A stretch of 64,000 nucleotides of DNA, from the sequence record MN709127.1; one strand, written 5' to 3'. Origin of the DNA: Escherichia phage Ec_Makalu_002. The notes under the pieces were generated by a model. That model worked only from the letters and a program-made list of their open reading frames with translations, was not told the DNA's origin and made no database searches. The position numbers and the translations under genes are program-made. Shown in pieces: positions 1-64,000 of this stretch; position 1 is the stretch's first letter, and the number at the start of each line of letters is the position of its first letter.

Positions 1-2
1 AA

Positions 3-728
3 TTGCCAGAAGATATTGTGTTGAAACTTGCTGGTATATCAGAAGAGGCAAAGCGAAAACATGTATACACGGAAGAATCTAGACTGAAAATGTCGGAATC
101 ACAAAAACGTTTCATGGCTTCTCTTGATGAAGAAGAATTAAAACGTCGCCATAAGAAAAGAACTGATTCCGTTAAAGAACATTTTAGAAACTTGAGCGAT
201 GAAGAACGAGAAAGAAAGTATAAAGAACGTGGCAAGAAAATATCAAAGGCGTTAAGTAATAGATCAGAGGAAAAACTTAAATTACGAAGAGAAAGGCTTC
301 TACAAACTATAAACTCAAAGTCAGACGAAGAAAAACAAAGAATCGCCAAACTACTTTCAGATTCACAAAAACCGAAAGAAACATGGGGAAAATTTGATGA
401 GTTATATGCATTATGGATTGATCTGAATATGCCTGGTCAATATGTATTCAAGCGCGAGGCCATTAAACGTGGATACCCAGATAGGTCATATGATTACATC
501 GTTAAAGAAATGAAAAATAAGTACATAAAGGAGAATGGAAACGACATAATAAAATTAAATCCCAGAAAAAATTCTGGTGTCTGGGTATATTATGACGAAA
601 TATATAAGCTGTGGAAAGAAAATGGTATGCCTAGCGATAGAAAAACAAGAAAAATAGCGGTCGAGAATGGGTATCCCGACCAATGCTATCAAACTATAGT
701 AAAAGACTTTAAGAACTCACTTATTTAA
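3..728 (+). CDS. Homing-endonuclease-like protein, C-terminal part (5' end outside window)
   Basis: ORF open at window edge; basic NUMOD3-like repeats (TEESRLKMSESQK...) as in Seg-type endonucleases, plus two ~45-aa C-terminal repeats; catalytic N-terminus not in window. Confidence 0.45.
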   Translation: MPEDIVLKLAGISEEAKRKHVYTEESRLKMSESQKRFMASLDEEELKRRHKKRTDSVKEHFRNLSDEERERKYKERGKKISKALSNRSEEKLKLRRERLLQTINSKSDEEKQRIAKLLSDSQKPKETWGKFDELYALWIDLNMPGQYVFKREAIKRGYPDRSYDYIVKEMKNKYIKENGNDIIKLNPRKNSGVWVYYDEIYKLWKENGMPSDRKTRKIAVENGYPDQCYQTIVKDFKNSLI

Positions 729-1190
729 ACCTTTAAAACCGAACACTTTTTTTAATGTGTGTTCGGTTATGATTTTAAATTCCATATTATGTTTTTTACA
801 CAATGCTACTGCCGCTGCCCACTTTTCGGTATTTTTCGTCCACGTCCAAGCCTCCATCATATAACGCTGCTTTGTTTTAGTCGTTAATCGCTTTGGCTTT
901 TCTGGTGGTCTAGTCTCTTTGGCTGGCTTAATTTCCCATAAATGCTCTTTTCCATCATCAAACTTAACATAAACATCAACAAAATATCTGTGACGCTTAC
1001 CGTCTGTTGATGAATTGTAAGGAATTACAACGGTCTCAGATCCCCATTTAACCACATGAGGATTACGGTCACACCATTTAAAAACATGCAATTCCCAGCT
1101 TGAACGGTATGTGATTTTCCGTATATCCCCTTTATACTTTTCCTTATTCTCAGGAACATACTTGCCCTTATAAGTGTTAGATCCTCCCAT
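717..1190 (-). CDS. 4: Head completion protein gp4
   Basis: 157 aa, resembles T4 gp4 as recalled (YKGKY.PEN..KY.GD...I.YRSSWEL); ATG with GGAGG site; divergent from gene 53 as in T4. Confidence 0.7.
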   Translation of the reverse strand: MGGSNTYKGKYVPENKEKYKGDIRKITYRSSWELHVFKWCDRNPHVVKWGSETVVIPYNSSTDGKRHRYFVDVYVKFDDGKEHLWEIKPAKETRPPEKPKRLTTKTKQRYMMEAWTWTKNTEKWAAAVALCKKHNMEFKIITEHTLKKVFGFKGLNK

Positions 1191-1205
1191 TTTAGCACCC
1201 TTTAT

Positions 1206-1213
1206 TATAAATA
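1206..1213 (+). promoter_or_regulatory. T4-type late promoter TATAAATA upstream of gene 53
   Basis: Exact TATAAATA about 33 nt upstream of ATG 1246. Confidence 0.55.
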
Positions 1214-1245
1214 CATAATACTATTTATCAATTGAGGGTGCTAAA

Positions 1246-1800
1246 ATGCTCTTTTCTTTCTTCCCTGCCATAGAATACAACGGCAAGATGATTACTGACA
1301 TTGTGCGCAATTACCGCGCATATTTCAACGCAATAATTTCTGATTATAACATACAAACATATTACATTCAAGGTAGTCCACGACCGGAACAAGTTGCATA
1401 TGAAGTATACGGAAACCAGCAACTTTATTGGATCTTGCTGATGCTTAATGACGTATACGATCCGTTTCATGACTGGATCACCGATCAAGAGACAGCATAT
1501 GAATCAGCCGAACAACGATATGCAAATGTAGGAGGAAATCAAGTATTATATCACGTTGATATTGACGGAAACAAGTATTGGAATCTTACCGAATATCCGA
1601 AAGGGTCAAGCAATTGGTACGACAAAGGGGATATTCATCACCGTCATTTGCAGTTTCATGGTGCACTGTCGGCTGTAGACACACTGGAAGATGCGATCCT
1701 CCGCAATGAGGAACGACGCAAGATCAAGATCATAGATCCTACACAAATTAAACAATTTATTAACGCATTCATTCGAGAAATGGAAAAGGCTGATGTGTAA
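1246..1800 (+). CDS. 53: Baseplate wedge protein gp53
   Basis: 184 aa; position between gene 4 and gene 5 and size match T4 gp53. Confidence 0.8.
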   Translation: MLFSFFPAIEYNGKMITDIVRNYRAYFNAIISDYNIQTYYIQGSPRPEQVAYEVYGNQQLYWILLMLNDVYDPFHDWITDQETAYESAEQRYANVGGNQVLYHVDIDGNKYWNLTEYPKGSSNWYDKGDIHHRHLQFHGALSAVDTLEDAILRNEERRKIKIIDPTQIKQFINAFIREMEKADV

Positions 1801-1811
1801 GGTGATTAATT

Positions 1812-3611
1812 ATGCTAATGTTTAATAACTCCGTTAAATGGTTTACCGGAATTGTGGAAAATAGGGAAGACCCGTTAATGTTAGGCCGAGTTCAGGTCAG
1901 GATTCATGGTATACATCCTTCGCTATCCGCACACGGTGACATTCAAGGTCTTCCAACCGAAGATCTATTATGGATTACGCCAGTGCAGGATATTACTAGC
2001 GCGGCGATATCAGGTATCGGACAAAGCCCTACTGGTATTGTTGAAGGTTCAATGGTATTTGGTTTGGCCTTAGATGAACGTTATTTAAACTGCGTTATTC
2101 TGGGTACTATTGCCGGACAATATACAGAGAAACCACTCACTACAGAAGGTTTTTGCGACCCTTCTGGTGCATACCCGCGCTATATTGGTAATGATGTTAA
2201 TATTCTTGCCCGTGGCGGCATTAACCCAGAAACCGGACAAACAACAAAACCTGATAGTGTCTATATTCGAGATGAAAACACTGGAGTTGCAGTAAATCCA
2301 GACGACGAGCCATTAGATCAAATTCCGGTTGATGATAATCCTGATTTTACAATAGAAAAAATGCTGCGGGGCGATGAGGGATATCGCGAGAAATGGTATC
2401 TTGATTCAGAAGGATATCCGACAATAGGCATCGGGCATTTGATCATTTATAAGAAAACCAGTGATCTGGGTATTATCAATAATGAACTTTCTAAGCTGGT
2501 AGGGCGTGAAGTTACAAACGGAAGACTTACCGCCGAAGAAGTTAGCAAAGTATTTGCTGACGATATAGAAAAAACTCGTCGTGATATGCGCAAACATCCA
2601 CGAATTGCACCTGTCTATAATAAATGTAATGCTTCTCGTCGTATGGCATTAGAAAATATGGCGTTTCAAATGGGTGTTGGTGGATTGGGTAAATTTAAGA
2701 ATAGTCTTGCTGCAATGCTGGCGGAAGAATGGAAACAAGCCTATGATGGATTACGTCAATCAGTATGGGCTAATCAAACTCCGGGACGCTCCAGCCGTGT
2801 TTCTAAAATTATTCTTACTGGCAACTTAGAATCCTATGGCGTAATTGCTCCTAAGAAAGAGGAATCTGTTTCCGATGATCCGCGAGCACGTTTGAGAAAT
2901 GCCCGTATTGCTGCCTATAAGACGCAGAGAGCAGAAGAAGACCCAGAAGCACCGTTTACCCCACAAGACACACGAATCATGTTTAAAGAGCCTAAGAGTT
3001 CGTATTCTGCAAGATATCCATATAACCACGTATACGAATCAGAGAGCGGTCATATTATCGAGATTGATGATACTCCTTCTCATGAGCGGTATCATCGTAA
3101 ACATCCTTCTGGTACATTTGAAGAAACCAGACCGGACGGAACGAGGGTAGAAAAGATTGAAGGTGATGATTATTTGATCGTTAAGCAAGGCCGCAAAGTC
3201 AACGTTAAAGGCAATCTGCAAGTTGTTGTTGAAGGTGACGCGCAAGTTTATTATATGGGTAATGTGATGCAAACCGTTGATGGTAACGTCACTGAATTTA
3301 TTCGTGGTAATGTTAATCAGACAGTTGAAGGTACAGCTAATATGCATGTTGTCGGTGATGTTACCGCGCAACTTGACGCTAATTTGACGGCTAACGTCAA
3401 GGGCAATGCTGAATTAATGATCGAGGGTAACACTACCGAGACAATTAAAGGTAACTATGATTTAACCGTTGAAGGTAATTTTAATATGACCGTCAATGGT
3501 ACTAAATCAGATCAGGTTAATGGTGACTGGTCCCGTAATTGTGGTGCAAGCGTTAAAGATATTGCATCCGGTACAGTTAAAATTGATGGTAGCCGTATTG
3601 ATCTTGGGTGA
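1812..3611 (+). CDS. 5: Baseplate hub and tail lysozyme gp5
   Basis: 599 aa; lysozyme-like segment (YLDSEGYPTIGIGHL) and C-terminal beta-helix repeats (VEGN/VKGN/VNGT). Confidence 0.9.
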   Translation: MLMFNNSVKWFTGIVENREDPLMLGRVQVRIHGIHPSLSAHGDIQGLPTEDLLWITPVQDITSAAISGIGQSPTGIVEGSMVFGLALDERYLNCVILGTIAGQYTEKPLTTEGFCDPSGAYPRYIGNDVNILARGGINPETGQTTKPDSVYIRDENTGVAVNPDDEPLDQIPVDDNPDFTIEKMLRGDEGYREKWYLDSEGYPTIGIGHLIIYKKTSDLGIINNELSKLVGREVTNGRLTAEEVSKVFADDIEKTRRDMRKHPRIAPVYNKCNASRRMALENMAFQMGVGGLGKFKNSLAAMLAEEWKQAYDGLRQSVWANQTPGRSSRVSKIILTGNLESYGVIAPKKEESVSDDPRARLRNARIAAYKTQRAEEDPEAPFTPQDTRIMFKEPKSSYSARYPYNHVYESESGHIIEIDDTPSHERYHRKHPSGTFEETRPDGTRVEKIEGDDYLIVKQGRKVNVKGNLQVVVEGDAQVYYMGNVMQTVDGNVTEFIRGNVNQTVEGTANMHVVGDVTAQLDANLTANVKGNAELMIEGNTTETIKGNYDLTVEGNFNMTVNGTKSDQVNGDWSRNCGASVKDIASGTVKIDGSRIDLG

Positions 3612-3619
3612 GGTAATTG

Positions 3620-4186
3620 ATGGTTGAAATTCTTCCTATGAGTTCAAAATTGGAGGATATCAGCGAGCGAGAAATCTTTGAGGTGGTGTTCTCTTATAAA
3701 GCAACGCCACCGGATGCAAATACCACATACACGATTAAAGAGTTTAAGATCAGCGAGTATCGCCCTAATAAGGGCGTTACCGTTGAAGAAACTAAAATAT
3801 CTGGTGAGTATCGGGATAGTTTTTCGCTTGGCGCGGATTCTCTTAAATATATAACGAAAGATCGAATTAAAAAATCTGCCGGAAGTTTTGATGATTTACC
3901 AGATCCAACTACAGCAGATCTATATTATTTTAACGCTCCTACACGTCTACAGGAGGTTTATACTTATAAAGTAACCCTAACCTATATCCAATCTGTTTCA
4001 GAGTCTTCTGGCGGTTCCGGTGAAGGAAATAGTGGTGGTTCTAACAGTCGAGAGGGTGCTGGTGAAACTAATCCGCCTCCGGTAGTAACCGAGCACACAA
4101 TAGAGAAAGTTTATACTCAAACCGTTTTTGGAAATTGGGATGTGTGGAGTAAACAGTTAAGAGATTATGTACATAGGGGTGTTTAA
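3620..4186 (+). CDS. gp5.1-like hypothetical protein
   Basis: ORF track starts at TTG 3617; ATG 3620 has GAGG site; position after gene 5 as in T4. Confidence 0.5.
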
Positions 4187-4479
4187 TGGCTGGATTATCC
4201 TACGATAAAGCTAAAACTACAGGGCACGGAAACTACCCACCTACGGTAATTAATGCAACTCAATCTAAGGTATTTGTTGAGGGTATCCCTGTATTAGTCG
4301 AAGGAGACCCAATTACACCACATACAAAAACAACAAAACCTTATGATACACACGGGGGAACTACGGTCGCCAGTACCCCGAAAGTATTTGTTACCGGAAA
4401 GAAAGCAATTCAAATGGCAGATCGTATTAGCTGTGGCGATACCGTCGCTATGGCATCACCGAAGGTATTCATAAAATGA
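4186..4479 (+). CDS. 5.4: PAAR-repeat spike tip protein gp5.4
   Basis: 97 aa; repeated P..VFV.G motifs typical of PAAR proteins; same size and position as T4 gp5.4. Confidence 0.75.
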
Positions 4480-6380
4480 CAAAGCAAAAGATTACACAAA
4501 TTCCTGATATTTTTAATGCTGCTACATTCGATGAAATTAAAAGCGCATTAACCGACTGGATGAGAAACCAGGAAGAATTTAAAGATTTTGATTTTAATGG
4601 TGCTGGTATTAACGTATTGATGGACTTGCTCGCATATAACACTCTGTATATTCAGCAATTCGCCAACGCCGCGCTATATGAATCTTTTATCAGAACGGCA
4701 ATTAAGCGTAGTTCAGTTGTTCAAGCCGCGCAAGATTTAGGATATTTGCCAGCGAGTAAAACTAGTGCATCGACTACAATTATGTTGCATGTTTCCCATC
4801 CACGAAATCCGGCAAGTATTCGAATCCCACGAGGGACTAAATTTATTGCAAGTGTGGATCGCCAGACTTCTTACCCATTTGTTACTACAGAAGACGTTGT
4901 GAGCGTTTTAGGTTCAAATGGTTTATATACGCCTATGCTTAAAGTCGCACAAGGTCGTATTGTTCGTACAGAAATGTTATTTGATCCGAAGAAACAAATT
5001 CTGATCCGTGACCCTGATATTGACCGCGCTCAGGTTAAATTGTGGGTGGACGGTGCTGAATGGAAAGACTGGACACGAGAAAGTATTGTTAATGCAACTG
5101 GCGCAAGCAATATTTTCTATATGCGTGAAACCGTAGACGGACATACAGAAATTTTCTTTGGTGAAGGTGAATCAACCTTATCTGCGGCTGGCGGGGCGCT
5201 GGAAGCAAATTATATTGGTGGACTTAAGCCGTCAACTGGCGCTAATATTGTTATCGAATATATCAGCACTAAGGGCGCGGAAGCAAACGGTTCAGTTAAT
5301 TTCACATACGCGGATACCCTTGCATCTATCTCTATTGTTAAAATTATTGAGAATCCGACAAATGATCGTGATTATGTCGGTGCAGATGGTGGTGGTGATC
5401 CTGAATCAATCGAACGTATCCGTGAACTTGCTCCGGTAATGCGTGAATCTCAGCGTCGTTGTGTAACTGCTTCCGACTACGAGGCTTTTGTTTCTAGCCG
5501 TTTTGGTAGTATTGTTCAGGCTGTACAATGTTTCACCGACCGAGAAAAACCGGGTTATGCTTTTGTTGCTGTTAAGCCTAAATCTGGCTTGCGTTTGACA
5601 ACTGTTCAAAAAGAAGATATGCGGGATTATCTGGCAAAATATAACCTTGCCCCTATCACACCGAGCATCATTGACCCTAACTATCTGTATATTAAACAGA
5701 ATATTAAAGTTTCCTATTCAATCAATGACTTGTCAGAATCAGAGCAGTGGTTGCGCGGTGCGGTTATTGATCAGATTGATGCATATTATACCGACGAAGT
5801 GGAAATTTTTAACCAGACCTTTAGTAAGTCTAAAATGCTTGCGCGTATTGACAAAGCTGATGTATCTGTGATAGGTTCTAGTGCAGAAATCGAGATGGTG
5901 CGAGAGATCGACAACTTCTATAAAGCACCGATGGCTGGAATCAAGTTTTTAAACCAGTATAAGAGCGGAATCAAGTCTAGTTCATTCAACTTCGAAAAGG
6001 ACGACAAGCAATATCCGATCCATTATGTAAGTACAGAAATGAACAAAGAATCCGGTTTAGCTAAATTGCTGGTTGGACCTTTCCCTGTTGGTTCTGCAAT
6101 CGCTTTACCGCACTATTCCGGCACTGATTTTGATAAAGAGGTTATCGACGGTGCGGACCTATACTTTGAGGTTGGAGAGGTTCAGCATTATGACGACCTT
6201 ATTTCATGGGATCTGGGTAAACTGAATATCAATAGCGATCGCTTTACTGGTTCATATATTGAGTTGACAGCTAAACCGATTGCTGATAACATCTTTACTA
6301 AAGACGGTTCTTTGATCGTGTTTGAAAACGATCTCCGTCCTCAGTACACAACTATTAGTCTGGAGGCAATTGCTCAATGA
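4476..6380 (+). CDS. 6: Baseplate wedge protein gp6
   Basis: 634 aa; synteny and size (T4 gp6 ~660 aa). Confidence 0.8.
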
Positions 6381-9300
6381 TTAAAGCGCCTAGTGTAACT
6401 AGCTTGACAATAGAAAAATTGTCTGCTAATCAGGCGTATATCACATGGGATGACGTAGGCGAAAACTTCTTTTATTTTGTGGAGTTAGCCGAAACCAGAA
6501 CACGAGACGGGGAGATCATCCCCGTCGATGAGTTAAGCTGGGTAAACCTGGGATATACTGCCGAACAAAACTGGTTTGAGGATAAAAGCCTTTTTCCAGA
6601 ATATTATTACAAGTTTCGTGTAGCAGTAGCCGCAGAAGGATTTGAACAAAGTAAATGGGTTGAGACAGAAGAGTTTCAGACATTTAAAACAAACGCATAT
6701 AATTTTTCTATGATGCGAGAGTTCAACCTTGCAAACGAGTTTATAAAGGAAAAATTTACATACGATAATAGAGAGTATGTCAAGTTTAATACTGACCTGA
6801 TTCAAGCATCATTGATGAAGGAAGATTTTGTCTTTAGTCCTGAATATGCAAACATGACAAATATCTCAAACTACATTGTAGTTGATGAGAACTTTCATGA
6901 AATACAGGATCACATAGAAAAAGTTTGTATTGATATAAACCGCACTATGTTAGCGGAAATGAACGGTGTTTTGTACCTTTTCGAACGGTTCCAGCCGATC
7001 GTGAAAGTGTCAAATGATAAAGGTCAATCATGGAAAGCATACAAGGCTTTTAATGACCGTGTAGGCAATCCGGTTTCCCGTACATGCGTTTATCAGTCTA
7101 AAACCACTACTTACGTTTTAGGATATGATCGAATCTTTTACGGACGACAAGCGAGCGATACTCGATGGAGCGCGGACGATGTTCGATTTAGTGATGACAC
7201 GATCACTTTTGCAAAGGTTGGTGACGAGAACGATTTAGGCTTTGACGTTGAGGTCTTTGGTGTATTTTCCAGATTAACAGGGGACACCACAAAATACGCC
7301 GAAGCTATGGCGTGCAGTGATGACTATTTGTGGGTTGGTGCTAAAGATGTTATTCGCCGGATTCGTCTTAAGAATACTCCAGTTGATACCGTACAGGGTT
7401 CGCCTACGTTTGGCGAAAAAATATTCGATCCTGATGTTATCCGAGTAACAGGAAATGATAAAGCTGTCATTCAGAAAATGGATGTGATCGACGGTAAATT
7501 GCTTGTATTTGTTACTGGTGAAGTTAAACAGCGTTATCAAGATCCAACTAAACCAGAAAACGTTGTTCCGTCAGATGATGCGGGTGTATACTTAATAGGG
7601 AGTGATGGTCTGTCTTTTCAGAGAGTATTTGGCAACACTCCGCAGGAAAGGGAATATATTCAGCACGGGTTCAGTAATATGTCAACCAATGGTGATGAGG
7701 TGTTCATAAGCCATTATAATCATCACTTCGAAAGCATTTTACCTGATCCAGAAACTGCCGCAAAATATGAATTAGGCGAAGCTGTGAAATATTCTCAGGA
7801 GCCAACTTATCTAACTGATAAGAAAATACATCAAACTACTTTCAGAGCAAGTTATGATGATTTGCGTATTTGGGAGTTAGGACCGCAAGCGTATTATAAT
7901 GAGGCTGATTATACATGGATGCGTCGAAACGGTGTCCGTGTGTGGATCACAAATGATAATCGCCCGTTGGTTGTTTATCCAGAGGTTATCTATACTCAAG
8001 AAGTTGATACATCTGGCATTCTTGACCAAAACAGGGTTAACCGAGAGGTTTATGATAAGGGGACAGTGACCTGTTATCTTAACAATGTTAAATTTGAAGG
8101 GTTCAAACAATATGCATCCGGTGTAATGTTCCATAAAAACACGGGAGAGATCATTGGATTCTATCAATTTAATTATCGTGTTCGTGACCAAGTTGGTGTA
8201 TATTGGAAACCTACAAATGTAGCATTTGTTGCTGAATTACAAAATCAGGTTCGAGAGGTTCCCTGGGTTCCTGTTCATTATGACAGAGAGCAAGACCCAG
8301 ATTTACGGCCTTTACTGAATAAGATGACCCCGGATAGCTTTTTGCTTGAGAACGAAAATTTCAGAAAATTCTCTGAATATTATCTGCAATTCTTAAGTGA
8401 TGGTTCAGGAACATATTATAATAAACTAAAAAATCTGATTAAAAACAAATACCCACGCGAGCAAGATGCATATGAGTATCTTTGGCCAGAGATGAACAAA
8501 CGAAACATCTATGCAGATAAAAACAAGCGAGATGCGGTAGTAAGATTCTTCGAATCCCGCAAATCAGATTTTTATTCCACTAAGGGCGTGGAGGCTTCTT
8601 ATAAGTTCTTGTTTAAGTTACTTTATAATGAAGATGTGGAAATTGAGGTTGAATCGCAAGCCGGACTAGAGTATGATATTGTTGTTAGTTCAACGAACAT
8701 TGACGAGGATATCGTAGGTCGCACGATCTATACTCCAACCGGACGGGCTAACGTGACGTATCTTGAAAGGGAATATGAAGGTGGTCGCCTACGCTGGCGA
8801 GTAACCATTCATAACCTGATCGGGCGGTTCGAAGAAGGTCAAGTGATCAAATCAGAGAAAACAGCGTTTGAAGGGATGATCCTTGTTGGTGTACGTGGTA
8901 AAGAGTTGTTGAGTAGTTCAATCGACTATATCAACCGCTCACGAAGCCAATACACCATGAAGATTAAAAGTGCATTACCAGTTTCGCGCTATGCAAATGA
9001 TGTAATGCGATTCGTTCATCCTGTCGGCTTTGGGTTTATCGGTGTTACCCTGCTTACGATGTTCATTAACAGCGGGTTGAGCATGAAGCACACCGAGACT
9101 ATAATTCAATCTCTGAAAAATTATAAGTTTGACAGCGGATTGCCTAGCGTGTATCCTGATCGGGTGGCAGACCTTGACGTTGACGGAAACATTAAGAAAG
9201 ACCCGCTTACCGGAAAAGCATTATATTTGACTTCACCTTTAATCGGTGAAGAATTTCCGGTTCCTCCTGAATATGATCAGGAGAACAGCGAATTGTTCCA

Positions 9301-9463
9301 CGGACTTAAAGCAAGCGAACGAAGATTTGCAATGAGTCCACTGTTTGACCAGTCGGCGGTATCATTCTCTATGTTCCGTGAACTTGTAGATAAACGGTTG
9401 AAGGATAATATAGGGAATCCACGCGATCCGAAGAATCCGACACAGAGGAAAATTAATGGCTAA
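6377..9463 (+). CDS. 7: Baseplate wedge protein gp7
   Basis: 1028 aa; synteny and size (T4 gp7 ~1032 aa). Confidence 0.8.
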   Translation: MIKAPSVTSLTIEKLSANQAYITWDDVGENFFYFVELAETRTRDGEIIPVDELSWVNLGYTAEQNWFEDKSLFPEYYYKFRVAVAAEGFEQSKWVETEEFQTFKTNAYNFSMMREFNLANEFIKEKFTYDNREYVKFNTDLIQASLMKEDFVFSPEYANMTNISNYIVVDENFHEIQDHIEKVCIDINRTMLAEMNGVLYLFERFQPIVKVSNDKGQSWKAYKAFNDRVGNPVSRTCVYQSKTTTYVLGYDRIFYGRQASDTRWSADDVRFSDDTITFAKVGDENDLGFDVEVFGVFSRLTGDTTKYAEAMACSDDYLWVGAKDVIRRIRLKNTPVDTVQGSPTFGEKIFDPDVIRVTGNDKAVIQKMDVIDGKLLVFVTGEVKQRYQDPTKPENVVPSDDAGVYLIGSDGLSFQRVFGNTPQEREYIQHGFSNMSTNGDEVFISHYNHHFESILPDPETAAKYELGEAVKYSQEPTYLTDKKIHQTTFRASYDDLRIWELGPQAYYNEADYTWMRRNGVRVWITNDNRPLVVYPEVIYTQEVDTSGILDQNRVNREVYDKGTVTCYLNNVKFEGFKQYASGVMFHKNTGEIIGFYQFNYRVRDQVGVYWKPTNVAFVAELQNQVREVPWVPVHYDREQDPDLRPLLNKMTPDSFLLENENFRKFSEYYLQFLSDGSGTYYNKLKNLIKNKYPREQDAYEYLWPEMNKRNIYADKNKRDAVVRFFESRKSDFYSTKGVEASYKFLFKLLYNEDVEIEVESQAGLEYDIVVSSTNIDEDIVGRTIYTPTGRANVTYLEREYEGGRLRWRVTIHNLIGRFEEGQVIKSEKTAFEGMILVGVRGKELLSSSIDYINRSRSQYTMKIKSALPVSRYANDVMRFVHPVGFGFIGVTLLTMFINSGLSMKHTETIIQSLKNYKFDSGLPSVYPDRVADLDVDGNIKKDPLTGKALYLTSPLIGEEFPVPPEYDQENSELFHGLKASERRFAMSPLFDQSAVSFSMFRELVDKRLKDNIGNPRDPKNPTQRKING

Positions 9464-10451
9464 TGAAAATAGTGTGATCTATCGCTCAATCATTACTAGT
9501 AAATTCAGAACGGAAAAACTTCTGAATTTCTATAATTCTGTAGGCGATGGGGCAAATCAAATTACAATTTATGGAACGTTTGGACGTTCGGAGCCGTGGT
9601 CAGAAAACGAAAAAGAGGTGGGCTTTGCCCCACCTTATCCGACCGATTCAACGGCTGGTGTTGTTGACATGTGGACCCATATGATGGGGGCGGTTAAGAT
9701 TAATAAATCACTTCTTGATGCGGTTATCCCTCGTAAAGATTGGGGTGATACCGGACAGGATAACCCGCGCACATTCTTTATCAATGACATTGTTGTTGTC
9801 AACTCAGCACCATATAACCGAACTGATGTTGGTAGCGGCTGGATGGTGTATCGCGTAACCGATGTTCCTGATCGCGGTTACTGCTCGATTTCAAGCATTG
9901 ACGCTAAAGTCGAGTGTTTGAAGTTGGGCGGAAAGTGGACACCTACTCATGAATCAATCGCGCCACCTGTAGGAAAGGGCGATTCTATTGATATGGGTGA
10001 TGGGTATCGTTGGGAATATCTGTACACAATTCCACCTGATGCGGCGATCAACCGTTGCACCAATGAACATATTGTTGTACCGTTCCCCGATGAACTGCGA
10101 CAAGATCCGGCGCGCTGGGGCTACGACAATGTGATCACATGGTATAATGACTATAATCTGCTTTATCGGCTGAAAGTAGTAACTTTGCGTTTTCAGGCTT
10201 ATATGGACTCTGCGCAATTCCCAACTACCGCGTTAGTGGGTAACACTGGTTTCCGTCAGTTAAGCATTATCCTTAACCCATTGGAAAAGAAAGCACGCCC
10301 TAGCGATCCAGACGTTAAAGCGGTTCAAGATAAGTACCGTCCGCAAGACTTAGAGCCACACTCAGGAGAAATGATCTACATGGAAAACCGACAACCTATC
10401 GTTCGGTCATTAGATCAAACAGAACTTGTTTCTGTACTGTTTGAGTTCTAA
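9456..10451 (+). CDS. 8: Baseplate wedge protein gp8
   Basis: 331 aa; synteny and size (T4 gp8 334 aa). Confidence 0.8.
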   Translation: MANENSVIYRSIITSKFRTEKLLNFYNSVGDGANQITIYGTFGRSEPWSENEKEVGFAPPYPTDSTAGVVDMWTHMMGAVKINKSLLDAVIPRKDWGDTGQDNPRTFFINDIVVVNSAPYNRTDVGSGWMVYRVTDVPDRGYCSISSIDAKVECLKLGGKWTPTHESIAPPVGKGDSIDMGDGYRWEYLYTIPPDAAINRCTNEHIVVPFPDELRQDPARWGYDNVITWYNDYNLLYRLKVVTLRFQAYMDSAQFPTTALVGNTGFRQLSIILNPLEKKARPSDPDVKAVQDKYRPQDLEPHSGEMIYMENRQPIVRSLDQTELVSVLFEF

Positions 10452-10462
10452 GTGTATGATTT

Positions 10463-10496
10463 AAAAGCCAATTCGAGAGAGTTGGCTTTTTCTATT
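10463..10496 (+). terminator. Rho-independent terminator after gene 8
   Basis: Hairpin AAGCCAA/TTGGCTT followed by T-run. Confidence 0.6.
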
Positions 10497-10503
10497 TTGG
10501 GTG

Positions 10504-10531
10504 TTGACAATCTTGTCTGATAAGGTATAAT
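10504..10531 (+). promoter_or_regulatory. Sigma70-type promoter (TTGACA-16 bp-TATAAT)
   Basis: Consensus -35 and -10 hexamers; GGAGG site precedes ATG 10561. Confidence 0.6.
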
Positions 10532-10560
10532 GCTCACATCTAAACAACGGAGGATAAATT

Positions 10561-10818
10561 ATGGCACGTCGTAAATTTACAGATAATTGTGAAGCAATTC
10601 AGGTATCCCCTTGCGGTTGGGATGTGATCGCGAACGGTGAAAAGATCGGAGAGATCATCGATCATACTCATTCATCACTAGCCGATTACACCGATGAACT
10701 ATGGGAGGGTATCAACTTCATGAATGACACTAAACGATTCAAGACTATCGACGAAGCTATCTATTTTGTGTATAATCCAACTTTCGGTATGTGGACTGAT
10801 AGAAAATGGCACGCGTAA
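10561..10818 (+). CDS. Hypothetical protein (cassette gene 1)
   Basis: 85 aa; ATG with GGAGG site; first gene downstream of the sigma70-type promoter. Confidence 0.5.
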   Translation: MARRKFTDNCEAIQVSPCGWDVIANGEKIGEIIDHTHSSLADYTDELWEGINFMNDTKRFKTIDEAIYFVYNPTFGMWTDRKWHA

Positions 10819-11135
10819 ATATTAAACGGCATTATACAATGGGTAAACCAAAACATCCAATGCATAAAGTGTTTTGGGGCTTACATCTTCAAGAAAAATG
10901 GCATGATAACTATTGGTTTTGTGACCATGATAAGAAGTGGCATTCTCAAGATGAAGTTAATGCGATGATGGAACAGGGTATAAAGTTTAATTACTCTAAT
11001 TATGACCATAGCATTACTTGTATTCGAAAAATGAAACGGTTTATTCGAAAGAATCCACAATTTAAAAACTTTGTGTTCTTTATGTCTCATGTTTATTTGG
11101 GGCATAGCGTTACCGTAACAGCAAAGGTTAAATAA
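10806..11135 (+). CDS. Hypothetical Trp/His-rich protein (cassette gene 2)
   Basis: 109 aa; overlaps upstream ORF; stop overlaps next start (TAATG). Confidence 0.5.
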   Translation: MARVNIKRHYTMGKPKHPMHKVFWGLHLQEKWHDNYWFCDHDKKWHSQDEVNAMMEQGIKFNYSNYDHSITCIRKMKRFIRKNPQFKNFVFFMSHVYLGHSVTVTAKVK

Positions 11136-11974
11136 TGGCACGACTTTCCAAACAAGAACAAAAATTACACGATCGGGCAATGGAGCTAATCAATTCAGAC
11201 CGCCCATTGACATATGAAGAAAAGGAGTTTTGCTATAATAACTATCATGGAGATGGTCTAGGTGGTTCCGGTGCATTCTTTACCCCAGAGGGGCTTGCGT
11301 GGGATTTTACCATTGACGCACACTGCACCGGAAAAGTATTAGATTTGTGTGCTGGGATCGGTCGCTTATCTTTCTGTATGTTACATCGATGCAGACCAGA
11401 AAAGATCGTATGCGTCGAACTCAATCCAGAATTTTCGCGGATTGGCAAGCGACTATTACCGGAGGCAGAATGGATCACCAGCGATATATTCGAATTTGAG
11501 TCAAACGAAAAATTCGATGTGGTGATCAGCAATCCACCTTTCGGTAAAATCAATACAACCGACACAAAGGATGTATTTGAATACACAGGCGGCGAATTTG
11601 AATTTAAGGTTATGACGTTAGGCCAGAAGTTTTCCGATGTAGGTTATTTTATTGTTCCTTCTGGTTCCGCTGGGTTTGCGTATTCTGGTAGACCTTATTA
11701 TGATGGATCAGTGAAGTCTAATAAATATCTAAAGTGGAGCAAACAAACTGGTCTTGTGACTTATGCCGGATGTGGGATCGATACATCAATTTATCGCGAT
11801 GAATGGCACTGCACCAACGTTTTAACAGAAGTGGTTGAGGTTCGGTATTACGAGAAAGAAGCCGTAGAAGCGCCTAAATCGCGTCCTAACGAACAAATAG
11901 AAGAAAGTAAGGAGATTACCTTACCAGAACAGGAAAGCGAGTCTGGTACGCTCTCAGACTTGTTTGACATTTAA
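11135..11974 (+). CDS. SAM-dependent amino-methyltransferase, gamma-class-like (probable DNA N6-adenine MTase)
   Basis: Motifs FFTPEG (motif X-like), VLDLCAGIGRL (motif I), VVISNPPFG (motif IV NPPF) in that order. Confidence 0.6.
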   Translation: MARLSKQEQKLHDRAMELINSDRPLTYEEKEFCYNNYHGDGLGGSGAFFTPEGLAWDFTIDAHCTGKVLDLCAGIGRLSFCMLHRCRPEKIVCVELNPEFSRIGKRLLPEAEWITSDIFEFESNEKFDVVISNPPFGKINTTDTKDVFEYTGGEFEFKVMTLGQKFSDVGYFIVPSGSAGFAYSGRPYYDGSVKSNKYLKWSKQTGLVTYAGCGIDTSIYRDEWHCTNVLTEVVEVRYYEKEAVEAPKSRPNEQIEESKEITLPEQESESGTLSDLFDI

Positions 11975-11976
11975 TT

Positions 11977-12005
11977 AAAAGCCGTCCTTGTGGGCGGCTT
12001 TTTTG
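11977..12005 (+). terminator. Rho-independent terminator after methyltransferase gene
   Basis: Hairpin AAGCCG...CGGCTT followed by TTTTT. Confidence 0.6.
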
Positions 12006-12014
12006 TATGTATTT

Positions 12015-12022
12015 TATAAATA
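12015..12022 (+). promoter_or_regulatory. T4-type late promoter TATAAATA upstream of gene 9
   Basis: Exact TATAAATA about 28 nt upstream of ATG 12050. Confidence 0.6.
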
Positions 12023-12049
12023 ATACATCATAACATGAGGAATTAAACA

Positions 12050-12904
12050 ATGGCACAAGTTCCAAAGAAAAGAATAGACACAGGTACTGTCGGCAATCCA
12101 TCGACTGGCGATATCTTATATGATGGCGGTAATAAAATTAACGATAACTTTGATTCAATATATGACGCATTTGCTGATCAGCGGTTTAAAGACGTAGACC
12201 ACGGCGTGGGAAGAATGGTTATTCATGCAACCGGATACTATCAGAAACATCCACGTCAAAGCTACGCTGGTTCCGCTGTTGAGATTGGGAGTCTACACGA
12301 TATCGATACAACTCAAGGCGCACTTATTGCTATTCTACCTAAAGCAAAGGTCGGCGAGGGTGTTGTATTCATAAATAGTAACGGTAGCCTTTCAACGACT
12401 ACACCGCTCAATATTCGAACTCAAGCAGGTGATTCTATTAGCGGGTATTCCGGTGATGCTACAATAACACAACCATTTTCAAAAGTCACTGTTTGGTGTA
12501 CTGCCGTTGAAGGTAGTCGCGTAACGTGGCGATTGGGTATCGAAAGTATGTTTACCGATACAACAACGCCATTGGATAAAACAGTTAACGTAACTGGAGT
12601 AGCAACAAACGTTGCTATTGCCGCAAAAACAGAATACGTTTCCATCAAATTATTAACTACCGCTAGCAATACATCCGGTTCAAAAATGCGTTCAAGTGAA
12701 ACGCTACTGATGATTGATTCTAAAGCCGGAAAAGTTTATGCGACGGAATATGCAGTTTTGCAGAAGACAGAAGATGAACTATACACGGTTCGTTATTTCA
12801 TCGGTTCCGGCGATAAAGTATATGCAGAGTATAAGGCTACTGGCGAAAATATTCGTTTAGCAGTTAAAGCCGTAGACACTATTAAAATCGGGGTTGCTAC
12901 ATGA
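12050..12904 (+). CDS. 9: Baseplate wedge / long tail fiber socket protein gp9
   Basis: 284 aa; synteny and size (T4 gp9 288 aa). Confidence 0.8.
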   Translation: MAQVPKKRIDTGTVGNPSTGDILYDGGNKINDNFDSIYDAFADQRFKDVDHGVGRMVIHATGYYQKHPRQSYAGSAVEIGSLHDIDTTQGALIAILPKAKVGEGVVFINSNGSLSTTTPLNIRTQAGDSISGYSGDATITQPFSKVTVWCTAVEGSRVTWRLGIESMFTDTTTPLDKTVNVTGVATNVAIAAKTEYVSIKLLTTASNTSGSKMRSSETLLMIDSKAGKVYATEYAVLQKTEDELYTVRYFIGSGDKVYAEYKATGENIRLAVKAVDTIKIGVAT

Positions 12905-14703
12905 AACAATTAATTAATATCGGTAACGTTGTTGATGACGGTACAGGTGATTATCTAAGAAAAGGTGGTCAAAAGATTAATGACAACTTTTCTGAACTTT
13001 ATACTAAGCTGGGGGATGGTGATATCCCTCATGCATCCGGCGCGTGGAAAACTCACACACAACCAGTATTAAAACCAAATTTTGGTGATGCATGGGCGAT
13101 TAATACAACGAACAACGCTGTTTCTGTTGAATTGCCTAAAGGAAGCGCGAGTGATTATAATAAAACAATTAAACTTCGTGATGTTTGGCGCTCATGGGCT
13201 GCACATAACGTAACGTTGAAGCCAGCACAAGGTGATACCATTAAGGGATCTCCAATCGACCGTGAGTTGTATAAAGATTTCATGGATGTTGAATTGGTTT
13301 ATTGTGCGCCTGGACGTTGGGAATATGTCGAAAATAAACGAGTAGATACTATCACCACTTCCGATTTAAGCACAGTTGCCAAAGAAGTTTATATTGCAAC
13401 CGAAGGACAAACAGACTTCCCTAATGTTTTTGGTTCCAATACTTACAATATTCGAAATGTTGAAGTGTATTATCGCGGTAACTTGCTTTATTATGGCAAG
13501 GATTTAACCGATGATTCTAACTATGGTTCAATCGGTGAAAACGGTGATATTGTTCCGCTGGACGGTAAAAGCATTAAATTACGCTTCCCTTGTTCGGCTG
13601 GTGATACCATTCAAATCATAACTTATATGGACGGTATCGCATCCTTCCGGTCAAGCTATATTACTCATACAATCCGCGTTTATGAAACAGGAATGACCAC
13701 TTTGGAATCCATCCCCGGTGAAGTTTGGGTTGGTGAACTAGCTAATAAGAAAGAATTTACTAATGCTGAATTAGGTGTAAGTAAGCGAGATCTTATTAAT
13801 CCAAATTCATTTGAATTGCTGATCAACGGCACACAAATGATTAAAGCGGGTGATGCGGATTTACCTTCCTTTATTTGTGAAGGCGCTGACGGTGAAACGG
13901 AAGAAACCTGCGTACTTGCTGGCGGTCAATGGGTGGAATCTGGGGAAGATTATTCATTGATGTTCGACGAAAACAGCGTGGTGACTGGTATTAAATTATC
14001 TAAAGCACTAGATAACCGAGATACTATCACAATTCGCTGGTTTAATAATGATATCGGAACATTAATGGAATGGGACGGTGTAGGCGGTATTAAAGAAAAA
14101 GCAGATAAAATCTATCTTAATAACGAAGATGAAGTTACTCTGACAAATCGAATTGAATATACCGATTTCCAAAATCCAAGCCAAGCAACTAAACGCCCAA
14201 TGGAAGATTATACAGGTCGTGTGATGGATATCTATTCCATATTCGATATTTTCTATCCTATAGGCACAATTTATGAAAATGCGCATAACCCAGCTAACCC
14301 AGCGACCTATATGGGATTTGGTACATGGGTACGTTATGCAGAAAAAGAATTTTTAGTTGGTTGGTCTTCTGACGCAAGCGATCAAAACTTCGCACTAAAC
14401 AACAACGATCTTGATACACATGGTCAACCTACACACACCGCAGGTGGTAACGGTGGTGATGTTGCATACCAGATCAAGAAAAATATGATTCCTGAATTAC
14501 AGAGCGACGTTCGAGTTCTTGTAAAAGATGATAACGGAAATATTATCATTGGTGGTTGTCAGGTAGACCCTGATGCAGTAGGTCCAGCGTTTACCAAATA
14601 TCGAGAAGATAATGTTAAAGTTAATCAGGGAAATACCGACCCATCAATGATTGGTATTCTTCCTCCATACAGAACTGTCTATCGTTGGCTAAGGGTAGGT
14701 TAA
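12901..14703 (+). CDS. 10: Baseplate wedge protein gp10
   Basis: 600 aa; N-terminus shares GD.L.KGGQKINDNF motif with gp9; size matches T4 gp10. Confidence 0.8.
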   Translation: MKQLINIGNVVDDGTGDYLRKGGQKINDNFSELYTKLGDGDIPHASGAWKTHTQPVLKPNFGDAWAINTTNNAVSVELPKGSASDYNKTIKLRDVWRSWAAHNVTLKPAQGDTIKGSPIDRELYKDFMDVELVYCAPGRWEYVENKRVDTITTSDLSTVAKEVYIATEGQTDFPNVFGSNTYNIRNVEVYYRGNLLYYGKDLTDDSNYGSIGENGDIVPLDGKSIKLRFPCSAGDTIQIITYMDGIASFRSSYITHTIRVYETGMTTLESIPGEVWVGELANKKEFTNAELGVSKRDLINPNSFELLINGTQMIKAGDADLPSFICEGADGETEETCVLAGGQWVESGEDYSLMFDENSVVTGIKLSKALDNRDTITIRWFNNDIGTLMEWDGVGGIKEKADKIYLNNEDEVTLTNRIEYTDFQNPSQATKRPMEDYTGRVMDIYSIFDIFYPIGTIYENAHNPANPATYMGFGTWVRYAEKEFLVGWSSDASDQNFALNNNDLDTHGQPTHTAGGNGGDVAYQIKKNMIPELQSDVRVLVKDDNGNIIIGGCQVDPDAVGPAFTKYREDNVKVNQGNTDPSMIGILPPYRTVYRWLRVG

Positions 14704-14704
14704 T

Positions 14705-15349
14705 ATGATTTCGAAAACACGTTCAAAAGCTAGTGTATTTTCCAGCGATGCGGCGTTTATTTCATACGATCCAGGATCGAAAGATCCTGTTATCGGTGGT
14801 TCTCGTCCAATTGGTGGCGTTAATGTCGATCAATCAAGAAAAGGTTCCTATGTAAGCAACGTTCAATCTGCAATTGATGACCTTTATTCATTGTCAATGA
14901 TCCGAATTGGTGATGTGTTGGTTACAACCAACTCAACTCCACCACAAGCCGCAGGACAGATTGAAACTCTGTCATTTTCTGGTTCTGTTAACAATCAGCA
15001 TAATCCAGACGCAAACAAAGTATTAATTGATGTTTTGGGTTATCCATTTATTGTTGATGTTGGTTCTTCCGGCGTTTCTCTATGTGAGAAAGTAACGGAA
15101 AAATTTACCGAACTAATGAATAAAAACATTATGTTCAAAGAAGTAAAAAGAAAAGGAAGTAGCAACGACCAATTAGAAATTCATTATATCGATTCTCTTG
15201 AACACCCACCAACCGATATTAACAAGTACGGAATTACAATCACAGGAAATGTTGATTCCCCTTCCCGTGTTGGTTATGGTTCATGGTCTCGCATGGGTAC
15301 AGAAGAGAAATTTGGAACTACCCTATATTATTTCAAACGTATTGCATAA
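14705..15349 (+). CDS. 11: Baseplate wedge protein gp11
   Basis: 214 aa; synteny and size (T4 gp11 219 aa). Confidence 0.8.
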   Translation: MISKTRSKASVFSSDAAFISYDPGSKDPVIGGSRPIGGVNVDQSRKGSYVSNVQSAIDDLYSLSMIRIGDVLVTTNSTPPQAAGQIETLSFSGSVNNQHNPDANKVLIDVLGYPFIVDVGSSGVSLCEKVTEKFTELMNKNIMFKEVKRKGSSNDQLEIHYIDSLEHPPTDINKYGITITGNVDSPSRVGYGSWSRMGTEEKFGTTLYYFKRIA

Positions 15350-15360
15350 GGTGATGTATA

Positions 15361-16761
15361 ATGTCAAACAATACTATTAACCATGTAAAAGACGATGCTC
15401 AATACGTCAAGTTTAACCCTGTAAATGATTGGCCTCAAAGCATTACCAACGTACAAGCGGCTTTAGCCGCTATTAATGGCTTTGCCGTAAATGGATTACC
15501 GGACGCTACGGAAGATACAGCCGGGATCGCTGCAATCGCAACTCAGGAAGAAGTAAACGACGGGGTAGTAGACAATAAGATCGTGACTCCAAAAACACTG
15601 GCTGTTAAAATGTCACGTCCAGATGCTACAAAAGAAGTAAAAGGCATTACCCGATTTGCCACAATGGAAGAATCGCTGCAAGAGAGCAACGAGAACATGG
15701 CAATCGGTCCAGACACACTAAACCATTACTTCACCACTAAAAAGGCGTCAGAGAGCGTTCAGGGGACTATTAAGATATGTTCTCTTGAGGCGGCAAAGAT
15801 TGGCAGTGATGACACAATGGCAGTAACACCGAAAAAGATGCACACTGCCATTGCACAGATTGTACCGGGATTAATTCCAGATCAAAACACAGCAACCGAA
15901 AGCGCACAGGGTTTAGTTCAGTTAGCAACCAGTGCGCAGGTTTTACAAGGCCAGATTCGAGAAGGTTTTGCAATTAGTCCTTATGCATTTGCAAATGCTC
16001 GCGCCAATGAGAATCAGGCGGGTACTGTTAAGATCGCCAGTCAGTCACAGATGAATGCTGGTTCAGATGATACTGTAGTTGTTTCTGCTAAGAAGTTTGC
16101 AAGCACTAAGGCAACAACGTCTCAATACGGTATTGTTAAACTACGAGACACCGTAGGAAGTGAGGCTAATGCTGCACTATCAGCAAATGCTAAGGTTCTT
16201 CCTAGCACTGGCGGTACGGTAAGCGGAAACGTCTATAAAGGTTCAAACTCAGACGGCAACCAGTTTGTTACTAAAAATGAATTAGCGAATCACGCAATGC
16301 CAATTGGTGGTATTATCCTTTCTGGATTCAATGCCGACCGAGGTGACTTTCTGATCTGTAATGGTCGTTCACTGAATAAAAATCAATATCCGCAATTATT
16401 TTCTGCGATTGGTTATACCTTTGGTGGTTCAGGTGACAATTTTAACATTCCTGATATGCGCGGTTTAGTTGCTCGTGGTTGCGATCATGGAAGAAACCTT
16501 GATCCAGGTCGTCGATTTGGTTCTTATCAAGAAGACGCAATGCAGAGAATTACTGGTAAATTCCCTGTAGCTGACCGCTGGCGCGGTTGGTATGGTGGCG
16601 CATTTACTGCACAGCGCGGTCAATGGAGCACGAACTATAAAAATGGTGGGGGTGATGATTGGGGTTCTACTGTTAACTTTGACTCAGGAAGATCCGTAAG
16701 AACGGCTAACGAGACTCGCGTCAAGAGTCTGGCATTAAACTATATCATAAGGGTGCGCTAA
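15361..16761 (+). CDS. 12: Short tail fiber protein gp12
   Basis: 466 aa; N-terminus (MSNNTI.HV....YVKF) and C-terminal LNYIIRVR resemble T4 gp12 as recalled. Confidence 0.85.
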   Translation: MSNNTINHVKDDAQYVKFNPVNDWPQSITNVQAALAAINGFAVNGLPDATEDTAGIAAIATQEEVNDGVVDNKIVTPKTLAVKMSRPDATKEVKGITRFATMEESLQESNENMAIGPDTLNHYFTTKKASESVQGTIKICSLEAAKIGSDDTMAVTPKKMHTAIAQIVPGLIPDQNTATESAQGLVQLATSAQVLQGQIREGFAISPYAFANARANENQAGTVKIASQSQMNAGSDDTVVVSAKKFASTKATTSQYGIVKLRDTVGSEANAALSANAKVLPSTGGTVSGNVYKGSNSDGNQFVTKNELANHAMPIGGIILSGFNADRGDFLICNGRSLNKNQYPQLFSAIGYTFGGSGDNFNIPDMRGLVARGCDHGRNLDPGRRFGSYQEDAMQRITGKFPVADRWRGWYGGAFTAQRGQWSTNYKNGGGDDWGSTVNFDSGRSVRTANETRVKSLALNYIIRVR

Positions 16762-18530
16762 TGATTGAACAATTAAACATCCACGAGATCCCACACGTTG
16801 ACGGTGTACCAAGCGAAGGACAGCACCGTATTAATTGGATCAAGAATGGCGAATGTTTAAGCGCAGCAACGACACAGACTGGCAATGACGGGACGCTTAA
16901 CCGCGCCCCGGTTGCAATTCAAGAAAACGTTGCACGCGTAAACGAAAACGCAAAATCAACCGTCGCTAAAGTTAACGAGGTTGTAACGGCGGTTAACGAT
17001 ATTAAAACAACTTTAGGGGTAATTTCTGACGGAAGTATCATTGATGTGGTTAACCAGACTGTCGCAAAAGTTGAATCCGTCGAAGAGAACTTAGGAGAAA
17101 CAGCAAGAACTCTGCAAACAACGGTAGACGCTGTATCAGAACTTAACATCAAGATTGGTGATCGCCCCGCTGCCGATCCGAGCACAAGAACAATCTATGA
17201 TGACATTTCTTTCATCAAACAAGAAATGGGTTCTTATCCTAACTTTAATATCAATGGTTCCCCTGATGCTGGCAGTTCCGGTTCTGGCATCAAATACCGA
17301 GTTATTCAGAATACCGCAGCATTAAATGACCACGGTCGCCGAATCGTTCAGCTTGAAAACGACTGGCAAGATTCTGACGTAGGCGAGTTAACAAGACAAG
17401 TTAACAAAATGCGCAGTGAGATCGGCGACACGTCTCTTGCCACACAAGAAAATGTGTATGTTCGTCTCCGCACCAACGCAAGAAACATTGCTAACCTATC
17501 AAACGAAGTTCTAGAAGTCAAGAAAGCAATTTTGTTTGATTCAATCCCTGATATCGGGACTAAAGTCACTACGCTGGGCACTAATTATGAACTTCTAAAC
17601 AATGATGTTAATGGTGTAGATTCCGGTATTCGTCCTCGTCTTCTGGCTGTCGAGAATAAGATCGGAACGCCTCAATCGGCAGGAAGCATTGATTATCGAT
17701 TAACCAACACAGAGCGAGAATTTTTAGATCTTAAACAGGTTGTTGGTGTAAGCGGTGCTGACGGTTTGCGCGGTGAAGTTGTTCGACTTTCCAATGAGAT
17801 TGGCACTGACAGCGATCGACATACTCTAGCCGGACGTATTAAAGTTGTAGAAAACACTCAGGGTCGGTTAGAAGCAAGCGTACAGGACATGGAACAGCTT
17901 GTAGGTGATCGCGAATCAGGTTTGACCGCTGGCGTTATTAAACTATCAAGTGATATCTATGGCGATGATGGTTCAGAAGATCCATTTACTCAGAAAGGCG
18001 TGATTAAAATCGTCAAAGAGCTACAAACATCTAACGGAAACAAAGTAGATGATGTACCTGATGACGGTTTCCATTATCTTCGTAAACGCGGAGAATGGGT
18101 GCAAGTTGCATATGCTGCTGGAGCATTTAAAAATACCGCAGATATTACGGTTGAACTTGACGAACAGGATGTTTATAAACAGATTCCACTTAACGACATG
18201 GCGGCAGAAGTTAATGCTCGTCAAATGGTTAAGAGCGAATCTCTTGTTACGGTTAACGACAAAGGCTTATTCCGTTGTGATTTCCGTTGTTCTGTAAATG
18301 CGGCACATAACGCTACTTTCGTAGTCGGTATTGCTAAAAATGGTCTGATTGTACATGAGGTACGAAATGGTCATTATGGAGCTGATGATTTAATTAGCTA
18401 TTCTACCAGTGCTTTCCTAAATATTGAAAAGGGCGACCGGATCGATATTCGCATTAAGGGCGTATCCGAAGAAGCATTAGCGCAACAGCTACAAATTAAA
18501 GAGTTCCTCTTTGGAATTTCTCCGGTATAA
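16761..18530 (+). CDS. wac: Fibritin (whisker) with foldon-like segment and C-terminal extension
   Basis: 589 aa; N-terminus resembles T4 fibritin; foldon-like DDGFHYLRKRGEWVQV followed by ~140 extra residues. Confidence 0.8.
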   Translation: MIEQLNIHEIPHVDGVPSEGQHRINWIKNGECLSAATTQTGNDGTLNRAPVAIQENVARVNENAKSTVAKVNEVVTAVNDIKTTLGVISDGSIIDVVNQTVAKVESVEENLGETARTLQTTVDAVSELNIKIGDRPAADPSTRTIYDDISFIKQEMGSYPNFNINGSPDAGSSGSGIKYRVIQNTAALNDHGRRIVQLENDWQDSDVGELTRQVNKMRSEIGDTSLATQENVYVRLRTNARNIANLSNEVLEVKKAILFDSIPDIGTKVTTLGTNYELLNNDVNGVDSGIRPRLLAVENKIGTPQSAGSIDYRLTNTEREFLDLKQVVGVSGADGLRGEVVRLSNEIGTDSDRHTLAGRIKVVENTQGRLEASVQDMEQLVGDRESGLTAGVIKLSSDIYGDDGSEDPFTQKGVIKIVKELQTSNGNKVDDVPDDGFHYLRKRGEWVQVAYAAGAFKNTADITVELDEQDVYKQIPLNDMAAEVNARQMVKSESLVTVNDKGLFRCDFRCSVNAAHNATFVVGIAKNGLIVHEVRNGHYGADDLISYSTSAFLNIEKGDRIDIRIKGVSEEALAQQLQIKEFLFGISPV

Positions 18531-18536
18531 GAAATT

Positions 18537-18560
18537 AAAGGGGCGTTAAGCCCCTTTTCC
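18537..18560 (+). terminator. Rho-independent terminator after wac
   Basis: Hairpin AAAGGGGCGTTAAGCCCC followed by TTTT. Confidence 0.6.
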
Positions 18561-18576
18561 GTTTATAGGTGATATT

Positions 18577-19509
18577 ATGTCAGGATATGTAACCAATAAC
18601 CCAAGAGAATTAAAAGACGCTATTCTGCGTCGTTTAGGCGCACCAGTAATTAACGTAGAAGTCACAGAAGACCAGATTTACGATTGTATTCAGAGAGCAC
18701 TAGAACTCTATGGGGAATATCATTTCGATGGTGTGAATAAAGGATATAAAGTATTTCGTGTTAGTGCAGAGCAAGCGCAACATGGGGTATTTGATTTAAG
18801 CGATTCTGGAGTATTTGCAGTAACTAAAATAATTCGAACAAACGTAGGTAGCGCGGCTACGATGGATGGCACTGCCGTTTATCCGTGGTTTACCGACTTT
18901 CTGTTGGGTTTAGCTGGTGTAAATGGCGGTTTAGGATCTGGATGTAGTAAATTTTATGGTCCAAATGCAATGGGCGGTGATCTAGGATATTTCGAACAGC
19001 TTATGAGCTATCGAGCCACTATGCAAAATATGCTTAATCCACTGCCAGACTATTGGTATAATAGCGCAAACGGACAACTTAAGATTACAGGAAACTTCCG
19101 AGAAGGTGATCTCATTGTTGTTGAATTATATGTTAAAAGCTATGTAGACGTTCCTGATATGATCGGCGCGGTTGCTGGTTATGCTCATGCTGGAGGATGT
19201 TCTACCGCTGGCGGGATTAGCGCCGTTTATGATAATCCAACTGCTGGTTTAAGCGGGATTGTTGCTGGCATGGGACCGATCAGTGAGAACAAGCAGGGCG
19301 CATATAATAACCGTTGGGTTAAAGACATGGCAACCGCTTTCACTAAGGAGGTGTGGGGGTCCATCATGGCTAAACATCAAGGTCTGCAATTACCAGGTGG
19401 TGTCACTGTTGATGGTATCCGAATCATTGAAGAAGCACGCGCCGACATTGAGAAATTGCGACAAGAACTACTTGACTTAGATCCACCATTTGGTATACTA
19501 ATGATATAA
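18577..19509 (+). CDS. 13: Neck protein gp13
   Basis: 310 aa; synteny and size (T4 gp13 309 aa). Confidence 0.8.
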
Positions 19510-19518
19510 AATAAATAT

Positions 19519-19540
19519 GGGTATATGATAACATATACCC
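19519..19540 (+). other. Perfect 9-bp stem-loop after gene 13
   Basis: GGGTATATG-ATAA-CATATACCC; no T-run. Confidence 0.4.
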
Positions 19541-19562
19541 TATGTAATATCGGAGATACTAA

Positions 19563-20378
19563 ATGGAACATTATGTATACAAAATAACCAACAAAATAAA
19601 CGATAAGATTTATGTCGGTGTTCGGTCTTGTGATGGATTAGCCGAAGACGATACAAAATACATGGGAAGTGGAAAAATAATAAAACAAGCTATTAAACAT
19701 CATGGATTAGAAAATTTCACCAAAGAGATATTGTCAAAATTTGATAGCAGAGAAGATGCGGATAAAGAAGAGTCAAGGATTGTTACGGTTGATTTTGTCA
19801 AGAGAGAAGACACGTATAATATAGCAGAAGGCGGTGGAACTGTTTGTATGTGGAAGGTTTCTGATGAAGCAAAGATAGAAGAAATGAGAAAAAAGATCTC
19901 AGAGAAAAATACTGGAAGAAAACATACTAAAGATACAAGACAAAAGATGTCCGCATCTCAAAAGGGAAGGAAGCATACGGAAGAAACAAAAGAAAAGATG
20001 AGGCAAAATAACTTAGGAAAAGTTATTGCAGAAGAGACAAAAGAAAAGTTAAGGATGATTAATTTAGGAAAAAGACACACAGAAGAAACGCGAAGAAAAA
20101 TGTCTGATTCACATAAGGGTCTATCCTTATCCGATGAGGTGAAGGATAAGATAAGACAAAAACACACAGGACGTGTTTTTACTAAAGAATGGAGAGAAAG
20201 AATTAGCAAATCTAGAATCGGAATAACTAGCACTAGATCAAGAAGAATAAGCATCAACGGAGTGATATACAATAGCATAGGAGAAGCTGTTATAAAATTA
20301 AACGTTAAGAGAGGATTGATTGTCGGAAGACTTAAATCAAATACCGATAAAAACAAAAATTATTTCTTCGTAGATTAA
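19563..20378 (+). CDS. GIY-YIG homing endonuclease (Seg-like) with NUMOD3 repeats
   Basis: N-terminal YVYKITNKINDKIYVG...YMGSG (GIY-YIG-like); repeated HTEETKEKM/RRKMSDSHKG NUMOD3-like repeats. Confidence 0.7.
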   Translation: MEHYVYKITNKINDKIYVGVRSCDGLAEDDTKYMGSGKIIKQAIKHHGLENFTKEILSKFDSREDADKEESRIVTVDFVKREDTYNIAEGGGTVCMWKVSDEAKIEEMRKKISEKNTGRKHTKDTRQKMSASQKGRKHTEETKEKMRQNNLGKVIAEETKEKLRMINLGKRHTEETRRKMSDSHKGLSLSDEVKDKIRQKHTGRVFTKEWRERISKSRIGITSTRSRRISINGVIYNSIGEAVIKLNVKRGLIVGRLKSNTDKNKNYFFVD

Positions 20379-20384
20379 TAAATT

Positions 20385-20400
20385 GGGGGAGTATTCCCCC
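20385..20400 (+). other. Stem-loop between endonuclease gene and gene 14
   Basis: GGGGGAGTATTCCCCC. Confidence 0.35.
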
Positions 20401-20414
20401 ATTTGGAGTAACAT

Positions 20415-21155
20415 ATGTTTAACAACACTCTTTTTGCTCGCCTTGAATCGCAAAAGGATTATGAGAATACACGACAAACAGAGATTCTCAATCCTTATGT
20501 GAACTTTCACAAATATACAAATACTCAGACGTTAGCCGACGTTATGGTCGCCGAAGCTATTCAGATGCGAGGTGTAGAATTATATTACATCCCTCGTGAA
20601 TTTGTCAAACCAGATATGATCTTTGGTGAGGATGTTCAAAGCAAATTTACTAAAGCATGGAAATTTGCGGCTTATATTAACTCATTTGATGGGTATGAAG
20701 GAGCGGGTAATTTCTTCTCTAGTTTCGGGTATCAAGCTAATGATGAATTAACCATAACCATAAATCCAAATTTATTCAAACATCAAGTAGATAACCAAGA
20801 GCCTAAATCCGGTGATTTATTTTACATTCCTATGAGCAATGATTTATTTGAAATCTCATATGTAGAGCCATATCAGCCGTTTTTTCAGGCTGGCAAAAAT
20901 GCCATGCGTAAAATTATTGCAGAGAAATTCGTGTATAGCGGTGAGGAATTGCGACCAGAATTACAACGCAATGAGGGAATTAATGTTGATGAGTTTGCGG
21001 ATCTGGATCTTGCACCGATCACTAATCTGGACGGGTTAACAGATATCAACTTAGATCAGTACAAAGAAGATAAGCAATTCAGAAGCGAAGGACAAGATTT
21101 TATTGACCCATTTGACCCAATTAATGGCACTGGTTCACCTTTTGCTAATTTTTGA
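20415..21155 (+). CDS. 14: Neck protein gp14
   Basis: 246 aa; synteny and size (T4 gp14 256 aa). Confidence 0.8.
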
Positions 21156-21181
21156 TAAATACTCATAAACAAGGGGGTCAA

Positions 21182-22015
21182 ATGTTCGGTTGGCACTATA
21201 ATTCGTCAATTAGAAGGTATATTGTATTGCTGGGTAATTTATTTTCCGGCGTACAAATTAAAAGGGTGCGTAGTGACGGTGAGCGTTTTATTAAAGTTCC
21301 TATCACCTACGCAAAGAAAGAAAAATTCATGATGAGTCTGGACAAATATAACAATATCTTAAGCGAGGAAGACGTCGCAAAGGTAGAAACTATTTTACCT
21401 CGTATGTGTCTTTCTTTGATTGATATGACATACGCCCAGAACTTTAAAACCAATATTGCAAATAAGACAGTACCAAAATATACGGCTGATGGAATCAGGA
21501 GCGTAACACAATATAACCCCGTACCATATAAGTTTACTTTCGAGTTAGGGATTTATACGCGTAACGAAGATGATATGTTTCAGATAATTGAACAGATTCT
21601 TCCTTACTTCCAGCCTCATTTTAACTGTAAGATTAAAGAACTACACGGTAATGATGTATGGATTGATCGAGATATTCAGGTCACAATTAGTTCTATTACT
21701 CCAGATGAACAGGTAGGCGAAGATAAGTTTTCTCGTCGTCGTCTTGAGTGGACCATTATGTTTGAGTTCATCGGGTTTATCTATCCTCCAGCCACCGACG
21801 TTAAGGGGGAAATCAGAACGATTTATCTTGATTTTCATGCTAATTCTCGTGAATTAAATCCTAGCGGTAATTTTGAATCTGTGGATCATGAAGTTGTTAA
21901 ACGTGATGTTGAGCAAGAAGAATGGGACGGAACTATCAAAGAATCATATTCTAGTGATATTCCAATACCAGTTGCACCGACTCCACCGGGTCCACGTATT
22001 GTAAGAGAATTTTAA
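21182..22015 (+). CDS. 15: Tail sheath stabiliser / tail completion protein gp15
   Basis: ORF track starts at TTG 21152 inside gene 14; ATG 21182 has AGGGGG site and gives ~277 aa (T4 gp15 272 aa). Confidence 0.8.
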   Translation: MFGWHYNSSIRRYIVLLGNLFSGVQIKRVRSDGERFIKVPITYAKKEKFMMSLDKYNNILSEEDVAKVETILPRMCLSLIDMTYAQNFKTNIANKTVPKYTADGIRSVTQYNPVPYKFTFELGIYTRNEDDMFQIIEQILPYFQPHFNCKIKELHGNDVWIDRDIQVTISSITPDEQVGEDKFSRRRLEWTIMFEFIGFIYPPATDVKGEIRTIYLDFHANSRELNPSGNFESVDHEVVKRDVEQEEWDGTIKESYSSDIPIPVAPTPPGPRIVREF

Positions 22016-22028
22016 GAGGTAATTTATT

Positions 22029-25342
<3,314 letters not shown>

Positions 25343-25373
25343 CGATAATGCATAAAAAGATGAGGAAATTCTA

Positions 25374-27374
25374 ATGACTCTATTATCACCGGGTTTCGAA
25401 ACGAAAGAAACTACTCTCTCCACTACCATTGTGCAATCTGCGACTGGTCGCGCGGCACTGGTAGGTAAATTCCAATGGGGTCCAGCTTTCCAGATTATTC
25501 AAGTAACTAATGAAGTTGAATTAGTTAATAAATTTGGTCAGCCGGATAATAACACCGCAGACTATTTCATGAGCGGGGCTAACTTCCTCCAGTACGGTAA
25601 TGATCTGCGTGTTGTTCGTGTATTGAATAAAGAAAAAGCGAAAAACGCAACCGCACTGGCTGGTAACATCGAGTTTGAAATCACAAACGAAGGTTCAAAC
25701 TATGAAGTAGGCGATACCATCAAGATTAAACATAACCGTCAAGATATTGAAACGGCAGGTAAAGTAACTAAAGTTGATGGTGATGGTAAAGTTAAGGGCG
25801 TATTTATCCCAACTGGTAAAATTATCGCTCACGCTAAAGCAATCGGTGTATATCCAGAACTTGATGGCGGTTGGACGGCAGAGTTCACTTCTTCGTCAGG
25901 TAACGGTAGTGCGGCGCTGTCAGTAACTAAAATTGTTACTGATTCCGGTCTTCTGTTAACGGATCTGGAAACTTCCCGCGCCAATATCACAAATCAAACT
26001 TTCTTGACTAAACTCCAGAAGTATGATATGCCAGCGGTAAGCGCGATCTATGCTGGTGAGATTGGCAACTCGCTGGAAGTTGAAATTCTGGCACGTAGTG
26101 CGTTTAAGAACACTGCACCGGATCTGACCATGTATCCTTATGGTGGCGAGCGCACCGCAGCACGCAACCTGATTCCATATGCACCGCAGAATGATAATCA
26201 ATATGCATTTATTGTTCGTCGCGATGGTGTTGTGGTAGAATCCTATGTACTGTCTACTCTGAAAGGGGATAAAGACGTATACGGCAATTCTATCTACATG
26301 GACGACTTCTTTGCTCGTGGTTCTAGCCAGTACATCTATGCAACCGCTCAAGGGTGGGTAGATGGTTTCAGTGGTATTATCTCTCTTGCTGGTGGTGTTT
26401 CTGCTAACGAGGCAACGACTGGTGGAGTTGGTGCTGATCCGTTCATCGGTGCGATGATGCAAGGTTGGGATCTGTTTGCTGAACGTGAATCTATTCACGT
26501 AAACCTTCTGATCGCTGGTGCATGTGCTGGCGAAGGCGATGCGTTCTCTACCGTACAGAAACATGCTGTTTCCATCGGTGATGAGCGTCAGGATTGCTTA
26601 GTAATGGTTTCTCCGCCGCGTAGCACTGTTGTTAATATTCCGGTGACTACTGCAATTGATAATCTGATTGCATGGCGCGAAGGTTCAGGAAACTATAATG
26701 AAAACAACATGAACATTAATACCACTTACGCGGTTATTGATGGTAACTACAAATATCAGTATGACAAATACAACGACGTAAACCGTTGGGTTCCGTTGGC
26801 TGCTGATATTGCTGGTTTGTGCGCTCGTACTGATGCTGTATCCCAGCCGTGGATGAGTCCGGCAGGTTATAACCGTGGTCAGATCATGAACGTGGTTAAA
26901 CTGGCAATTGAGCCTCGCAAGGCGCACCGCGATCGTCTGTATCAGGCCGCAATTAACCCGGTGATCGGTGCTGGTGGTGAAGGGTTTATCCTGATGGGTG
27001 ATAAAACCGCTACGACTGTTCCCAGCCCGTTTGACCGCATTAACGTTCGTCGTCTGTTTAACATGCTGAAAAAGAATATCGGCGATTCAAGCAAATACAA
27101 ACTGTTTGAAAACAACGATAACTTTACTCGCGCTTCTTTCCGTATGGAGGTTTCGCAATATCTCAGCACGATTCGCTCTCTGGGCGGCATTTATGACTTC
27201 CGAGTACAATGCGACACCACGAATAACACGCCGGATGTAATTGATCGTAACGAATTTGTTGCTAGTATGTTCATCAAACCAGCAAAATCGATCAACTATA
27301 TCATGCTCAATTTCACTGCTGTTGCAACGGGTTCTGATTTTGACGAAATTATCGGTCCAGCTAACCAGGCATAA
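25374..27374 (+). CDS. 18: Tail sheath protein gp18
   Basis: 666 aa; synteny and size (T4 gp18 659 aa). Confidence 0.9.
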   Translation: MTLLSPGFETKETTLSTTIVQSATGRAALVGKFQWGPAFQIIQVTNEVELVNKFGQPDNNTADYFMSGANFLQYGNDLRVVRVLNKEKAKNATALAGNIEFEITNEGSNYEVGDTIKIKHNRQDIETAGKVTKVDGDGKVKGVFIPTGKIIAHAKAIGVYPELDGGWTAEFTSSSGNGSAALSVTKIVTDSGLLLTDLETSRANITNQTFLTKLQKYDMPAVSAIYAGEIGNSLEVEILARSAFKNTAPDLTMYPYGGERTAARNLIPYAPQNDNQYAFIVRRDGVVVESYVLSTLKGDKDVYGNSIYMDDFFARGSSQYIYATAQGWVDGFSGIISLAGGVSANEATTGGVGADPFIGAMMQGWDLFAERESIHVNLLIAGACAGEGDAFSTVQKHAVSIGDERQDCLVMVSPPRSTVVNIPVTTAIDNLIAWREGSGNYNENNMNINTTYAVIDGNYKYQYDKYNDVNRWVPLAADIAGLCARTDAVSQPWMSPAGYNRGQIMNVVKLAIEPRKAHRDRLYQAAINPVIGAGGEGFILMGDKTATTVPSPFDRINVRRLFNMLKKNIGDSSKYKLFENNDNFTRASFRMEVSQYLSTIRSLGGIYDFRVQCDTTNNTPDVIDRNEFVASMFIKPAKSINYIMLNFTAVATGSDFDEIIGPANQA

Positions 27375-27407
27375 TCAGTAAATTAGCATAGATTAAAAGT
27401 TAAGTCA

Positions 27408-27428
27408 AGCGGGGAGAAAATCCCCGCT
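27408..27428 (+). terminator. Stem-loop after gene 18 (weak terminator)
   Basis: GCGGGGAGAAAATCCCCGC; weak T-tract. Confidence 0.5.
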
Positions 27429-27447
27429 CTATTAAGGAATATCAATT

Positions 27448-27942
27448 ATGGCACTCGATTTGAATGATATTACACGCGGTTTCGAGTCTGGCGATTTTGC
27501 TCGTCCTAACCTGTTTGAAGTTGAGATCCCGTATCTGGGGCAAAACTTTAAGCTGATGTGTAAGGCTGCTACTGTCCCGGCTGCTACCGTAGAAAAAATT
27601 GCTGTAGGCTATCAAAACCGTAAAATTAACATCGCTGGCGACCGTGTATACGACGACTGGACCATCACTGTATTCAACGATGACGCACACAAGATCCGTG
27701 ATGCTATCGTTGCATGGAGCGATCAGACACATGGCACTGGTTCGGCGATCACGGGTGCAACTCCTGCACAATATAAGAAACAAGCTATTGTTCGTCAACT
27801 TAACCGTAACACCGAATCAACTAGCGAAAAAACATTGTACGGTATTTTCCCTACCAACGTTGGTGAAGTAACCCTCGATTGGGAACAAAACAACGAAGTT
27901 GAAACGTTTGAAGTTACTTTTGCTATCGATTGGGTAGAATAA
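27448..27942 (+). CDS. 19: Tail tube protein gp19
   Basis: 164 aa; synteny and size (T4 gp19 163 aa). Confidence 0.9.
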   Translation: MALDLNDITRGFESGDFARPNLFEVEIPYLGQNFKLMCKAATVPAATVEKIAVGYQNRKINIAGDRVYDDWTITVFNDDAHKIRDAIVAWSDQTHGTGSAITGATPAQYKKQAIVRQLNRNTESTSEKTLYGIFPTNVGEVTLDWEQNNEVETFEVTFAIDWVE

Positions 27943-27954
27943 ATATATTATCAT

Positions 27955-27973
27955 GCGGGGAGAAGTTCCCCGC
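27955..27973 (+). terminator. Stem-loop after gene 19, near-identical to the one after gene 18
   Basis: GCGGGGAGAAGTTCCCCGC. Confidence 0.5.
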
Positions 27974-28000
27974 CTAATTTCTCCCAATTCGAGGTGAATA

Positions 28001-29566
28001 ATGTTTAGTAGATTAAAAATGCTTGCGCGTTGGGCTGATTTTGACAACGACAAATACGAAGAACAAATTAAAGATAAAGCAGAGTCTATCGCCGCACCTA
28101 AAAACAATGATGGTGCTACGGAAGTAGAAATTAACGATAATTCACCTGCTAGCTCGTGGAACTCTCTTACCCAGCAATTTTACAGCACCGACCAGAAAAT
28201 CAGCACAACTAAGCAATTAGTTAACACATATCGCGGTTTGATGAATAACCATGAAGTCGAAAACGCTGTACAAAATATCGTTAACGATGCGATTGTATTT
28301 GAAGAAGGTCATGAAGTTGTTTCATTAAATCTTGAGGCGACTGGCTTTAGTGAATCTGTAAAAGAGCGCATTCATGAAGAATTTAAAGATCTTTTAAACA
28401 CTATCCAGTTTGATAGGCGCGGTCAGGATATGTTCCGTCGCTGGTATGTCGATTCGCGTATTTTCTTCCATAAAATCATCGGCAAAAATCCAAAAGATGG
28501 TATCATAGAATTACGCCAGCTTGATCCACGAAATCTTGAATATGTTCGCGAGATCATTACAGAAGACACACCGGAAGGTAAAATTTATAAAGCAACGAAA
28601 GAATATTTCATTTACACTGTAGGTAATAGCTCTTATTGCGCAGGTGGTCAAGTATTCTCTCCTAACAGTCGCGTTAAAATCCCGCGTAGTGCTATTACAT
28701 ACGCTCACAGCGGCTTGATGGATTGCGATGATAAATATATCATTGGTTATTTGCATCGGGCTGTTAAGCCAGCAAACCAGCTTAAATTGTTGGAAGACGC
28801 AATGGTCGTTTATCGTATCACGCGTGCACCGGAACGCCGAGTGTTCTTTATTGATACCGGAAACATGAACAACCGCAAGGCTGCACAGCACATGAACTCA
28901 GTGGCACAGTCTTTTAAAAACCGCGTTGTTTATGATGCATCGACTGGTAAACTTAAAAACCAGCAAGCAAATCTATCAATGACAGAGGACTACTGGTTAC
29001 AGCGTCGAGATGGTAAAGCAATAACCGACGTTACTACTTTACCTGGTGCATCCGGTATGAGTGATATCGATGATATTCGCTACTTTAACCGTAAATTGTA
29101 TGAAGCGTTGCGTGTACCATTGTCACGCAGTAATCTCTCCGATGCTAATATGGTGATCGGTGGTGACGGTTCAGAAATTACTCGCGATGAGTTGGAATTT
29201 TCGAAATTCATTAGAACTCTGCAATCACAGTTTTCGGAAGTATTGCGCGATCCTCTGAAATATAATCTGATTCTCAAAAATGTAATTACGGAAGATGATT
29301 GGGATCGTGAAATAAATAATATCAAGGTGGTTTTCCATCGGGACTCTTATTATACAGAAGTTAAAGACGCGGAAATTTTAGAACGTCGAATCGGTCTAAT
29401 CGAACGTATTACACCTTACATTGGTAAATATTTCTCTAACCAGACAGTGATGCGTGACATTCTGAAATATACCGATGACCAGATGGACACCGAGAAGAAA
29501 CAGATCGAAGAAGAAGCGAACGATCCGCGCTTTAAACAAACTCCCGATGAAATAGAGGATTTTTAA
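28001..29566 (+). CDS. 20: Portal vertex protein gp20
   Basis: 521 aa; synteny and size (T4 gp20 524 aa). Confidence 0.9.
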   Translation: MFSRLKMLARWADFDNDKYEEQIKDKAESIAAPKNNDGATEVEINDNSPASSWNSLTQQFYSTDQKISTTKQLVNTYRGLMNNHEVENAVQNIVNDAIVFEEGHEVVSLNLEATGFSESVKERIHEEFKDLLNTIQFDRRGQDMFRRWYVDSRIFFHKIIGKNPKDGIIELRQLDPRNLEYVREIITEDTPEGKIYKATKEYFIYTVGNSSYCAGGQVFSPNSRVKIPRSAITYAHSGLMDCDDKYIIGYLHRAVKPANQLKLLEDAMVVYRITRAPERRVFFIDTGNMNNRKAAQHMNSVAQSFKNRVVYDASTGKLKNQQANLSMTEDYWLQRRDGKAITDVTTLPGASGMSDIDDIRYFNRKLYEALRVPLSRSNLSDANMVIGGDGSEITRDELEFSKFIRTLQSQFSEVLRDPLKYNLILKNVITEDDWDREINNIKVVFHRDSYYTEVKDAEILERRIGLIERITPYIGKYFSNQTVMRDILKYTDDQMDTEKKQIEEEANDPRFKQTPDEIEDF

Positions 29567-29806
29567 ATGAAACAATTTATCGAAGCAATTAAAACTCGCG
29601 ATCTAACGCTGATCGAAAAAGAATTTGATAAGATCATGGAGGCTAAAAAAGCCCAGATCATCGAATCCCAGCGTGTCGAAATCGCATCCAGTATCATGAT
29701 CGAAGGTGAAGAAGAAAAAGACCGCGATGATGAGGAAGATATGGAAGATGAGGACGACGAAGACGAAGATCGCAAAGACGATAAAAAAGACAAAGAAGAC
29801 GAATAA
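29567..29806 (+). CDS. 67: Prohead core protein gp67 (acidic)
   Basis: 79 aa with Asp/Glu-rich C-terminus; position between 20 and 68. Confidence 0.7.
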   Translation: MKQFIEAIKTRDLTLIEKEFDKIMEAKKAQIIESQRVEIASSIMIEGEEEKDRDDEEDMEDEDDEDEDRKDDKKDKEDE

Positions 29807-29818
29807 TAGGAAGCCAAC

Positions 29819-30226
29819 ATGATTAAAGATTTTACTCCTAAAGCTGACTTAGAAACTTTTCTGCCGGAAGCACAGGAAAAATTGGACATGTTGGCTATGT
29901 TTGAGTCAGAAGAACTATTGAAAATCGTTGAAGGTATCGCCGAAGATGAGCCAGAATTGGCTGTAGCAATGTTGTCTATTATCGACGGAATTACTGTAAA
30001 CGAAGCAATGGTTAAACATGTAAACGCACGCGGGGAAGTTGCACGCAAGAAAGATCGCAAAACCCGTGAGCGTAATGCTTACATGACTACTGGCCTAAGC
30101 AAAGCTAAACGCCGTCAAATTGCCCGTCGTGCTGCAAAAACCAAACGCGCAAATCCATCTATCGAACGTCATGCGGAACGTAAGCGCAAAAAAGCAATGC
30201 GTAAACGTAAGGCGTTAGGATTATAA
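29819..30226 (+). CDS. 68: Prohead core protein gp68
   Basis: 135 aa, basic C-terminus; position upstream of protease gene. Confidence 0.7.
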   Translation: MIKDFTPKADLETFLPEAQEKLDMLAMFESEELLKIVEGIAEDEPELAVAMLSIIDGITVNEAMVKHVNARGEVARKKDRKTRERNAYMTTGLSKAKRRQIARRAAKTKRANPSIERHAERKRKKAMRKRKALGL

Positions 30227-30237
30227 CAGGAAACAAC

Positions 30238-30933
30238 ATGGAAAAGAACGAATTACTGATCGAACAATGGGGCGTTCCTTGTGCTCGCGGTAGTTCGTCA
30301 TTGCTTGAATCATTTGATGATAAGGCTACAGGAAATCTCTATATTCAAGGGATTTTCCTGCAAGCCGAAACGGTAAACCGCAATAAACGCTGGTATCCTC
30401 GCAGTGTTCTAGAAAATGCGGTTACTAAATACATACATGAACAAGTTGAGACACATCAAGCTCTAGGCGAACTTAATCACCCAGCAAGAGCAATGCCAGA
30501 TCCATCTAATGCTTGCATCATAATTGAAAAATTATGGTGGGAAGGTAATAACGTGATGGGTAAAGCCCGTGTTATTGAAGGGGATAAAGGCGCAGGTGAT
30601 AAACTTGCTGCACTGATTCGCGCTGGCTGGATTCCTGGCGTTTCCTCCCGTGGGTTGGGTCGGTTGAAAGACTCTGGTCGCGGATACAATATTGTACAGG
30701 AAGGTTTTGTGTTGACGGTTGGTGTTGATGTTGTTTGGGGTCCAAGCGCACCAGATGCGTGGGTAACTCCTGTGGTTGAGTCAACGGATATCGATTCTAG
30801 CGCGTCAGACGCACCAGAAAGTGATAAAACCGAAAAAGTGACTAACCCTACAGCCCCACAACAAAACATCGTAGAATTGAATAATAGCGCGTTTATGGCG
30901 CTCGCAGAAGCGTTATCTAAACGTTATAAATAA
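30238..30933 (+). CDS. 21: Prohead core protease gp21
   Basis: 231 aa; synteny (67-68-21-22-23) and size. Confidence 0.8.
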   Translation: MEKNELLIEQWGVPCARGSSSLLESFDDKATGNLYIQGIFLQAETVNRNKRWYPRSVLENAVTKYIHEQVETHQALGELNHPARAMPDPSNACIIIEKLWWEGNNVMGKARVIEGDKGAGDKLAALIRAGWIPGVSSRGLGRLKDSGRGYNIVQEGFVLTVGVDVVWGPSAPDAWVTPVVESTDIDSSASDAPESDKTEKVTNPTAPQQNIVELNNSAFMALAEALSKRYK

Positions 30934-30964
30934 TAACGTCGTTATCAACAAGAAGGTTATAACC

Positions 30965-31759
30965 ATGCTTAAAGAAATGCTGCTCGAAGAAGCAAAACAG
31001 ATCACCGTAGACGTTGCTCTCGATGACCTGTTTGAATCCGTCGAACTGTCGCCGGAAGTAAAAGAAAATTTTGGTACTATCTACGCTCAGGCGGTAAAAG
31101 CTAATGCTGTTGCTCTGGCAGAAAGCCACATTGAAAAAATCGCCGCTAAAGCCGATGAACTGGTAGAATCAAAGGTCGAAGAAGCACGTACCGAGATTGA
31201 AACCAAACTATACGAAGATGCAGATAAATTCCTGAATCACTTAGGCGCTAAATGGCTGGCAGAAAATAAAGAAGCCGTCACCCGTAATATTAAAGCGGAT
31301 CTGTGCGAATCCCTGATTGGTTCTCTGAAAGATGTTTTCGTTACTCACAATGTTGTAGTACCGGAAGAATCTGTAGACGTTGTTGCGGAACTTGACGAAG
31401 CACTCAAAGAAGAAAAAGAAAAAACCTCTGAACTCTTTGATGCCAAACTGCAACTTGAAAGCGAAATTCGTGGCATGAAGCGCGAACAAGCGATCAATGA
31501 AAGCACTCGTGATCTTTCCGATACTCAGAAAGAAAAAGTAACCGCGCTGATTGAAGGTCTGGAATATAGCGAAACTTTCGATAAGAAATTAACTGCAATT
31601 GTCGAAATGGTTGCTAAGAAAGAAGACAAACCAGCGAAGATTGAAGAATCACTAAATACTGATGCCGACAAGCTGAATGTTATTGCAGAAGCTGTCGAAG
31701 AATCAGAGAAAAAGGCAACTGTAGATTCCGGCGTATCCCGCTACCTGAATTTCATCTAA
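30965..31759 (+). CDS. 22: Prohead core scaffold protein gp22
   Basis: 264 aa; Glu/Lys/Ala-rich, predicted helical; upstream of major capsid gene. Confidence 0.8.
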   Translation: MLKEMLLEEAKQITVDVALDDLFESVELSPEVKENFGTIYAQAVKANAVALAESHIEKIAAKADELVESKVEEARTEIETKLYEDADKFLNHLGAKWLAENKEAVTRNIKADLCESLIGSLKDVFVTHNVVVPEESVDVVAELDEALKEEKEKTSELFDAKLQLESEIRGMKREQAINESTRDLSDTQKEKVTALIEGLEYSETFDKKLTAIVEMVAKKEDKPAKIEESLNTDADKLNVIAEAVEESEKKATVDSGVSRYLNFI

Positions 31760-31777
31760 TGTAATTCAAATCTACTT

Positions 31778-31785
31778 TATAAATA
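31778..31785 (+). promoter_or_regulatory. T4-type late promoter TATAAATA upstream of gene 23
   Basis: Exact TATAAATA about 34 nt upstream of ATG 31819. Confidence 0.65.
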
Positions 31786-31818
31786 CTTTAGGTTAACAAC
31801 AAACAAGGTTTAAAGAAC

Positions 31819-33405
31819 ATGAAAACTACCAAAGAACTGATGGAAAAATGGTCCCCGCTGCTGGAGAACGAAAAACTGCCGGAAATCGCAACTGCGTCTA
31901 AGCAGAAACTGGTTGCTAAAATTCTGGAATCTCAGGAAGCGGATTTTGCTGTAGACCCGATCTATAAGGATGAAAAAGTTGTTGAAGCATTCGGTGGCTT
32001 TATCGCAGAAGCCGAAGTTGCTGGCGACCACGGTTATGACGCATCTCAGATCGCGGCTGGTCAGACTACTGGTGCAATCACTAACGTAGGTCCGGCTGTT
32101 ATCGGTATGGTTCGCCGTGCTATTCCTAACCTGATCGCATTTGATATTTGTGGCGTTCAGCCGATGAGCACCCCGACTAGCCAGATCTTTGCAATCCGTT
32201 CTGTATACGGTCCTAACCCGCTGGCGGCTCAGGCTAAAGAAGCATTCCATCCGATGTATGCGCCTGATGCGTTCCATAGCTCTCTTGCTGCTAAAGGTGC
32301 AATTGTCGGTTCTCCGACCGGGACTCCGTTTGCTAAACTGGCAATCGGTACTCAGATTGAAGCAGGTGATATTGTACACCACACCTTCGCAGAAACTGGC
32401 ATTGCATATCTGCAAAACGTTACCGCAGAACAAGTAACCCCGACCAAAGCTGGCAGCGAGTCCGAAGATGAAGTTGTCATGAAGCTGATGGAAGAAGGTA
32501 AACTGGCTGAAATCGCTTTCGGTATGGCGACTTCCATTGCCGAAATTCAGGAAGGCTTTAACGGTTCCAGCAATAACCCGTGGGCTGAAATGTCAATGCG
32601 TATTGACAAACAGGTTGTTGAAGCGAAATCTCGCCAACTGAAAGCCCGTTACTCTATCGAAGTTGCGCAGGATCTGCGTGCTGTACACGGTATGGATGCT
32701 GACGCTGAACTGAATGCTATCCTGGCTAACGAAGTTCTGCTGGAAATCAACCGTGAAATCGTTGACGTCATCAACTTTACCGCTCAGGTTGGTAAGACTG
32801 GTATGACTCAGACCGTTGGTTCTAAAGCTGGTGTATTTGACCTGCAAGACCCGATCGATACTCGCGGTGCTCGTTGGGCTGGTGAATCCTTCAAATCTCT
32901 GATCTACCAGATCGACAAAGAAGCTGCTGAAATCGCTCGTCAGACTGGTCGCGGTGCGGGTAACTTTGTTATCGCTTCCCGTAACGTTGTAAACATTCTG
33001 GCTTCTGCTGATCAGGGTATCAGTCTTGCTATGCAGGGTGCTGCAAAAGGTCTGAATACCGACACCACTAAAGCTGTTTTCGCTGGTGTTCTGGCTGGTA
33101 AGTACAAAGTGTTCATCGACCAGTATGCTCGTCAAGACTACTTCACCGTAGGTTACAAAGGCGACAACGAAATGGATGCTGGTATCTACTATGCTCCGTA
33201 TGTTGCTCTGACTCCGCTGCGTGCAACTGACCCGCAGTCTTTCCACCCGGTTCTGGGCTTCAAGACTCGCTATGGCATCGGTATTAACCCGTTTGCAGAC
33301 AGCAAATCCCAGGCACCGTCCGCTCGCATCACCTCCGGTATGTTGAGCAAAGACAGCGTAGGTAAAAACGCATACTTCCGCCGTGTATGGGTTAAAGGTT
33401 GCTAA
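31819..33405 (+). CDS. 23: Major capsid protein gp23
   Basis: 528 aa; long identical stretches to T4 gp23 as recalled (GDHGY, MVRRAIPNLIAFDICGVQPM, SRQLKA.YSIE.AQDLRAVHGMDADAEL, YFRRV.VKG). Confidence 0.95.
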   Translation: MKTTKELMEKWSPLLENEKLPEIATASKQKLVAKILESQEADFAVDPIYKDEKVVEAFGGFIAEAEVAGDHGYDASQIAAGQTTGAITNVGPAVIGMVRRAIPNLIAFDICGVQPMSTPTSQIFAIRSVYGPNPLAAQAKEAFHPMYAPDAFHSSLAAKGAIVGSPTGTPFAKLAIGTQIEAGDIVHHTFAETGIAYLQNVTAEQVTPTKAGSESEDEVVMKLMEEGKLAEIAFGMATSIAEIQEGFNGSSNNPWAEMSMRIDKQVVEAKSRQLKARYSIEVAQDLRAVHGMDADAELNAILANEVLLEINREIVDVINFTAQVGKTGMTQTVGSKAGVFDLQDPIDTRGARWAGESFKSLIYQIDKEAAEIARQTGRGAGNFVIASRNVVNILASADQGISLAMQGAAKGLNTDTTKAVFAGVLAGKYKVFIDQYARQDYFTVGYKGDNEMDAGIYYAPYVALTPLRATDPQSFHPVLGFKTRYGIGINPFADSKSQAPSARITSGMLSKDSVGKNAYFRRVWVKGC

Positions 33406-33487
33406 TATAAGCCATTCCTGAAAAACTCCGGTCGGGTGCAATACCCGACTTATCATAAACCTTATGACAGTGTAAAGTGTTAATTCC

Positions 33488-33519
33488 AAAGGGAAGACTC
33501 GAAAGGGTCTTCCCTTTTT
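33488..33519 (+). terminator. Strong rho-independent terminator after gene 23
   Basis: 11-bp stem AAAGGGAAGAC/GTCTTCCCTTT followed by TTTTT. Confidence 0.7.
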
Positions 33520-33535
33520 GCGTATTATATCCCAT

Positions 33536-33543
33536 TATAAATA
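33536..33543 (+). promoter_or_regulatory. T4-type late promoter TATAAATA in the 23-24 intergenic region
   Basis: Exact TATAAATA; downstream target unclear. Confidence 0.5.
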
Positions 33544-33891
33544 AGGTTGCAAGCCTATATTCTATTTGGAGCGAAAATAGATACACACAACAAAGACAGG
33601 AAGATGCAGAACATCGGCGGGTTGCGATCCTAAATCCGGTGGCTATGATATGTGATTTCTTTTGATGCTGGATTTATTAAATTCCACCAATTTTCGTAGT
33701 AACTGCATGGCAAAGGGACCAATGAATGAAATGAGCGTTCATGTTGATATTGTGTTGGATAGATTTGGTAGATATACAGTTCTGGTGTATGCCGACCTTG
33801 TTATGACATTCCAGCGTGACGCTAGCGGTAATTTTTGGTTTTGGTACGCTGTTCCCTGAATTAACCCAAAATTCTCCATAAGGAGGAATGC

Positions 33892-34044
33892 ATGAGTAAG
33901 AAAGAAAACAGCTATGTTATGACTCGTAAGGAATACAACGAATTGATGTTAGCATTAGCTTATGCAATTATTCGTTCTGATCATGCAATTAATCTGGTAA
34001 ACAAAGTTAACCGTAGCGTTGATAATGTTTCTAGGAAGAAGTAA
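33892..34044 (+). CDS. Small hypothetical protein (50 aa)
   Basis: ATG preceded by AGGAGG at optimal spacing; followed by terminator hairpin; below ORF-track size cut-off. Confidence 0.4.
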   Translation: MSKKENSYVMTRKEYNELMLALAYAIIRSDHAINLVNKVNRSVDNVSRKK

Positions 34045-34053
34045 GTTTATTTT

Positions 34054-34078
34054 GGAATCCTTCGGATTCCTTTTTCTT
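34054..34078 (+). terminator. Rho-independent terminator
   Basis: GGAATCC-TTC-GGATTCC followed by TTTTT. Confidence 0.55.
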
Positions 34079-34082
34079 TTTG

Positions 34083-34090
34083 TATAAATA
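34083..34090 (+). promoter_or_regulatory. T4-type late promoter TATAAATA upstream of gene 24
   Basis: Exact TATAAATA about 38 nt upstream of ATG 34128. Confidence 0.6.
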
Positions 34091-34127
34091 TGATATATCC
34101 ATTAAGGCAAATACAGGATTCATAAAC

Positions 34128-35369
34128 ATGACTCATATTTTTACTGAACTGTTGCGGGAATCTACTTCCTCAGTAGCTAACCAGACAGCGCGACCGCAAC
34201 TATTATCATTAACTCGCGCGGTAAACAACCTGATTTTCTCTGATCTGGTAGCAATCCAGCCAACGGATCAACCAGTATCTGCATTGTACGGCCTACGTTA
34301 TCTTAATCGTGATGGTCAGATGACTTTCCGAACTGCTGCAACCTACGGTGGTGCGGTTGGTGATCGCACAGAGATTGAAGAGTTTTCAAAAGAAAAATCT
34401 TATGACGAAGGCGCACTATTCAAATCAGGCGATGTTGTATACGAAGTTGTGACCGCTGGTACAGTCGGTGAAGATGCCGCAACTCCAGAAGCTGCGATCT
34501 TTAAAGGCGTAATGACAAACAAAATTCGTTTCTATAGCGATTGTGCATCGGTAGAATACTTTGAAGATAAAAACACCGAAATTGCGTCTACCTCTATGCA
34601 GTTTGACAAGTGGCAAGTTAATGTAGGTTCTCGTAAACTGAAAACCTCGTTCACCACTGAATTAATGCAGGATCTTGAGGCAAGCCAAATCAACTCTGAA
34701 AACTCTGTAATTGATCTTCTGGCTACTGTTGCTTCCGAAGAGATCAACAAAGATATTATTCAGAAGTTGATCACTGTATCATCTCGCTATAAAATTAAAG
34801 GGATCACCCCTGATGGCGTACTTTCTCTCGTTAGCGTTCAGGATGCACCAACACAAGCGCGTGAACTTTACCGCTATGCTTGCGAGATGAGCAATCAAAT
34901 GTTGCGGACTTCCTCCTTTGCTGGTACATACGTTTTGGCGTCTTCTCGCGTGGTTGGCCTCCTGCAATCTTCCGGTTGGATGGAAGAAACCGACAATGCT
35001 CTAAGCGAAGGTCGTCTACGTTGCGGTCTGGAAGTTTACGCAGACACGACAACACCTTTCGATTATATGCTCGTTGGTTGCAAGCACATGATCGGTGATA
35101 TGGAGAGTGTCGGTTCTCTGTTCTACTCCCCATATACAGAAGCTGACGGCGCTGGCGCGTATAAGAGCGTAATTGACCCTAATAGCTTCCAGCATCATGT
35201 AGCTATTATGAATCGTTATTCACTCTCTGTCAACCCATACACATCAAAAGTTGATCAGGAAGAACACCAGGTCATCAAGGGTGACGATTGGGGTAAAATG
35301 GCTGGACGTTCAGAAATGTCCTACATTTTAGGAATCGAACTGCCACCACTTGAGATTGACAACGCTTAA
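34128..35369 (+). CDS. 24: Capsid vertex protein gp24
   Basis: ORF track starts at TTG 34080 (overlapping the late promoter); ATG 34128 gives MTHIFTELLRES..., aligning with T4 gp24 N-terminus as recalled. Confidence 0.85.
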   Translation: MTHIFTELLRESTSSVANQTARPQLLSLTRAVNNLIFSDLVAIQPTDQPVSALYGLRYLNRDGQMTFRTAATYGGAVGDRTEIEEFSKEKSYDEGALFKSGDVVYEVVTAGTVGEDAATPEAAIFKGVMTNKIRFYSDCASVEYFEDKNTEIASTSMQFDKWQVNVGSRKLKTSFTTELMQDLEASQINSENSVIDLLATVASEEINKDIIQKLITVSSRYKIKGITPDGVLSLVSVQDAPTQARELYRYACEMSNQMLRTSSFAGTYVLASSRVVGLLQSSGWMEETDNALSEGRLRCGLEVYADTTTPFDYMLVGCKHMIGDMESVGSLFYSPYTEADGAGAYKSVIDPNSFQHHVAIMNRYSLSVNPYTSKVDQEEHQVIKGDDWGKMAGRSEMSYILGIELPPLEIDNA

Positions 35370-35957
35370 CTAAATATCTAACCAAGACAAGTCAGATCCG
35401 CCCAAGATTTTTTCGACGGCGGATCTATTTTCTTGATGATATAAGTTAAAACATGGTATCCCATGTCTACGGGCAACATAAACAGCAATTCGAGTTCCTC
35501 CCGAAACGATTCCATTAACTTCTTTCGCCCAGAATATCACACAATCTACAGGATCATCAAGTGTCTCACCTAAGACTTGAGCAACATTTCTAGAAAACAG
35601 ATTTTGCATGTATAACGGTATAGAACGAGGATTATCATAAACGTGTTCTAATTCATCCATCGCCAGATTTTTTTGTTCTAAGGTTTGCCATGCAATCACA
35701 TCATGACCGTTATGCTTGTGATCATAAAACTTCCAATTTGGAATGAAAATTTTTCTATAATCTGGATCGTAATACTTCATGAAAGCATTGTCCATACCGT
35801 AAGCCCCTCCAGAATGCGCTACAACGCGATTTTCTGACAATACCCTCCCAATGGTACTAGCCATTATCAAAATGTCGCTAGGCGCTTTTCTAGAGCCTAT
35901 TAAAGCACATCTACGAAGTGGTTTTACTCCAAATAGATCTTGTAACTGGTCAAACAT
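35370..35957 (-). CDS. SLOG/DprA-like Rossmann-fold protein
   Basis: Motifs ALIGSRKAPSD and VVAHSGGAYGMD resemble the DprA/Smf-LOG nucleotide-binding core; ATG with GGAGG site. Confidence 0.5.
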   Translation of the reverse strand: MFDQLQDLFGVKPLRRCALIGSRKAPSDILIMASTIGRVLSENRVVAHSGGAYGMDNAFMKYYDPDYRKIFIPNWKFYDHKHNGHDVIAWQTLEQKNLAMDELEHVYDNPRSIPLYMQNLFSRNVAQVLGETLDDPVDCVIFWAKEVNGIVSGGTRIAVYVARRHGIPCFNLYHQENRSAVEKILGGSDLSWLDI

Positions 35958-36110
35958 AATATTTCCTCCATAGAAAGCAATATCATACTACAAGTTAATA
36001 ACAAATACAAGTATCCGCGTAGCGGAAGCGAGCACAGCGAGCAATAAAACACTTCCAGTAATTGATTAATAAATGTTCGAAACAAATTTTTATTATTCTA
36101 TAAGATAAGT

Positions 36111-36135
36111 CTTCGTTTTGATCATAATTTAATCA
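36111..36135. repeat. Direct repeat copy 1 (CTTCGTTTTGATCATAATTTAATCA)
   Basis: Identical 25-mer repeated 149 bp downstream in a region without ORFs. Confidence 0.5.
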
Positions 36136-36259
36136 TACATGTAAAAACGACACAAAAGGATATCGCTTCGCGAACTCCTACGGAGTATAACATTTGTGTT
36201 ACATTATGTGGTGATTAATAATTAATCAAAGATACATTTTCTATGTTCTAAAGATCTTT

Positions 36260-36284
36260 CTTCGTTTTGATCATAATTTAATCA
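36260..36284. repeat. Direct repeat copy 2
   Basis: Identical to 36111-36135. Confidence 0.5.
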
Positions 36285-36336
36285 AACAGTATTAATATTG
36301 TCCATATGTAAACTAAAATTATGTCAGTAATAGATA

Positions 36337-36362
36337 CAAAAAAGCCGCCCCGAAGGACGGCT
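36337..36362 (-). terminator. Minus-strand terminator after 36371..36808 gene
   Basis: Hairpin AGCCGTCCTTCGGGGCGGCT followed by T-run on minus strand. Confidence 0.5.
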
Positions 36363-36370
36363 AATGTTAA

Positions 36371-36808
36371 TTATTTGTTGATAACGATCTGATTTCGGCG
36401 AATGGTAACATTACTCTTAGAGATGATCAGATCATCCGGCACTACGTTAGTTTTGTATGGTTGGAAGCGAACAAGCATCTGATTGCGTTTAGACCCTTCC
36501 TTAATCTTGATTTCCATCTGGATATTGTTGCCTACGTGAGCAACCGCAATTTCACCTTTATTCTCATAGACCCACTTGCTGGTAACGTCTCCCGCAAAAG
36601 CCTTAATAACTTGCAATGCTTCGTCGTATGCGGTAGAGCTGTGAACTTTCAGAAGGCCAGCCGTAGCAAGACGGGAGCAGGTGATCGCCGGAGATTGCCA
36701 AACATCAACATTAATTTGCTCAATCAGAGTAACACCGCCCTGATCAACTGCTTTGAATGCTTCGAACATTGCCTTTTTCATTGCTACGTGGTTTTTACGG
36801 AATTTCAT
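36371..36808 (-). CDS. Hypothetical protein
   Basis: 145 aa ORF with ATG start; followed by terminator. Confidence 0.5.
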   Translation of the reverse strand: MKFRKNHVAMKKAMFEAFKAVDQGGVTLIEQINVDVWQSPAITCSRLATAGLLKVHSSTAYDEALQVIKAFAGDVTSKWVYENKGEIAVAHVGNNIQMEIKIKEGSKRNQMLVRFQPYKTNVVPDDLIISKSNVTIRRNQIVINK

Positions 36809-36854
36809 AATTAGTCACCTCTATTGATTAGTTATTCAGAATATTAATTACAAA

Positions 36855-37130
36855 TCAGGACATTGCCCGTTTGAATGCGTCCATTATAACAGTGTTATTT
36901 GGCTTGTCAACACGTTTTTGAACTTTATTTTTAAATTTTTTGTTTATGTGGTGTTTACGATAAACAACCTTTTCACGGCTGGCGTAAGCCTCGCGTGCAT
37001 CTTTTACCATCAACCATGCCTTAGCCGCATCTTGTCCGCTGATCCCGCCAATCTTCTTAGCAATATCAACAAAATTAAGACCGTGATCTTCGCGTAGCAT
37101 GTAAACCATTAACGCTGTTTTCTTGTCCAT
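36855..37130 (-). CDS. Hypothetical protein (possible helix-turn-helix)
   Basis: 91 aa ORF; start overlaps stop of upstream ORF. Confidence 0.45.
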   Translation of the reverse strand: MDKKTALMVYMLREDHGLNFVDIAKKIGGISGQDAAKAWLMVKDAREAYASREKVVYRKHHINKKFKNKVQKRVDKPNNTVIMDAFKRAMS

Positions 37131-37327
37131 TACTTCGCCTCATTGACGATTAACAGGATAGTGATCAGTACCGGAAACTGGATCATGACAGTACCAATAA
37201 ACCGGATAAACGCATTTTCTGACTTCCACACATGACATGCGACTAGCTGATAGACCATTGTTGCAACCAAAGCCAGAAAATACATCTCGATTGGCGTTTC
37301 TTTGATCAATCGTACAATCTCATTCAT
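37130..37327 (-). CDS. Small hydrophobic (membrane) protein
   Basis: 65 aa with two hydrophobic stretches. Confidence 0.45.
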   Translation of the reverse strand: MNEIVRLIKETPIEMYFLALVATMVYQLVACHVWKSENAFIRFIGTVMIQFPVLITILLIVNEAK

Positions 37328-37496
37328 ACTTCACCTCATACATTCATAAACACAACAACGAATAGGACAGTAACAGTTATTAAAGCCATTTTCAACCCCA
37401 TATTCATAATATTTTCTTCGCCTCACGATGACAGTAGCATGTCGATGCGTGCCATTATAGGCATCTAAATCGCTCTGTCAAGCACAAAAACAAAAA

Positions 37497-37516
37497 AGCC
37501 ACCCCGAAGGATGGCT
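37497..37516 (-). terminator. Minus-strand terminator after hoc-like gene
   Basis: Hairpin AGCCATCCTTCGGGGTGGCT followed by T-run on minus strand; sister of the 36337 hairpin. Confidence 0.5.
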
Positions 37517-37527
37517 GATAGATTTCA

Positions 37528-38730
37528 TTAATCACGAATGCGTAGAACTCGCTCTAACGTCTCTCGGTCCAGTTTATGTAACTCTTTGGAATGATACATG
37601 AAACCATTGCGAGATTCCATGCAAGTGCAATCACTATATTTTTCTTCCGCTGCCGCGATTGTCTCCAGATCTTTGGCGTACTTGCTGGTTGAATAAACTT
37701 CTCGGTTACGCCACTCTAACCCAGCCTCATTGAATTTAACAATCTCGTCAAATACCCACCATCCAATGTAGATAAATGAAGTTTTGCGCCACGGGATCGG
37801 GTGTACGTAACGAAACATTTTAACAACTTCCATTGAACATTTTCTACTTGTACTTGTTGCAACTTCTACTGTTTCATCTTCGATCTGTTGATATAGTTTA
37901 GCAACACACCAGAATTTGGCTGTGTCATCGTAAGTAGCACTCTCTTTGAACAGATGACCGTCTGGCATGATAGAAAATCCTTCCAGTGCTTCGCCGACCT
38001 CACTACCGATTAGAGTCGGTGACAGTTGTCCTTCGCGCTGCAAATACCAGTTATGTTTGATCGTCAATGTAGGCATACCGCTAGAATCGCCTACAATGTC
38101 CTCTGACACAACATAATTAAGTGAGATCTCATTACCTAGTGCCACGGTCTTTGATTCCACCACATCCTGTTCTACGTTCATTGTTGCCAGCATGATTTTA
38201 GTCGATGCGCTATCGGCTGAATCTTCCGACTCACCCCACACTTTTACAGTATACACGCCGTTTTTATCTGCTGTAAATTTTTGGATCGTAATATCCTGTG
38301 TTGTGTCTATAACTTCTTCGCCCTTACTCCAACTATAATGTAGTTCATAGTTGTCTGCTGGAGTCTTCCCACCCGAAAATTTTACTGTTGCATGTAATTC
38401 TACGTTTGTTTGTGATGATACGTAGAATTGCTGCGGTTCGGTGATATTTACGATTAATTCAGCTTCTTCCATGAGGAAAACTTCAGATTCTACTGATTCC
38501 ATCGTATCGGTATCTTGTACCGTTACTTTATAGCTACCCGCATTTTCACTTGTTGCGTCTGCTACAGTTAGCGTAGCTGTGCTATTTTCATGCGGTTGGT
38601 CGTCTTTTGTCCATGTATATGTCAAATTGCTGGGTAATGGTTCGTCACCCGCTACAGTCGCCGTTAAGGTGAAACCATCTCCAGCAAGAAAACATCTTTT
38701 GTTGGATTGTATTGATACTGTGAAAGCCAT
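37528..38730 (-). CDS. hoc: Hoc-like outer capsid protein with Ig-like domains
   Basis: 400 aa; repeated Ig-like segments (TYTWTKDD...ENAGSYKVTV, YSWSKGEE...KNGVYTVKV); position relative to gene 24 as in T4. Confidence 0.6.
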   Translation of the reverse strand: MAFTVSIQSNKRCFLAGDGFTLTATVAGDEPLPSNLTYTWTKDDQPHENSTATLTVADATSENAGSYKVTVQDTDTMESVESEVFLMEEAELIVNITEPQQFYVSSQTNVELHATVKFSGGKTPADNYELHYSWSKGEEVIDTTQDITIQKFTADKNGVYTVKVWGESEDSADSASTKIMLATMNVEQDVVESKTVALGNEISLNYVVSEDIVGDSSGMPTLTIKHNWYLQREGQLSPTLIGSEVGEALEGFSIMPDGHLFKESATYDDTAKFWCVAKLYQQIEDETVEVATSTSRKCSMEVVKMFRYVHPIPWRKTSFIYIGWWVFDEIVKFNEAGLEWRNREVYSTSKYAKDLETIAAAEEKYSDCTCMESRNGFMYHSKELHKLDRETLERVLRIRD

Positions 38731-38825
38731 ATAAAGCCACTCCCATAGAAAATCCGAATTTAATTAATTGAAATAGTTGATTGCCATCAACCAGATAACC
38801 ATTGCGAGATTCCAATACATGAGTA

Positions 38826-38990
38826 TTAGAATAGTGATGTAACGAGGCCGAAATAGTATCGATCTCGTCTTGGTATTTGTTCTGTTATAAAGTCTGCTGT
38901 ACTAACAACAATCTTTAACAGAAGTGGATGACCAACGGAGCCATAAACCGGACCTTCTGTTTGATGTAATACATTGATTTTGTTAGACAT
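38826..38990 (-). CDS. Small hypothetical protein (54 aa)
   Basis: ATG with AAGAGGA site; below ORF-track cut-off. Confidence 0.3.
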   Translation of the reverse strand: MSNKINVLHQTEGPVYGSVGHPLLLKIVVSTADFITEQIPRRDRYYFGLVTSLF

Positions 38991-39068
38991 GTAGTATCCT
39001 CTTTTAATTGCATAACGGAACTACAATTAAAATTATAACAAATATTTCACAACTTTTATCACCCAAAA

Positions 39069-39794
39069 TTACTTGAGTGTGTGGAATTGGCTATGTTTAG
39101 TCTCTCGCACCTTGACAGACCCATCGCGTTTGATATAATAGATCAGTGACTTGAGGGTGTCGTGTACATACGCGTGCGGGAAACGCTCTGGATACTTCTT
39201 CCAATCTGGAGTATTAACGATCCAGTCGAAAATCCACCACGGGCAGGAGTAGTAACCACGACCGCCACCGATCAAGCAAATGGTCGGACGGAAACCAGTA
39301 AGATCACAAAATGAATCAGTGTCATGTGCAGGAGAACGATGCTCTGCTTCGTCAGAGAAAATGTTTGCTACCGGAGATTCCACTTTAACTTCCGGTGCTT
39401 CTTCAACATCTGACTTAACTTCTTCGACCACTGGTTCAACTGCTGGAGATTCTTCTTTTGTTTCTTCAATGACGATCTCAGGTTCTTTCATTGCTTCAAC
39501 CAGAGACGGATCAACTTCGTCGAATACCACTTTATCATCTGCGGTATCTGCTGCCAGAATAAGGTCGTTAATACTGGTTCCTTCTGCCGGAGTTTCTTCT
39601 TCCATTTCGGAAGCCAGTTTAGTTAATTCGGTTTCTACGAACTCGATCATGTTCTCTAGTGATAAAGTCTTTTTGACCTTGATATCAAATTGTTTTGCAT
39701 AGTCTGCTAATTCTGTTTTAGCTGTTTTCTGTGCTTCTTTGTCGTCGGACGCCGCAATAGCGCGGAGTTCTTCGAAATATTCTTTATCAAACAT
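39069..39794 (-). CDS. Acidic hypothetical protein, possibly Inh-like
   Basis: 241 aa, acidic central region; placed next to hoc as inh is in T4; sequence identity not verified. Confidence 0.4.
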   Translation of the reverse strand: MFDKEYFEELRAIAASDDKEAQKTAKTELADYAKQFDIKVKKTLSLENMIEFVETELTKLASEMEEETPAEGTSINDLILAADTADDKVVFDEVDPSLVEAMKEPEIVIEETKEESPAVEPVVEEVKSDVEEAPEVKVESPVANIFSDEAEHRSPAHDTDSFCDLTGFRPTICLIGGGRGYYSCPWWIFDWIVNTPDWKKYPERFPHAYVHDTLKSLIYYIKRDGSVKVRETKHSQFHTLK

Positions 39795-39820
39795 GCTATT
39801 CTCCTGATTGGGGGTGTTTG

Positions 39821-39828
39821 TATAAATA
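39821..39828 (+). promoter_or_regulatory. T4-type late promoter TATAAATA upstream of uvsW
   Basis: Exact TATAAATA about 37 nt upstream of ATG 39865. Confidence 0.6.
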
Positions 39829-39864
39829 TTTGTATACTGTATTTATTGAGTGAGGCTATTCGCT

Positions 39865-41367
39865 ATGCAAGATATTAAAATTCACTTTCTGAACTACTCC
39901 CACGTTCAAATTGAATGTAGCGATTCAATTTTATTAGAAATGCGAGATTATTTTAGTTTTGAAGTCGAGGGAGCGCGGTTTCAAAAAAGATTTAAGTATG
40001 GCGGATGGGATGGGCGTATTCGTCTTTTAGATTACAATGGAAAGTTGCCAATCGGACTAACTAAAACCGTTGGTATCTTCGCTAAAAATATGGGTTATTC
40101 TGTTTGGGTAGACCCTCGCTTATTCGAGAAAGAACAGGTTACAGAAGAAGAGATCACAAAATGGTGTAACGACTTAGAATTATATTCCGGTGCTAACAGG
40201 ATCACCCCGCATTGGTATCAATCAAAGGCTGTCTTTGAAGGTATTCATCATAAACGCCGTATGTTAGTTTTGCCTACGTCCGCTGGTAAATCTGCGATTG
40301 CTTGTATGTTGTCTCGCTGGTACTTAGAGAACTACGAAGGGAAAGTGCTGATCATCGTTCCTACCACGTCTCTAGTGCTGCAAATGCGAGATGACTTTGT
40401 TGATTATCGCCAGTTTCCTTATGAAGCAATTCATACTATCATGAGCGGTACTAGTAAACACGTAGGTGATCGCCTGATCGTTGTTAGTACGTGGCAATCT
40501 GCATGTAAACAACCTCGTGAGTGGTTCCAACAATTCGGGATGGTTATTGTTGACGAATGTCACAAGGCCACGGCTAAAAACCTGCTAAACATCGTTACTG
40601 ATATGGATCATTGCCAATTTAAGATCGGTATGACTGGTTCCCCTCGTGACGGGAAAGCTAACATGATGCAGTATGTCGGGCTTTTCGGTGATATTTCTAA
40701 GATCGTGAGTATTGACCGCCTGATGGAAGAAGGTCAAGTGACAAAACTGAAAATTAACTGTCTTTTTCTTCGTTATACCGATGAGGAATGTAGCGCGGTT
40801 AAGGGGAGAGAATATGCGGAAGAGATCAAGTATATTACATCTAACCCACGACGTAATAAGTTTGCTTGCAATTTGGCGCTAAAACTCGCTAAGAAGGGCG
40901 AAAACGTATTCCTGATGTTCCGCAACACTAAGCACGGAAAACTTATGTATGATGCGTTACAGAAGGTACATGACAAGGTTTATTATATTGACGGTGGAGT
41001 TAAGACAGAAGAACGTGATGAATTTAAGAAAATGGCGGAAGGTGACACCGGGATCATTTGTGTTGCGTCTTATGGTGTGTTCTCTACTGGTGTTTCCATC
41101 AAGAACTTGCATCATGTTATTTTCGGTCATCCAGTGAAGGAATCAACCATCGTTCGTCAGAGTATCGGTCGTGCATTGCGTAAACATGGTTCTAAGGATA
41201 TTGCTACCGTTTGGGATCTTATCGATCATTTGGCGGTGAAGACAAAGAGCAAGAATGCTAAGAAACAGTTTAGTCACCTTAATTATGCTCTTAAACACGC
41301 GCTTTTGAGGATACAGCTTTACAATACCGATAAATTTGAGTATGCCACGAAAACCATCGAGATTTAA
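39865..41367 (+). CDS. uvsW: UvsW DNA helicase
   Basis: ORF track starts at GTG 39850; ATG 39865 gives MQDIKIHF...; helicase motifs LPTSAGKS (Walker A), VDECH (Walker B); strong resemblance to T4 UvsW. Confidence 0.9.
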   Translation: MQDIKIHFLNYSHVQIECSDSILLEMRDYFSFEVEGARFQKRFKYGGWDGRIRLLDYNGKLPIGLTKTVGIFAKNMGYSVWVDPRLFEKEQVTEEEITKWCNDLELYSGANRITPHWYQSKAVFEGIHHKRRMLVLPTSAGKSAIACMLSRWYLENYEGKVLIIVPTTSLVLQMRDDFVDYRQFPYEAIHTIMSGTSKHVGDRLIVVSTWQSACKQPREWFQQFGMVIVDECHKATAKNLLNIVTDMDHCQFKIGMTGSPRDGKANMMQYVGLFGDISKIVSIDRLMEEGQVTKLKINCLFLRYTDEECSAVKGREYAEEIKYITSNPRRNKFACNLALKLAKKGENVFLMFRNTKHGKLMYDALQKVHDKVYYIDGGVKTEERDEFKKMAEGDTGIICVASYGVFSTGVSIKNLHHVIFGHPVKESTIVRQSIGRALRKHGSKDIATVWDLIDHLAVKTKSKNAKKQFSHLNYALKHALLRIQLYNTDKFEYATKTIEI

Positions 41368-41372
41368 TAAAT

Positions 41373-41396
41373 AGGGGCTTTAATGCCCCTTTATTC
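41373..41396 (+). terminator. Terminator hairpin after uvsW
   Basis: AGGGGC-TTTAAT-GCCCCT followed by TT-rich tract. Confidence 0.5.
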
Positions 41397-41410
41397 TACG
41401 GAGATTAAAA

Positions 41411-41647
41411 ATGATTAGCTTTAAACGTTTTTTGGTTGAGGCCGCTATTGACGGTTTCATGAGTAAGATTTATTCTTGTAATACTATCGAGGGATTGAAT
41501 GAACTTGAGGCATATTATGAGAAGCGCAAGAAAGAAACAGAATTGAAACCTGCTGATGATATTTCGATCCGTGATGCCATCGCCGGACGCCGTAAGCAAC
41601 TGGAGGCCGACAACGAGCCAGAAGAGGAGCCGGAAGAGGATTTTTAA
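41411..41647 (+). CDS. uvsW.1: UvsW.1
   Basis: 78 aa with acidic C-terminus directly after uvsW, as in T4. Confidence 0.7.
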   Translation: MISFKRFLVEAAIDGFMSKIYSCNTIEGLNELEAYYEKRKKETELKPADDISIRDAIAGRRKQLEADNEPEEEPEEDF

Positions 41648-41650
41648 GAT

Positions 41651-41677
41651 ATAAAAAAGCCCCATCAATGATGGGGC
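41651..41677 (-). terminator. Minus-strand terminator between convergent uvsW.1 and uvsY-side genes
   Basis: Hairpin GCCCCAT...ATGGGGC with T-run on minus strand. Confidence 0.5.
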
Positions 41678-41710
41678 AAAATAAACCAATTAAAATCGGT
41701 TATCAACAAA

Positions 41711-41887
41711 TTACATTAACAGCATTGTTTGCTCTACGAGTTGTTCTTGTTCTTCGCCGTTCGCATCTTCACTAATCGAACGTTCTGTTACTAGCTGTAA
41801 GCAGTAGCCAGTGTGAACAACGCCGTTTTCTGTCTGGACGGCTAACGCATCCTCGACAGGTTGTTTACAACAAATACAGATTTTCAT
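41711..41887 (-). CDS. Small Cys-rich protein (58 aa), uvsY.-1-like position
   Basis: ATG with AGGAGG site; CICC...C pattern; below ORF-track cut-off. Confidence 0.45.
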   Translation of the reverse strand: MKICICCKQPVEDALAVQTENGVVHTGYCLQLVTERSISEDANGEEQEQLVEQTMLLM

Positions 41888-41907
41888 AAAATTCCTCCTG
41901 CATGTAT

Positions 41908-42315
41908 TTAGCGACCAGATTCCAGCATACGCAATTCTATTGCATTCTTGATCGCAAAGCCACGAGATTTAACGATATCAAGTGCGCGACCAGCGAAATC
42001 CATTACCATCTGGTAATATGCAATTTTCGTATCAAGTGGTAAGATCTCGTCATCTGCTGCCATGACAACTTTCAATTCTGATTTCTCATACTCAGCGCGA
42101 CACCAGTCATCACTACGGTTAGTGTAAAAGTCAAGACGATTTTTCATAGCCTTTTTCTTTTTAGCCTCAAGAGCAATCGTCTCTCGCTTCGCCTCGCTGT
42201 AAATCCTTAACCACTTTGAGTATACTACCGGATTATTCAGCGCCTCCCATTGCAACTTAGTCGCATCGATCTTCATGTCAGCTTCTAATTGTTCTTTCAA
42301 ATCGTTTAGGTCCAT
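41908..42315 (-). CDS. uvsY: UvsY recombination mediator
   Basis: 135 aa; matches T4 UvsY pattern as recalled (KLQ.EA.NN...YSKWL, KSRGFAIK). Confidence 0.85.
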   Translation of the reverse strand: MDLNDLKEQLEADMKIDATKLQWEALNNPVVYSKWLRIYSEAKRETIALEAKKKKAMKNRLDFYTNRSDDWCRAEYEKSELKVVMAADDEILPLDTKIAYYQMVMDFAGRALDIVKSRGFAIKNAIELRMLESGR

Positions 42316-42362
42316 AATATCCCCTTATTCACACTAAGACCTATATCATATCACACGCAAAA

Positions 42363-42761
42363 TCATTTTGCAAGTCTTATGCGTAGTTGTTCAAGATCAT
42401 CTGGGTTATCTATTACTGAAAAGTAGATTGATACTATGATTGAATTATCGTCGTACTGCGGAGTTACTTCTACTGTCAGGTTTCGGACCCGTGGTTCATA
42501 GTTTCGGATTGCCTCATTAATGTTTTTTGATAAGGTATCCACTGTCAGTGGGTTCATGTTCTCAAACAGTGATTTATTGAGGTCACATCCAAACAGTGGA
42601 TCAAATGGACGAGATCCCTTGCGAGTAGTCACGATCAGTAGAATAGAATCCTTAACCGCTTTAATTCCTATGTTCTTTTTAACGTCGTTATTCCACGATC
42701 TGGATATATTGAGATCCAAATCAGTATACATCTGATTAATTGTTGCCATGTTATACCTCAA
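42363..42761 (-). CDS. 25: Baseplate wedge protein gp25
   Basis: 132 aa (T4 gp25 132 aa); synteny. Confidence 0.8.
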   Translation of the reverse strand: MRYNMATINQMYTDLDLNISRSWNNDVKKNIGIKAVKDSILLIVTTRKGSRPFDPLFGCDLNKSLFENMNPLTVDTLSKNINEAIRNYEPRVRNLTVEVTPQYDDNSIIVSIYFSVIDNPDDLEQLRIRLAK

Positions 42762-43387
42762 AGAATTTTAAGGAAACTGGATAGACCTGATAATGAATAT
42801 ACACCAGATTCCCCGCATTCGCATTTGATCGGTACTGCCAGCGTGATTTGATTTCTTGTTAGCTCGTCGATCACTTCTTCCACTTTATCCGTGGTAAGCA
42901 TATCCAACACGCGGTCAAAGTCCTGCGCGTTCAGGTCGTCTATATTGAATTGCTGATCGCCGATCACGATATATTCGATACATGCAATTACCATCTGCAT
43001 AATATCAACATCTTCTGTAAACTTAGGTTGACGAAACTTGATTTTTACTTGTCCTAAGTCTAGAATATACGGTTCGACTTCTGGTATCTGTGTGCGTGAA
43101 ACATCAAGAGAATATACTTTCTCTTTATTGCATACACCACACACCCAAGTAGCATCAATTTTCATCTTATTGAGGCTGTGACACCATAAGAGAAGAAAAA
43201 TATATTCTGCTTCGCATTTCTCTAGCTCTAATGCATTGATCCCCGTACATTCGTATATAATCTCTATAACAACATCTGACAGCTTGCCAGTCTCTTTTGC
43301 TGCTACCAGTTTTTGAAATTCGCCGAAGGTGAAAGCACGGGCGTGTATCAACTTTTCGCCTATTTGGATCTTGAAAAAGTATTGCAT
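42758..43387 (-). CDS. 26: Baseplate hub protein gp26
   Basis: 209 aa; synteny and size. Confidence 0.75.
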   Translation of the reverse strand: MQYFFKIQIGEKLIHARAFTFGEFQKLVAAKETGKLSDVVIEIIYECTGINALELEKCEAEYIFLLLWCHSLNKMKIDATWVCGVCNKEKVYSLDVSRTQIPEVEPYILDLGQVKIKFRQPKFTEDVDIMQMVIACIEYIVIGDQQFNIDDLNAQDFDRVLDMLTTDKVEEVIDELTRNQITLAVPIKCECGESGVYSLSGLSSFLKIL

Positions 43388-43429
43388 AATAAAACACCCT
43401 TTATAAACACATAGAATTATTTAGTATTT

Positions 43430-43437
43430 TATAAATA
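43430..43437 (+). promoter_or_regulatory. T4-type late promoter TATAAATA upstream of gene 51
   Basis: Exact TATAAATA about 21 nt upstream of ATG 43458. Confidence 0.6.
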
Positions 43438-43457
43438 CCCGAAAGGGGGATTATACC

Positions 43458-44228
43458 ATGAATATTATCCGAATAAAACTACCGGAAGGTGTACAGCGAT
43501 TTAAACCATTCACGGTAAAAGATTATAGAGATTTCCTTCTGGTGTCAACTGAAATTAAGATGAATCCAGAAGAAGAACAAACTATACTGGATGAGCTACT
43601 AGAAGAAATATATCCAGACGTAGACCCTGCATTTCGTGAATATATTTTCCTGAACGTTTTTACTAGCTCAATAGGTAAAACAAAGATACCGCTTTGCTTT
43701 ACTTGCCCGACTTGCAACAAAGAAAGAAAAATGTTGCTCAACTTACAGGTCGAAGCACTAAAACCAATCGTTCTGGAGGCCGCAGGGCTTAAAATAACTT
43801 TCCGGTATGTGAAACCATCAACCGACTATGCAAAAACGTTTCTAGATGCGATAGAGCGTGTCTCTGATGGTGTTAATGATTATCTATGGACTGAATTACC
43901 GGAAGAAGTTAGAGATCAGGTTATCGATTCAATCTCATTTGCTGAATTTGAAGAAGTTGTTAAGCAGATGCACACGATCAAGATCGAACAAAAGATATCT
44001 TGCTGTGAAAGTCATGACCTGAAATACATAGGTCTTCTTCCATTATTCAAATTGTTGTTGAATCCAGATGAGTTATTCATCTTTTATCGAATAAACCATC
44101 TATTGGCAAAATCAAATTATTCTATCAGTGATCTTATGGACATGTTACCCGTCGAGAGAAACATTGCACTGACACTGGTCGAGAAAGACGTAAAAGAGGC
44201 AAACAATGCAAAGAACGGGGTTTCCTAA
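43458..44228 (+). CDS. 51: Baseplate hub assembly protein gp51
   Basis: 256 aa; divergent from gene 26 as in T4. Confidence 0.7.
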   Translation: MNIIRIKLPEGVQRFKPFTVKDYRDFLLVSTEIKMNPEEEQTILDELLEEIYPDVDPAFREYIFLNVFTSSIGKTKIPLCFTCPTCNKERKMLLNLQVEALKPIVLEAAGLKITFRYVKPSTDYAKTFLDAIERVSDGVNDYLWTELPEEVRDQVIDSISFAEFEEVVKQMHTIKIEQKISCCESHDLKYIGLLPLFKLLLNPDELFIFYRINHLLAKSNYSISDLMDMLPVERNIALTLVEKDVKEANNAKNGVS

Positions 44229-45315
44229 TGTCTCAATAAAACTTTATCAGGATTATGAGGCATTTCTAAATCATCGCTTTATAGAATTGGGTGCTACCTT
44301 TGTTACAATGACTCTGCGTGATTCGATTCGTGGGGTGAACGAAGGATTGTTGCAATTCTATGATAATAAAGCGATGCATACAAAATTAAACGGGCGGGAG
44401 ATCATTCAGATTTCGTTATCTACTGCCAACACAGATGAAGTGTTCAACCGAATCTATGGGATCTCTCATAGTAATGTAACGATTGACCAAAAATCCGACA
44501 ACATTTTAACATTCCAGTTAAAGAGCTATCACGAAACACTAAACCTTAAATTTTCTCGCGCATTGACAAATAACGCTGTTAATAACGTAACCAGTATGAT
44601 TGATGCCATCTATAAGGAAGTCCCTTTATGGAAACCAGCTATAAAAGGTGATAACGTTGTTATTCCTCGTTGTCCGTGGGTTAGTACCATAAATGACTAT
44701 ATGGATTTTGTGAGGGCATACGGGCAAAGCGTAGAAACCGAGTCTTTCGTGTATTGTTGGGAAGATTTTGATGGTATAACTATAGCCGGACACGATACAA
44801 TATTAAAAAATGAGCCAATACCAGCTATAATCTGTGAGCCTAGACTCATGGGGCAATTTATTGATATGTCACCTAATCTGATGGTTTTTAATTTCGAGTG
44901 GCAGACTAAGAGCAATGCTAAAGTTAAAAATTCATTTAACAATGTGACATACACGACTATTGATTTTGTTACTAAGCAGTATAATAAAATTGTTGTTGGT
45001 AACGGGGATAACATTGCTCATTTTGCACATGGTGGCGCTTATGGGGAGTTGACTTATAAGAATGCATTTTTGGAAGGTTCTAAACTTGCCACAATAGAAC
45101 AGTATGATTCATATGCTACCGCCGTGTGTCATGGTAATTTTTCATTGCGTCCTGGTATGGTAATTCGATTCTTTGACGAGAAGCAACAAGCACGCAATGA
45201 TTTTATTGTTGACGAAGTGGTGCATGAAATTAGCCGAGAACAATCATTAACTCACCTGTATATGATCGGTAACAGCGAAGAATTACAGGAAGTCAAATTT
45301 GAAGGTAAGATATAA
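44206..45315 (+). CDS. 27: Baseplate hub protein gp27
   Basis: 369 aa; synteny and size. Confidence 0.8.
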   Translation: MQRTGFPNVSIKLYQDYEAFLNHRFIELGATFVTMTLRDSIRGVNEGLLQFYDNKAMHTKLNGREIIQISLSTANTDEVFNRIYGISHSNVTIDQKSDNILTFQLKSYHETLNLKFSRALTNNAVNNVTSMIDAIYKEVPLWKPAIKGDNVVIPRCPWVSTINDYMDFVRAYGQSVETESFVYCWEDFDGITIAGHDTILKNEPIPAIICEPRLMGQFIDMSPNLMVFNFEWQTKSNAKVKNSFNNVTYTTIDFVTKQYNKIVVGNGDNIAHFAHGGAYGELTYKNAFLEGSKLATIEQYDSYATAVCHGNFSLRPGMVIRFFDEKQQARNDFIVDEVVHEISREQSLTHLYMIGNSEELQEVKFEGKI

Positions 45316-45833
45316 TGACAGAAACTAAACCTATGTTAAAATTTGTTGTTCCTGTAAAAACTTTAGAGATAAACGGGAAACATATCAAGATCCCAAAAAT
45401 GGGTATTAAGCAACATCGATTATTAAAAGATGTTCGTAGCTGCGATGAAACATTAAAGATTCTTCTTGATTCAATCTGCCCTGGGTTAAACGCTGCTGAG
45501 TCTGAATTGGTTATGCTTAATCTTTGTGCGTTTAATGGTAAATGTCTGGAAGAAAAAGACGGTCTTAAACTATCTGATGTGTATATTTGTACAGAAACTG
45601 AATTTGATTTAAATGGCAAAACATTTAAATTTAAAAATCCGATGTATACTTCTGACCCCATTATCGATGACGCTGATTTCTTGAGTCATCATTATCACGA
45701 TCCTAGTGTAGACTTCCATGACTTCCCAGCTTTTATTATGGATTGGGCTACAGGATTAAGAAAAACTATTGCACTGGATACGCCGGAAGGTACTATCTAT
45801 GGTGGAATTAACATATTGGATCGCCTATCATGA
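45315..45833 (+). CDS. 28: Baseplate hub protein gp28
   Basis: 172 aa; synteny and size. Confidence 0.75.
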   Translation: MTETKPMLKFVVPVKTLEINGKHIKIPKMGIKQHRLLKDVRSCDETLKILLDSICPGLNAAESELVMLNLCAFNGKCLEEKDGLKLSDVYICTETEFDLNGKTFKFKNPMYTSDPIIDDADFLSHHYHDPSVDFHDFPAFIMDWATGLRKTIALDTPEGTIYGGINILDRLS

Positions 45834-47563
45834 ATGACGCATTAACATCATTTCGCGGGATGCGCAAGGAAGCGGAAGAAAATCCGATTGATAAACTTAA
45901 CAAATTAGATAAACTTGATTCTATTGATAATTTGCAAGCCGCTACCGAATTGGTGGCGGAGACAGTAGAACAAAAATCTAATGAAGTTGTTGGTGCGGTA
46001 GAGGATAACACCGCAGCCAATGAATTAACGGCAGAGAATACACAATCTACCGCTGGCAATACCCAAAAAACTTATGAAGAATTGCAAAAACTCAATAATT
46101 TCTCTTCTCAGATGAATGAGAAATTACGTGGTTTTGGCGTTATGATGGAACGTAGATTTGGTGTTGTCAGTAAAATGGCGAGCGGTATTGGTGCGATTGA
46201 AGAAGCACTGAAAAAACCGGAACAACCGCAAACAATGCCATCACCTCAGCCAGTTTTGCCTACTGTACCGGAACAGCCTAATAATGACAACTATCAAGGT
46301 CTTCCAAAGAAAAAACCAGATGTTGATGACCGAAAGAAAAAGAACGCCACAGATAAGCGTAATGCGGATTCTATGGAGAATCTTATTAAAGTTGTTCGTG
46401 GTGGATTTAAAGAAACCATAGGAATCTCTAATAAGGTCTTAGGGATGTTATTTAAGATCACCTTAACCGCAATGGCAGAAGCCGCAAAATGGGGTGCTAT
46501 TTTGATGGGTATTGTTTTCGTCATTGATACCCTGATGGTTCATTTCAGATATTGGAGCGATTTATTCGAAACAAAATTCGATGATTTTATGGATAAGGCC
46601 GGAGAATGGGCTGGACCAATTAGTGATATTCTAACAACTATTCGTCAAGTTCGAGATTATTGGTCTAAAGGCGAATATGGAGAATTAATTAAATCTCTTG
46701 TTATGGGTATTGGTGATGCATTCTATAAAACCTTTATCCAACTTGATCGAATTATCACTACTGGTATTGCTAAAATTCTTCGCATGATTCCTGGTATGGG
46801 TGATTATGCCGATAAGTTAGAATATGGTGCTTTAAAATCTGCTGTCGCTCAAGGATATACGCCAAATGAAAGAGAACTCGAATTAATGGATAAGGTCGAG
46901 TCTGAACACGAAAAAGACAAGTATGGAGAGCGCACAGGGTGGACCGGAAAAGCCCGTGATATTGGCGAAGCTATCGGGGATTCTATTAAGGATAAAGTTA
47001 ACGAAGGTCTTGTTAGTCTGGGTTGGCGAGATCAAAAGGATGTTGACGCAGAGAAGCGACAAGAAGAATTAAAGCGCGGAGAATATGAGTCTGTTTCTGC
47101 TGAACAACGATCTGCTAGTCGTAAACTTAGAATTAAAAGTGAGGGCGCGATCAACAATATTAATGAAGTTATGGAGAATTTGAGCGGTGACTATGACAAA
47201 GAAAGAATGGGAGAGTTGAAAAAGGATATTGATGTTTACCGTGAGAAAGTTCAAGATCCTACATTAGTTGAAAGTGATCGTTCTCAGTTAGAGCGTCTTA
47301 TTGAAAAATTTGATGAGATGTATGCTGATAAAACTAAGGGTGTTGTGCAAACACAGCCAGTTCCTGCAACTGAAACGGAAACAGCAAAACAAGCGGAACG
47401 TACTGAACAAATGCAGAAACAAGCTGCAATCCAGCAACAAACGACAAATCAGACCTCAAACGTAAATAATACACAAATTGTAACAAACAATAGAACTATT
47501 AAACAGGGTGCACCAACAACTAGAATTGATGCCCCAGGTACAATTAATATGGGGAACTTTTAA
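45830..47563 (+). CDS. 29: Tail tape measure / baseplate hub protein gp29
   Basis: 577 aa; synteny and size (T4 gp29 590 aa). Confidence 0.8.
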   Translation: MNDALTSFRGMRKEAEENPIDKLNKLDKLDSIDNLQAATELVAETVEQKSNEVVGAVEDNTAANELTAENTQSTAGNTQKTYEELQKLNNFSSQMNEKLRGFGVMMERRFGVVSKMASGIGAIEEALKKPEQPQTMPSPQPVLPTVPEQPNNDNYQGLPKKKPDVDDRKKKNATDKRNADSMENLIKVVRGGFKETIGISNKVLGMLFKITLTAMAEAAKWGAILMGIVFVIDTLMVHFRYWSDLFETKFDDFMDKAGEWAGPISDILTTIRQVRDYWSKGEYGELIKSLVMGIGDAFYKTFIQLDRIITTGIAKILRMIPGMGDYADKLEYGALKSAVAQGYTPNERELELMDKVESEHEKDKYGERTGWTGKARDIGEAIGDSIKDKVNEGLVSLGWRDQKDVDAEKRQEELKRGEYESVSAEQRSASRKLRIKSEGAINNINEVMENLSGDYDKERMGELKKDIDVYREKVQDPTLVESDRSQLERLIEKFDEMYADKTKGVVQTQPVPATETETAKQAERTEQMQKQAAIQQQTTNQTSNVNNTQIVTNNRTIKQGAPTTRIDAPGTINMGNF

Positions 47564-48621
47564 TGAAAATTAGTGTTATCAATGATGCCGTTGATAGCTT
47601 TAAAGCGGGGGTTAAAACCTCCGCTGGTTTTACCTCAAAAAATAAAGGGAAAACATTAACCGCTCAATTCCCCGCTGAACGTGCTAGCGGTAATGATGCT
47701 AGCGGTTATTATATCAACGACTTATATAATAATGGTCTGTTATTCACTGCATACGATTATACATCTCGTACTACCGGATCGTTGCGTGATTTCAGGAAAA
47801 AGAAAAATGTTGCTAGTGGTTTTGGTGGTAGCGTTAATATCGCTGGTTTTGATTTAAATTTGGGTGGGAGAAATGCTGCATTTGACCGAGAGGCAATTGC
47901 TAATATTCTTCTTCCTCGTAGTCAATCTGACGTTGACGCTGCTAGCCATAAGTTTAATGATGTTGGTGAATCTGTTATTTCTCGCGGTGGTGGTACTTTA
48001 GGAGGTGCTCTTTCTAATATGGCATCTACTGCCGTTTTTGGTGGTATCGAAAGTATTACTGGTGGATATCTTGCCGATCACGGTGAACAGATTTATAATA
48101 CTGCTCGAAGCATGTATGCTGGTGCTGACGCACGAACTAAAAACTACGTATGGCATCTAACCCCACGTAGTATTGAAGACCTTCGCAATATTCTAATCAT
48201 ATACGAAACGTTTTTAGAATTGTCTTATGGTTCTAGTGGTATTTCCAGCACCGCAAAAGAATTAAAAGCGGAAGTTGATGCGTGGTATAAAAATACACTA
48301 TTGAGAAAATCCACCCCAGAGGAAGCGAAGAGAAACGATACTCTGTTTGAAGGGATCACCGATTTTCTATCAAACGTAATTACTGTATCTAACCCGACAA
48401 TATGGATGATCTCTAACTTCGGCAAGCGTACATCGTTTGAAGGGCGTAGCGATGCATTTGGTCCCGCTCAGATCTCAAGTGTACGTCTGGACAAGTCGCC
48501 TGATGGTAAGTTTAATGGCCTTGCTATTTCTCCTAACTTGCCGAGTACCTTTGTTCTGGAAGTATCATTTAGAGAGATCTTGACACTTTCCCGTGGTACT
48601 ATATTTGGGAGTGCGGCATAA
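47563..48621 (+). CDS. 48: Baseplate tail-tube cap protein gp48
   Basis: 352 aa; synteny and size. Confidence 0.8.
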   Translation: MKISVINDAVDSFKAGVKTSAGFTSKNKGKTLTAQFPAERASGNDASGYYINDLYNNGLLFTAYDYTSRTTGSLRDFRKKKNVASGFGGSVNIAGFDLNLGGRNAAFDREAIANILLPRSQSDVDAASHKFNDVGESVISRGGGTLGGALSNMASTAVFGGIESITGGYLADHGEQIYNTARSMYAGADARTKNYVWHLTPRSIEDLRNILIIYETFLELSYGSSGISSTAKELKAEVDAWYKNTLLRKSTPEEAKRNDTLFEGITDFLSNVITVSNPTIWMISNFGKRTSFEGRSDAFGPAQISSVRLDKSPDGKFNGLAISPNLPSTFVLEVSFREILTLSRGTIFGSAA

Positions 48622-49553
48622 TGTTTGATTTAAATGACTTTAACGAACAAGCCGCTAACCTTGACTTTCAGCGATCTAACTTATTCAGCGTGGCATTTGC
48701 CACCACTCCAAGTAATAAGACACAAGCGATCCTAGAAAGTATGGGCGGTGCGGTATATGATATTATACCAAATGCATTAAATGACTATTTCGGGATTACT
48801 CGTGGTGATTATACTGACGCATTAACAAATCTTGCTGTACAGGGTGTTAGGCGTGCTGTTGATTCATCCGGTGTCAAAAAGTATCTTTTAGGTGCAATGT
48901 CATCCCGCGTAGTTCAATCTCTTCTGGGGCAATTTGATGTTGGTACATATGCGCTTGACTGGTTCAATATGGCATATAAGACAAGCGGTCTTCTGGTGTA
49001 TGCTGTTAAGGTTCCAGAAAACAGATTGAATTATGAAATAGACCGCAACCACAATGCGCCAAACATTCGAATTACGGGACGTGATTTTGATCCGCTTGTA
49101 TTGAGCTTTAGAATGGACTCTAGCGCATCAAACTATAGAGCAATGCAGGATTGGGTTAACTCAGTAGAAGACCCCGTTACAGGGCTTCGTGCGCTTCCTG
49201 TTGACGTTGAAGCAGATATTCAGGTTAACTTACATAACCGAATGGGAGTTCCTCACACGATCATGATGTTTAATGGTTGTGTTCCTGTTGGTGTGAGTGC
49301 ACCGGAATTAACCTATGAAAATAACAACGAAATTACAACATTCGATGTTACTTTTGCGTATAGGACTATGCAAACTGGTGCTGTAGGAGAGCAAGCCGCG
49401 CGAGAATGGATTGAGGATAAGGCAATAAACGCAATAACAAACACTTTCGGCAACAATTTACTTGATAGTGGGTTATCTGCTGCTGGTAATGCTTTATCGC
49501 GTCTAAATGGCGTCGGTGGGCGTGTGGTGAATACTGTCACTAACTGGTTCTGA
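48621..49553 (+). CDS. 54: Baseplate tail-tube initiator gp54
   Basis: 310 aa; synteny and size. Confidence 0.8.
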   Translation: MFDLNDFNEQAANLDFQRSNLFSVAFATTPSNKTQAILESMGGAVYDIIPNALNDYFGITRGDYTDALTNLAVQGVRRAVDSSGVKKYLLGAMSSRVVQSLLGQFDVGTYALDWFNMAYKTSGLLVYAVKVPENRLNYEIDRNHNAPNIRITGRDFDPLVLSFRMDSSASNYRAMQDWVNSVEDPVTGLRALPVDVEADIQVNLHNRMGVPHTIMMFNGCVPVGVSAPELTYENNNEITTFDVTFAYRTMQTGAVGEQAAREWIEDKAINAITNTFGNNLLDSGLSAAGNALSRLNGVGGRVVNTVTNWF

Positions 49554-49560
49554 TAAGCGA

Positions 49561-49588
49561 AAGGCGGGGGACAATCCCCCGCCTTTTT
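49561..49588. terminator. Bidirectional terminator between gene 54 and the convergent minus-strand operon
   Basis: GGCGGGGG-ACAAT-CCCCCGCC followed by TTTTT; A-rich on the other side. Confidence 0.65.
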
Positions 49589-50072
49589 ATTTTGCTAAAT
49601 CATTGCAATATTTTAGTGCCTTAGTTTGAAACTCTGCGCTGTTAAGTTCTTCATAACGGTCATAATCACCGTTTAATGCTGCCTTTCTTGCTTCTTGTTC
49701 TATCTGCATGTCAGACATGATAATACAACGATCCCGCGCTTTCATCTTCTCAAGTTGTATAGACTCTTCTTGTTGCTTGCGCAATTCTTCTTGATGCTTC
49801 TTTTCTTCTCGTGCTTTCTCTTCCCGCGCTTCTTTGATTGCATCTTTGAACATCTGCGTTTGTGGTGCTAAACCAACTTTAACGCGATCCACGTCTCGAC
49901 GTTCCATTTTAGAAATAAAACATGATTCGATCTGGTCATCGCTTGCATATGCTGCTTTACATTCACGAAGCAAGAAAACCGGATCTGATTTAGCATTCAT
50001 CATAGCTTCCATGTTAGTACAACCAGTAAGCATGAATGCAGCCGCAAGACCAATCAGTTTAATCATTTTCAT
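49587..50072 (-). CDS. Predicted lipoprotein with coiled-coil region
   Basis: N-terminus MKMIKLIGLAAAFMLTGC (signal peptide with lipobox LTGC); start overlaps stop of upstream gene by 4 nt. Confidence 0.55.
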   Translation of the reverse strand: MKMIKLIGLAAAFMLTGCTNMEAMMNAKSDPVFLLRECKAAYASDDQIESCFISKMERRDVDRVKVGLAPQTQMFKDAIKEAREEKAREEKKHQEELRKQQEESIQLEKMKARDRCIIMSDMQIEQEARKAALNGDYDRYEELNSAEFQTKALKYCNDLAK

Positions 50073-50893
50073 TTAGTCACCTCACCGAAAATTGTAAATT
50101 GTCTACGATTCTCATCGCCGAAAGATTCTACTACGTCGTTTACCTTGATGCAAGTCCCGCGCGGTAAAATTACTTCACATTCGCAAGGATTCCATGCAAT
50201 AGACCCAACAACAAAACCTTTATGATCTTTTACGTCAATTACCCATGATACATTACAAGAATGTTGCATCTTTCCGGTCATTGATTCATATCGATTCTCA
50301 CAATAAAGGCTAGTGCTGTTTGAAAGCCATCCTCCAAAGATGATCGGTGTCATGCTGGTCGATACAAAGTTTTTAAAGGTAAATTCCTTATCTTCAATAA
50401 TACGCTCTATTGTCTGAATGTCAAGATGTTGACCGCGATAAAGAGTACCGTTTAACTTTTCGGTTTTATCCATGACACAATCCATCAAATCGACAATCTC
50501 TGATATCTCATCGGTCATGTCTTCTTCCCCTAAGAGAGCACCATTTACCCATTCGTATTGTTCAGACACATAATCGCAGATTGCATTATATTCTGCTGGG
50601 GTTATGTTGTTATGTTTGTAATGTTTGAATACATTATCTCCAAAATCTTCGGAATGTACTTCATACATCACATTAATGATTTTCTTGACAAATCCATAAT
50701 CTTGCGTTTCTTGCTCAAGGAAACGGATAACTTTCACGTAATCATCAAAGTTAATATGATCGCTGATCATTTCAGTGATCATGTAACCATTAATCCCCTC
50801 AATGCCATATGTTTCGATGTAATTATCCATACGTTCCATCATTGATTCGCGTGATTCTTCGGAAAGGCGAAAATCCTGTAATTTCTTGAACAT
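50069..50893 (-). CDS. ADP-ribosyltransferase, short Alt/Mod-like paralogue
   Basis: R-S-E motif triad: LYRGQ, FVSTS, ECEVILPRG; ATG with GGAGG site. Confidence 0.65.
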   Translation of the reverse strand: MFKKLQDFRLSEESRESMMERMDNYIETYGIEGINGYMITEMISDHINFDDYVKVIRFLEQETQDYGFVKKIINVMYEVHSEDFGDNVFKHYKHNNITPAEYNAICDYVSEQYEWVNGALLGEEDMTDEISEIVDLMDCVMDKTEKLNGTLYRGQHLDIQTIERIIEDKEFTFKNFVSTSMTPIIFGGWLSNSTSLYCENRYESMTGKMQHSCNVSWVIDVKDHKGFVVGSIAWNPCECEVILPRGTCIKVNDVVESFGDENRRQFTIFGEVTK

Positions 50894-50972
50894 TTTAAAC
50901 CTCCCATATAACAGAAAACGGGGCTAGTATAAAACTAGTCCCCGTTTGAGTCAACCATTATTTCTTAAAAAA

Positions 50973-53024
50973 TTACATTTTAAATTTATCCGGCATAGCG
51001 TCTACAGACACAAGATCAGCGATAAGCTGACGTAGAGTTGCCTTATCTGCTTTCTTACGTTCGGTTTTAGCTTCGGTAATGAAGCTGGAGAAAGACAGGT
51101 CAGAAGCAGGTTTAACAACACCTTCACGGATGAATGCATCACCGTCCGCGATCATCTCACCAGATTCTTGTAATGCTGCCAGTTCATTTTTGTTCATAAT
51201 ATGTGCCTCGATGTAATAAGTTTCTTGTGAATCCGTCGATGCCGTAGCACGAGTTACCGTATCAAAGGATAACACAACACCGCGAGGAAGTAAAATCTCG
51301 CATTCTTTGTAAGCAAATGCTTTGTTACCTACTGGCAATACAGGGATGTTTTCCGCGCCAGCAATGGAGAAAGCAACATTAGCGCCACCTTCACCGCGAG
51401 ATCCCGCCATAGAATCAACACCAGCAACGGCACTAGCCACGTTTGCATTCCAGCCACCAAAAATATTAGGTGCAAGGGAAGTGCTCACATAGTTTTTAAA
51501 GTAAAACGCTTTTTGCTTACGTGCAGTTTCCCACATTTGCGACCGGAAGTCCATACCACGATACAAGATAGTACCTGGATCAAGTTTAACACCATAGTTA
51601 GCAAATGCGTTATCCAGTGCATCACACATCTTGACCAATTCTTCTGGGTCTGCGATGCCTTCAAACTCTTCCAGCTTACGGTCGGTTAGGAAGTTGTTCA
51701 TATTGATGTATGCTGCATCCGCATATTCGCTCAACACAAAACCTTCCGCGCCAGGCAGATCAAGATCAATATCTGCCATCATTTCACCCATGTTGCTAGC
51801 AATTGCTTCAAACATACCGGAAGCAACATTACGCAGGGCATCGGTTTTAATCTGCGTGATGTGACTACGCAGCATTTCAGCTTTTACATCTGCTGGCATA
51901 GACTGGTCGACGCGATCCATTGCCAGGGCGGTGATCTTGTTTTCGAATACTTCCTCGCTCATGATTTCTTTTAAGCGTTTGATTGATGCTGCGATGACTT
52001 CCGCAGACAACGGATCATATTGATCCTGAACTTTTACCAGTTCGCTTACTGCATATTTTGCATCGGCTTCGCTTTCAAAAATAGTACGCATGAAACCATA
52101 GCGAGTGATAATATCACTTGTCCAGTCATTCAGAGAACGGGCGGTTGAACGTTCTAAGGCTTGACGGTCAATCAGAGTATTAAACTGTTTCTTAGGTTCT
52201 GCTTCGGTGATATCTTCTTCCGGTTTAAGATTAATTTTTTCTGGATGATTCACATAGTCGCTGTTATAGGTCGCTTGAGTTTTCAGCATTTCTTCTTTAG
52301 TCAAACGAGATTTAGCCGCTACGCGTTGTTCTGCTTCCGCGTTTCGTTCTTCTTCCGACACAAGACTAGCCGCATACGCCTCATCTTTAGTCAGAGATTC
52401 ACCAGTAGCCTTAGATACCCAGCGATCACCTAAATCACTTTCTACTTTAGTGAACAGGGATTCATCGAGTTTAATCCCTTTAATCTTATCAATCGCCATC
52501 CCGCGACGTTTGACAACAACTAAAGCGATCTTTTTGCTGGTCATTACTTCCTGCTGGAATACTTCAAACTTCGGTGTACGACGCACCAAACGCTCTATAA
52601 CGCGCTTAACCAGTTCGGTCTTACCTTTCATGCGGGATACGTTAAAACGGAACATAACAGCGTCTAATTGCGCTTTACGGGCTGTTTCCATGACCACATC
52701 AAAAGCACTTGACATAACTGCAATCGGGTTATCTCCTAGACCATTTTTAAGCTGTACAATACGACCGCTTTTGTTCATTTCGCACAGTACAACATGTGCG
52801 GTCTTGTCACCCATACGAATGATTTTAGGTGTTTTGTTGGTGAAGTTACAAAGACGGACAATCACATCTTTATCGCGTGTCTGTACTGCAAAAAGCTGTT
52901 TAGGATTCTGCTTAGGCTTTAAGCACTGTACCGGAGCAATACTGCCAAAGTTTTCTTCCTCTTCCGTCAACAGCCATTTCTCGAAAGATTCAATCATTAG
53001 ATCGTCGATTTCTAAGTTAAACAT
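50973..53024 (-). CDS. alt: ADP-ribosyltransferase Alt
   Basis: 683 aa (T4 Alt 682 aa); C-terminal R-S-E motifs LYRGMD, YVSTS, ECEILLPRG; position next to gene 54. Confidence 0.8.
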   Translation of the reverse strand: MFNLEIDDLMIESFEKWLLTEEEENFGSIAPVQCLKPKQNPKQLFAVQTRDKDVIVRLCNFTNKTPKIIRMGDKTAHVVLCEMNKSGRIVQLKNGLGDNPIAVMSSAFDVVMETARKAQLDAVMFRFNVSRMKGKTELVKRVIERLVRRTPKFEVFQQEVMTSKKIALVVVKRRGMAIDKIKGIKLDESLFTKVESDLGDRWVSKATGESLTKDEAYAASLVSEEERNAEAEQRVAAKSRLTKEEMLKTQATYNSDYVNHPEKINLKPEEDITEAEPKKQFNTLIDRQALERSTARSLNDWTSDIITRYGFMRTIFESEADAKYAVSELVKVQDQYDPLSAEVIAASIKRLKEIMSEEVFENKITALAMDRVDQSMPADVKAEMLRSHITQIKTDALRNVASGMFEAIASNMGEMMADIDLDLPGAEGFVLSEYADAAYINMNNFLTDRKLEEFEGIADPEELVKMCDALDNAFANYGVKLDPGTILYRGMDFRSQMWETARKQKAFYFKNYVSTSLAPNIFGGWNANVASAVAGVDSMAGSRGEGGANVAFSIAGAENIPVLPVGNKAFAYKECEILLPRGVVLSFDTVTRATASTDSQETYYIEAHIMNKNELAALQESGEMIADGDAFIREGVVKPASDLSFSSFITEAKTERKKADKATLRQLIADLVSVDAMPDKFKM

Positions 53025-53065
53025 TTTATATCCTCTAGTTGATAACCTATAAACCTATATTTATG

Positions 53066-53088
53066 AAAAAGGGGCTTAACACCCCCAT
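53066..53088 (-). terminator. Minus-strand terminator upstream of alt
   Basis: GGGGGTGTTAAGCCCC followed by T-run on minus strand. Confidence 0.5.
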
Positions 53089-53091
53089 TTA

Positions 53092-53304
53092 TTATAATGC
53101 ACCATCGAGCAATTGCTCTAAGGTGTATCCTGAATAGTCTTTTTCAATCAGGATATATTTTCCTACTCGTTTAATACAACCGCGCATTTCAACGTATTCT
53201 GCGTAGTTGATGGTGCGAGTTGTTCCATCTTCTAGTAAAGCAGTACCGATTTCGTTAATGCGGTCATAAGTTACGTCGGTAATGATGATTTCGATGTTAG
53301 CCAT
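53092..53304 (-). CDS. Hypothetical early protein
   Basis: 70 aa; ATG preceded by conserved AGGAG leader. Confidence 0.5.
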   Translation of the reverse strand: MANIEIIITDVTYDRINEIGTALLEDGTTRTINYAEYVEMRGCIKRVGKYILIEKDYSGYTLEQLLDGAL

Positions 53305-53340
53305 TTGATACTCCTTAGTAGTTCGTTTCGGTATGGGTGT

Positions 53341-53369
53341 ATTATGATATACACCCTCTGTTATGTCAA
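53341..53369 (-). promoter_or_regulatory. Early sigma70-type promoter (TTGACA-17-CATAAT)
   Basis: Member of the repeated promoter/leader module family. Confidence 0.5.
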
Positions 53370-53375
53370 CAACTT

Positions 53376-53555
53376 TTAGAACATTTTTGAAATTAATTCT
53401 GCTTTGATTTCGCAGAGAACATCTAAAGATTTCTCGTCACCCGCTTTTGCTGCTTCTGCTTGCATTTTTGAAATGGCTTCAATGTCAGTGCAATTATAAG
53501 CCGCTTGAACTTTAGCGATTGCGATGATTGCCGATTCGATGGTTAAGTGTTTCAT
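53376..53555 (-). CDS. Small hypothetical early protein (59 aa)
   Basis: ATG preceded by conserved leader ...AAAGGAGAATCAAAC; below ORF-track cut-off. Confidence 0.45.
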   Translation of the reverse strand: MKHLTIESAIIAIAKVQAAYNCTDIEAISKMQAEAAKAGDEKSLDVLCEIKAELISKMF

Positions 53556-53587
53556 GTTTGATTCTCCTTTCGTTTCGGTATGTGTGC

Positions 53588-53616
53588 AGTATAGGGGATC
53601 GCCGATCCCCTGTCAA
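53588..53616 (-). promoter_or_regulatory. Early promoter with palindromic spacer (TTGACA-GGGGATCGGCGATCCCC-TATACT)
   Basis: Hexamers at 17-bp spacing; the spacer is a GATC-containing hairpin. Confidence 0.6.
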
Positions 53617-53623
53617 CAACTTT

Positions 53624-54142
53624 TTAGTTATTTTTTAATTGCTCATCTTGCAATAATGCAATCACATGCTGGCGATGTTCTTCCGATTGAGGAACACCGA
53701 AAAAGTTTGTTTTGTAGAAATACTCTAATCGGTCTTCTCGTGTGCTCTCTTCCATCATGATCGCGGGTAGTCCAAGATTTCGGAAACGTCGCTTTTCTGC
53801 TGGCGTAAAATCACTGTAATACAACATAGAATCATCATTACCAGCAATGCTAAACTCATCCTTCATAAAGGAGAATATTGCGTTTAAACGCTGTTTACCG
53901 TCCACGATTTCGATCTCATAGCGAGAGCCATCATCAATCTTAGCCATTGCGATAGCACCAACCGGAAAATCATTAATCAGGTTTTCGATAAACATACGTT
54001 TGTTTTCGGTGTCCCATACCAAAGGACGCTGATAATCTGGGTTCATGTTGATATAGCCATCTTCTAACCACGCCTCATAAACAGAGATGACAAAGTTTTT
54101 AGTATTGGTATAGTAACGGCGTTTAGGCGTTAAACGGTTCAT
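53624..54142 (-). CDS. DUF262 (ParB/Srx-like, GmrSD N-terminal-type) domain protein
   Basis: YQRPLVWD ... IVDGKQRLNAI resembles the DUF262 DGQQR motif; ORF track starts at TTG 54178, ATG 54142 has AGGAGA site. Confidence 0.55.
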   Translation of the reverse strand: MNRLTPKRRYYTNTKNFVISVYEAWLEDGYINMNPDYQRPLVWDTENKRMFIENLINDFPVGAIAMAKIDDGSRYEIEIVDGKQRLNAIFSFMKDEFSIAGNDDSMLYYSDFTPAEKRRFRNLGLPAIMMEESTREDRLEYFYKTNFFGVPQSEEHRQHVIALLQDEQLKNN

Positions 54143-54143
54143 G

Positions 54144-54476
54144 TTATAGTCTCCTGAATGGATCATCACGTAAATCAATATCTTTTAAGAACTCATCCCA
54201 TGAATGGCGGATAATGTTCTTAATTCTCCAGATAAGCGCAGGGATTGAACGCTCTCCCATCTGGAAGTAAGGATCATATGATCCATATGCCCAATATGCT
54301 ACTACAATTCCACAATCGGCGCAATAATATTCTATTTCACTTGCTGGCGACCAAAGTCCATCAATATGATCACGGATCTTGCTTTCGATGTTATGGCTAT
54401 GGCAATCAGGGCAACGGATGCAATGACCTTGTTTATCGTAATTTGACGTTAGCGAATACTTAAACAATCTCATCAT
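54144..54476 (-). CDS. Zinc-ribbon protein
   Basis: CIRCPDCHSH ... YCADCG (paired CxxC); start overlaps stop of upstream gene (ATGA). Confidence 0.5.
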   Translation of the reverse strand: MMRLFKYSLTSNYDKQGHCIRCPDCHSHNIESKIRDHIDGLWSPASEIEYYCADCGIVVAYWAYGSYDPYFQMGERSIPALIWRIKNIIRHSWDEFLKDIDLRDDPFRRL

Positions 54477-55189
54477 AGATCCTTATTGGCTTCAAATACT
54501 GCCTTTGCGAATCCTCGCGGGGTAAGTGACCTGATAGTCTTTGTTCTGGTTCCTTTCCCGCCTAGCTTAGAATGCTGTTTACTGTACCCTTTATTAATCT
54601 GCAACGGTTTCTTTTCTGGCATTATAAAGCCTTGTCCGGTCCATAAGCAAGTCTTTTTCGGGTACATATCACGGGCGGCAATATACTCAGGAAACGTAGG
54701 ATGCTTATCATCTTCCGGCAAATAACCGCCATATTCCCACGGATGGAACATGTAATCAGGCTTACGCCACATGCTAGAGATAACGCTTACAGGATTCTCT
54801 ATCATGTAGGGAACTCCTAGCCATTCACCCAAATAAGCGGTTATTTTAGCTGCCCTTACATCATGAACTTGAATTAATGGTCCTTGTTCTCGTTTCTTTC
54901 GTTCAAAGTGCGCAGCGCCACTAACAGCTAAATTGGTGCATGGTGGGAATGCAAAGATAATATCCGGTTTCCCCCATTCAAGGTCCATTGCTCTTTCCAG
55001 CCAATTTAAATCAATCCATGTGTTTACATATGTAATGTTTGGATGTTCAAATCGGGTATTATATTTTTTGTATGTACCGTGGTCGCCATCGTCAGCATTA
55101 AAGCAGATCACCTTATGACCTGCTTTAGCCCATTCTAACCCCATTATCCCCGATCCGTCAAAGTTGCAGAATATTAATTTTTGTTTCAT
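54473..55189 (-). CDS. Compact C5-cytosine methyltransferase-like protein
   Basis: FDGSGIMG (motif I-like), FPPCTNLAVSG (PC motif IV), MIENPV (ENV motif VI), RSLTPRGFAKAV (RxLTPRE-like); 238 aa. Confidence 0.55.
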   Translation of the reverse strand: MKQKLIFCNFDGSGIMGLEWAKAGHKVICFNADDGDHGTYKKYNTRFEHPNITYVNTWIDLNWLERAMDLEWGKPDIIFAFPPCTNLAVSGAAHFERKKREQGPLIQVHDVRAAKITAYLGEWLGVPYMIENPVSVISSMWRKPDYMFHPWEYGGYLPEDDKHPTFPEYIAARDMYPKKTCLWTGQGFIMPEKKPLQINKGYSKQHSKLGGKGTRTKTIRSLTPRGFAKAVFEANKDL

Positions 55190-55431
55190 ATACGCCCCTT
55201 TAACCCAACACAGATTTTAGAAGGTTCTTTGCCGTGCCACATTAAGTAAATTCCGTTAATGCGTCCTTGTTTTGTATATGATTCTTTTCTGATCTTCTTA
55301 TAGTGTCGTGCTTCCTCAGCCGATTGTTTAGAATGTCGATCATAAAGGAAGAGGAACAAAGGCCAACCATTAGCGGCCTTAATGCAGTTATTCAAAAATT
55401 CCTTATTTCGTTTAATTAATTTTCTTTTCAC
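55186..55431 (-). CDS. Hypothetical basic protein
   Basis: 81 aa; apparent GTG start overlapping upstream stop (GTGA); no in-frame ATG nearby. Confidence 0.45.
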   Translation of the reverse strand: MKRKLIKRNKEFLNNCIKAANGWPLFLFLYDRHSKQSAEEARHYKKIRKESYTKQGRINGIYLMWHGKEPSKICVGLKGRI

Positions 55432-55679
55432 GCTGCCCCCATTGGTTTGATAGTAACAGAATCTAAAAGACCTTTGTTAGCCAGTTCGCGGCAAGTTTTC
55501 AGATCCGCAACTTCCCAGCCAGCCGCAATAAGGTTATCAATGAGGCTGTTAGCAACTTCTTCGCTCATGAAAGAGCACTGTTTGCCGATGGTGTAGCGTA
55601 CACGCTGTAATTTCAGTTTACGGAAGCCTTTAACGTTCAGGTCTTTAGCGATTTTCTTTGCGGTTTCGATGTTAGCCAT
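55428..55679 (-). CDS. Hypothetical early protein (first gene of five-gene operon)
   Basis: 83 aa; ATG preceded by TTAGGAGAATCAAAC leader and promoter module. Confidence 0.5.
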   Translation of the reverse strand: MANIETAKKIAKDLNVKGFRKLKLQRVRYTIGKQCSFMSEEVANSLIDNLIAAGWEVADLKTCRELANKGLLDSVTIKPMGAA

Positions 55680-55719
55680 TGTTTGATTCTCCTAAGTGGT
55701 ATCTCGTCTTGATGGTTGT

Positions 55720-55748
55720 ATTGTAGGGGAGTTATCCTCCCCTGTCAA
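55720..55748 (-). promoter_or_regulatory. Early promoter with palindromic spacer (TTGACA-GGGGAGGATAACTCCCC-TACAAT)
   Basis: Hexamers at 17-bp spacing; spacer forms a hairpin. Confidence 0.55.
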
Positions 55749-55762
55749 CACTTTTTATAAAA

Positions 55763-55930
55763 TTATTTGTTAATTTCTGGTGCGTTGCTAGGATAGTAAC
55801 CTTCTTTAACTCCGAGGTATTTCGCAACCATCCCTACAATCTTCTGTGCTACTACAATGTCAAATTTCAGATAATCTTCGCCGTGGGTTTCAATGATATA
55901 TGCTTCACATGCTGCTTTAGTCTCGAACAT
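55763..55930 (-). CDS. Small protein (55 aa), duplicated gene copy A
   Basis: MFETKAACEAYIIETHGEDYLKFDIVVAQKIVGMVAKYLGVKEGYYPSNAPEINK; near-identical to 59046..59213. Confidence 0.5.
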   Translation of the reverse strand: MFETKAACEAYIIETHGEDYLKFDIVVAQKIVGMVAKYLGVKEGYYPSNAPEINK

Positions 55931-55963
55931 TTTGATTCTCCTATTTCGTTTCGGTATGTGTGT

Positions 55964-55992
55964 ATTATAGGGGATCTCCCGATCCCCGTCAA
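55964..55992 (-). promoter_or_regulatory. Early promoter with palindromic spacer (TTGACG-GGGATCGGGAGATCCCC-TATAAT)
   Basis: Hexamers plus GATC-containing hairpin spacer. Confidence 0.55.
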
Positions 55993-56006
55993 CAACTTTT
56001 TTAAAA

Positions 56007-56288
56007 TTATTCGTGATTAGTTTCGATATTGTGCATTTTGCACCAGTTCAGCCAATCGCCAAGATCTTGATAGTTGATGCTTTTATCTGCTGCCATCGTT
56101 TTTGTCTTGATACCCATATGTGCGTTATGAGTAAGCATTTTTACAGTGAACTCAATTTTATCGCCTTTAGCTTTAACATCAACCAGTTTGGTCCACTGGC
56201 TACCAGCACCGCGAATGTTCATACCAACGATGTTTCCGATGTATGCTTCTTTGTTGTTCAGGATTTCGGTTGCTTTGATGAATTTCAT
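56007..56288 (-). CDS. Hypothetical early protein
   Basis: 93 aa; ATG behind conserved leader. Confidence 0.5.
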   Translation of the reverse strand: MKFIKATEILNNKEAYIGNIVGMNIRGAGSQWTKLVDVKAKGDKIEFTVKMLTHNAHMGIKTKTMAADKSINYQDLGDWLNWCKMHNIETNHE

Positions 56289-56321
56289 TTTTGATTCTCC
56301 AGTTCGTTTCGGTATGGGTGT

Positions 56322-56350
56322 ATTATGCTATGTTCTTACTTTGGTGTCAA
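56322..56350 (-). promoter_or_regulatory. Early promoter (TTGACA-17-CATAAT)
   Basis: Repeated module; non-palindromic spacer. Confidence 0.55.
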
Positions 56351-56358
56351 CAACTTTT

Positions 56359-56628
56359 TTAGATATTTTCAGAAATAAATTTTAAAACTTGACGTAAATG
56401 TTTCTCATCTTTGATAGTCGCCGGAAGTTCTTCTTTTACTTCCTGTGCAAGATAGATATTTCCGTTCCAAGTGAAAGACCCGTCTTCGTTTACGCGATAG
56501 CTGAACATCCATTCGCAATCATTTTCGATTTCATATACACACAGAAGGGTGTAATCTTCAAAGCTATTGATTTCAAGGTCGAAGCCGTGGCGTTTTGCAA
56601 AGTTGGTAGTGGTTTTAGTCAGTGCCAT
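56359..56628 (-). CDS. Hypothetical early protein
   Basis: 89 aa; ATG behind conserved leader. Confidence 0.5.
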   Translation of the reverse strand: MALTKTTTNFAKRHGFDLEINSFEDYTLLCVYEIENDCEWMFSYRVNEDGSFTWNGNIYLAQEVKEELPATIKDEKHLRQVLKFISENI

Positions 56629-56668
56629 TGTTTGATTCTCCTAAGTGGTATCTCGTTTCGATGGGTGT

Positions 56669-56698
56669 ATTATGCTATAGGCGTGATCAGGTGTCAAT
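56669..56698 (-). promoter_or_regulatory. Early promoter (TTGACA-18-CATAAT)
   Basis: Repeated module. Confidence 0.5.
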
Positions 56699-56722
56699 GC
56701 CTTTTTTAAAATTTTATGCAAT

Positions 56723-56747
56723 AAAAAAGCCGACACTAAGGTCGGCT
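56723..56747 (-). terminator. Minus-strand terminator after paralogue P1
   Basis: AGCCGACCTTAGTGTCGGCT followed by TTTTTT on minus strand. Confidence 0.55.
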
Positions 56748-56754
56748 AATAAAA

Positions 56755-57063
56755 TCATTTAGACAAATAATCATTCAGTGCAATCCGGTCGGCATGTTCC
56801 GGCGTTACATCAATCGCAATCACTTTAACGCGTGCTTTCTTGCGACCTGGGTTTTCTCGTAACCAGTGCTCATGACCGTGAACATTTTTATACTGCGATG
56901 CTTCTTCGAAGGTACGGATCGGACCAGGGTAATCAGCGTAAAGGATCTCTAGGTCATCGGTGATGTAAAAATATACGTTGTAATTACTGTTCTCTAGCTT
57001 AAGCAGAGACTTTCGGAACATTGGGAGATTTTCGCGGGTAAATTCAAAAGTAATATCTTTCAT
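56755..57063 (-). CDS. HxHW-family paralogue P1
   Basis: ATG 57063 with GAGGA site (ORF-track start 57210 overlaps upstream gene); motifs YFYITDDLEI, HGHEHW, VIAIDV. Confidence 0.5.
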   Translation of the reverse strand: MKDITFEFTRENLPMFRKSLLKLENSNYNVYFYITDDLEILYADYPGPIRTFEEASQYKNVHGHEHWLRENPGRKKARVKVIAIDVTPEHADRIALNDYLSK

Positions 57064-57085
57064 AGTATTATCCTCAATAGTTGGA

Positions 57086-57107
57086 TGAAAAGGGGGCTTA
57101 ACGCCCC
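57086..57107 (-). terminator. Minus-strand terminator
   Basis: GGGGCGTTAAGCCCCC followed by TTTT on minus strand; same hairpin core as the wac terminator. Confidence 0.5.
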
Positions 57108-57112
57108 ATATA

Positions 57113-57400
57113 TTAAAACAGTCCTTCCTGTACACCGTAGTAGAGTTCGTCGCTGATAATTTCATTAATGCGACGGTGTGCATATTCCTGATTTGCGAAG
57201 TTGTCAGCAAGTTCTACTTTAGTTTCACCGTCATGAGTCCATTTAGTGATAACTTTACCATCTGCAAATTTGAAGTTGAACTCTTTAGCTACTGCATCGC
57301 GTACCAGACGTGCGAACTTGTTGTTACGGATTGCATTATCGGTTTCGTGTGCAGCGTGAGCAAATTTGTTAACTTTCAGAGTGATAGTGATGTATGCCAT
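57113..57400 (-). CDS. Hypothetical early protein
   Basis: 95 aa; ATG behind conserved leader. Confidence 0.5.
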   Translation of the reverse strand: MAYITITLKVNKFAHAAHETDNAIRNNKFARLVRDAVAKEFNFKFADGKVITKWTHDGETKVELADNFANQEYAHRRINEIISDELYYGVQEGLF

Positions 57401-57446
57401 AATTTGATTCTCCTAGTTAGAAAGTGTATCTCGTTTCGATGGGTGT

Positions 57447-57475
57447 ATTATGCTATACACCCGATCTTATGTCAA
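57447..57475 (-). promoter_or_regulatory. Early promoter (TTGACA-17-CATAAT)
   Basis: Repeated module. Confidence 0.55.
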
Positions 57476-57483
57476 CACTTTTT

Positions 57484-57762
57484 TTATAAAATAATTTTTT
57501 GATATTTTTCTATGATGTTTGTGTAATCCACATCAACCGCTATCACCGTTGCTTCGAATCCACCGTTTAGCCAATGGCTATGGTCATGATCGTGAAAGAA
57601 ACCAAGACCAGTACGAAGACCTTCTTTATATTCGGCGCGTACATTTAGATCATCATCGATAAACAGATAAAACCATGAATTTTTACTAGGATTGATGATA
57701 CAACCTTTCAGATTAGGGAGAATATCACGACTAAGAATAAACTTATCACCTACTTTGAACAT
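57484..57762 (-). CDS. HxHW-family paralogue P2
   Basis: ORF track starts at GTG 57777; ATG 57762 with GAGGA site; motifs FYLFIDDDLNV, HDHDHSHW, VIAVDV. Confidence 0.5.
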   Translation of the reverse strand: MFKVGDKFILSRDILPNLKGCIINPSKNSWFYLFIDDDLNVRAEYKEGLRTGLGFFHDHDHSHWLNGGFEATVIAVDVDYTNIIEKYQKIIL

Positions 57763-57766
57763 AATA

Positions 57767-58087
57767 TTAGTCCTCACTTATAAGGTCAAACCAATTGTTT
57801 TTCGCATAATGCTTAATGCGTGCTTGATCTGCTTCCGCTGGTGATAGATTCCATGCAACCACTACAACTTCTGACGCGTCGTCATCCGTTTCTGATACCC
57901 AATGATTGTGATTCATACAGTTATTTGCGATCGAGTGAGCAAATGATTTCATCACTGGAGACGTATAATCATAGTAACGGATTTTCAGATTTTCATCAAC
58001 ATACAAGTAGATCGTATAAGGTTTATATTCAGTAACCAGTAACAGACAGTTACGCAATTCTGGGAAAATCTTTTTAGTTAATTTCAT
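57767..58087 (-). CDS. HxHW-family paralogue P3
   Basis: ATG 58087 one nt after upstream stop, GAGGA site; motifs YLYVDENLKI, NHNHW. Confidence 0.5.
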   Translation of the reverse strand: MKLTKKIFPELRNCLLLVTEYKPYTIYLYVDENLKIRYYDYTSPVMKSFAHSIANNCMNHNHWVSETDDDASEVVVVAWNLSPAEADQARIKHYAKNNWFDLISED

Positions 58088-58088
58088 T

Positions 58089-58307
58089 TTATAATCCTCG
58101 GTCGCGGCTATAGTACACGGTACGCCATACAATTTCATGTTTCGTGTCGCTCCAGCACACGATCTCATTTACTCTTAAATCTTTGTTATCAACAAAAGAT
58201 GAACATTGTGACGCTTCTTTCATCATTTTATCTGCTGTTTTCTCATCAAATACAGCACAGATTTCTTTATACACTCGATAATCTTTGAATTGACTCTGGA
58301 TACCCAT
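58089..58307 (-). CDS. Hypothetical protein, tandem paralogue of 58267..58524
   Basis: Shares SQFKDYRVYKEI...MMKEASQC with upstream neighbour; start uncertain (58307 or 58319). Confidence 0.4.
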   Translation of the reverse strand: MGIQSQFKDYRVYKEICAVFDEKTADKMMKEASQCSSFVDNKDLRVNEIVCWSDTKHEIVWRTVYYSRDRGL

Positions 58308-58524
58308 AATTAACACCATTCCAACCAATTGTTTTTGAGAAAACGTTTATCCACTGTTGAGTGTAGCATGTTTCTTTCCATGATACAATACGAGTAGAAT
58401 AATGGTTTTTGTTTCCAGAAAAGGACGGGCATTTTGATGCATCTTCCATCATCTTTTCGGCGAACTCCGCGTCATATACCCGCAGGATCTGTTGATATGC
58501 TTTATAATCTTTAAATTTGCTCAT
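58267..58524 (-). CDS. Hypothetical protein, tandem paralogue of 58089..58307
   Basis: SKFKDYKAYQQI...MMEDASKC; ATG start. Confidence 0.45.
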   Translation of the reverse strand: MSKFKDYKAYQQILRVYDAEFAEKMMEDASKCPSFSGNKNHYSTRIVSWKETCYTQQWINVFSKTIGWNGVNYGYPESIQRLSSV

Positions 58525-58789
58525 AATTGTTAACTACCTTATCAGCTTCTTTTATTGTTTTTACATCAACTGCGATAATCCGTAAAGGTTCGTCGAAGGT
58601 CCACCAGTGGTCATGAATATCAGCTTGTGATTTATCACCAAAGGAATCACGAATATCATTTTTACATTTATAGCTAATATGGCCTTCATAGTCAACATAA
58701 AGGTAATTATCGAAAATCGGCGTTTTTAAGATCATACCGAAAAATCTTTCTTTGTGTGTCTTATCAAGTGTTGCAGTAATTCGCATCAT
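58511..58789 (-). CDS. HxHW-family paralogue P4
   Basis: Motifs YLYVDYEGHI, HDHWW, IIAVDV. Confidence 0.5.
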   Translation of the reverse strand: MMRITATLDKTHKERFFGMILKTPIFDNYLYVDYEGHISYKCKNDIRDSFGDKSQADIHDHWWTFDEPLRIIAVDVKTIKEADKVVNNYEQI

Positions 58790-58801
58790 AATATATTCCT
58801 C

Positions 58802-58981
58802 TTAGAAAGGGATGGTCATTTCTTGAGCTTGTACATTCTCGTTAGGATTAAACTTCATCCAACCGATATTGTCTACCAGCATATGTACATTTTTATCATA
58901 TCCTACGTGAGTAGTCAACACTAAATGTGCTTTACCTTCAACGATGATTTCCATGTACTTCTGAACTTCGATAGCTTTCAT
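58802..58981 (-). CDS. Small hypothetical early protein (59 aa)
   Basis: ATG behind conserved leader and promoter; below ORF-track cut-off. Confidence 0.4.
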   Translation of the reverse strand: MKAIEVQKYMEIIVEGKAHLVLTTHVGYDKNVHMLVDNIGWMKFNPNENVQAQEMTIPF

Positions 58982-59013
58982 TTTGATTCTCCGTTTGTTG
59001 TCTTGATGGGAGT

Positions 59014-59042
59014 ATCTTACTACTCCCTTTAATCATTGTCAA
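59014..59042 (-). promoter_or_regulatory. Early promoter (TTGACA-17-TAAGAT) with hairpin overlapping -10
   Basis: GGGAGTA...TACTCCC inverted repeat spans the -10 region. Confidence 0.5.
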
Positions 59043-59045
59043 CTA

Positions 59046-59213
59046 TTATTTGTTAATTTCCGGTGCGTTGCTCGGATAGTAACCTTCTTTAACACCCAGA
59101 TATTTTGCAACCATTCCGGTGATCTTCTGTGCTACTACGATATCGAATTTCAGGTAGTCTTCACCGTGGTTTGCTACAATGTATGCTTCGCATTCTGCTT
59201 TAGTCTGGAACAT
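59046..59213 (-). CDS. Small protein (55 aa), duplicated gene copy B
   Basis: MFQTKAECEAYIVANHGEDYLKFDIVVAQKITGMVAKYLGVKEGYYPSNAPEINK; ORF-track N-terminal extension runs through the promoter leader. Confidence 0.5.
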   Translation of the reverse strand: MFQTKAECEAYIVANHGEDYLKFDIVVAQKITGMVAKYLGVKEGYYPSNAPEINK

Positions 59214-59247
59214 TTTTGATTCTCCTATATCTCGTTGGTATGTGTGC

Positions 59248-59276
59248 ATTATAGGGGATCGGTGATCCCCTGTCAA
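59248..59276 (-). promoter_or_regulatory. Early promoter with palindromic spacer (TTGACA-GGGGATCACCGATCCCC-TATAAT)
   Basis: Consensus hexamers, 17-bp GATC-hairpin spacer. Confidence 0.6.
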
Positions 59277-59283
59277 CAACTTT

Positions 59284-59580
59284 TTATGATTTTTCTTTAT
59301 ATGCGTATTGAATAAATTGGTCCGCCACTTCGTCGGCTTTTTCGGGTTTGACTTCTGACGCCAGGACAATAGCTAGATCGGTTTCGTCGTTCCCGTCATA
59401 CCAATGATTATGAGTGTCTTTTTCTTTGATATAGAATGAGTCATTTGGAGTTGGACGACAATATACGTCTAAATTCTCGTCGATGTAAAAGATCCAATCT
59501 TCATAAAGAATAACCGTATTAGCAAGGTTCTTATTACCTTCAACGAAAGGTTCGGTTACAAACAAATCAGTACGTTCCAT
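59284..59580 (-). CDS. HxHW-family paralogue P5
   Basis: Motifs IFYIDENLDV, HNHW. Confidence 0.5.
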   Translation of the reverse strand: MERTDLFVTEPFVEGNKNLANTVILYEDWIFYIDENLDVYCRPTPNDSFYIKEKDTHNHWYDGNDETDLAIVLASEVKPEKADEVADQFIQYAYKEKS

Positions 59581-59595
59581 AGTATTTTCCTCAAA

Positions 59596-59757
59596 TTAAG
59601 AAAAAGCGTTGAAAACAACCGCCAACACAACTACGTTAGCGATAAGGCTTAAAAAGCATTTCTTGAAACTTTCAGTGCAGATACCAATACTGGCAGGAAT
59701 TACACCGATCACGATAGCATAAAGAATAACTGCGATTTCTTGAAATACACCGTTCAT
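59596..59757 (-). CDS. Small hydrophobic protein (53 aa)
   Basis: Largely hydrophobic sequence; ATG with GAGGA site; below ORF-track cut-off. Confidence 0.4.
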   Translation of the reverse strand: MNGVFQEIAVILYAIVIGVIPASIGICTESFKKCFLSLIANVVVLAVVFNAFS

Positions 59758-59814
59758 AATATTATCCTCAAAGTATGGGAGAGTGTTACCCCTCCCGATG
59801 ATTGTTATATTGCA

Positions 59815-60147
59815 TCACACAAAATGGCGTGTCAATGCTTCTTTTGCGGTTCCGCTAAGATTCTCGATCTCTCCTGGCATAACATCAACCGCCAGAACTT
59901 CTACAACATCCTCTGTTCCTAACCAGTGAGTATGACCTTTGTAGAACTTGATGCCCATATTGCCTTCTTCGTCCCATTTAACGCCCCATTTAACGTTATC
60001 ACTAGCCCACCACACATCACCGTCGATAAAGTTGATGTAAAGCACACTACGCCACATTGAATTAGTTACTTTCAATACCGCGCCTTTCATCTCTTCCACG
60101 GTGTGGTCTTCCATTTTGAAGACCTCGCCTACCTGAACTTTTGCCAT
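59815..60147 (-). CDS. HxHW-family paralogue P6
   Basis: Motifs LYINFIDGDV, GHTHW, VLAVDV. Confidence 0.5.
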   Translation of the reverse strand: MAKVQVGEVFKMEDHTVEEMKGAVLKVTNSMWRSVLYINFIDGDVWWASDNVKWGVKWDEEGNMGIKFYKGHTHWLGTEDVVEVLAVDVMPGEIENLSGTAKEALTRHFV

Positions 60148-60164
60148 TTAGTCACCTCTCTTTA

Positions 60165-60344
60165 TTACATAACAATCACGCCAGCCGTTGAAAGTTGATG
60201 TTTCAACTGAGCATTTTCTGCTACTGTCAAATCAATGATTTCTTGTGACGCTGCAATCATATAGCCATTGGTGATATTGTTTTGCATCAGTTCAATGGTT
60301 TCTTCGTTGTAGCGGATTTTAGCGATGATTTCGTTGAAGTTCAT
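60165..60344 (-). CDS. Hypothetical early protein (59 aa)
   Basis: ATG 60344 behind conserved leader; ORF-track start 60380 lies inside the -10 element. Confidence 0.45.
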   Translation of the reverse strand: MNFNEIIAKIRYNEETIELMQNNITNGYMIAASQEIIDLTVAENAQLKHQLSTAGVIVM

Positions 60345-60378
60345 GTTTGATTCTCCTAGTTCGTTTCGGTATGTGTGC

Positions 60379-60408
60379 ATTATAGGGGATCTCCCGACCC
60401 CCTGTCAA
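60379..60408 (-). promoter_or_regulatory. Early promoter with palindromic spacer (TTGACA-GGGGGTCGGGAGATCCCC-TATAAT)
   Basis: Consensus hexamers, 18-bp hairpin spacer. Confidence 0.6.
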
Positions 60409-60421
60409 CAACTTTTTTGAA

Positions 60422-60898
60422 TTATTTTTCTTGATGCTCGCGCTCGTACTTTTCGAAATAAAATTCTACTGGCTGATCGTGGATTGAAAGCAAGCCAAAG
60501 CGTTTAGCCGCACGTAATCCCATGTTACGTTGAATGTACTTCTGGAAGTTCTCGCGTATACACTTACGCCAGTATTCTAAGCCCATACAGCTTTTGTAAA
60601 GATTGCATTGCACACAAGCCGGATTCATGTTGTCAAGTATATCGTGCTCCGGTTTATGCATTCCTACAACCTTATACTTCCACGACCCATCATCATTACG
60701 GGCAATTCGTCCATTTTCATCATAGACTACTTTTGAGCGTCGCAATACTGGTTTGATGTGGTCTGCGTGCCAGCGATCCCCTAGTTCCTCGCCACAATAG
60801 GCACAACGTCCACCGTATTTCATTTTCAGGATCTGGCGTTGCTCTTTCTTTGACAATTTTTTAGGTTTAGGGGCTTTCGCCCCTTCATTATCACACAT
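60422..60898 (-). CDS. HNH endonuclease
   Basis: CAYCG ... WHADHIKP ... N ... CVQCN (HNH zinc-finger nuclease signature); start overlaps 3' end of ligase gene. Confidence 0.7.
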   Translation of the reverse strand: MCDNEGAKAPKPKKLSKKEQRQILKMKYGGRCAYCGEELGDRWHADHIKPVLRRSKVVYDENGRIARNDDGSWKYKVVGMHKPEHDILDNMNPACVQCNLYKSCMGLEYWRKCIRENFQKYIQRNMGLRAAKRFGLLSIHDQPVEFYFEKYEREHQEK

Positions 60899-62393
60899 CG
60901 AATACCTCTTTTACTGTATTTGCAGTGGTCTTGTCGTAGCGAATACGTTTGATGATTGGGAGAAATAAAGAGAACTCCGGTTCATCTTCTTTACGTGATT
61001 TGCTGCGGATATATCCGTTGCATGTCATCTCAATGACTTTTCCAATCAGGTTATGACGGTCAGCCCATAACATTTCTCGGTCAAGTTCATTTCGACGATC
61101 GAACGGAATTACACGTTCAATACCATCATCACCTTTTTCGGTTGTGGTGTCTGTCAATCCCGATCCGGTGTTAGTCATCATTCGTCCGCACGCACTACGG
61201 ACAGTAAAACCGCCTACCTTGTTAGGTTCTTTACTGTGCGGATATACATCAACAATTTCCGCGTCGAAGTCAATCACTTCTTTAAATTTAACCTGGTCTT
61301 TACTGCGACGATCTTCAAATACACCATGTAAATTTTTAAGGATAATACCTTCTAATCCCATGTTGACATAACGATGATATACTTCGCGAGCTTCATCGAT
61401 ATTGTTAACTACAGTATTTTCGATTATCTGAACACGAGGATCGTTAAGTTCTTCAACAATCTGTTTTAGTTCTTCGAATCGATCTTTATATTGCTTCGTT
61501 GCTTTCTCGTTTCCGTAATACACATCACGGTCGATAACATCCCAGACAGTGTAAACAATACATTGGGCTTCTTCTTTTGGAATAGTTCCTTTCAGTGATT
61601 TGTTGAGGATACCATTTCCGGTCTGACGGTCTGCAACAACGGATTCTTTCACTGCTTCCGCTACTGGCGTTAATGGCATTTCCTCTTCTTCAAATATCCA
61701 TGATAGAGTACCATCATAAACGCTCTCAACGAAGTTCTGCGCTGGTGTTTGAGAAAGGGTAGGCATATATACCAACTCACCATCTAAAACAATTCCACGG
61801 CCTCGTAGACGCTCTAAAACAGCAAACAAATCATCCAGCCCCTGATAGGTATTACCTGAACGGGTATAGATTGCTAATGTTTCTCCGTCAATATCAGCCA
61901 TACCACGAGCGCCATCGCTTTTAAGTTGTGCATACGCCGGATATTTGATATTGGCAATAGTCTTATCAGAACATGACGATGCAAGGTGGCACGGCTGCTG
62001 AGGAATCAGCTTCTTCCATACCTTGTTTGCGGTGGTAGCGGAACAACCGCATTCCAGATCACGATTCAGGACCATCATTGCAACTTTAGCATCATCTTCT
62101 GACAAGCAAGTCAGAGTATCGGTAACTAGCTGTAATGCAGCATTACCAGTTACTTGACGCGTGGCAAGTTTATTTTTAAAGACCTGTAATGCACCGGATA
62201 AAGACAATACAGACGAATAGCGAGACGGTTTATCGTATTTCTTTACGCCAAACGTAACCTGCTTGCAATATGCCAGATAAAAGCATTCTTTCAGCGTTTC
62301 ATTGCTTGCAGATTCTTTCAGGATCTTTTCTTTCAGCGATGTTTTGTCAGTAGCTGCAAGCTGATTAATGATATTAAGAATTGACATTTTCAC
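60891..62393 (-). CDS. 30: ATP-dependent DNA ligase gp30
   Basis: 500 aa; adenylation motif I YAQLKSDGAR (KxDG); size close to T4 gp30. Confidence 0.85.
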   Translation of the reverse strand: MKMSILNIINQLAATDKTSLKEKILKESASNETLKECFYLAYCKQVTFGVKKYDKPSRYSSVLSLSGALQVFKNKLATRQVTGNAALQLVTDTLTCLSEDDAKVAMMVLNRDLECGCSATTANKVWKKLIPQQPCHLASSCSDKTIANIKYPAYAQLKSDGARGMADIDGETLAIYTRSGNTYQGLDDLFAVLERLRGRGIVLDGELVYMPTLSQTPAQNFVESVYDGTLSWIFEEEEMPLTPVAEAVKESVVADRQTGNGILNKSLKGTIPKEEAQCIVYTVWDVIDRDVYYGNEKATKQYKDRFEELKQIVEELNDPRVQIIENTVVNNIDEAREVYHRYVNMGLEGIILKNLHGVFEDRRSKDQVKFKEVIDFDAEIVDVYPHSKEPNKVGGFTVRSACGRMMTNTGSGLTDTTTEKGDDGIERVIPFDRRNELDREMLWADRHNLIGKVIEMTCNGYIRSKSRKEDEPEFSLFLPIIKRIRYDKTTANTVKEVFDV

Positions 62394-62853
62394 CTCGTTT
62401 TGTTAAACGTTCACGAATATCGTTTAGGATACTACAAAATTCCGATTCGGTCAATATGGTCTTTAACGGATCAGTTCCACCTATGCTATGACGCAATTTC
62501 TTATTTCCGGTAGCGAGCAATGCTTTACAAAAATCTGGGTTATTTCGTGCCATCGTAACAAATGCCAGATGTACCAGTCTGTAATAATGCTCACTCATTC
62601 GATGAATCGGGCGACCCTGAAAATATAGCATGTGATTCTCTATCTTTTCAGTCCTTCCGGTTCTTTTTGCTTTGCAGCCGTGCATCAAAAAGATTTCTCT
62701 TTGTCTCTGAGGGTTCTTAAATCTTAGCCCCTGTAAAAATCCTTCTGTGCTGTTAATATCGCAACCAAATAGACGGAATGGCCTTTTATTGAAATTACTC
62801 AACTCGCCAGATGGATAAGGTCCACCCGCATAGATATCAATTTCAGAAGTCAT
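62374..62853 (-). CDS. NADAR (YbiA-like, DUF1768) domain protein
   Basis: GELSNF...STEGFLQGLRF and ALLATGNKKLRH parallel E. coli YbiA FSNF...TSEHYFQAQKF and ALLLAT..KLVEH as recalled. Confidence 0.6.
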   Translation of the reverse strand: MTSEIDIYAGGPYPSGELSNFNKRPFRLFGCDINSTEGFLQGLRFKNPQRQREIFLMHGCKAKRTGRTEKIENHMLYFQGRPIHRMSEHYYRLVHLAFVTMARNNPDFCKALLATGNKKLRHSIGGTDPLKTILTESEFCSILNDIRERLTKRGENVNS

Positions 62854-63007
62854 TGAAACTAATCTCGCTAATCAGAGAGAACGGATCATAATCGTCATGA
62901 GGAATATCGATAGTAATCGAGTGAGGATTTACCCATACACCAAACTGGTCTTCTTCGGTGAATACTTCGGTATGGATTTCGTGGATGTTTACATTCATAG
63001 TTTTCAT
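62843..63007 (-). CDS. Small hypothetical protein (54 aa)
   Basis: ATG-initiated ORF overlapping the NADAR gene start; weak ribosome site. Confidence 0.3.
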   Translation of the reverse strand: MKTMNVNIHEIHTEVFTEEDQFGVWVNPHSITIDIPHDDYDPFSLISEISFNDF

Positions 63008-63051
63008 AATAAAAATTCCTTAATAATCAATAACTTACAAAATCATATAGC

Positions 63052-63079
63052 CAAAATATAGGCGGGATTATTTCCCGCC
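63052..63079 (-). terminator. Minus-strand terminator after gene 31
   Basis: GGCGGGAAATAATCCCGCC followed by T-rich tract on minus strand. Confidence 0.5.
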
Positions 63080-63090
63080 GTTTAAACTCA

Positions 63091-63414
63091 TTAACCGTAA
63101 ACTACCACAATATTCTGTTTGTGTGTTACAGTCCATTTCAGGTCGATCTCTTCTTCCTTCTTAACGCCGTTAATAACGTCTGGATGAGGAACTTTATTCA
63201 TCTTGCCGTGTGGCAGTAGAACAGTTTTACCCAGCAATTCTTTATCTACAGTTTCACCAATATCAATAATCTTACCTACCAGCGGAATCTCGCCCATAGT
63301 GCGCTTTTGCTCAATAATGATCCCCATAGAGCTTTTTACTTCGGTTCCTGCGCTTTCTGCTTTAGCTTCGATAATTACATAATCACCAAGTGCTTTAGGA
63401 GTTTTAACGGTCAT
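63091..63414 (-). CDS. 31: Head assembly co-chaperonin gp31 (GroES-like)
   Basis: 107 aa; resembles T4 gp31 as recalled (GDYVI...; VPHP); GAGG site. Confidence 0.8.
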   Translation of the reverse strand: MTVKTPKALGDYVIIEAKAESAGTEVKSSMGIIIEQKRTMGEIPLVGKIIDIGETVDKELLGKTVLLPHGKMNKVPHPDVINGVKKEEEIDLKWTVTHKQNIVVVYG

Positions 63415-63454
63415 AATTTCTTACCTCTTCAAATCAATACAGTTTAATGATGAA

Positions 63455-63775
63455 TTATTTATAAATTTCGACGATCTGCGCTGGAGTCAGCCCGTCTACA
63501 TTAATCAGACTATCAAGCCCAAAACTACGGAAACCTTCAACTGCAATTTCATATACTGGCAAAGATGTTTCTGATTCTTTACGCGGTTTTTCTACATTAG
63601 GAACTAACCACTTTTCGTATGTTTCAAAAGGCATCAGTGCCGGATCTCGCGTGGCGATCATCTCGCGGACAGTACCATCTTTCTTAGTAAACTGCAAAGA
63701 GTGAGTACCGACCGAAAACATTTTCTTTAGTGCTTCACGAAGTGCGATAATATCAATTTGTTCAGTCATTATCAA
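63455..63775 (-). CDS. Hypothetical protein (31.1 position)
   Basis: 106 aa between cd and gene 31. Confidence 0.5.
   Translation of the reverse strand: MIMTEQIDIIALREALKKMFSVGTHSLQFTKKDGTVREMIATRDPALMPFETYEKWLVPNVEKPRKESETSLPVYEIAVEGFRSFGLDSLINVDGLTPAQIVEIYK
63456..63463 (-). promoter_or_regulatory. T4-type late promoter (TATAAATA on minus strand) upstream of gene 31
   Basis: Plus-strand TATTTATA about 42 nt upstream of the gene 31 ATG. Confidence 0.5.
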
Positions 63776-64000
63776 TACCCTTCAAATCAGTCAGTAATGC
63801 TTTTGGAATACGCGTAACCGTAATGTCGGCTTTATCCAAAATATCAGCCCAATCACGCCCACCATTTCGATCATATGTGTCGCAATAGTATAGATGTTTA
63901 ATTCCACTGTTTGCAATTGCTTTAGCGCAATCTGGACACGGTGAAGCCGTACACCACATACTAGCTCCTTCAATCGATACACCGCTACGGGCAGCAAACA
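63762..64000 (-). CDS. cd: dCMP deaminase, C-terminal part (5' end outside window)
   Basis: SPCPDCAKAIANSGIK zinc-binding PCxxC motif of cytidine/dCMP deaminases; reading frame continues to window edge. Confidence 0.75.
   Translation of the reverse strand, partial: FAARSGVSIEGASMWCTASPCPDCAKAIANSGIKHLYYCDTYDRNGGRDWADILDKADITVTRIPKALLTDLKGIDND

Follow-up and report, generated by a model that had tools for sequence, protein, structure and literature searches.

An Alt-type ADP-ribosyltransferase, its catalytic-domain paralogue and a predicted lipoprotein in Krischvirus: a single operon or, most likely, two transcription units

Do three consecutive genes on one strand, starting with the homologue of T4 alt, form a single operon, and what is the role of the predicted lipoprotein encoded at their end? 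The question is raised by positions 49587-53024 of the window, i.e., of the whole analysed stretch of 64,000 nucleotides from Escherichia phage Ec_Makalu_002 (MN709127.1). Its source is a Krischvirus (RB49-like, T4-type) with 99.7% identity to Ec_Makalu_003, and 58 Krischvirus records match the window. A sequence-only reading had proposed one operon of two ADP-ribosyltransferases and a lipoprotein, with the latter acting in superinfection exclusion or as an immunity factor. All three minus-strand ORFs were confirmed, namely alt (683 aa), a second transferase gene, here called ART2 (274 aa), and the lipoprotein gene (161 aa). Since the trio is present in 58/58 Krischvirus records and shows dN/dS values of 0.02-0.14 when compared to close relatives, we consider them real genes and not chance ORFs. 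Their 3' end is marked by a GC-rich bidirectional terminator hairpin (49559..49587, 13-bp stem with 8 GC pairs) that the lipoprotein gene shares with the convergent gp54 gene. Makalu_003 and GEC-3S carry annotations of it on either strand, and distant relatives have analogous hairpins 3' of the lipoprotein gene.

The first gene, alt (50973..53024, minus strand), encodes the orthologue of T4 Alt. Its product shares the R-S-ExE triad of T4 Alt (PHROG 802; PF26846 + PF03496), i.e., R489, S514-T-S and E574-x-E576, found in the translation as LYRGMD, YVSTS and ECEILLPRG. In BLASTP, it aligns colinearly to T4 Alt across residues 31-681 (27% identity, E 3e-61), and it matches phrog_802 with an E-value of 1e-179, such that full-length colinearity with the Alt family, including the ~400-residue N-terminal region, is observed. 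Pfam's PF03496 (ADPrib_exo_Tox) is passed with 36 bits (E 5.6e-9, gathering score 23.4). Within Krischvirus, Alt is 99-100% identical, and the T4 gene likewise adjoins a convergent gp54 gene. T4 Alt is packaged into the head, N-terminally processed by the prohead protease and injected (PMC9958956; PMC10468400). By homology, the alt product would be synthesized late, packaged into the head and injected, and would ADP-ribosylate arginines of host proteins; its packaging, processing and targets are carried over from T4 by analogy.

The second gene, ART2 (50069..50893, minus strand), encodes by its sequence an Alt-related R-S-ExE ADP-ribosyltransferase. The proposal of a second transferase with its own triad thus holds: PF03496 is passed with 58.1 bits (E 9.9e-16, gathering score 23.4), and the motifs LYRGQ, FVSTS and ECEVILPRG place the triad at R153, S178-T-S180 and E238-C-E240. 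None of these residues (R153, S178-T179-S180, E238, E240) varies among 6 divergent homologues, with identities as low as 29%, and the gene's dN/dS is 0.04-0.09. ART2 matches phrog_15144 with an E-value of 1e-195 but covers only positions 331-602 of the Alt profile phrog_802. That is, it lacks the N-terminal ~330 and the C-terminal ~70 residues of Alt and is a paralogue of the catalytic domain. The suggested profile comparison with Alt, ModA and ModB gave a clear answer, i.e., a probability of 99.5% for T4 Alt 405-613 (31% identity and E 2e-23 for T4 Alt 413-593) compared to hhalign probabilities of 2.6% for ModA and 1.0% for ModB (BLASTP E 0.43 and 1.1). We therefore rejected ART2 both as a full-length member of the Alt family, given that only phrog_802 331-602 or T4 Alt 405-613 are matched, and as a ModA/ModB homologue (BLASTP E at least 0.4, hhalign probability 1-3%). 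ART2 corresponds to RB49 ORF183c, an alt paralogue already in the literature (Nolan 2006, PMC1524935); publications of 2003-2006 describe it as duplicating the C-terminal part of alt.

T4-type phages often carry alt in tandem duplication. In T4 itself, a duplicate that has decayed into alt.-1 and alt.-2 is found, as well as alt.-3 at the same place, while JS98 (altA/altB) and 44RR (ORF187c/188c) have full tandem copies. ART2 is likewise a duplicate of alt, and it follows alt directly. The T4 remnants are decayed, whereas ART2 is intact, conserved and has an invariant triad; the JS98 copies are full-length and abutting, whereas ART2 comprises only the catalytic domain and has its own early-type promoter cassette. 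A true Mod homologue is encoded in RB49 by RB49p014, which is ModB-like and located at the T4 position next to srd. The contrast with T4 that had been drawn for this locus, i.e., small Mod transferases encoded elsewhere and nothing like a lipoprotein behind alt, was therefore overstated. ART2 shares with T4 ModA/ModB (early, ~200 aa) the format of a small standalone R-S-ExE enzyme and apparently early expression, but it shows no detectable sequence relationship to them and differs in genome location. With a single Mod-type gene in Krischvirus (RB49), ART2 may stand in for a second Mod enzyme.

The 79-nt spacer between alt and ART2 (50894..50972, minus strand) bears on whether they belong to one operon. 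It holds a PeSL cassette (promoter-early stem-loop), a class defined for RB49 and phi1 by Arbiol 2010 (PMC2839356). Every part described there is present, including the GGGG...CCCC stem-loop that overlaps the -10 box. We find an AT-rich leader, a -35 box TTGACT (50954-50949), a -10 box TATACT (50931-50926) and the Shine-Dalgarno sequence GGGAGG (50900-50905), where TTGACT-17-TATACT matches at 10/12 positions. The hairpin at 50916-50947, followed by UUUUCUGUU, overlaps this sigma-70-type promoter and folds with -18.9 kcal/mol (z -5.35). The cassette is kept in the relatives L020, L022, L024 and L018, with 3 compensatory pairs, and even where Alt is only 41-43% identical; the exception is L021 with a 26-nt spacer, TTGACA and neither a clear -10 box nor a hairpin. 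In existing annotations, the spacer is labelled as promoter (GEC-3S) or as terminator (Makalu). Activity was measured for other copies than the alt/ART2 one, with PeSL193/192 and 206/205 assayed as strong promoters and terminators (PMC2839356).

Further signals are found upstream of alt. A terminator-like hairpin (53070..53086, minus strand), reading GGGGGTGTTAAGCCCCT and then TTTTTC in the hairpin scan and the sequence, appears to close the early unit located upstream (orf70) right before alt, and a terminator is annotated at the equivalent position in GEC-3S. It is followed by the late-promoter-like motif CATAAATA (53058..53065, minus strand), 33 nt before the ATG of alt. The T4-type late consensus is TATAAATA, whose first base is variable in RB49-like phages (PMC1524935). 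L013 has CATAAATA at this position and the distant relative L018 has CTAAATA, while the sequence downstream is conserved. We regard the motif as a putative late promoter. Given the conserved terminator and early-promoter cassette between alt and ART2 as well as the terminator and late-type motif before alt, the locus most likely comprises two transcription units, and the earlier single-operon view is not sustained. By these signals, alt would be transcribed late, and ART2 and the lipoprotein gene would form an early bicistron. Here, the PeSL hairpin would stop alt transcripts, while the sigma-70-type promoter would drive the early bicistronic mRNA; since the -10 box lies within the hairpin, the promoter's own transcripts would lack its 5' arm.

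With this early promoter and without the N-terminal ~330 residues of Alt, ART2 is most likely made inside the cell shortly after infection. There, it would act as a cytoplasmic arginine-specific ADP-ribosyltransferase, i.e., like T4 ModA/ModB but without homology to either. That ART2 is instead packaged into the head and injected like Alt seems unlikely to us. It derives from Alt, the full-length tandem copies of JS98 and 44RR are presumably packaged, and LxE-type motifs occur near its N-terminus, including L-S-E, the kind of motif cleaved by the T4 prohead protease. However, the missing ~330 residues are common to all full-length Alt proteins, and the conserved early-type promoter upstream comes with a terminator that would insulate ART2 from alt.

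The third gene (49587..50072, minus strand; phrog_16112, unknown function) overlaps with its ATG the stop codon of ART2, as had been noticed before: both share the ATGA at 50069-50072, which supports translational coupling of the two genes. The prediction of a lipoprotein is borne out by a canonical signal. The N-terminus MKMIKLIGLAAAFMLTGC comprises a basic n-region, an uncharged hydrophobic stretch and the lipobox L-T-G-C with Cys18, such that signal peptide and lipobox make up codons 1-18 (50019-50072). We checked the lipobox by hand (PROSITE PS51257-type rule) and by regular expression, and MKMIKLIGLAAAFML-TGC with Cys18 agrees with the rule [LVI][ASTVI][GAS]C, Cys at 15-35. Alleles C and JK32 show LNGC, i.e., an atypical Asn at lipobox position -2. 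In E. coli, the residue at +2 guides lipoprotein sorting by the Lol rule. With Thr or Ala and no Asp at this position, the protein is predicted to be sorted to the outer membrane.

The lipobox and four cysteines are invariant in 45 family sequences and 7 more distant members. These cysteines of the mature part (Cys38, Cys51, Cys116, Cys156) probably form two disulfides. The structure model (AlphaFold2, pLDDT 89) is all-helical with one long helix (72-133). The mature protein is predicted as a helical dumbbell whose central helix is long, charged and variable in length. No fold relatives were found in PDB or BFVD, and no similarity to families of PADLOC, Pfam and NCBIfam. ART2 and the lipoprotein are also paired in 5/5 distant metagenomic contexts, where the two genes are spaced by -4, -8, +1, +1 and +11 nt.

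Within Krischvirus, the lipoprotein occurs as at least three old alleles that are about 30% identical, while Alt and ART2 keep identities of at least 97%. Lipoprotein identities of 28-35% compare to 98-100% for ART2, Alt, gp54, gp48 and gp29. The gene is kept in every genome. In phage 011D4, an allelic cassette (49604..50034, minus strand) is replaced by unalignable DNA, with blastn breakpoints at 50035 and 49603 and both flanks 97% identical. One exchange breakpoint is thus located inside the signal-peptide codons and not in a PeSL. Old, highly divergent lipoprotein alleles recombine independently of ART2. They also show no link to tail or adhesin genes: A, B and C are each found with both types of the adhesin gp38, no co-variation with the tape measure gp29 is observed, and the tail lysozyme gp5 keeps an identity of 98.8% or more across the 58 phages whatever the allele. 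In RB49, the lipoprotein gene is about 65 kb apart from gp38. No dN/dS value exceeds 1 (0.14-0.44, with saturated dS), such that the diversity may reflect weak constraint and recombination rather than an arms race.

The best overall explanation, to which we give slightly better than even credence, consists of two units, with an early ART2 that would act like the Mod enzymes and an early envelope lipoprotein. The latter would be Sec-exported and lipidated at Cys18, and it would most likely alter the envelope of the infected cell early, e.g., by excluding superinfecting phage or by protecting the cell or the progeny. We regard a role of this kind, i.e., early and at the envelope or in superinfection exclusion, as plausible. 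Like Llp, Cor, Sp and Imm, the protein is small, predicted to be exported and, in a lytic phage, apparently early. It shares the predicted lipidation and outer-membrane location with T5 Llp and phi80/N15 Cor, which are about half its size, and helices and cysteines with the periplasmic T4 Sp. Its relation to T4 Sp/Imm or T5 Llp would be one of analogy, as there is no homology to these exclusion proteins. The gene is not located beside a receptor-binding gene. Membership in the T4 Sp family was rejected, given a match confined to the signal peptide (hhalign probability 8%) and no co-variation with gp5. The same holds for a Cor/Llp-type protein by homology or receptor-binding linkage, since the match to phrog_1119 (Cor, E 0.0084) covers only residues 1-45 with the signal peptide, Llp shows no similarity beyond it, and the alleles are independent of gp38. 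A tblastn search of the composite whole Krischvirus genome revealed no Sp/Imm homologues, a method that is weak for short, fast-evolving proteins.

A different target is conceivable, although we consider it rather doubtful: the lipoprotein could act on a polymorphic host envelope factor or an envelope-based defence, with alleles matching E. coli hosts. With alleles that follow none of gp38, gp29 and gp5 of the phage itself, the variable partner may lie outside the phage, and an apparently early gene that is kept in every genome and encodes an exported protein is in accordance with a host target. On the other hand, the recorded hosts of phages with alleles B or C show no visible pattern, and neither the database comparisons nor dN/dS point in this direction.

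Distinctly unlikely in our view is an Lpp-like periplasmic brace or spacer, in which the protein, anchored in the outer membrane, would reach or attach to the peptidoglycan with its long helix and affect envelope stiffness, periplasm width or lysis timing. The 62-residue helix of the AlphaFold2 model, its charged E/K/R-rich centre, the length variation between alleles and a C-terminal Lys in most alleles, as in Lpp, would fit such a role. However, allele B and the relative L018 end in Asn, the Lpp profile matches the signal peptide only, and the model shows no plain coiled coil but a monomer whose globular ends are held by cysteines.

The initial reading, i.e., one operon in which the lipoprotein serves as immunity or partner factor of ART2, has become very improbable. 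It drew on the common strand of the trio, the overlap of ART2 stop and lipoprotein start, and a pairing that is kept across distant relatives. But the PeSL terminator and promoter split alt from ART2, and since ART2 has no signal peptide while the lipoprotein, with its invariant cysteines, would be exported, both would act in different compartments. Furthermore, lipoproteins of 28-35% identity beside ART2 of 98-99% are the opposite of toxin-immunity co-variation. Given alleles that are exchanged independently of ART2, the lipoprotein is unlikely to be its immunity factor or partner, and this idea is disfavoured. An identity as lysis protein (o-spanin or unimolecular spanin) is hardly credible and largely refuted: although o-spanins are also phage outer-membrane lipoproteins with cysteines, the T4-type pair pseT.3/pseT.2 of RB49 is found at the canonical site (128.6-129.3 kb; PMC6139136), the gene's neighbours are ART2 and gp54 with no adjacent i-spanin, a transmembrane segment is missing at the C-terminus, the promoter upstream belongs to the sigma-70 early type, and the mature domain is long and helical instead of short and proline-rich.

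We thus return to an early ART2 and an early envelope lipoprotein. What is new beyond the existing annotation concerns the lipoprotein, i.e., its pairing with ART2 in distant relatives, its old alleles that do not track gp38, gp29 or gp5, and its helical fold with invariant cysteines and no structural relative. As a tentative extension, which is possible but not probable, it would represent a new family of early, outer-membrane-anchored periplasmic proteins for superinfection exclusion or envelope protection in RB49-like phages, where neither Sp nor Imm was detected, whose alleles A, A', B and C are specificity groups and which forms with ART2 a two-compartment takeover module. If true, cytoplasmic ADP-ribosylation and periplasmic envelope remodelling would be encoded by one early mRNA, and recombining lipoprotein alleles would set specificity groups apart among near-identical phages.

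The three genes lie on the minus strand at the positions reported in the sequence-only reading, i.e., alt at 50973-53024 (683-aa ORF), a second transferase gene, here called ART2, at 50069-50893 (274-aa ORF), and the ORF of the predicted lipoprotein at 49587-50072 (161 aa). The ATG of the lipoprotein gene overlaps the TGA of ART2 as ATGA, as described before, and all transferase motifs quoted in that reading were found in the translations. A GC-rich bidirectional terminator (49559-49587, both strands) is located downstream of the lipoprotein gene, and beyond it follow the convergent late genes gp54, gp48 and gp29. Over 3.8 kb, the region shares 99.7% identity with Escherichia phage Ec_Makalu_003 and at least 95% with 58 records, all of which are Krischvirus isolates on E. 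coli or Shigella. The window itself is mosaic with respect to its two closest relatives: its gp29 (45830-47563) shows 100% identity to Makalu_001 and 96.5% to Makalu_003, and its alt region (49400-53200) 99.7% to Makalu_003 and 99.4% to Makalu_001.

Both transferases score above the threshold of Pfam PF03496. The 683-aa protein is colinear with T4 Alt over residues 31-681 (E 3e-61) and matches phrog_802 with E 1e-179, i.e., by alignment it is a full-length T4 Alt orthologue. The ART2 match is restricted to positions 331-602 of the Alt profile, which is the catalytic part. Here, the identity is 31% to T4 Alt 413-593 (E 2e-23) and 37% to residues 487-593 of the phage's own Alt. We also compared a profile of six ART2 homologues with the T4 transferases; BLASTP of ART2 against ModA and ModB gave no significant match (E 0.43 and 1.1). 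The profile matches T4 Alt 405-613 with a probability of 99.5%, compared to 2.6% for ModA and 1.0% for ModB, such that the comparison suggested earlier turns out positive for Alt and negative for both Mod enzymes. Together with the Pfam match and the triad, this supports the earlier assignment of the 274-aa protein as a predicted ADP-ribosyltransferase. Residues R153, S178-T-S180 and E238-x-E240 do not vary even in homologues with as little as 29% identity, and the closest solved structures, although weak matches, are the arginine-specific toxins Tre1, SpvB and Vis. We are highly confident in the gene identities and in the Alt origin of ART2. ART2 at first seemed to include a class of 60-80% identity, but this arose from fragments fused to alt; across all 58 records, its identity does not drop below 97.4%.

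The pair of transferases has been described before. Alt-adjacent duplications were reported in 2003-2006, the genes are already annotated as ADP-ribosyltransferases, and the RB49 record describes RB49p183 as 'similar to C-terminal part of T4 Alt protein'. Paralogous duplications of alt have been listed as RB49ORF183c, 44RRORF188c and T4 alt.-1/alt.-2 (Nolan et al. 2006, PMC1524935). JS98 carries altA and altB, 44RR two full alt copies, and T4 the decayed duplication alt.-1/alt.-2 plus alt.-3 between alt and gene 54. The T4 record (L009, 5066-5451) traces alt.-1/alt.-2 to an old duplication that covers the first part of alt and is interrupted by a stop codon. Krischvirus ART2 has kept the opposite half of Alt. 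A lipoprotein gene between alt and gp54 is absent in T4, as stated in the sequence-only reading, and also in JS98 and 44RR. At the T4 position adjoining srd, RB49 has one Mod-type gene (E 1e-7 to T4 ModB, E 0.002 to ModA). Given Alt, ART2 and this single Mod-type gene, Krischvirus has three transferases like T4, but differs in that one of the three derives from Alt.

The sequence-only reading treated the three genes as a single operon, which is probably incorrect, since a predicted terminator and promoter cassette separates alt from ART2 and alt has its own upstream signals. On the coding strand, the 79-nt alt/ART2 spacer (50894-50972) consists of an AT-rich leader, TTGACT, 17 nt, TATACT, GGGAGG and the ATG. 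A hairpin at 50916-50947 spans the -10 box and precedes UUUUCUGUU; its RNA fold has an energy of -18.9 kcal/mol (z -5.35 vs. shuffles). This is the architecture of the promoter-early stem-loop (PeSL) cassettes of RB49 and phi1. Other PeSL copies combine strong sigma-70-type promoters with effective terminators (Arbiol et al. 2010, PMC2839356), and the spacer studied here is annotated as a promoter in GEC-3S and as a terminator in Makalu. Transcripts from the spacer promoter would start within the hairpin's 3' arm and, lacking its 5' arm, would escape termination at this site. Upstream of alt, we find a terminator-like hairpin (53070-53086, minus) and, 33 nt before the ATG, the motif CATAAATA (53058-53065, minus), which resembles a T4-type late promoter. 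Neither the promoter scan nor sequence inspection revealed a sigma-70-type site directly upstream of alt.

The most economical reading is probably that of two transcription units, with a late alt and an early ART2-lipoprotein bicistron. We consider this model likely, with the timing read from sequence alone. Late transcription of alt would fit the head packaging of T4 Alt (PMC9958956, PMC10468400), because a head-packaged protein requires late synthesis. For ART2, we lean towards a Mod-like enzyme that is made early inside the cell and not packaged. The elements of the spacer and the late motif are kept in metagenomic relatives whose Alt is just 41-43% identical. Three of these relatives (L020, L022, L024) show TTGACA-17-TATACT and a GGGG...CCCC hairpin, L018 carries a variant of it as well as CTAAATA at the late-motif position, and the hairpin shows compensatory changes at three base pairs among the relatives. 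The exception is L021, with a spacer of merely 26 nt.

The stretch upstream of alt is apparently a string of single-gene early cassettes. Further PeSL-like units at 53335-53369 and 53588-53616 (minus) precede the small ORFs orf70 and orf59, each with a near-consensus TTGACA-17-(C/T)ATA(A/C)T promoter and a hairpin. Just upstream of the alt cluster, 53624-54142 (minus) encodes 172 aa with a GmrSD_N/DUF262 domain (PF03235), and 54473-55189 (minus) a C5-cytosine DNA methyltransferase. A lone GmrSD-type N-terminal domain is curious in a phage with unmodified cytosine.

The third gene had been proposed to encode a lipoprotein, and its predicted N-terminus agrees with this. In MKMIKLIGLAAAFML-TGC, two lysines and a hydrophobic core without charged residues accompany a lipobox with Cys18, and we consider export and lipidation very likely. 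Position +2 is occupied by Thr or Ala instead of Asp, for which the Lol sorting rule of E. coli predicts the outer membrane as the destination. The protein belongs to phrog_16112, whose function is unassigned, and its previous labels are 'putative lipoprotein' in phage W115 and, in UniProt, 'Lipoprotein' for KFS-EC. Among 5.8 billion proteins, a word-seeded search gave 46 clusters, all of 96-172 aa, with longest contigs of ~1 kb to ~171 kb. Seven more distant members (155-174 aa) came from an exhaustive HMM search of 1.84 billion representatives, whose match to a 1252-aa eukaryotic phosphatase (P0054) was spurious. Every family member carries the lipobox, the motifs [KR][KR]D-x3-R-x2-[VIL]-G and G-[DN]-Y, and four additional invariant cysteines (here C38, C51, C116, C156), which are consistent with an oxidising periplasmic location. 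The AlphaFold2 model (pLDDT 89) is all-helical (helices 31-41, 45-65, 72-133, 137-143, 146-159), i.e., two small cysteine-containing ends with a 62-residue helix between them, whose E/K/R-rich centre differs in length among alleles.

No structural relatives besides the family itself were found in PDB or BFVD, no match in Pfam, NCBIfam or PADLOC, and none to a PDB sequence profile. Kinship to Cor was rejected since the PHROG match covers the signal peptide alone, and the same holds for T4 Sp and E. coli Lpp, whose profile matches are limited to the signal peptide. The protein is not the o-spanin either, as the canonical spanin site of RB49 holds pseT.3 and pseT.2 (Kongari 2018, PMC6139136). For RB49 pseT.2 (L026, 11106-11558, 150 aa), the annotated start is probably too early; an internal start yields the typical lipoprotein signal MFKKAHKNFQTAIIHVFAVPIVFALSSC. 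When a composite whole genome was scanned for lipoboxes, only pseT.2 and the protein studied here were credible, i.e., the latter is the only predicted non-spanin lipoprotein of the Krischvirus genome.

The pairing of ART2 and lipoprotein is conserved far outside Krischvirus, which is a new observation. In 5/5 distant contexts, the lipoprotein gene lies directly 3' of an ART2 of 264-282 aa, at spacings of -4, -8, +1, +1 and +11 nt, and the next downstream gene is convergent at all five loci. By Pfam, this gene is gp54 in L018, L021 and L022; in L020 and L024 the ORF is truncated and unannotated. Relative to the window, identity is 41-43% for Alt, 33-63% for ART2, 25-45% for the lipoprotein and 70-81% for gp54. 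The distant 168-kb relative L018 also has, at 1512-2330, an ORF with a Gp38_N domain and a Peptidase_M15 ORF a few genes upstream of alt, an arrangement absent from the window.

A second new observation is that, of the genes at this locus, only that of the lipoprotein is strongly polymorphic within Krischvirus. Across the 58 records, Alt is 99-100% and ART2 97.4-99.6% identical. Allele A is found in 50 records (at least 93% identity), allele B in Whisky and JK32, and allele C in 011D4, E26, PHB13, G37-3, AV108 and PTE-Eco09. Alleles B and C are 28-35% identical to A and 50% to each other; a further allele A' (~83% identity) occurs in metagenomes only. Phages with different alleles are otherwise 97-99% identical around the gene. 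The DNA of 011D4 is 97% identical up to codon 12 (50035) and again from 16 nt before the stop (49603), with nothing alignable in between, i.e., the coding part of the mature protein is cleanly swapped. Whisky, JK32 and the A' contig likewise have their breakpoint at the signal peptide, and in them the divergent block runs into gp54, gp48 and gp29. The allele dS is saturated (1.6-3.2, vs. 0.10-0.19 for alt and ART2) and dN/dS, given this saturation, is 0.14-0.44 (neighbours 0.02-0.16) and never above 1. We thus reject recent positive selection and consider the alleles to be old and exchanged by recombination. Such allele patterns are a frequent mark of genes in phage-phage or phage-host conflict.

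No consistent association of the allele with gp38, gp29 or gp5 was observed. The RB49-type gp38 adhesin is found with alleles A, B and C, and so is the other type. The gp29 tape measure is divergent in four non-A phages and of the common version in the four others, and the gp5 tail lysozyme is at least 98.8% identical everywhere, whatever the allele. The gp29 gene (45830-47563, plus) is itself mosaic within Krischvirus, with 53-67% identity in JK32, PTE-Eco09, AV108 and Whisky, 72% in one metagenomic contig and at least 94% in the remaining 54 records, and its divergence is shared by gp48 and gp54.

Concerning the function of the lipoprotein, our preferred but tentative guess is an early envelope-modifying role, e.g., superinfection exclusion, because it is an apparently early exported protein of a lytic phage, universally retained and highly polymorphic, and because no homologue of the T4 exclusion proteins Sp or Imm was detected by tblastn in the composite genome, a weak result for such short proteins. 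A host-directed envelope factor is somewhat less probable. Still less so is an Lpp-like brace, which finds partial support in a C-terminal Lys that is present in most, although not all, alleles. A blocker of the Llp type that matches the receptor-binding protein of the phage itself is disfavoured, since the allele does not track gp38, and so is an Sp-like inhibitor co-evolving with gp5, since gp5 is near-invariant across alleles. The immunity or partner role toward ART2 that had been raised earlier is disfavoured by the lack of co-variation with ART2 and the separate predicted compartments. Overall, the sequence-only reading was thus confirmed in its observation and right in part in its interpretation.

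Our literature search returned no functional, proteomic or transcriptomic study of the ART2 and lipoprotein genes of Krischvirus. The transferases themselves add little new. Still, ART2 is a clean natural case of the catalytic domain of an injected enzyme redeployed behind a predicted early promoter, which makes Krischvirus a useful comparison for the division of labour among T4 Alt, ModA and ModB, and the locus provides a compact conserved example of PeSL as an apparent insulator between late and early units. The lipoprotein represents a so far uncharacterised family that is specific to the Krischvirus lineage and unusual in its allele pattern. Since Krischviruses are widely isolated as therapy candidates, a gene that possibly controls exclusion or host compatibility deserves a simple test.

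What the first reader, a model, noticed from the sequence alone, without database searches (positions are those of the whole stretch)
53341..60408. Ten copies of a ~75-bp early promoter + leader module, most with a GATC-containing hairpin in the promoter spacer
On the minus strand a module of the form AAAAAGTTG-TTGACA-(17-18 bp)-TATAAT-...ATACCGAAACGAA..AGGAGAATCAAAC-ATG recurs at least ten times (spacer/hexamer positions 53341, 53588, 55720, 55964, 56322, 56669, 57447, 59014, 59248, 60379). In five copies the spacer is an inverted repeat around GATC (for example GGGGATCGGCGATCCCC), in a sixth a different inverted repeat (GGGGAGGATAACTCCCC), and in one copy a hairpin overlaps the -10. This matches what I recall being described as promoter-early stem-loop (PeSL) cassettes in T4-type phages, proposed to drive modular gene shuffling by recombination between copies. 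The conserved AGGAG ribosome site also contains GGAG, the known target of T4 RegB endoribonuclease on early mRNAs. The GATC pairs inside the hairpins could make promoter strength sensitive to Dam methylation.
Basis: partly seen in the sequence, partly recalled or inferred. Interest (0 to 1): 0.55.

Follow-up and report, generated by a model that had tools for sequence, protein, structure and literature searches.

The report
Known PeSL promoter cassettes, RB49-type phage
The ten repeats are real: they are the already-published "PeSL" early-promoter/stem-loop cassettes of RB49-type (Krischvirus) T4-like coliphages, sitting in the very genome region where they were first described, so the finding is correct but not new.

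Summary
Ten minus-strand modules sit exactly at the stated coordinates. Each has an A-rich tract, a near-consensus sigma-70 promoter, a conserved leader, GGAGAATCAAA and an ATG. This is far beyond chance: nine matches of at least 11/12 against 0.14 expected. The hairpin counts need correcting. Four modules have a GATC-containing spacer hairpin (not five, and not "most"). One has a non-GATC spacer hairpin. Three have a hairpin overlapping the -10 (not one). Two have none.

The window is a Krischvirus (RB49/phi1/GEC-3S group). The region is the alt-to-gene-30 hyperplastic region (ORF185-212) in which Arbiol et al. 2010 defined and tested PeSLs. M59276 is the orthologue of their PeSL206/205.

Comparison with 11 relatives reproduces the published behaviour: cassette gain and loss at the modules, chimeric modules, and two independent ORF210 losses with different crossover points.

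Stem covariation and a G.U excess (about 7 G.U to 1 A.C) indicate selection on a sense-strand RNA hairpin, not on GATC. The Dam idea is therefore unsupported, though not excluded. The RegB idea gains support: the leader matches 10 of 11 positions of the RegB/S1 consensus, and the genus encodes RegB.

Verdict: already known; low interest.

The parts
60342..60428 (-). Module M60408 (PeSL 212/209), driving ORF209-206. It has an A-tract, TTGACA, an 18-nt spacer hairpin GGGGGTCGGGAGATCCCC (one G.U pair, one GATC), TATAAT, the leader AUACCGAAACGAACUA, GGAGAAUCAAA and ATG.
   Evidence: dG -15.8; 12/12. One search shows it is a chimera: the 5' flank is 212/210-type and the hairpin and leader are 210/209-type. 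ORF210 and ORF211 are absent here.
59211..59296 (-). Module M59276, the orthologue of the published PeSL206/205, driving ORF205. The spacer hairpin is GGGGATCACCGATCCCC (two GATC) and the promoter is a perfect TTGACA-N17-TATAAT.
   Evidence: ORF numbering. PMC2839356 reports about 13,000 Miller units for a wild-type PeSL206/205 clone.
58979..59048 (-). Module M59042, driving ORF204-199. It has TTGACA-N17-TAAGAT, and the hairpin GGGAGTA-gtaaga-TACTCCC overlaps the -10. There is no GATC. The upstream stop codon lies 3 nt before the -35.
   Evidence: dG -12.2, z -3.7; 10/12; conserved in 11 relatives.
57398..57495 (-). Module M57475, driving ORF198 and ORF197. It has TTGACA-N17-CATAAT. The hairpin GGGTGTAT-agcata-ATACACCC places the -10 in its loop. 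The GATC just 5' of the stem can extend the stem by pairing with the leader AUC.
   Evidence: One search shows the compensatory stem variant GGGGATAT...ATATCCCC in GEC-3S, RB49 and Phi1.
56626..56747 (-). Module M56697, driving ORF194. It has TTGACA-N17-CATAAT and no stable promoter hairpin (a decayed class-B stem). It retains GATC at spacer positions 4-7. A canonical intrinsic terminator (56728-56747, GCCGAC..GTCGGC followed by T6) lies about 30 nt upstream of the -35.
   Evidence: dG -3.7, z 0.1; terminator scan.
56286..56370 (-). Module M56350, driving ORF193. It has TTGACA-N17-CATAAT, the conserved leader and SD, but no hairpin and no GATC.
   Evidence: (dG -2.2).
55928..56012 (-). Module M55992 (PeSL 193/191), driving ORF191. 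It has TTGACG-N17-TATAAT and the spacer hairpin GGGGATCGGGAGATCCCC (two GATC). In relatives this site holds three different inserted genes: ORF192 in RB49, and other genes in JSE and FL04.
55677..55768 (-). Module M55748, driving ORF190 to ORF187. It has TTGACA-N17-TACAAT and the spacer hairpin GGGGAGGATAACTCCCC, with no GATC.
   Evidence: dG -19.4, z -5.6. One search shows that JK32 and UPWr_E1 carry a chimeric module here after losing ORF191.
53553..53636 (-). Module M53616, driving ORF186. It has TTGACA-N17-TATACT and the spacer hairpin GGGGATCGGCGATCCCC (two GATC).
   Evidence: ORF186 is deleted between this module and M53369 in PHB13 and JK32.
53302..53389 (-). Module M53369, driving ORF185. 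It has TTGACA-N17-CATAAT. The hairpin GGGTGTAT-atcata-ATACACCC overlaps the -10. The SD variant is GGAGUAUCAAA.
   Evidence: (dG -13.8).
50891..50970 (-). It has TTGACT-N17-TATACT. The hairpin GGGGACTAG..CTAGCCCC overlaps the -10 and is followed by GTTTTCTGTT. Its SD is a different type (GGGAGG).
   Evidence: It is annotated as a promoter in GEC-3S.
53070..53086 (-). Canonical intrinsic terminator after ORF185 (GGGGGTGTTAAGCCCC followed by T5). It separates the early units from alt.
   Evidence: It is annotated as a terminator in GEC-3S.
57093..57107 (-). Canonical intrinsic terminator after ORF198 (GGGGCGTTAAGCCCC followed by CTTTTC).
55763..55930 (-). ORF191, a 55-aa ORFan. It is a paralogue of ORF205 (59046-59213; 85% nt identity over 172 nt), and each copy is preceded by a class-A module. 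This is an intragenomic duplication of a module-plus-ORF cassette.
   Evidence: families D3, D1, D7; same cluster, g7.

Best explanation
These are PeSL (promoter-early stem-loop) cassettes of an RB49-type T4-like coliphage (genus Krischvirus). Each module is a compact intergenic unit with four roles.

1. Early promoter. An A-rich UP-like tract plus a near-consensus sigma-70 promoter fires from unmodified host RNA polymerase immediately after infection.
2. Attenuator. A G(n)-loop-C(n) hairpin sits in the spacer or over the -10. It is transcribed only by read-through from the upstream unit, and it terminates or attenuates that transcript. This insulates each small ORFan unit.
3. Translation start and likely RegB target. 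A short, mostly unstructured, conserved leader ends in GGAGAAUCAAA-AUG. This is a strong initiation site and most likely a RegB/S1 cleavage site that shuts these early mRNAs off later in infection.
4. Recombination substrate. Because about 85-100 nt are conserved between copies, the modules act as portable homology for homologous recombination. This deletes, inserts, duplicates and swaps the ORFan cassettes between them.

Basis for each step: the sequence anatomy, the structural selection and the recombination footprints are shown here. Promoter strength, terminator activity and mini-circle formation come from published experiments on orthologous or near-identical elements. RegB cleavage of these leaders is my inference.
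For: Identity and locus:
- megablast places the window in Krischvirus at 94-100% identity.
- Gene order matches RB49/phi1 ORF184(alt)-ORF213(gp30).
- GEC-3S annotates the same sites as promoter, -35 and -10.

Published definition and assays (PMC2839356):
- PeSLs are a sigma-70 consensus promoter, an AT-rich upstream tract, a stem-loop most often between the -35 and -10 or overlapping the -10, an SD and an ATG. There are 52 in phi1 and 51 in RB49.
- The PeSL211/210 stem-loop terminates about as well as rrnB T1.
- A wild-type PeSL206/205 clone gave about 13,000 Miller units.
- ORFan192 and ORFan210 form mini-circles.
- PMC4122927 describes the RB49/phi1 type as 'GN-loop-CN' with TTGACA-N17-TATAAT.
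- The RB49 early-promoter consensus agrees with 5'-end mapping (PMC1524935).

Shown here:
- Promoter statistics.
- 8 of 10 modules have stable hairpins.
- 44 unique hairpins show many covarying stem types, with compensatory changes (GGGTGTAT/ATACACCC versus GGGGATAT/ATATCCCC). G.U outnumbers A.C inside stems by 9 to 1, about 7 to 1 after removing nested duplicates.
- The one module with a canonical terminator just upstream (M56697) has let its embedded hairpin decay.
- Breakpoints fall on modules. ORF186 loss, the 2.3-kb loss in MIZ4 and the 4-kb loss in FL04 all run module to module. Three different genes are inserted at M55992. ORF195/196 and ORF210 are flanked by modules.
- Chimeric modules show two independent crossover points for ORF210 loss and a chimera after ORF191 loss.
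- RegB: the site matches the consensus at 10 of 11 positions, the motif is exclusive to promoter-proximal genes, RegB is present in RB49, and the site is mostly unpaired.
Against: - The embedded hairpins lack a canonical U-tract and are not called by the terminator scan. Their attenuator role rests on one published reporter assay of a related stem-loop.
- M56350 has no hairpin at all.
- Breakpoints are not exclusive to modules. ORF189.1 loss, the FL04 insertion between ORF188 and ORF187, the insertion between ORF209 and ORF208, and the ORF207 allele swap all occur at non-module junctions. By my rough count, 8 of 10 module junctions and about 6-7 of 13 other junctions are polymorphic, so the enrichment is not statistically decisive in this small sample.
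- No transcript, RegB-cleavage or promoter data exist for this particular phage.
- RB49 RegB is divergent and its specificity on GGAGAAUCAAA is untested.
Confidence: 0.9

Rival explanations
1. Dam-sensitive promoters. The GATC sites in the spacer or hairpin make early-promoter strength, or SeqA/MutH access and hence recombination, depend on adenine methylation by host or phage Dam. One version would be a replication-coupled shut-off through hemimethylation.
For: - GATC is enriched in spacers. Six of 10 window modules carry it, against 0.089 expected per module. Genome-wide in RB49 it is 15 of 48, a naive binomial of about 1e-5.
- It usually sits at spacer positions 3-8, next to the -35.
- It is invariant among orthologues of M57475 and M56697 while the flanking bases vary.
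- The genus encodes its own Dam-class methyltransferase (PF02086, E = 2e-30).
- GATC is not avoided in the genome.
Against: - The copies are paralogues that recombine with each other, so the counts are not independent.
- GATC is a palindrome, so one occurrence in a stem arm automatically gives two.
- Either GATC is lost in natural orthologues while pairing is kept (GGGGGTC...GATCCCC with a G.U pair; GGGGATCACGTATCCCC).
- About 70% of stem types genome-wide lack GATC.
- In M57475 the GATC is explained as part of an extended stem.
- The GATC lies in the spacer, not in the hexamers where known Dam-sensitive promoters carry it (my knowledge of IS10 pIN and similar cases).
- Packaged DNA should arrive fully methylated, and early promoters act before replication.
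- Neither PeSL paper mentions GATC.
Confidence: 0.08
2. The inverted repeats are DNA-level operators for a dimeric phage or host repressor that switches early promoters off, rather than RNA hairpins.
For: - The palindromes lie between or over the -35 and -10, the classic operator position.
- RB49-type phages lack MotA-type middle-mode control (PMC1524935), so another early shut-off device would be useful.
Against: - Stem sequences differ widely (GGGGATC, GGGGAGG, GGGAGTA, GGGTGTAT, GGGGATAT, CGGGGAG and others). Loops differ in length and sequence, and the position relative to the hexamers shifts, yet pairing is kept by compensatory changes.
- Non-Watson-Crick positions are G.U on the sense strand rather than A.C, about 7 to 1 (p about 0.035). 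That fits RNA pairing, not a symmetric protein site.
- A canonical terminator can substitute for the hairpin (M56697).
Confidence: 0.04
3. The repeats are plain early promoters kept similar only by selection for promoter and RBS strength. The association with indels is incidental, because any whole-gene indel must end in intergenic DNA.
For: - Non-module junctions are also often polymorphic.
- The hexamers and SD are functionally constrained in any case.
Against: - Conservation extends well beyond the functional hexamers, into AAAAAGTTG and (G/A)CACACAUACCGAAACGA.
- Modules are demonstrably chimeric, with different crossover points.
- Multi-kb deletions run exactly from module to module.
- Three unrelated genes occupy the same module site in different phages.
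- Published inverse PCR recovered mini-circles with junctions inside PeSLs.
Confidence: 0.08

Closest known systems
PeSL (promoter-early stem-loop) cassettes of coliphages RB49 and phi1 (Arbiol, Comeau, Kutateladze, Adamia and Krisch 2010, Genome Biol Evol 2:140; PMC2839356)
   Same: Everything that defines them matches:
- A near-perfect TTGACA-N17-TATAAT promoter and an AT-rich upstream tract carrying the upstream stop codon.
- A G(n)-loop-C(n) stem-loop between the -35 and -10 or over the -10, then an SD and an ATG.
- Location in a hyperplastic region, upstream of ORFans.
- Association with indels and chimeric junctions.

The modules here are orthologues of named elements in the same alt-to-gene-30 region. 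For example, M59276 is PeSL206/205 and M55992 is PeSL193/191.
   Different: - Gene content differs from both reference phages. The window has no ORF192, ORF195/196, ORF210 or ORF211, and it carries a rare ORF207 allele.
- M60408 is a fusion module that is present in neither RB49 nor phi1 in this form.
- Minor additions from this work, not found in the term searches of the two PeSL papers: the 10-of-11 match of the leader to the RegB/S1 site, the G.U-over-A.C asymmetry, and the positional GATC enrichment.
PeSL/PmSL motifs of other T4-like phages: T4/PST and KVP40/nt-1 (Comeau, Arbiol and Krisch 2014; PMC4122927)
   Same: The same composite promoter-terminator logic, and the same role as recombination linkers in hyperplastic regions.
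   Different: Those have other promoter consensus sequences (TTTACW...TAYWAT; TTGYVH...TAWWAT) and other stems (AGNA-loop-TCNT; A3-4G3-loop-C3T3-4). The window has the RB49-type consensus.
T4 RegB/S1 endoribonuclease target sites in early-gene Shine-Dalgarno regions (Durand et al. 2006; PMC1702504)
   Same: An 11-nt site starting with GGAG followed by an A-rich tract. GGAGAAUCAAA matches GGAGRAYARAA at 10 of 11 positions. It lies in the SD of promoter-proximal early genes and is predicted to be mostly unpaired.
   Different: Position 8 is C where A is strongly preferred. RB49 RegB is a divergent orthologue. Cleavage of these leaders has not been tested.
Morons of lambdoid phages (a gene with its own promoter and terminator)
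   Same: Self-contained, transcriptionally autonomous accessory-gene cassettes.
   Different: Moron flanks are not conserved repeats and are not thought to mediate mobility, a contrast drawn by Arbiol et al.. Here the regulatory flank is itself the recombination substrate.

Membership tests
PeSL (RB49/phi1 type) | Near-consensus sigma-70 early promoter, TTGACA-N17(18)-TATAAT | tested here: met
   Nine modules score 11-12 of 12 and one scores 10 of 12, all on the minus strand. Simulations give 0.14 expected.
PeSL (RB49/phi1 type) | AT-rich tract upstream of the -35 that contains the stop codon of the upstream gene | tested here: met
   AAAAAGTTG / AAAAAGTG tracts, with the upstream stop codons within about 5-25 nt. 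M59042 is truncated, with its stop codon 3 nt before the -35.
PeSL (RB49/phi1 type) | Stable G(n)-loop-C(n) stem-loop in the spacer, over a hexamer, or immediately flanking the promoter | tested here: met
   Eight of 10 have embedded hairpins (dG -12 to -19 kcal/mol). M56697 has a terminator hairpin in the upstream AT-rich tract. M56350 has none. Covariation among relatives is shown.
PeSL (RB49/phi1 type) | Shine-Dalgarno sequence and start codon of the downstream gene at the 3' end | tested here: met
   GGAG(A/T)ATCAAA followed by 0-3 nt and ATG in all ten.
PeSL (RB49/phi1 type) | Located in a hyperplastic region, upstream of ORFans | tested here: met
   The region is ORF185-ORF212 between alt and gene 30. 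Nine of the ten promoter-proximal ORFs were scanned and hit only PHROGs of unknown function; ORF205, a paralogue of ORF191, was not scanned on its own.
PeSL (RB49/phi1 type) | Indel or replacement breakpoints and chimeric junctions lie within the motif | tested here: met
   Caveat: several indels also occur at non-module junctions.
PeSL (RB49/phi1 type) | Promoter and terminator activity in vivo; mini-circle formation | not testable with these tools
   Published for orthologous or near-identical elements only: PeSL206/205, PeSL193/192, the PeSL211/210 stem-loop, and ORFan192/210 mini-circles (PMC2839356).
RegB/S1 cleavage site | An 11-nt single-stranded GGAG plus A-rich site (GGAGRAYARAA) | tested here: met
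   10 of 11 positions match in nine modules. Mean predicted unpaired probability is 0.44-0.81.
RegB/S1 cleavage site | The phage encodes RegB | tested here: inconclusive
   RegB is present in the RB49 genome (PF10715, E = 1e-48) and reported in the literature. The gene lies outside this 64-kb window, so for this isolate its presence is inferred from genus-level relatedness.
RegB/S1 cleavage site | Cleavage within GGAG in vivo | not testable with these tools
   Needs primer extension or RNA-seq in wild-type versus regB-mutant infections.
Dam-regulated promoter | A GATC whose methylation state changes RNA polymerase or regulator binding (typically in a hexamer or an operator), conserved as GATC | tested here: not met
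   The GATC lies in the spacer, not in the hexamers. Either copy is replaced in orthologues while the stem is kept. Most stems lack GATC. The functional effect itself is not testable here.
Canonical intrinsic (Rho-independent) terminator | GC-rich stem directly followed by a U-tract | tested here: not met
   The promoter-embedded hairpins are followed by UAUAAU or AUCGAA and are not called on the minus strand by the terminator scan. Three separate canonical terminators are called at 53070-53086, 56728-56747 and 57093-57107.

The most novel reading that the evidence does not exclude
The positionally conserved GATC next to the -35, often doubled in the hairpin, is functional. Together with the phage-encoded Dam, it would couple early-promoter activity or PeSL recombination to the methylation or replication state of the phage DNA. 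For example, SeqA could bind hemimethylated sites after replication and silence early promoters in a phage that lacks MotA-type middle control. Alternatively, MutH-type nicking could make PeSLs recombination hot spots.
Probability: 0.07. Interest if true: 0.55.

Novelty: already known. Interest (0 to 1): 0.15.

Why it matters
As a discovery it does not matter much. PeSLs were defined in 2010 in exactly this genus and this genomic region, and they are annotated as promoters in at least one public record (GEC-3S).

The window is still a clean natural illustration of the published model:
- It carries a fusion module at the site where the ORFan210 cassette, shown experimentally to excise as a mini-circle, is missing.
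- A second phage lost the same cassette through a different crossover.

Three small additions could sharpen the model:
- Promoter-proximal genes use a leader that fits the RegB/S1 target, while internal genes use a different conserved initiation region.
- The stems show an RNA-type G.U asymmetry.
- GATC is positionally enriched in the spacers.

All three are cheap to test in this phage-therapy-relevant group.

Tried and rejected
- Assembly artefact: rejected. The modules are present in about 60 independent genomes.
- Known structured RNA or tRNA: none in 50-64 kb at E up to 1 apart from one chance snoRNA hit, and no tRNAs in the window.
- First greedy HSP chaining for breakpoints mis-chained around the repeats. 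I supplemented it with an ORF-cluster gene-order map, whose crude ORF calling creates a few spurious or merged ORFs (g8, g18, g14). Conclusions were drawn only where both approaches agree.
- A Fisher-type test of module versus non-module junction polymorphism: by my count, about 8 of 10 against about 6-7 of 13. This is not significant, so I do not claim a statistical enrichment from 11 genomes.
- GATC as a selected motif: naive binomials are very small, but I discounted them because of paralogy, palindromy and natural loss of either GATC.
- DNA operator or cruciform reading: rejected on covariation and the G.U asymmetry.
- Desplats et al. 2002 (5'-end mapping in RB49) could not be read. I rely on its citation in PMC1524935.
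- My recalled T4 RegB and Dam sequences were used only as local tblastn probes. The hits were confirmed independently with Pfam.

Full report
**1. Observation**

Reading 53,000-61,000 on the minus strand shows the repeated module directly. An unbiased repeat search recovers it as a 7-copy 81-nt family and a 5-copy 64-nt family.

A hexamer scan and the independent consensus scan place the ten promoters with -35 starts at 60408, 59276, 59042, 57475, 56697, 56350, 55992, 55748, 53616 and 53369.

- Nine modules score 11-12 of 12 against TTGACA-N17/18-TATAAT. The tenth (TAAGAT) scores 10 of 12.
- In 53.3-60.45 kb there are nine matches of at least 11/12 on the minus strand and none on the plus strand. 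Second-order Markov simulations give a mean of 0.14.
- GGAGAATCAAA occurs nine times exactly and once with one mismatch, only in these modules, across the whole 64 kb.

The hairpin counts need correcting:

| Hairpin type | Modules | Count |
|---|---|---|
| GATC-containing spacer hairpin | M53616, M55992, M59276, M60408 | 4 |
| Spacer hairpin without GATC | M55748 | 1 |
| Hairpin overlapping the -10 | M53369, M57475, M59042 | 3 |
| No embedded hairpin | M56697, M56350 | 2 |

M56697 has a canonical terminator about 30 nt upstream of its -35.

**2. Identity of the locus**

megablast puts the window in genus Krischvirus, the RB49/phi1/JSE/GEC-3S group, at 94-100% identity.

The annotated records show the region is the block ORF185-ORF212 between alt (ORF184; window 50973-53024) and DNA ligase gp30 (window 60891-62393). 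GEC-3S annotates the same sites as promoter, -35 and -10.

This is the hyperplastic region in which Arbiol et al. 2010 (PMC2839356) defined PeSLs. Their definition covers:
- A sigma-70 consensus promoter with an AT-rich upstream tract.
- An SD and a start codon.
- 52 copies in phi1 and 51 in RB49.

They showed that the PeSL211/210 stem-loop terminates about as well as rrnB T1. A wild-type PeSL206/205 clone gave about 13,000 Miller units. ORFan192 and ORFan210 excise as mini-circles with junctions inside PeSLs.

M59276 is the orthologue of PeSL206/205, and M55992 is PeSL193/191. Comeau et al. 2014 (PMC4122927) summarise the RB49 type as GN-loop-CN with TTGACA-N17-TATAAT. Nolan et al. 2006 (PMC1524935) state that the RB49 early consensus, including T or C at -12, agrees with 5'-end mapping, and that RB49 lacks MotA-type middle promoters.

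A genome-wide scan of an RB49 assembly finds 48 such modules, 47 of them on one strand.

**3. Independent test of the recombination model**

I compared the window with 11 relatives.

Events whose ends lie in modules:
- Loss of ORF186 (PHB13, JK32).
- A 2.3-kb loss of ORF186-191 (MIZ4).
- A 4-kb loss running from M56350 to M60408 (FL04).
- Loss of ORF191 (JK32, UPWr_E1).
- Gain or loss of ORF195/196 and of ORF210, each flanked by modules.
- Three unrelated genes occupying the M55992 site in RB49, JSE and FL04.

Modules are visibly chimeric. After ORF191 loss, JK32 and UPWr_E1 join the ORF191-type core to the ORF190-type leader. The window's M60408 joins the 212/210-type 5' flank to the 210/209-type hairpin and leader. 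JK32 lost ORF210 through a crossover on the other side of the hairpin.

ORF191 and ORF205 are an intragenomic duplicate of a module-plus-ORF cassette.

Not every indel uses a module. ORF189.1 loss, two small insertions and the ORF207 allele swap do not. With 11 genomes the junction-level enrichment is not statistically decisive.

**4. What the hairpin is selected for**

Across 12 genomes plus the genome-wide RB49 set there are 44 unique hairpins with many stem sequences. All keep a 5' G-run and a 3' C-run.

- Orthologues show double compensatory changes: GGGTGTAT/ATACACCC versus GGGGATAT/ATATCCCC.
- Internal non-Watson-Crick pairs are G.U 9 times and A.C once. That is about 7 to 1 after removing nested duplicates, one-sided p about 0.035.
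- This asymmetry fits pairing in sense-strand RNA, meaning the read-through transcript. It does not fit a symmetric DNA operator.
- The only module with a canonical terminator immediately upstream has lost its embedded stem. That also fits a terminator or attenuator role.
- The embedded hairpins lack U-tracts, so 'attenuator' is safer than 'terminator'.

**5. GATC and Dam**

GATC is common in the window: 372 copies, 1.06 times the Markov expectation. It is still enriched in spacers: 6 of 10 modules here and 15 of 48 genome-wide, usually at spacer positions 3-8. The genus encodes a Dam-class enzyme.

Several facts weigh against a Dam role:
- The copies are recombining paralogues, so the counts are not independent.
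- GATC is palindromic, so it doubles automatically in a stem.
- Either GATC is lost in natural variants while pairing is kept.
- Most stems lack GATC.
- In M57475 the GATC extends the stem.

I rate a Dam-linked function at about 7-8%.

**6. RegB**

The RegB/S1 target is an 11-nt single-stranded GGAGRAYARAA (PMC1702504). GGAGAAUCAAA matches 10 of 11 positions and is predicted to be mostly unpaired.

Promoter-proximal genes all use this site. Internal genes use a second conserved initiation region, GAGGAWWAUAYU-AUG.

RB49 has a divergent regB, shown by the review PMC3014915 and by Pfam PF10715 at E = 1e-48. RegB inactivation of these early leaders is therefore a reasonable but untested inference.

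**7. Verdict**

The feature is already known and was published for this exact locus. Interest is low. The only non-excluded novel angle is a function for the spacer GATC.

Noticed in passing
window 56755-57063, 57484-57762, 57767-58087, 58511-58789, 59284-59580, 59815-60147 (minus strand): Six small ORFs (92-110 aa; ORF197, 199, 200, 203, 206, 208) form a divergent paralogue family at 22-29% identity. They share an invariant H-x-H-W motif and a C-terminal (V/I)A(V/I)DV-like segment. None has a significant Pfam hit. This is a tandemly expanded ORFan family inside the hyperplastic region.
   Followed up: partly
window 59596-59757 (minus strand): The ORF207 allele here is a 53-aa hydrophobic peptide that differs from all 11 relatives compared, which carry an unrelated 63-aa ORF or none. 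It occurs in only 2 of 50,697 phage records (G37-3, FL15) and has no PHROG. The swap is bounded by copies of the conserved initiation region TTGAGGAWAATAYTATG (repeat family D6: 57047, 59564, 59741), not by PeSLs. This suggests a second, shorter class of recombination linker.
   Followed up: partly
window 53304-60356, gene starts: There are two sharply separated translation-initiation types. All ten promoter-proximal genes use GGAG(A/T)ATCAAA-ATG. About half of the internal genes of the operons, and alt, use GAGGAWWATAYT-ATG; the remaining internal genes use other start regions.
   Followed up: partly
window 53624-55189 (minus strand): A gene trio sits inside the hyperplastic region. ORF187 has a GmrSD_N / DUF262-type nuclease N-terminal domain (E = 4e-20). 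ORF188 is a zinc-ribbon protein. ORF189 is annotated in relatives as a DNA (C-5 cytosine) methyltransferase but has no Pfam hit at E up to 0.01. This may be an anti-restriction or modification module. The whole block is absent from MIZ4.
   Followed up: partly
whole window: GGCC is strongly under-represented (28 observed against 74 Markov-expected, ratio 0.38). AGCT (0.64) and GTAC (0.75) are also low, while GATC is not avoided (1.06). This looks like restriction-site avoidance in a phage with unmodified cytosine.
   Followed up: no
window 53025-53090 (minus strand): Between the ORF185 terminator and the alt start lies CATAAATA, one mismatch from the T4 late-promoter consensus TATAAATA (consensus from my own knowledge). 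This would fit alt being a late, packaged protein that is insulated from the early units by the terminator at 53070-53086.
   Followed up: no
window 59760-59835 (minus strand): A degenerate eleventh module overlaps the 3' end of ORF208. It has TTGACA, a poor -10, the hairpin GGGAGGGGTAACACTCTCCC downstream of the -10, and then a GAGGA-type start region. It may correspond to the published subclass with the stem-loop downstream of the -10.
   Followed up: partly
L012-L015 (RB49 assembly OZ035808), about 30341: This 'RB49' assembly differs from reference RB49 (NC_005066) in the same hyperplastic region. It lacks ORF186 and has a chimeric class-A core fused to the ORF185 leader, so laboratory lineages or assemblies labelled RB49 are themselves polymorphic at PeSLs.
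   Followed up: no

What the first reader, a model, noticed from the sequence alone, without database searches (positions are those of the whole stretch)
53624..55679. Five-gene early operon pairing a compact C5-cytosine-methyltransferase-like protein with a zinc-ribbon protein and a DUF262 (GmrSD N-terminal-like) protein
Behind one hairpin-spacer promoter (55720-55748), five ORFs are chained by overlapping stop/start codons (ATGA, GTGA or a single-nucleotide gap): 83 aa, 81 aa, a 238-aa protein with C5-methyltransferase motifs (FDGSGIMG, FPPCTNLAVSG, MIENPV, RSLTPRGFAKAV) but no room for a normal target-recognition domain, a double-CxxC zinc ribbon, and a 172-aa protein with the DUF262 signature (YQRPLVWD...IVDGKQRL). 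DUF262 is the NTPase/ParB-like half of GmrSD-type type IV restriction enzymes that attack modified cytosine DNA. A phage-encoded stand-alone DUF262 co-transcribed with a cytosine-C5-methyltransferase-fold enzyme suggests a cytosine modification or anti-restriction module. I cannot match it to a described system.
Basis: partly seen in the sequence, partly recalled or inferred. Interest (0 to 1): 0.7.

Follow-up and report, generated by a model that had tools for sequence, protein, structure and literature searches.

The report
Mosaic early operon with orphan methylase
This is a known early-gene cassette of RB49-like (Krischvirus) coliphages that strings together five independently mobile accessory genes, including a compact Dcm-like cytosine methyltransferase from a widespread phage family already shown to be active, and a minimal DUF262/ParB-fold protein of unknown role; it is not a conserved multi-gene modification system.

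Summary
Five minus-strand ORFs (83, 81, 238, 110 and 172 aa) are chained by GTGA/ATGA overlaps or a 1-nt gap. They sit between two hairpin-bearing sigma-70 promoters, which are the published PeSL cassettes of RB49-type phages. The window is a Krischvirus, and RB49 has carried these genes since its first annotation (RB49p187-190).

The 'module' reading fails. In 78/80 DUF262-anchored and 78/80 MTase-anchored viral loci, none of the other four genes lies within 10 kb. The block also varies inside the genus. DNA of a phage carrying this operon (TB34) showed no detectable modification by HPLC/MS.

Most likely this is a hyperplastic-region mosaic: an orphan anti-restriction methylase plus unrelated accessory genes. 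Interest is low to moderate. The solo DUF262 family remains functionally open.

The parts
55720..55749 (-). PeSL early promoter (TTGACA-17-TACAAT) with a GGGGAG/CTCCCC stem-loop in the spacer; drives the five-gene unit
   Evidence: PeSL promoter and terminator functions were shown experimentally for RB49/phi1 in PMC2839356. The same site is annotated as a promoter in GEC-3S.
55428..55679 (-). 83-aa ORF (RB49p190 homologue), found only in Krischvirus, function unknown
   Evidence: phrog_14908 E 5e-59. tblastn finds it in 56 phage records, all at >=95% identity. Weak match to the C-terminal part of the PADLOC RT_UG35 model, E 2.6e-5.
55186..55431 (-). 81-aa ORF with GTG start (RB49p189.1 homologue), function unknown; the most variable and dispensable of the five
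   Evidence: phrog_7065 E 1.5e-37. Relatives occur in T5-like phages, Dhakavirus and Karamvirus. Found at >=80% identity in only 48 records, against 56 for its neighbours. Absent from one Krischvirus contig.
54473..55189 (-). 238-aa compact Dcm-like C5-cytosine DNA methyltransferase (RB49p189 homologue); catalytic Cys84, Glu131; ~30-aa loop (residues 186-215) in place of a TRD
54144..54476 (-). 110-aa CxxCxxC...CxxC zinc-ribbon protein (RB49p188 homologue), function unknown
   Evidence: phrog_2993 E 1e-33. Weak Zn_Ribbon_TF match, E 4e-4, below the cut-off. Relatives occur in 9g-like and FelixO1-like phages, not next to methyltransferases.
53624..54142 (-). 172-aa stand-alone minimal DUF262 (ParB/Srx-fold, GmrSD_N) protein (RB49p187 homologue); motifs YQRxxVW, DGKQR, NFxGVPQSEEH; no nuclease domain
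53588..53617 (-). Next PeSL cassette (TTGACA-17-TATACT with a GGGGATC/GATCCCC hairpin); closes the unit and starts the next gene
   Evidence: Its 79-bp cassette is tandemly duplicated in phage SAP relative to TB34.

Best explanation
The region is one early, PeSL-driven polycistronic cassette in a hyperplastic (accessory-gene) region of an RB49-like Krischvirus. It was assembled from five independently circulating small accessory genes. It is not a co-evolved system.

Two products have assignable biochemistry.

(1) The 238-aa protein is an orphan, compact 'Dcm-like' SAM-dependent C5-cytosine DNA methyltransferase. Early after infection it most likely methylates a short cytosine motif on phage (and host) DNA through the Cys84/Glu131 covalent mechanism. 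This would protect the otherwise unmodified, cytosine-containing genome from methylation-sensitive restriction. The cost is that it becomes a possible trigger for methylation-sensing defences such as retron Ec86. Its specificity is presumably set by the ~30-aa loop between motifs VIII and IX (residues 186-215). That loop differs from the one in the characterised KarlJaspers/K42 enzyme, so the CCWGG target proposed for K42 may not apply here.

(2) The 172-aa protein is a complete minimal DUF262/ParB-Srx nucleotide-binding domain without any nuclease. It most likely acts on its own as an NTP-dependent DNA- or protein-binding accessory factor, plausibly in counter-defence.

The 83-, 81- and 110-aa products are unrelated small accessory proteins.

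What is shown: gene structure, promoter type, folds, motif conservation, family membership and lack of linkage. What is inferred: the anti-restriction role, the target motif and any activity of the DUF262 protein.
For: Identity and annotation. The region is 99.9% identical to Ec_Makalu_003 and 97.7% to RB49, where it corresponds to RB49p187-190.

Promoters. PeSL promoters flank the block and none lies inside it. PeSLs are described as mobile promoter-terminator cassettes that shuffle ORFans in hyperplastic regions (PMC2839356).

Methyltransferase.
- phrog_757 E 2e-90.
- Invariant F10/G12/S13/G14, P82/P83/C84, E131/N132/P133, K178 and R220...R225/G226 across 54 homologues of 55-64% identity.
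- AF2 pLDDT 91.
- 56% full-length identity to KarlJaspers Bas06 Dcm-like, a 711-bp gene, with C82/E128/K175-176 aligned to C84/E131/K178-179.
- The K42 enzyme comes from a genome 95.4% identical to KarlJaspers. Expressing it produced 5mC on msDNA by LC-MS, and this depended on those residues.

Need for protection. Krischvirus DNA contains plain cytosine (PMC6563267; TB34 HPLC/MS). The window shows extreme restriction-site avoidance.

No module.
- 78/80 loci for each anchor lack every partner within +/-10 kb, by tblastn and by profile HMM.
- Immediate neighbours of both anchor genes are lineage-specific, and no small CxxC protein sits next to the methyltransferase elsewhere.
- The five genes have different distributions: 1,524, 334, 305, 172 and 56 phage records.
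- kaaroe and FL04 carry an extra 59-aa ORF inside the block, and one Krischvirus contig lacks the 81-aa ORF.
Against: The five genes are translationally coupled and are co-conserved at >=95% identity in about 56 Krischvirus genomes. That pattern is also what a functional unit would look like. With so little divergence in the genus, conservation there cannot separate function from shared ancestry.

The target motif of this enzyme is untested. The K42 experiments were done in the dcm+ strain MG1655, and the CCWGG assignment rests on one msDNA mutant.

BASEL found no simple link between phage methyltransferase genes and restriction resistance (PMC8594841).

No 5mC was reported in TB34 DNA. A sparse motif could, however, fall below HPLC detection; this is my inference.

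DUF262 domains of host systems do sense cytosine-modified DNA, and Dazbog is triggered by a phage cytosine methylase. The adjacency could therefore be meaningful.
Confidence: 0.7

Rival explanations
1. One reading: the methyltransferase and the solo DUF262 (possibly with the zinc ribbon) work together. The methyltransferase marks phage DNA with 5mC. The nuclease-less DUF262 protein shields it by acting as a decoy or dominant-negative partner for host DUF262-based, modification-sensing defences (GmrSD/BrxU, Dazbog, SspE/DndI, Menshen NsnA).
For: The genes are translationally coupled and co-conserved in all Krischvirus records. The DUF262 protein keeps every core motif and superposes on the N-domain of BrxU. 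It scores E 1e-20 against Menshen NsnA and 5e-12 against PD-T4-2_A. Host DUF262 systems recognise modified cytosine DNA, and Dazbog is triggered by a phage C5 methylase. A host GmrS1 (a DUF262-family ParB_N domain without the HNH nuclease) must pair with GmrSD2 for defence, which shows that such domains can act in trans.
Against: There is no co-occurrence outside the genus in 156/160 anchored loci. The solo DUF262 sits in methyltransferase-free contexts such as Slopekvirus and the P22-like ea region. An unrelated 59-aa ORF separates the zinc-ribbon and DUF262 genes in kaaroe and FL04. No interaction data exist.
Confidence: 0.12
2. The solo DUF262 protein is a phage-carried exclusion or host-takeover factor: an NTP-dependent ParB/Srx-type DNA binder or nickase acting on host or competitor-phage DNA, independent of the methyltransferase.
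Against: It has no recognisable DNA-binding HTH or nuclease domain, since the whole 172 aa is the DUF262 core. No catalytic-metal motif was identified. Nothing here separates this from the decoy idea.
Confidence: 0.12
3. The TRD-less methyltransferase is a non-specific cytosine methylase that feeds a genome-wide hypermodification pathway. This would explain the unexplained 5-hmdC and glucosyl-methyl-dC reported in Krischvirus SAP.
Against: TB34 has unmodified DNA, yet its five ORFs are base-for-base identical to SAP's. The only local differences are a duplicated 79-bp PeSL downstream of the block and two intergenic 1-nt indels. RB49-type DNA is described as plain cytosine. No TET-like oxidase or glycosyltransferase turned up among the products of this block scanned with Pfam. 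The homologous K42 enzyme gave 5mC.
Confidence: 0.03

Closest known systems
Phage 'Dcm-like' C5-cytosine methyltransferase of Drexlerviridae (KarlJaspers Bas06 bas06_0055 / K42 Dcm; phrog_757)
   Same: Same length class (236 vs 238 aa). 56% identity end to end. The same catalytic residues align: C82/E128/K175-176 to C84/E131/K178-179. Same compact architecture with a ~30-aa loop instead of a TRD. Both are orphan genes in early or accessory regions.
   Different: The loop between motifs VIII and IX is of the 'GYSxQH' class here and the 'DNPGW' class in KarlJaspers and FritzSarasin, so the target sequence may differ. The genomic context also differs: a T4-type PeSL cassette here, near a helicase in siphoviruses. 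Activity and retron triggering have not been tested for the Krischvirus enzyme.
Canonical C5-cytosine DNA methyltransferases (PF00145: M.HhaI, M.HaeIII, DNMT3A/B catalytic domain)
   Different: Sequence similarity is below Pfam's cut-off (13.9 vs 22 bits), and neither the protein nor the family profile gives any PDB sequence hit. The TRD is reduced to ~30 residues. The protein ends right after the motif IX helix, with no separate GN-type motif X. Motif IV is PPCT rather than PCQ.
GmrSD / BrxU type IV restriction enzymes and other DUF262 defence proteins (SspE, DndI, Menshen NsnA, Dazbog)
   Same: The 172-aa protein shares the DUF262 (ParB_N-like) domain with its three motifs: QRxxVW, DG(K/Q)QR and F..N..G.
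   Different: It has no DUF1524/HNH or other effector domain. It lacks the ~90-residue insertion that BrxU has between motifs 2 and 3. It is phage-encoded, expressed early and solitary.
PeSL (promoter-early stem-loop) cassettes of RB49/phi1 and other T4-like phages
   Same: Consensus sigma-70 hexamers, an upstream A/T tract, a GGGG...CCCC stem-loop, intergenic position and clustering in hyperplastic regions.
   Different: None found. These are instances of the described element. Here one PeSL serves five coupled ORFs rather than a single ORFan.

Membership tests
C5-cytosine DNA methyltransferase (PF00145 superfamily) | Motif I FxGxG SAM-binding loop | tested here: met
   F10, G12, S13 and G14 are invariant in 54 homologues. 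The motif lies in the first beta-alpha unit of the model.
C5-cytosine DNA methyltransferase (PF00145 superfamily) | Motif IV Pro-Cys catalytic nucleophile and motif VI ENV glutamate | tested here: met
   P82-P83-C84 and E131-N132-P133 are invariant. They align with C82/E128 of the K42/KarlJaspers enzyme, whose C82A/E128A/K175A/K176A mutant was inactive.
C5-cytosine DNA methyltransferase (PF00145 superfamily) | Score above Pfam's gathering threshold for PF00145 | tested here: not met
   13.9 bits against a cut-off of 22, covering residues 10-100 only. No PDB sequence hit with the protein or the family profile.
C5-cytosine DNA methyltransferase (PF00145 superfamily) | C5-MTase three-dimensional fold | tested here: met
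C5-cytosine DNA methyltransferase (PF00145 superfamily) | Sizeable target-recognition domain between motifs VIII and IX | tested here: not met
   Only about 30 residues (186-215, pLDDT about 78-82) separate strand 180-185 from the motif IX helix. This loop is the most variable segment and falls into two sequence classes.
C5-cytosine DNA methyltransferase (PF00145 superfamily) | Formation of 5-methylcytosine in DNA | not testable with these tools
   Reported by LC-MS for the K42 homologue. Not measured for any Krischvirus enzyme. TB34 DNA showed no detectable modified nucleoside.
Phage Dcm-like methyltransferase family (phrog_757) | Full-length profile match and collinearity with characterised members | tested here: met
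   phrog_757 E 2.1e-90, residues 1-237. 55-64% identity to homologues of 219-259 aa. 56% identity to KarlJaspers over 238 columns.
[quoted passage not shown] | N-terminal DUF262 domain with the DGQQR-type motif | tested here: met
[quoted passage not shown] | C-terminal DUF1524/HNH nuclease domain | tested here: not met
   The protein ends at residue 172. The single AF2 domain is entirely DUF262. The next feature is a PeSL, and no downstream fused or overlapping ORF exists. It is therefore not a GmrSD enzyme.
ParB/Srx superfamily NTPase domain | ParB_N/sulfiredoxin fold with an arginine-rich nucleotide-binding motif | tested here: met
PeSL regulatory cassette | Consensus sigma-70 promoter plus G-tract/C-tract stem-loop in an intergenic spacer of a hyperplastic region | tested here: met
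   (4 copies vs 0.01 expected). Definition taken from PMC2839356.
   78/80 DUF262-anchored and 78/80 MTase-anchored IMG/VR loci (+/-10 kb) contain none of the other four genes. The four exceptions are two Krischvirus contigs seen from both anchors. Neighbour clustering finds only lineage-specific partners.

The most novel reading that the evidence does not exclude
The nuclease-less, minimal DUF262 protein is a new class of phage counter-defence factor. It would be a molecular mimic of the sensor/NTPase domain of host DUF262-based, modification-dependent defences (GmrSD/BrxU, Dazbog, SspE/DndI, Menshen). It would poison or titrate those defences, and in Krischvirus it would be co-expressed with the Dcm-like methyltransferase to neutralise the defences that the phage's own 5mC mark would otherwise trigger.
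Probability: 0.1. Interest if true: 0.7.

Novelty: new member of a known kind. Interest (0 to 1): 0.28.

Why it matters
The practical value is mostly corrective. The locus should be annotated as a PeSL-driven mosaic that carries a Dcm-like orphan methyltransferase. It should not be called a new modification system.

Three points have some wider use.

(1) The compact, nearly TRD-less C5-methyltransferase family is very common in enterobacterial phages (1,524 of about 50,700 genomes) and its sequence specificity is essentially unmapped. The two loop classes seen here give a concrete handle for asking how about 30 residues can specify a target.

(2) This gene may make Krischviruses visible to methylation-sensing defences such as retron Ec86. 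That matters when choosing phages for therapy.

(3) Solo minimal DUF262 proteins form a widespread viral family with no assigned function. They are the most likely place for something new, and a clean biochemical target.

The analysis also shows that the unexplained difference in cytosine modification between phages SAP and TB34 cannot be attributed to the coding sequences of this operon.

Tried and rejected
- Sequence searches of the 238-aa protein against PDB chains, with the single sequence and with the family profile, found nothing. Only fold comparison linked it to C5-MTases.
- NCBIfam gave no match for the methyltransferase or the DUF262 protein.
- I followed the lead that SAP (modified DNA) and TB34 (unmodified) differ by about 80 bp inside this region. 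The difference is a tandem duplication of the downstream PeSL and leaves all five ORFs identical, so I rejected it as an explanation.
- I looked for a trans-acting specificity partner, such as a zinc ribbon, next to methyltransferase homologues elsewhere. None of 147 neighbouring ORFs was a small protein with two or more CxxC motifs.
- I looked for a conserved partner of the solo DUF262. Neighbours are lineage-specific: Ead/Ea22 in P22-like phages, and a 304-aa ORF with no Pfam match in Slopekvirus.
- The word-indexed homologue search for the DUF262 protein returned only 7 proteins. The exhaustive HMMER search was needed.
- The Rfam scan of 52500-57000 found nothing.
- CCWGG depletion (27 observed vs 76 expected) cannot be read as evidence for or against CCWGG methylation. 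Dozens of other palindromes are depleted as well.
Full report
**1. What is there**

The window is a Krischvirus, an RB49-like 'pseudo-T-even' myovirus. Positions 53400-56000 are 99.9% identical to Escherichia phage Ec_Makalu_003 and 97.7% identical to RB49, and 55 of 63 matching phage records cover at least 80% of the query.

The five ORFs are real. They correspond to RB49p190, p189.1, p189 ('DNA methyltransferase'), p188 and p187.

Upstream lies TTGACA-17-TACAAT with a GGGGAG/CTCCCC hairpin in the spacer. The hairpin folds at -19.4 kcal/mol, z = -6.3. A second copy of the same composite element starts 7 nt after the last stop codon, and no copy lies inside the block. These elements are the PeSLs (promoter-early stem-loops) described for RB49/phi1. 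PeSLs are strong sigma-70 promoters fused to stem-loop terminators. They cluster in hyperplastic regions and mediate insertion, deletion and exchange of ORFans (PMC2839356; also PMC4122927). GEC-3S annotates the same sites as promoters.

**2. The 238-aa protein**

- Pfam's PF00145 matches only weakly (13.9 bits, cut-off 22), and there is no sequence match to any PDB chain.
- The protein is a full-length member of PHROG 757 'DNA methyltransferase' (E = 2e-90).
- The family is very large: 7,317 database proteins and 1,524 of 50,697 phage genomes. It spans Drexlerviridae, Dhillonvirus, Vequintavirinae, Webervirus and other groups.
- Across 54 homologues of 55-64% identity, F10-G12-S13-G14, P82-P83-C84, E131-N132-P133, K178 and R220-S-L-(T-P)-R225-G226 are invariant.
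- The AlphaFold2 model is confident (pLDDT 91.2).
- Only about 30 residues (186-215) lie where canonical enzymes carry the target-recognition domain.

The family is not undescribed. The BASEL collection annotates it as 'Dcm-like C5 cytosine methyltransferase'. A 2023 preprint identified the 711-bp dcm gene of phage K42, whose genome is 95.4% identical to KarlJaspers Bas06, as the trigger of retron Ec86. In that work, expressing the gene produced 5mC on msDNA by LC-MS, and a C82A/E128A/K175A/K176A mutant was inactive. I retrieved the KarlJaspers gene. It is 711 bp long and 56% identical to the window protein over its whole length, and those four residues align to C84, E131, K178 and K179.

One difference matters. 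The TRD-equivalent loop belongs to a 'GYSxQH' class in the window protein (83 of the 120 closest homologues, plus 6 with Phe in place of Tyr). It belongs to a 'DNPGW' class in KarlJaspers and FritzSarasin (19 of 120). The CCWGG specificity proposed for K42 cannot simply be transferred to this enzyme.

**3. The 172-aa protein**

- PF03235 (GmrSD_N/DUF262) matches at E = 4e-20. PADLOC's Menshen NsnA model matches at 1e-20.
- A profile of the small family aligns three motif blocks to BrxU: YQRxxVW, DGKQR and F..N.xG(VPQSEEH). It skips a ~90-residue BrxU insertion.
- The protein is therefore a complete but minimal DUF262 core. It has no DUF1524/HNH nuclease, so it is not a GmrSD enzyme.
- An exhaustive HMMER search shows that its closest relatives are a family of 155-190-aa solo proteins, plus forms of about 270 aa with an unassigned N-terminal extension.
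- tblastn finds the small form in 305 phage genomes, including Slopekvirus, other T4-like enterobacterial phages and P22-like phages. Structural relatives occur widely in phages and giant viruses.
- None has a characterised function in the literature I could search.

**4. Is it a module?**

The five genes have unrelated distributions:

| Gene | Phage records | Where else it occurs |
|---|---|---|
| Methyltransferase (238 aa) | 1,524 | Drexlerviridae, Dhillonvirus, Vequintavirinae, Webervirus and others |
| Zinc ribbon (110 aa) | 334 | 9g-like, FelixO1-like |
| DUF262 (172 aa) | 305 | Slopekvirus, other T4-like phages, P22-like |
| 81-aa ORF | 172 | T5-like, Dhakavirus, Karamvirus |
| 83-aa ORF | 56 | Krischvirus only |

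I fetched 80 IMG/VR loci anchored on DUF262 relatives and 80 anchored on methyltransferase relatives, each with +/-10 kb. I searched them with all five proteins by tblastn and with family HMMs. In each set, 78 of 80 loci contain only the anchor gene. The four exceptions are two Krischvirus contigs seen from both anchors.

Clustering the immediate neighbours shows only lineage-specific partners. No small CxxC protein lies next to any other methyltransferase homologue, which argues against the zinc ribbon acting as a trans-acting TRD.

The block is also plastic inside the genus. Kaaroe and FL04 carry an additional 59-aa ORF between the zinc-ribbon and DUF262 genes. One Krischvirus contig lacks the 81-aa ORF. 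That ORF is found at >=80% identity in only 48 records, against 56 for its neighbours. This is the pattern expected from PeSL-mediated shuffling in a hyperplastic region. It is not the pattern of a co-evolved system.

**5. Is there a cytosine hypermodification?**

Krischvirus DNA is described as containing cytosine and no 5-hydroxymethylcytosine (PMC6563267). A 2026 study found no detectable modified nucleoside in TB34 by HPLC/MS (PMC13390438). TB34 carries this operon at 97.9% identity to the window.

The same study reports that SAP, 99.96% identical to TB34, is fully modified (5-hmdC and glucosyl-methyl-dC) by an unknown pathway. My first search showed an ~80-bp length difference between SAP and TB34 inside this region, so I aligned the two. 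The difference is a tandem duplication of the 79-bp PeSL just downstream of the DUF262 gene, plus two single-base intergenic indels. The five ORFs are identical. The operon's coding sequences therefore cannot explain SAP's modification.

The window also shows extreme restriction-site avoidance. Ten 6-bp palindromes, including GAATTC, AAGCTT and GGATCC, have zero copies where 8-29 are expected. GGCC, CCWGG and CCSGG are at about 0.37 of expectation. That fits a phage with unmodified DNA that relies on site avoidance plus, plausibly, a methyltransferase for residual sites.

**6. Most likely mechanism**

*Shown:* an early PeSL unit encodes a catalytically intact, compact C5-MTase from a family with reported 5mC-forming activity, and a complete nuclease-less DUF262 domain. 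The genes are not linked outside the genus.

*Inferred:*
- The methyltransferase methylates a short motif on replicating phage DNA to blunt methylation-sensitive restriction.
- It may expose the phage to methylation-sensing defences such as retron Ec86 or Dazbog-type DUF262 systems.
- The DUF262 protein binds a nucleotide and acts independently, possibly in counter-defence.

BASEL's finding that methyltransferase genes do not simply predict restriction resistance is a caveat for the anti-restriction role.

**7. Rivals**

- A cooperative MTase-DUF262 decoy model is attractive. Host DUF262 domains sense modified cytosines and the genes are translationally coupled. The co-occurrence data argue against it, and I give it about 0.12.
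- A methyltransferase-independent exclusion or takeover role for the DUF262 protein gets a similar weight.
- A role in genome-wide hypermodification is very unlikely (about 0.03), given the TB34/SAP comparison.

**8. Verdict**

Both components are members of known kinds, the promoter is a known element, and the 'five-gene system' is a lineage-specific mosaic. Interest is low to moderate (0.28). What remains open is the function of the solo minimal DUF262 family and how a nearly TRD-less C5-MTase selects its target.

Noticed in passing
whole window (1-64000): Extreme restriction-site avoidance. There are zero copies of TCCGGA, GAATTC, ACCGGT, AAGCTT, GGATCC, CCGCGG, AGCGCT, CAGCTG, CTGCAG and GGTACC, where 8-29 of each are expected. 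GGCC is 28 vs 74 expected, CCWGG 27 vs 76 and CCSGG 15 vs 39. GATC is not avoided (372 vs 352).
   Followed up: partly
L003 (phage SAP, OZ034687) 658-736 vs L004 (TB34); equivalent to window ~53560-53625: SAP has reportedly hypermodified cytosines and TB34 has unmodified DNA. In this locus they differ only by a tandem duplication of the 79-bp PeSL cassette downstream of the DUF262 gene and by two 1-nt intergenic indels. This indel accounts for 79 of the 112-bp genome length difference. It may be a PeSL recombination product or an assembly artefact.
   Followed up: yes
L006 (kaaroe) 1043-1222 and L007 (FL04) 1042-1221; insertion point = window ~54143: Some Krischviruses carry an extra 59-aa ORF, overlapping at both ends, between the zinc-ribbon and DUF262 genes. 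It has no PeSL of its own and no Pfam match.
   Followed up: partly
window 55186-55431; L010/L091 (IMGVR_UViG_3300045988_033703): The 81-aa GTG-start ORF is the least conserved of the five (87.7-98.8% identity, against >=95% for the others). It is found at >=80% identity in only 48 phage records, against 56 for its neighbours. It is missing, together with the 3' end of the 83-aa ORF, in one Krischvirus contig. Its relatives occur in T5-like phages, Dhakavirus and Karamvirus.
   Followed up: partly
window 55428-55679: The Krischvirus-only 83-aa protein matches residues 722-785 of the PADLOC model for the defence-associated reverse transcriptase UG35 (E 2.6e-5). This may be a shared small C-terminal domain or chance.
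   Followed up: no
window 54473-55189, residues 186-215 of the product: The TRD-equivalent loop of the compact methyltransferase family falls into two sequence classes: 'G[YF]SxQ', which includes the window protein, and 'NPGW', which includes KarlJaspers and FritzSarasin. These may be two specificity types.
   Followed up: partly
P0145-P0276 (metagenomic relatives of window 53624-54142): Many close relatives of the solo DUF262 protein are 260-290 aa long, with a ~120-aa N-terminal extension that has no Pfam match. One relative fuses DUF262 to a Schlafen AlbA_2 domain.
   Followed up: no
L008 (Klebsiella phage PMBT1) 2480-3918: In Slopekvirus the small DUF262 gene overlaps by 4 nt a conserved 304-aa ORF with no Pfam match. 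A related downstream ORF recurs in 7 loci. This could be a lineage-specific partner.
   Followed up: partly
window 50973-53024 (- strand): A 683-aa Alt-like RNA polymerase ADP-ribosyltransferase gene lies just downstream of the accessory-gene run. The region between it and ~57000 is a dense series of single small ORFs, each with its own PeSL-type promoter.
   Followed up: no
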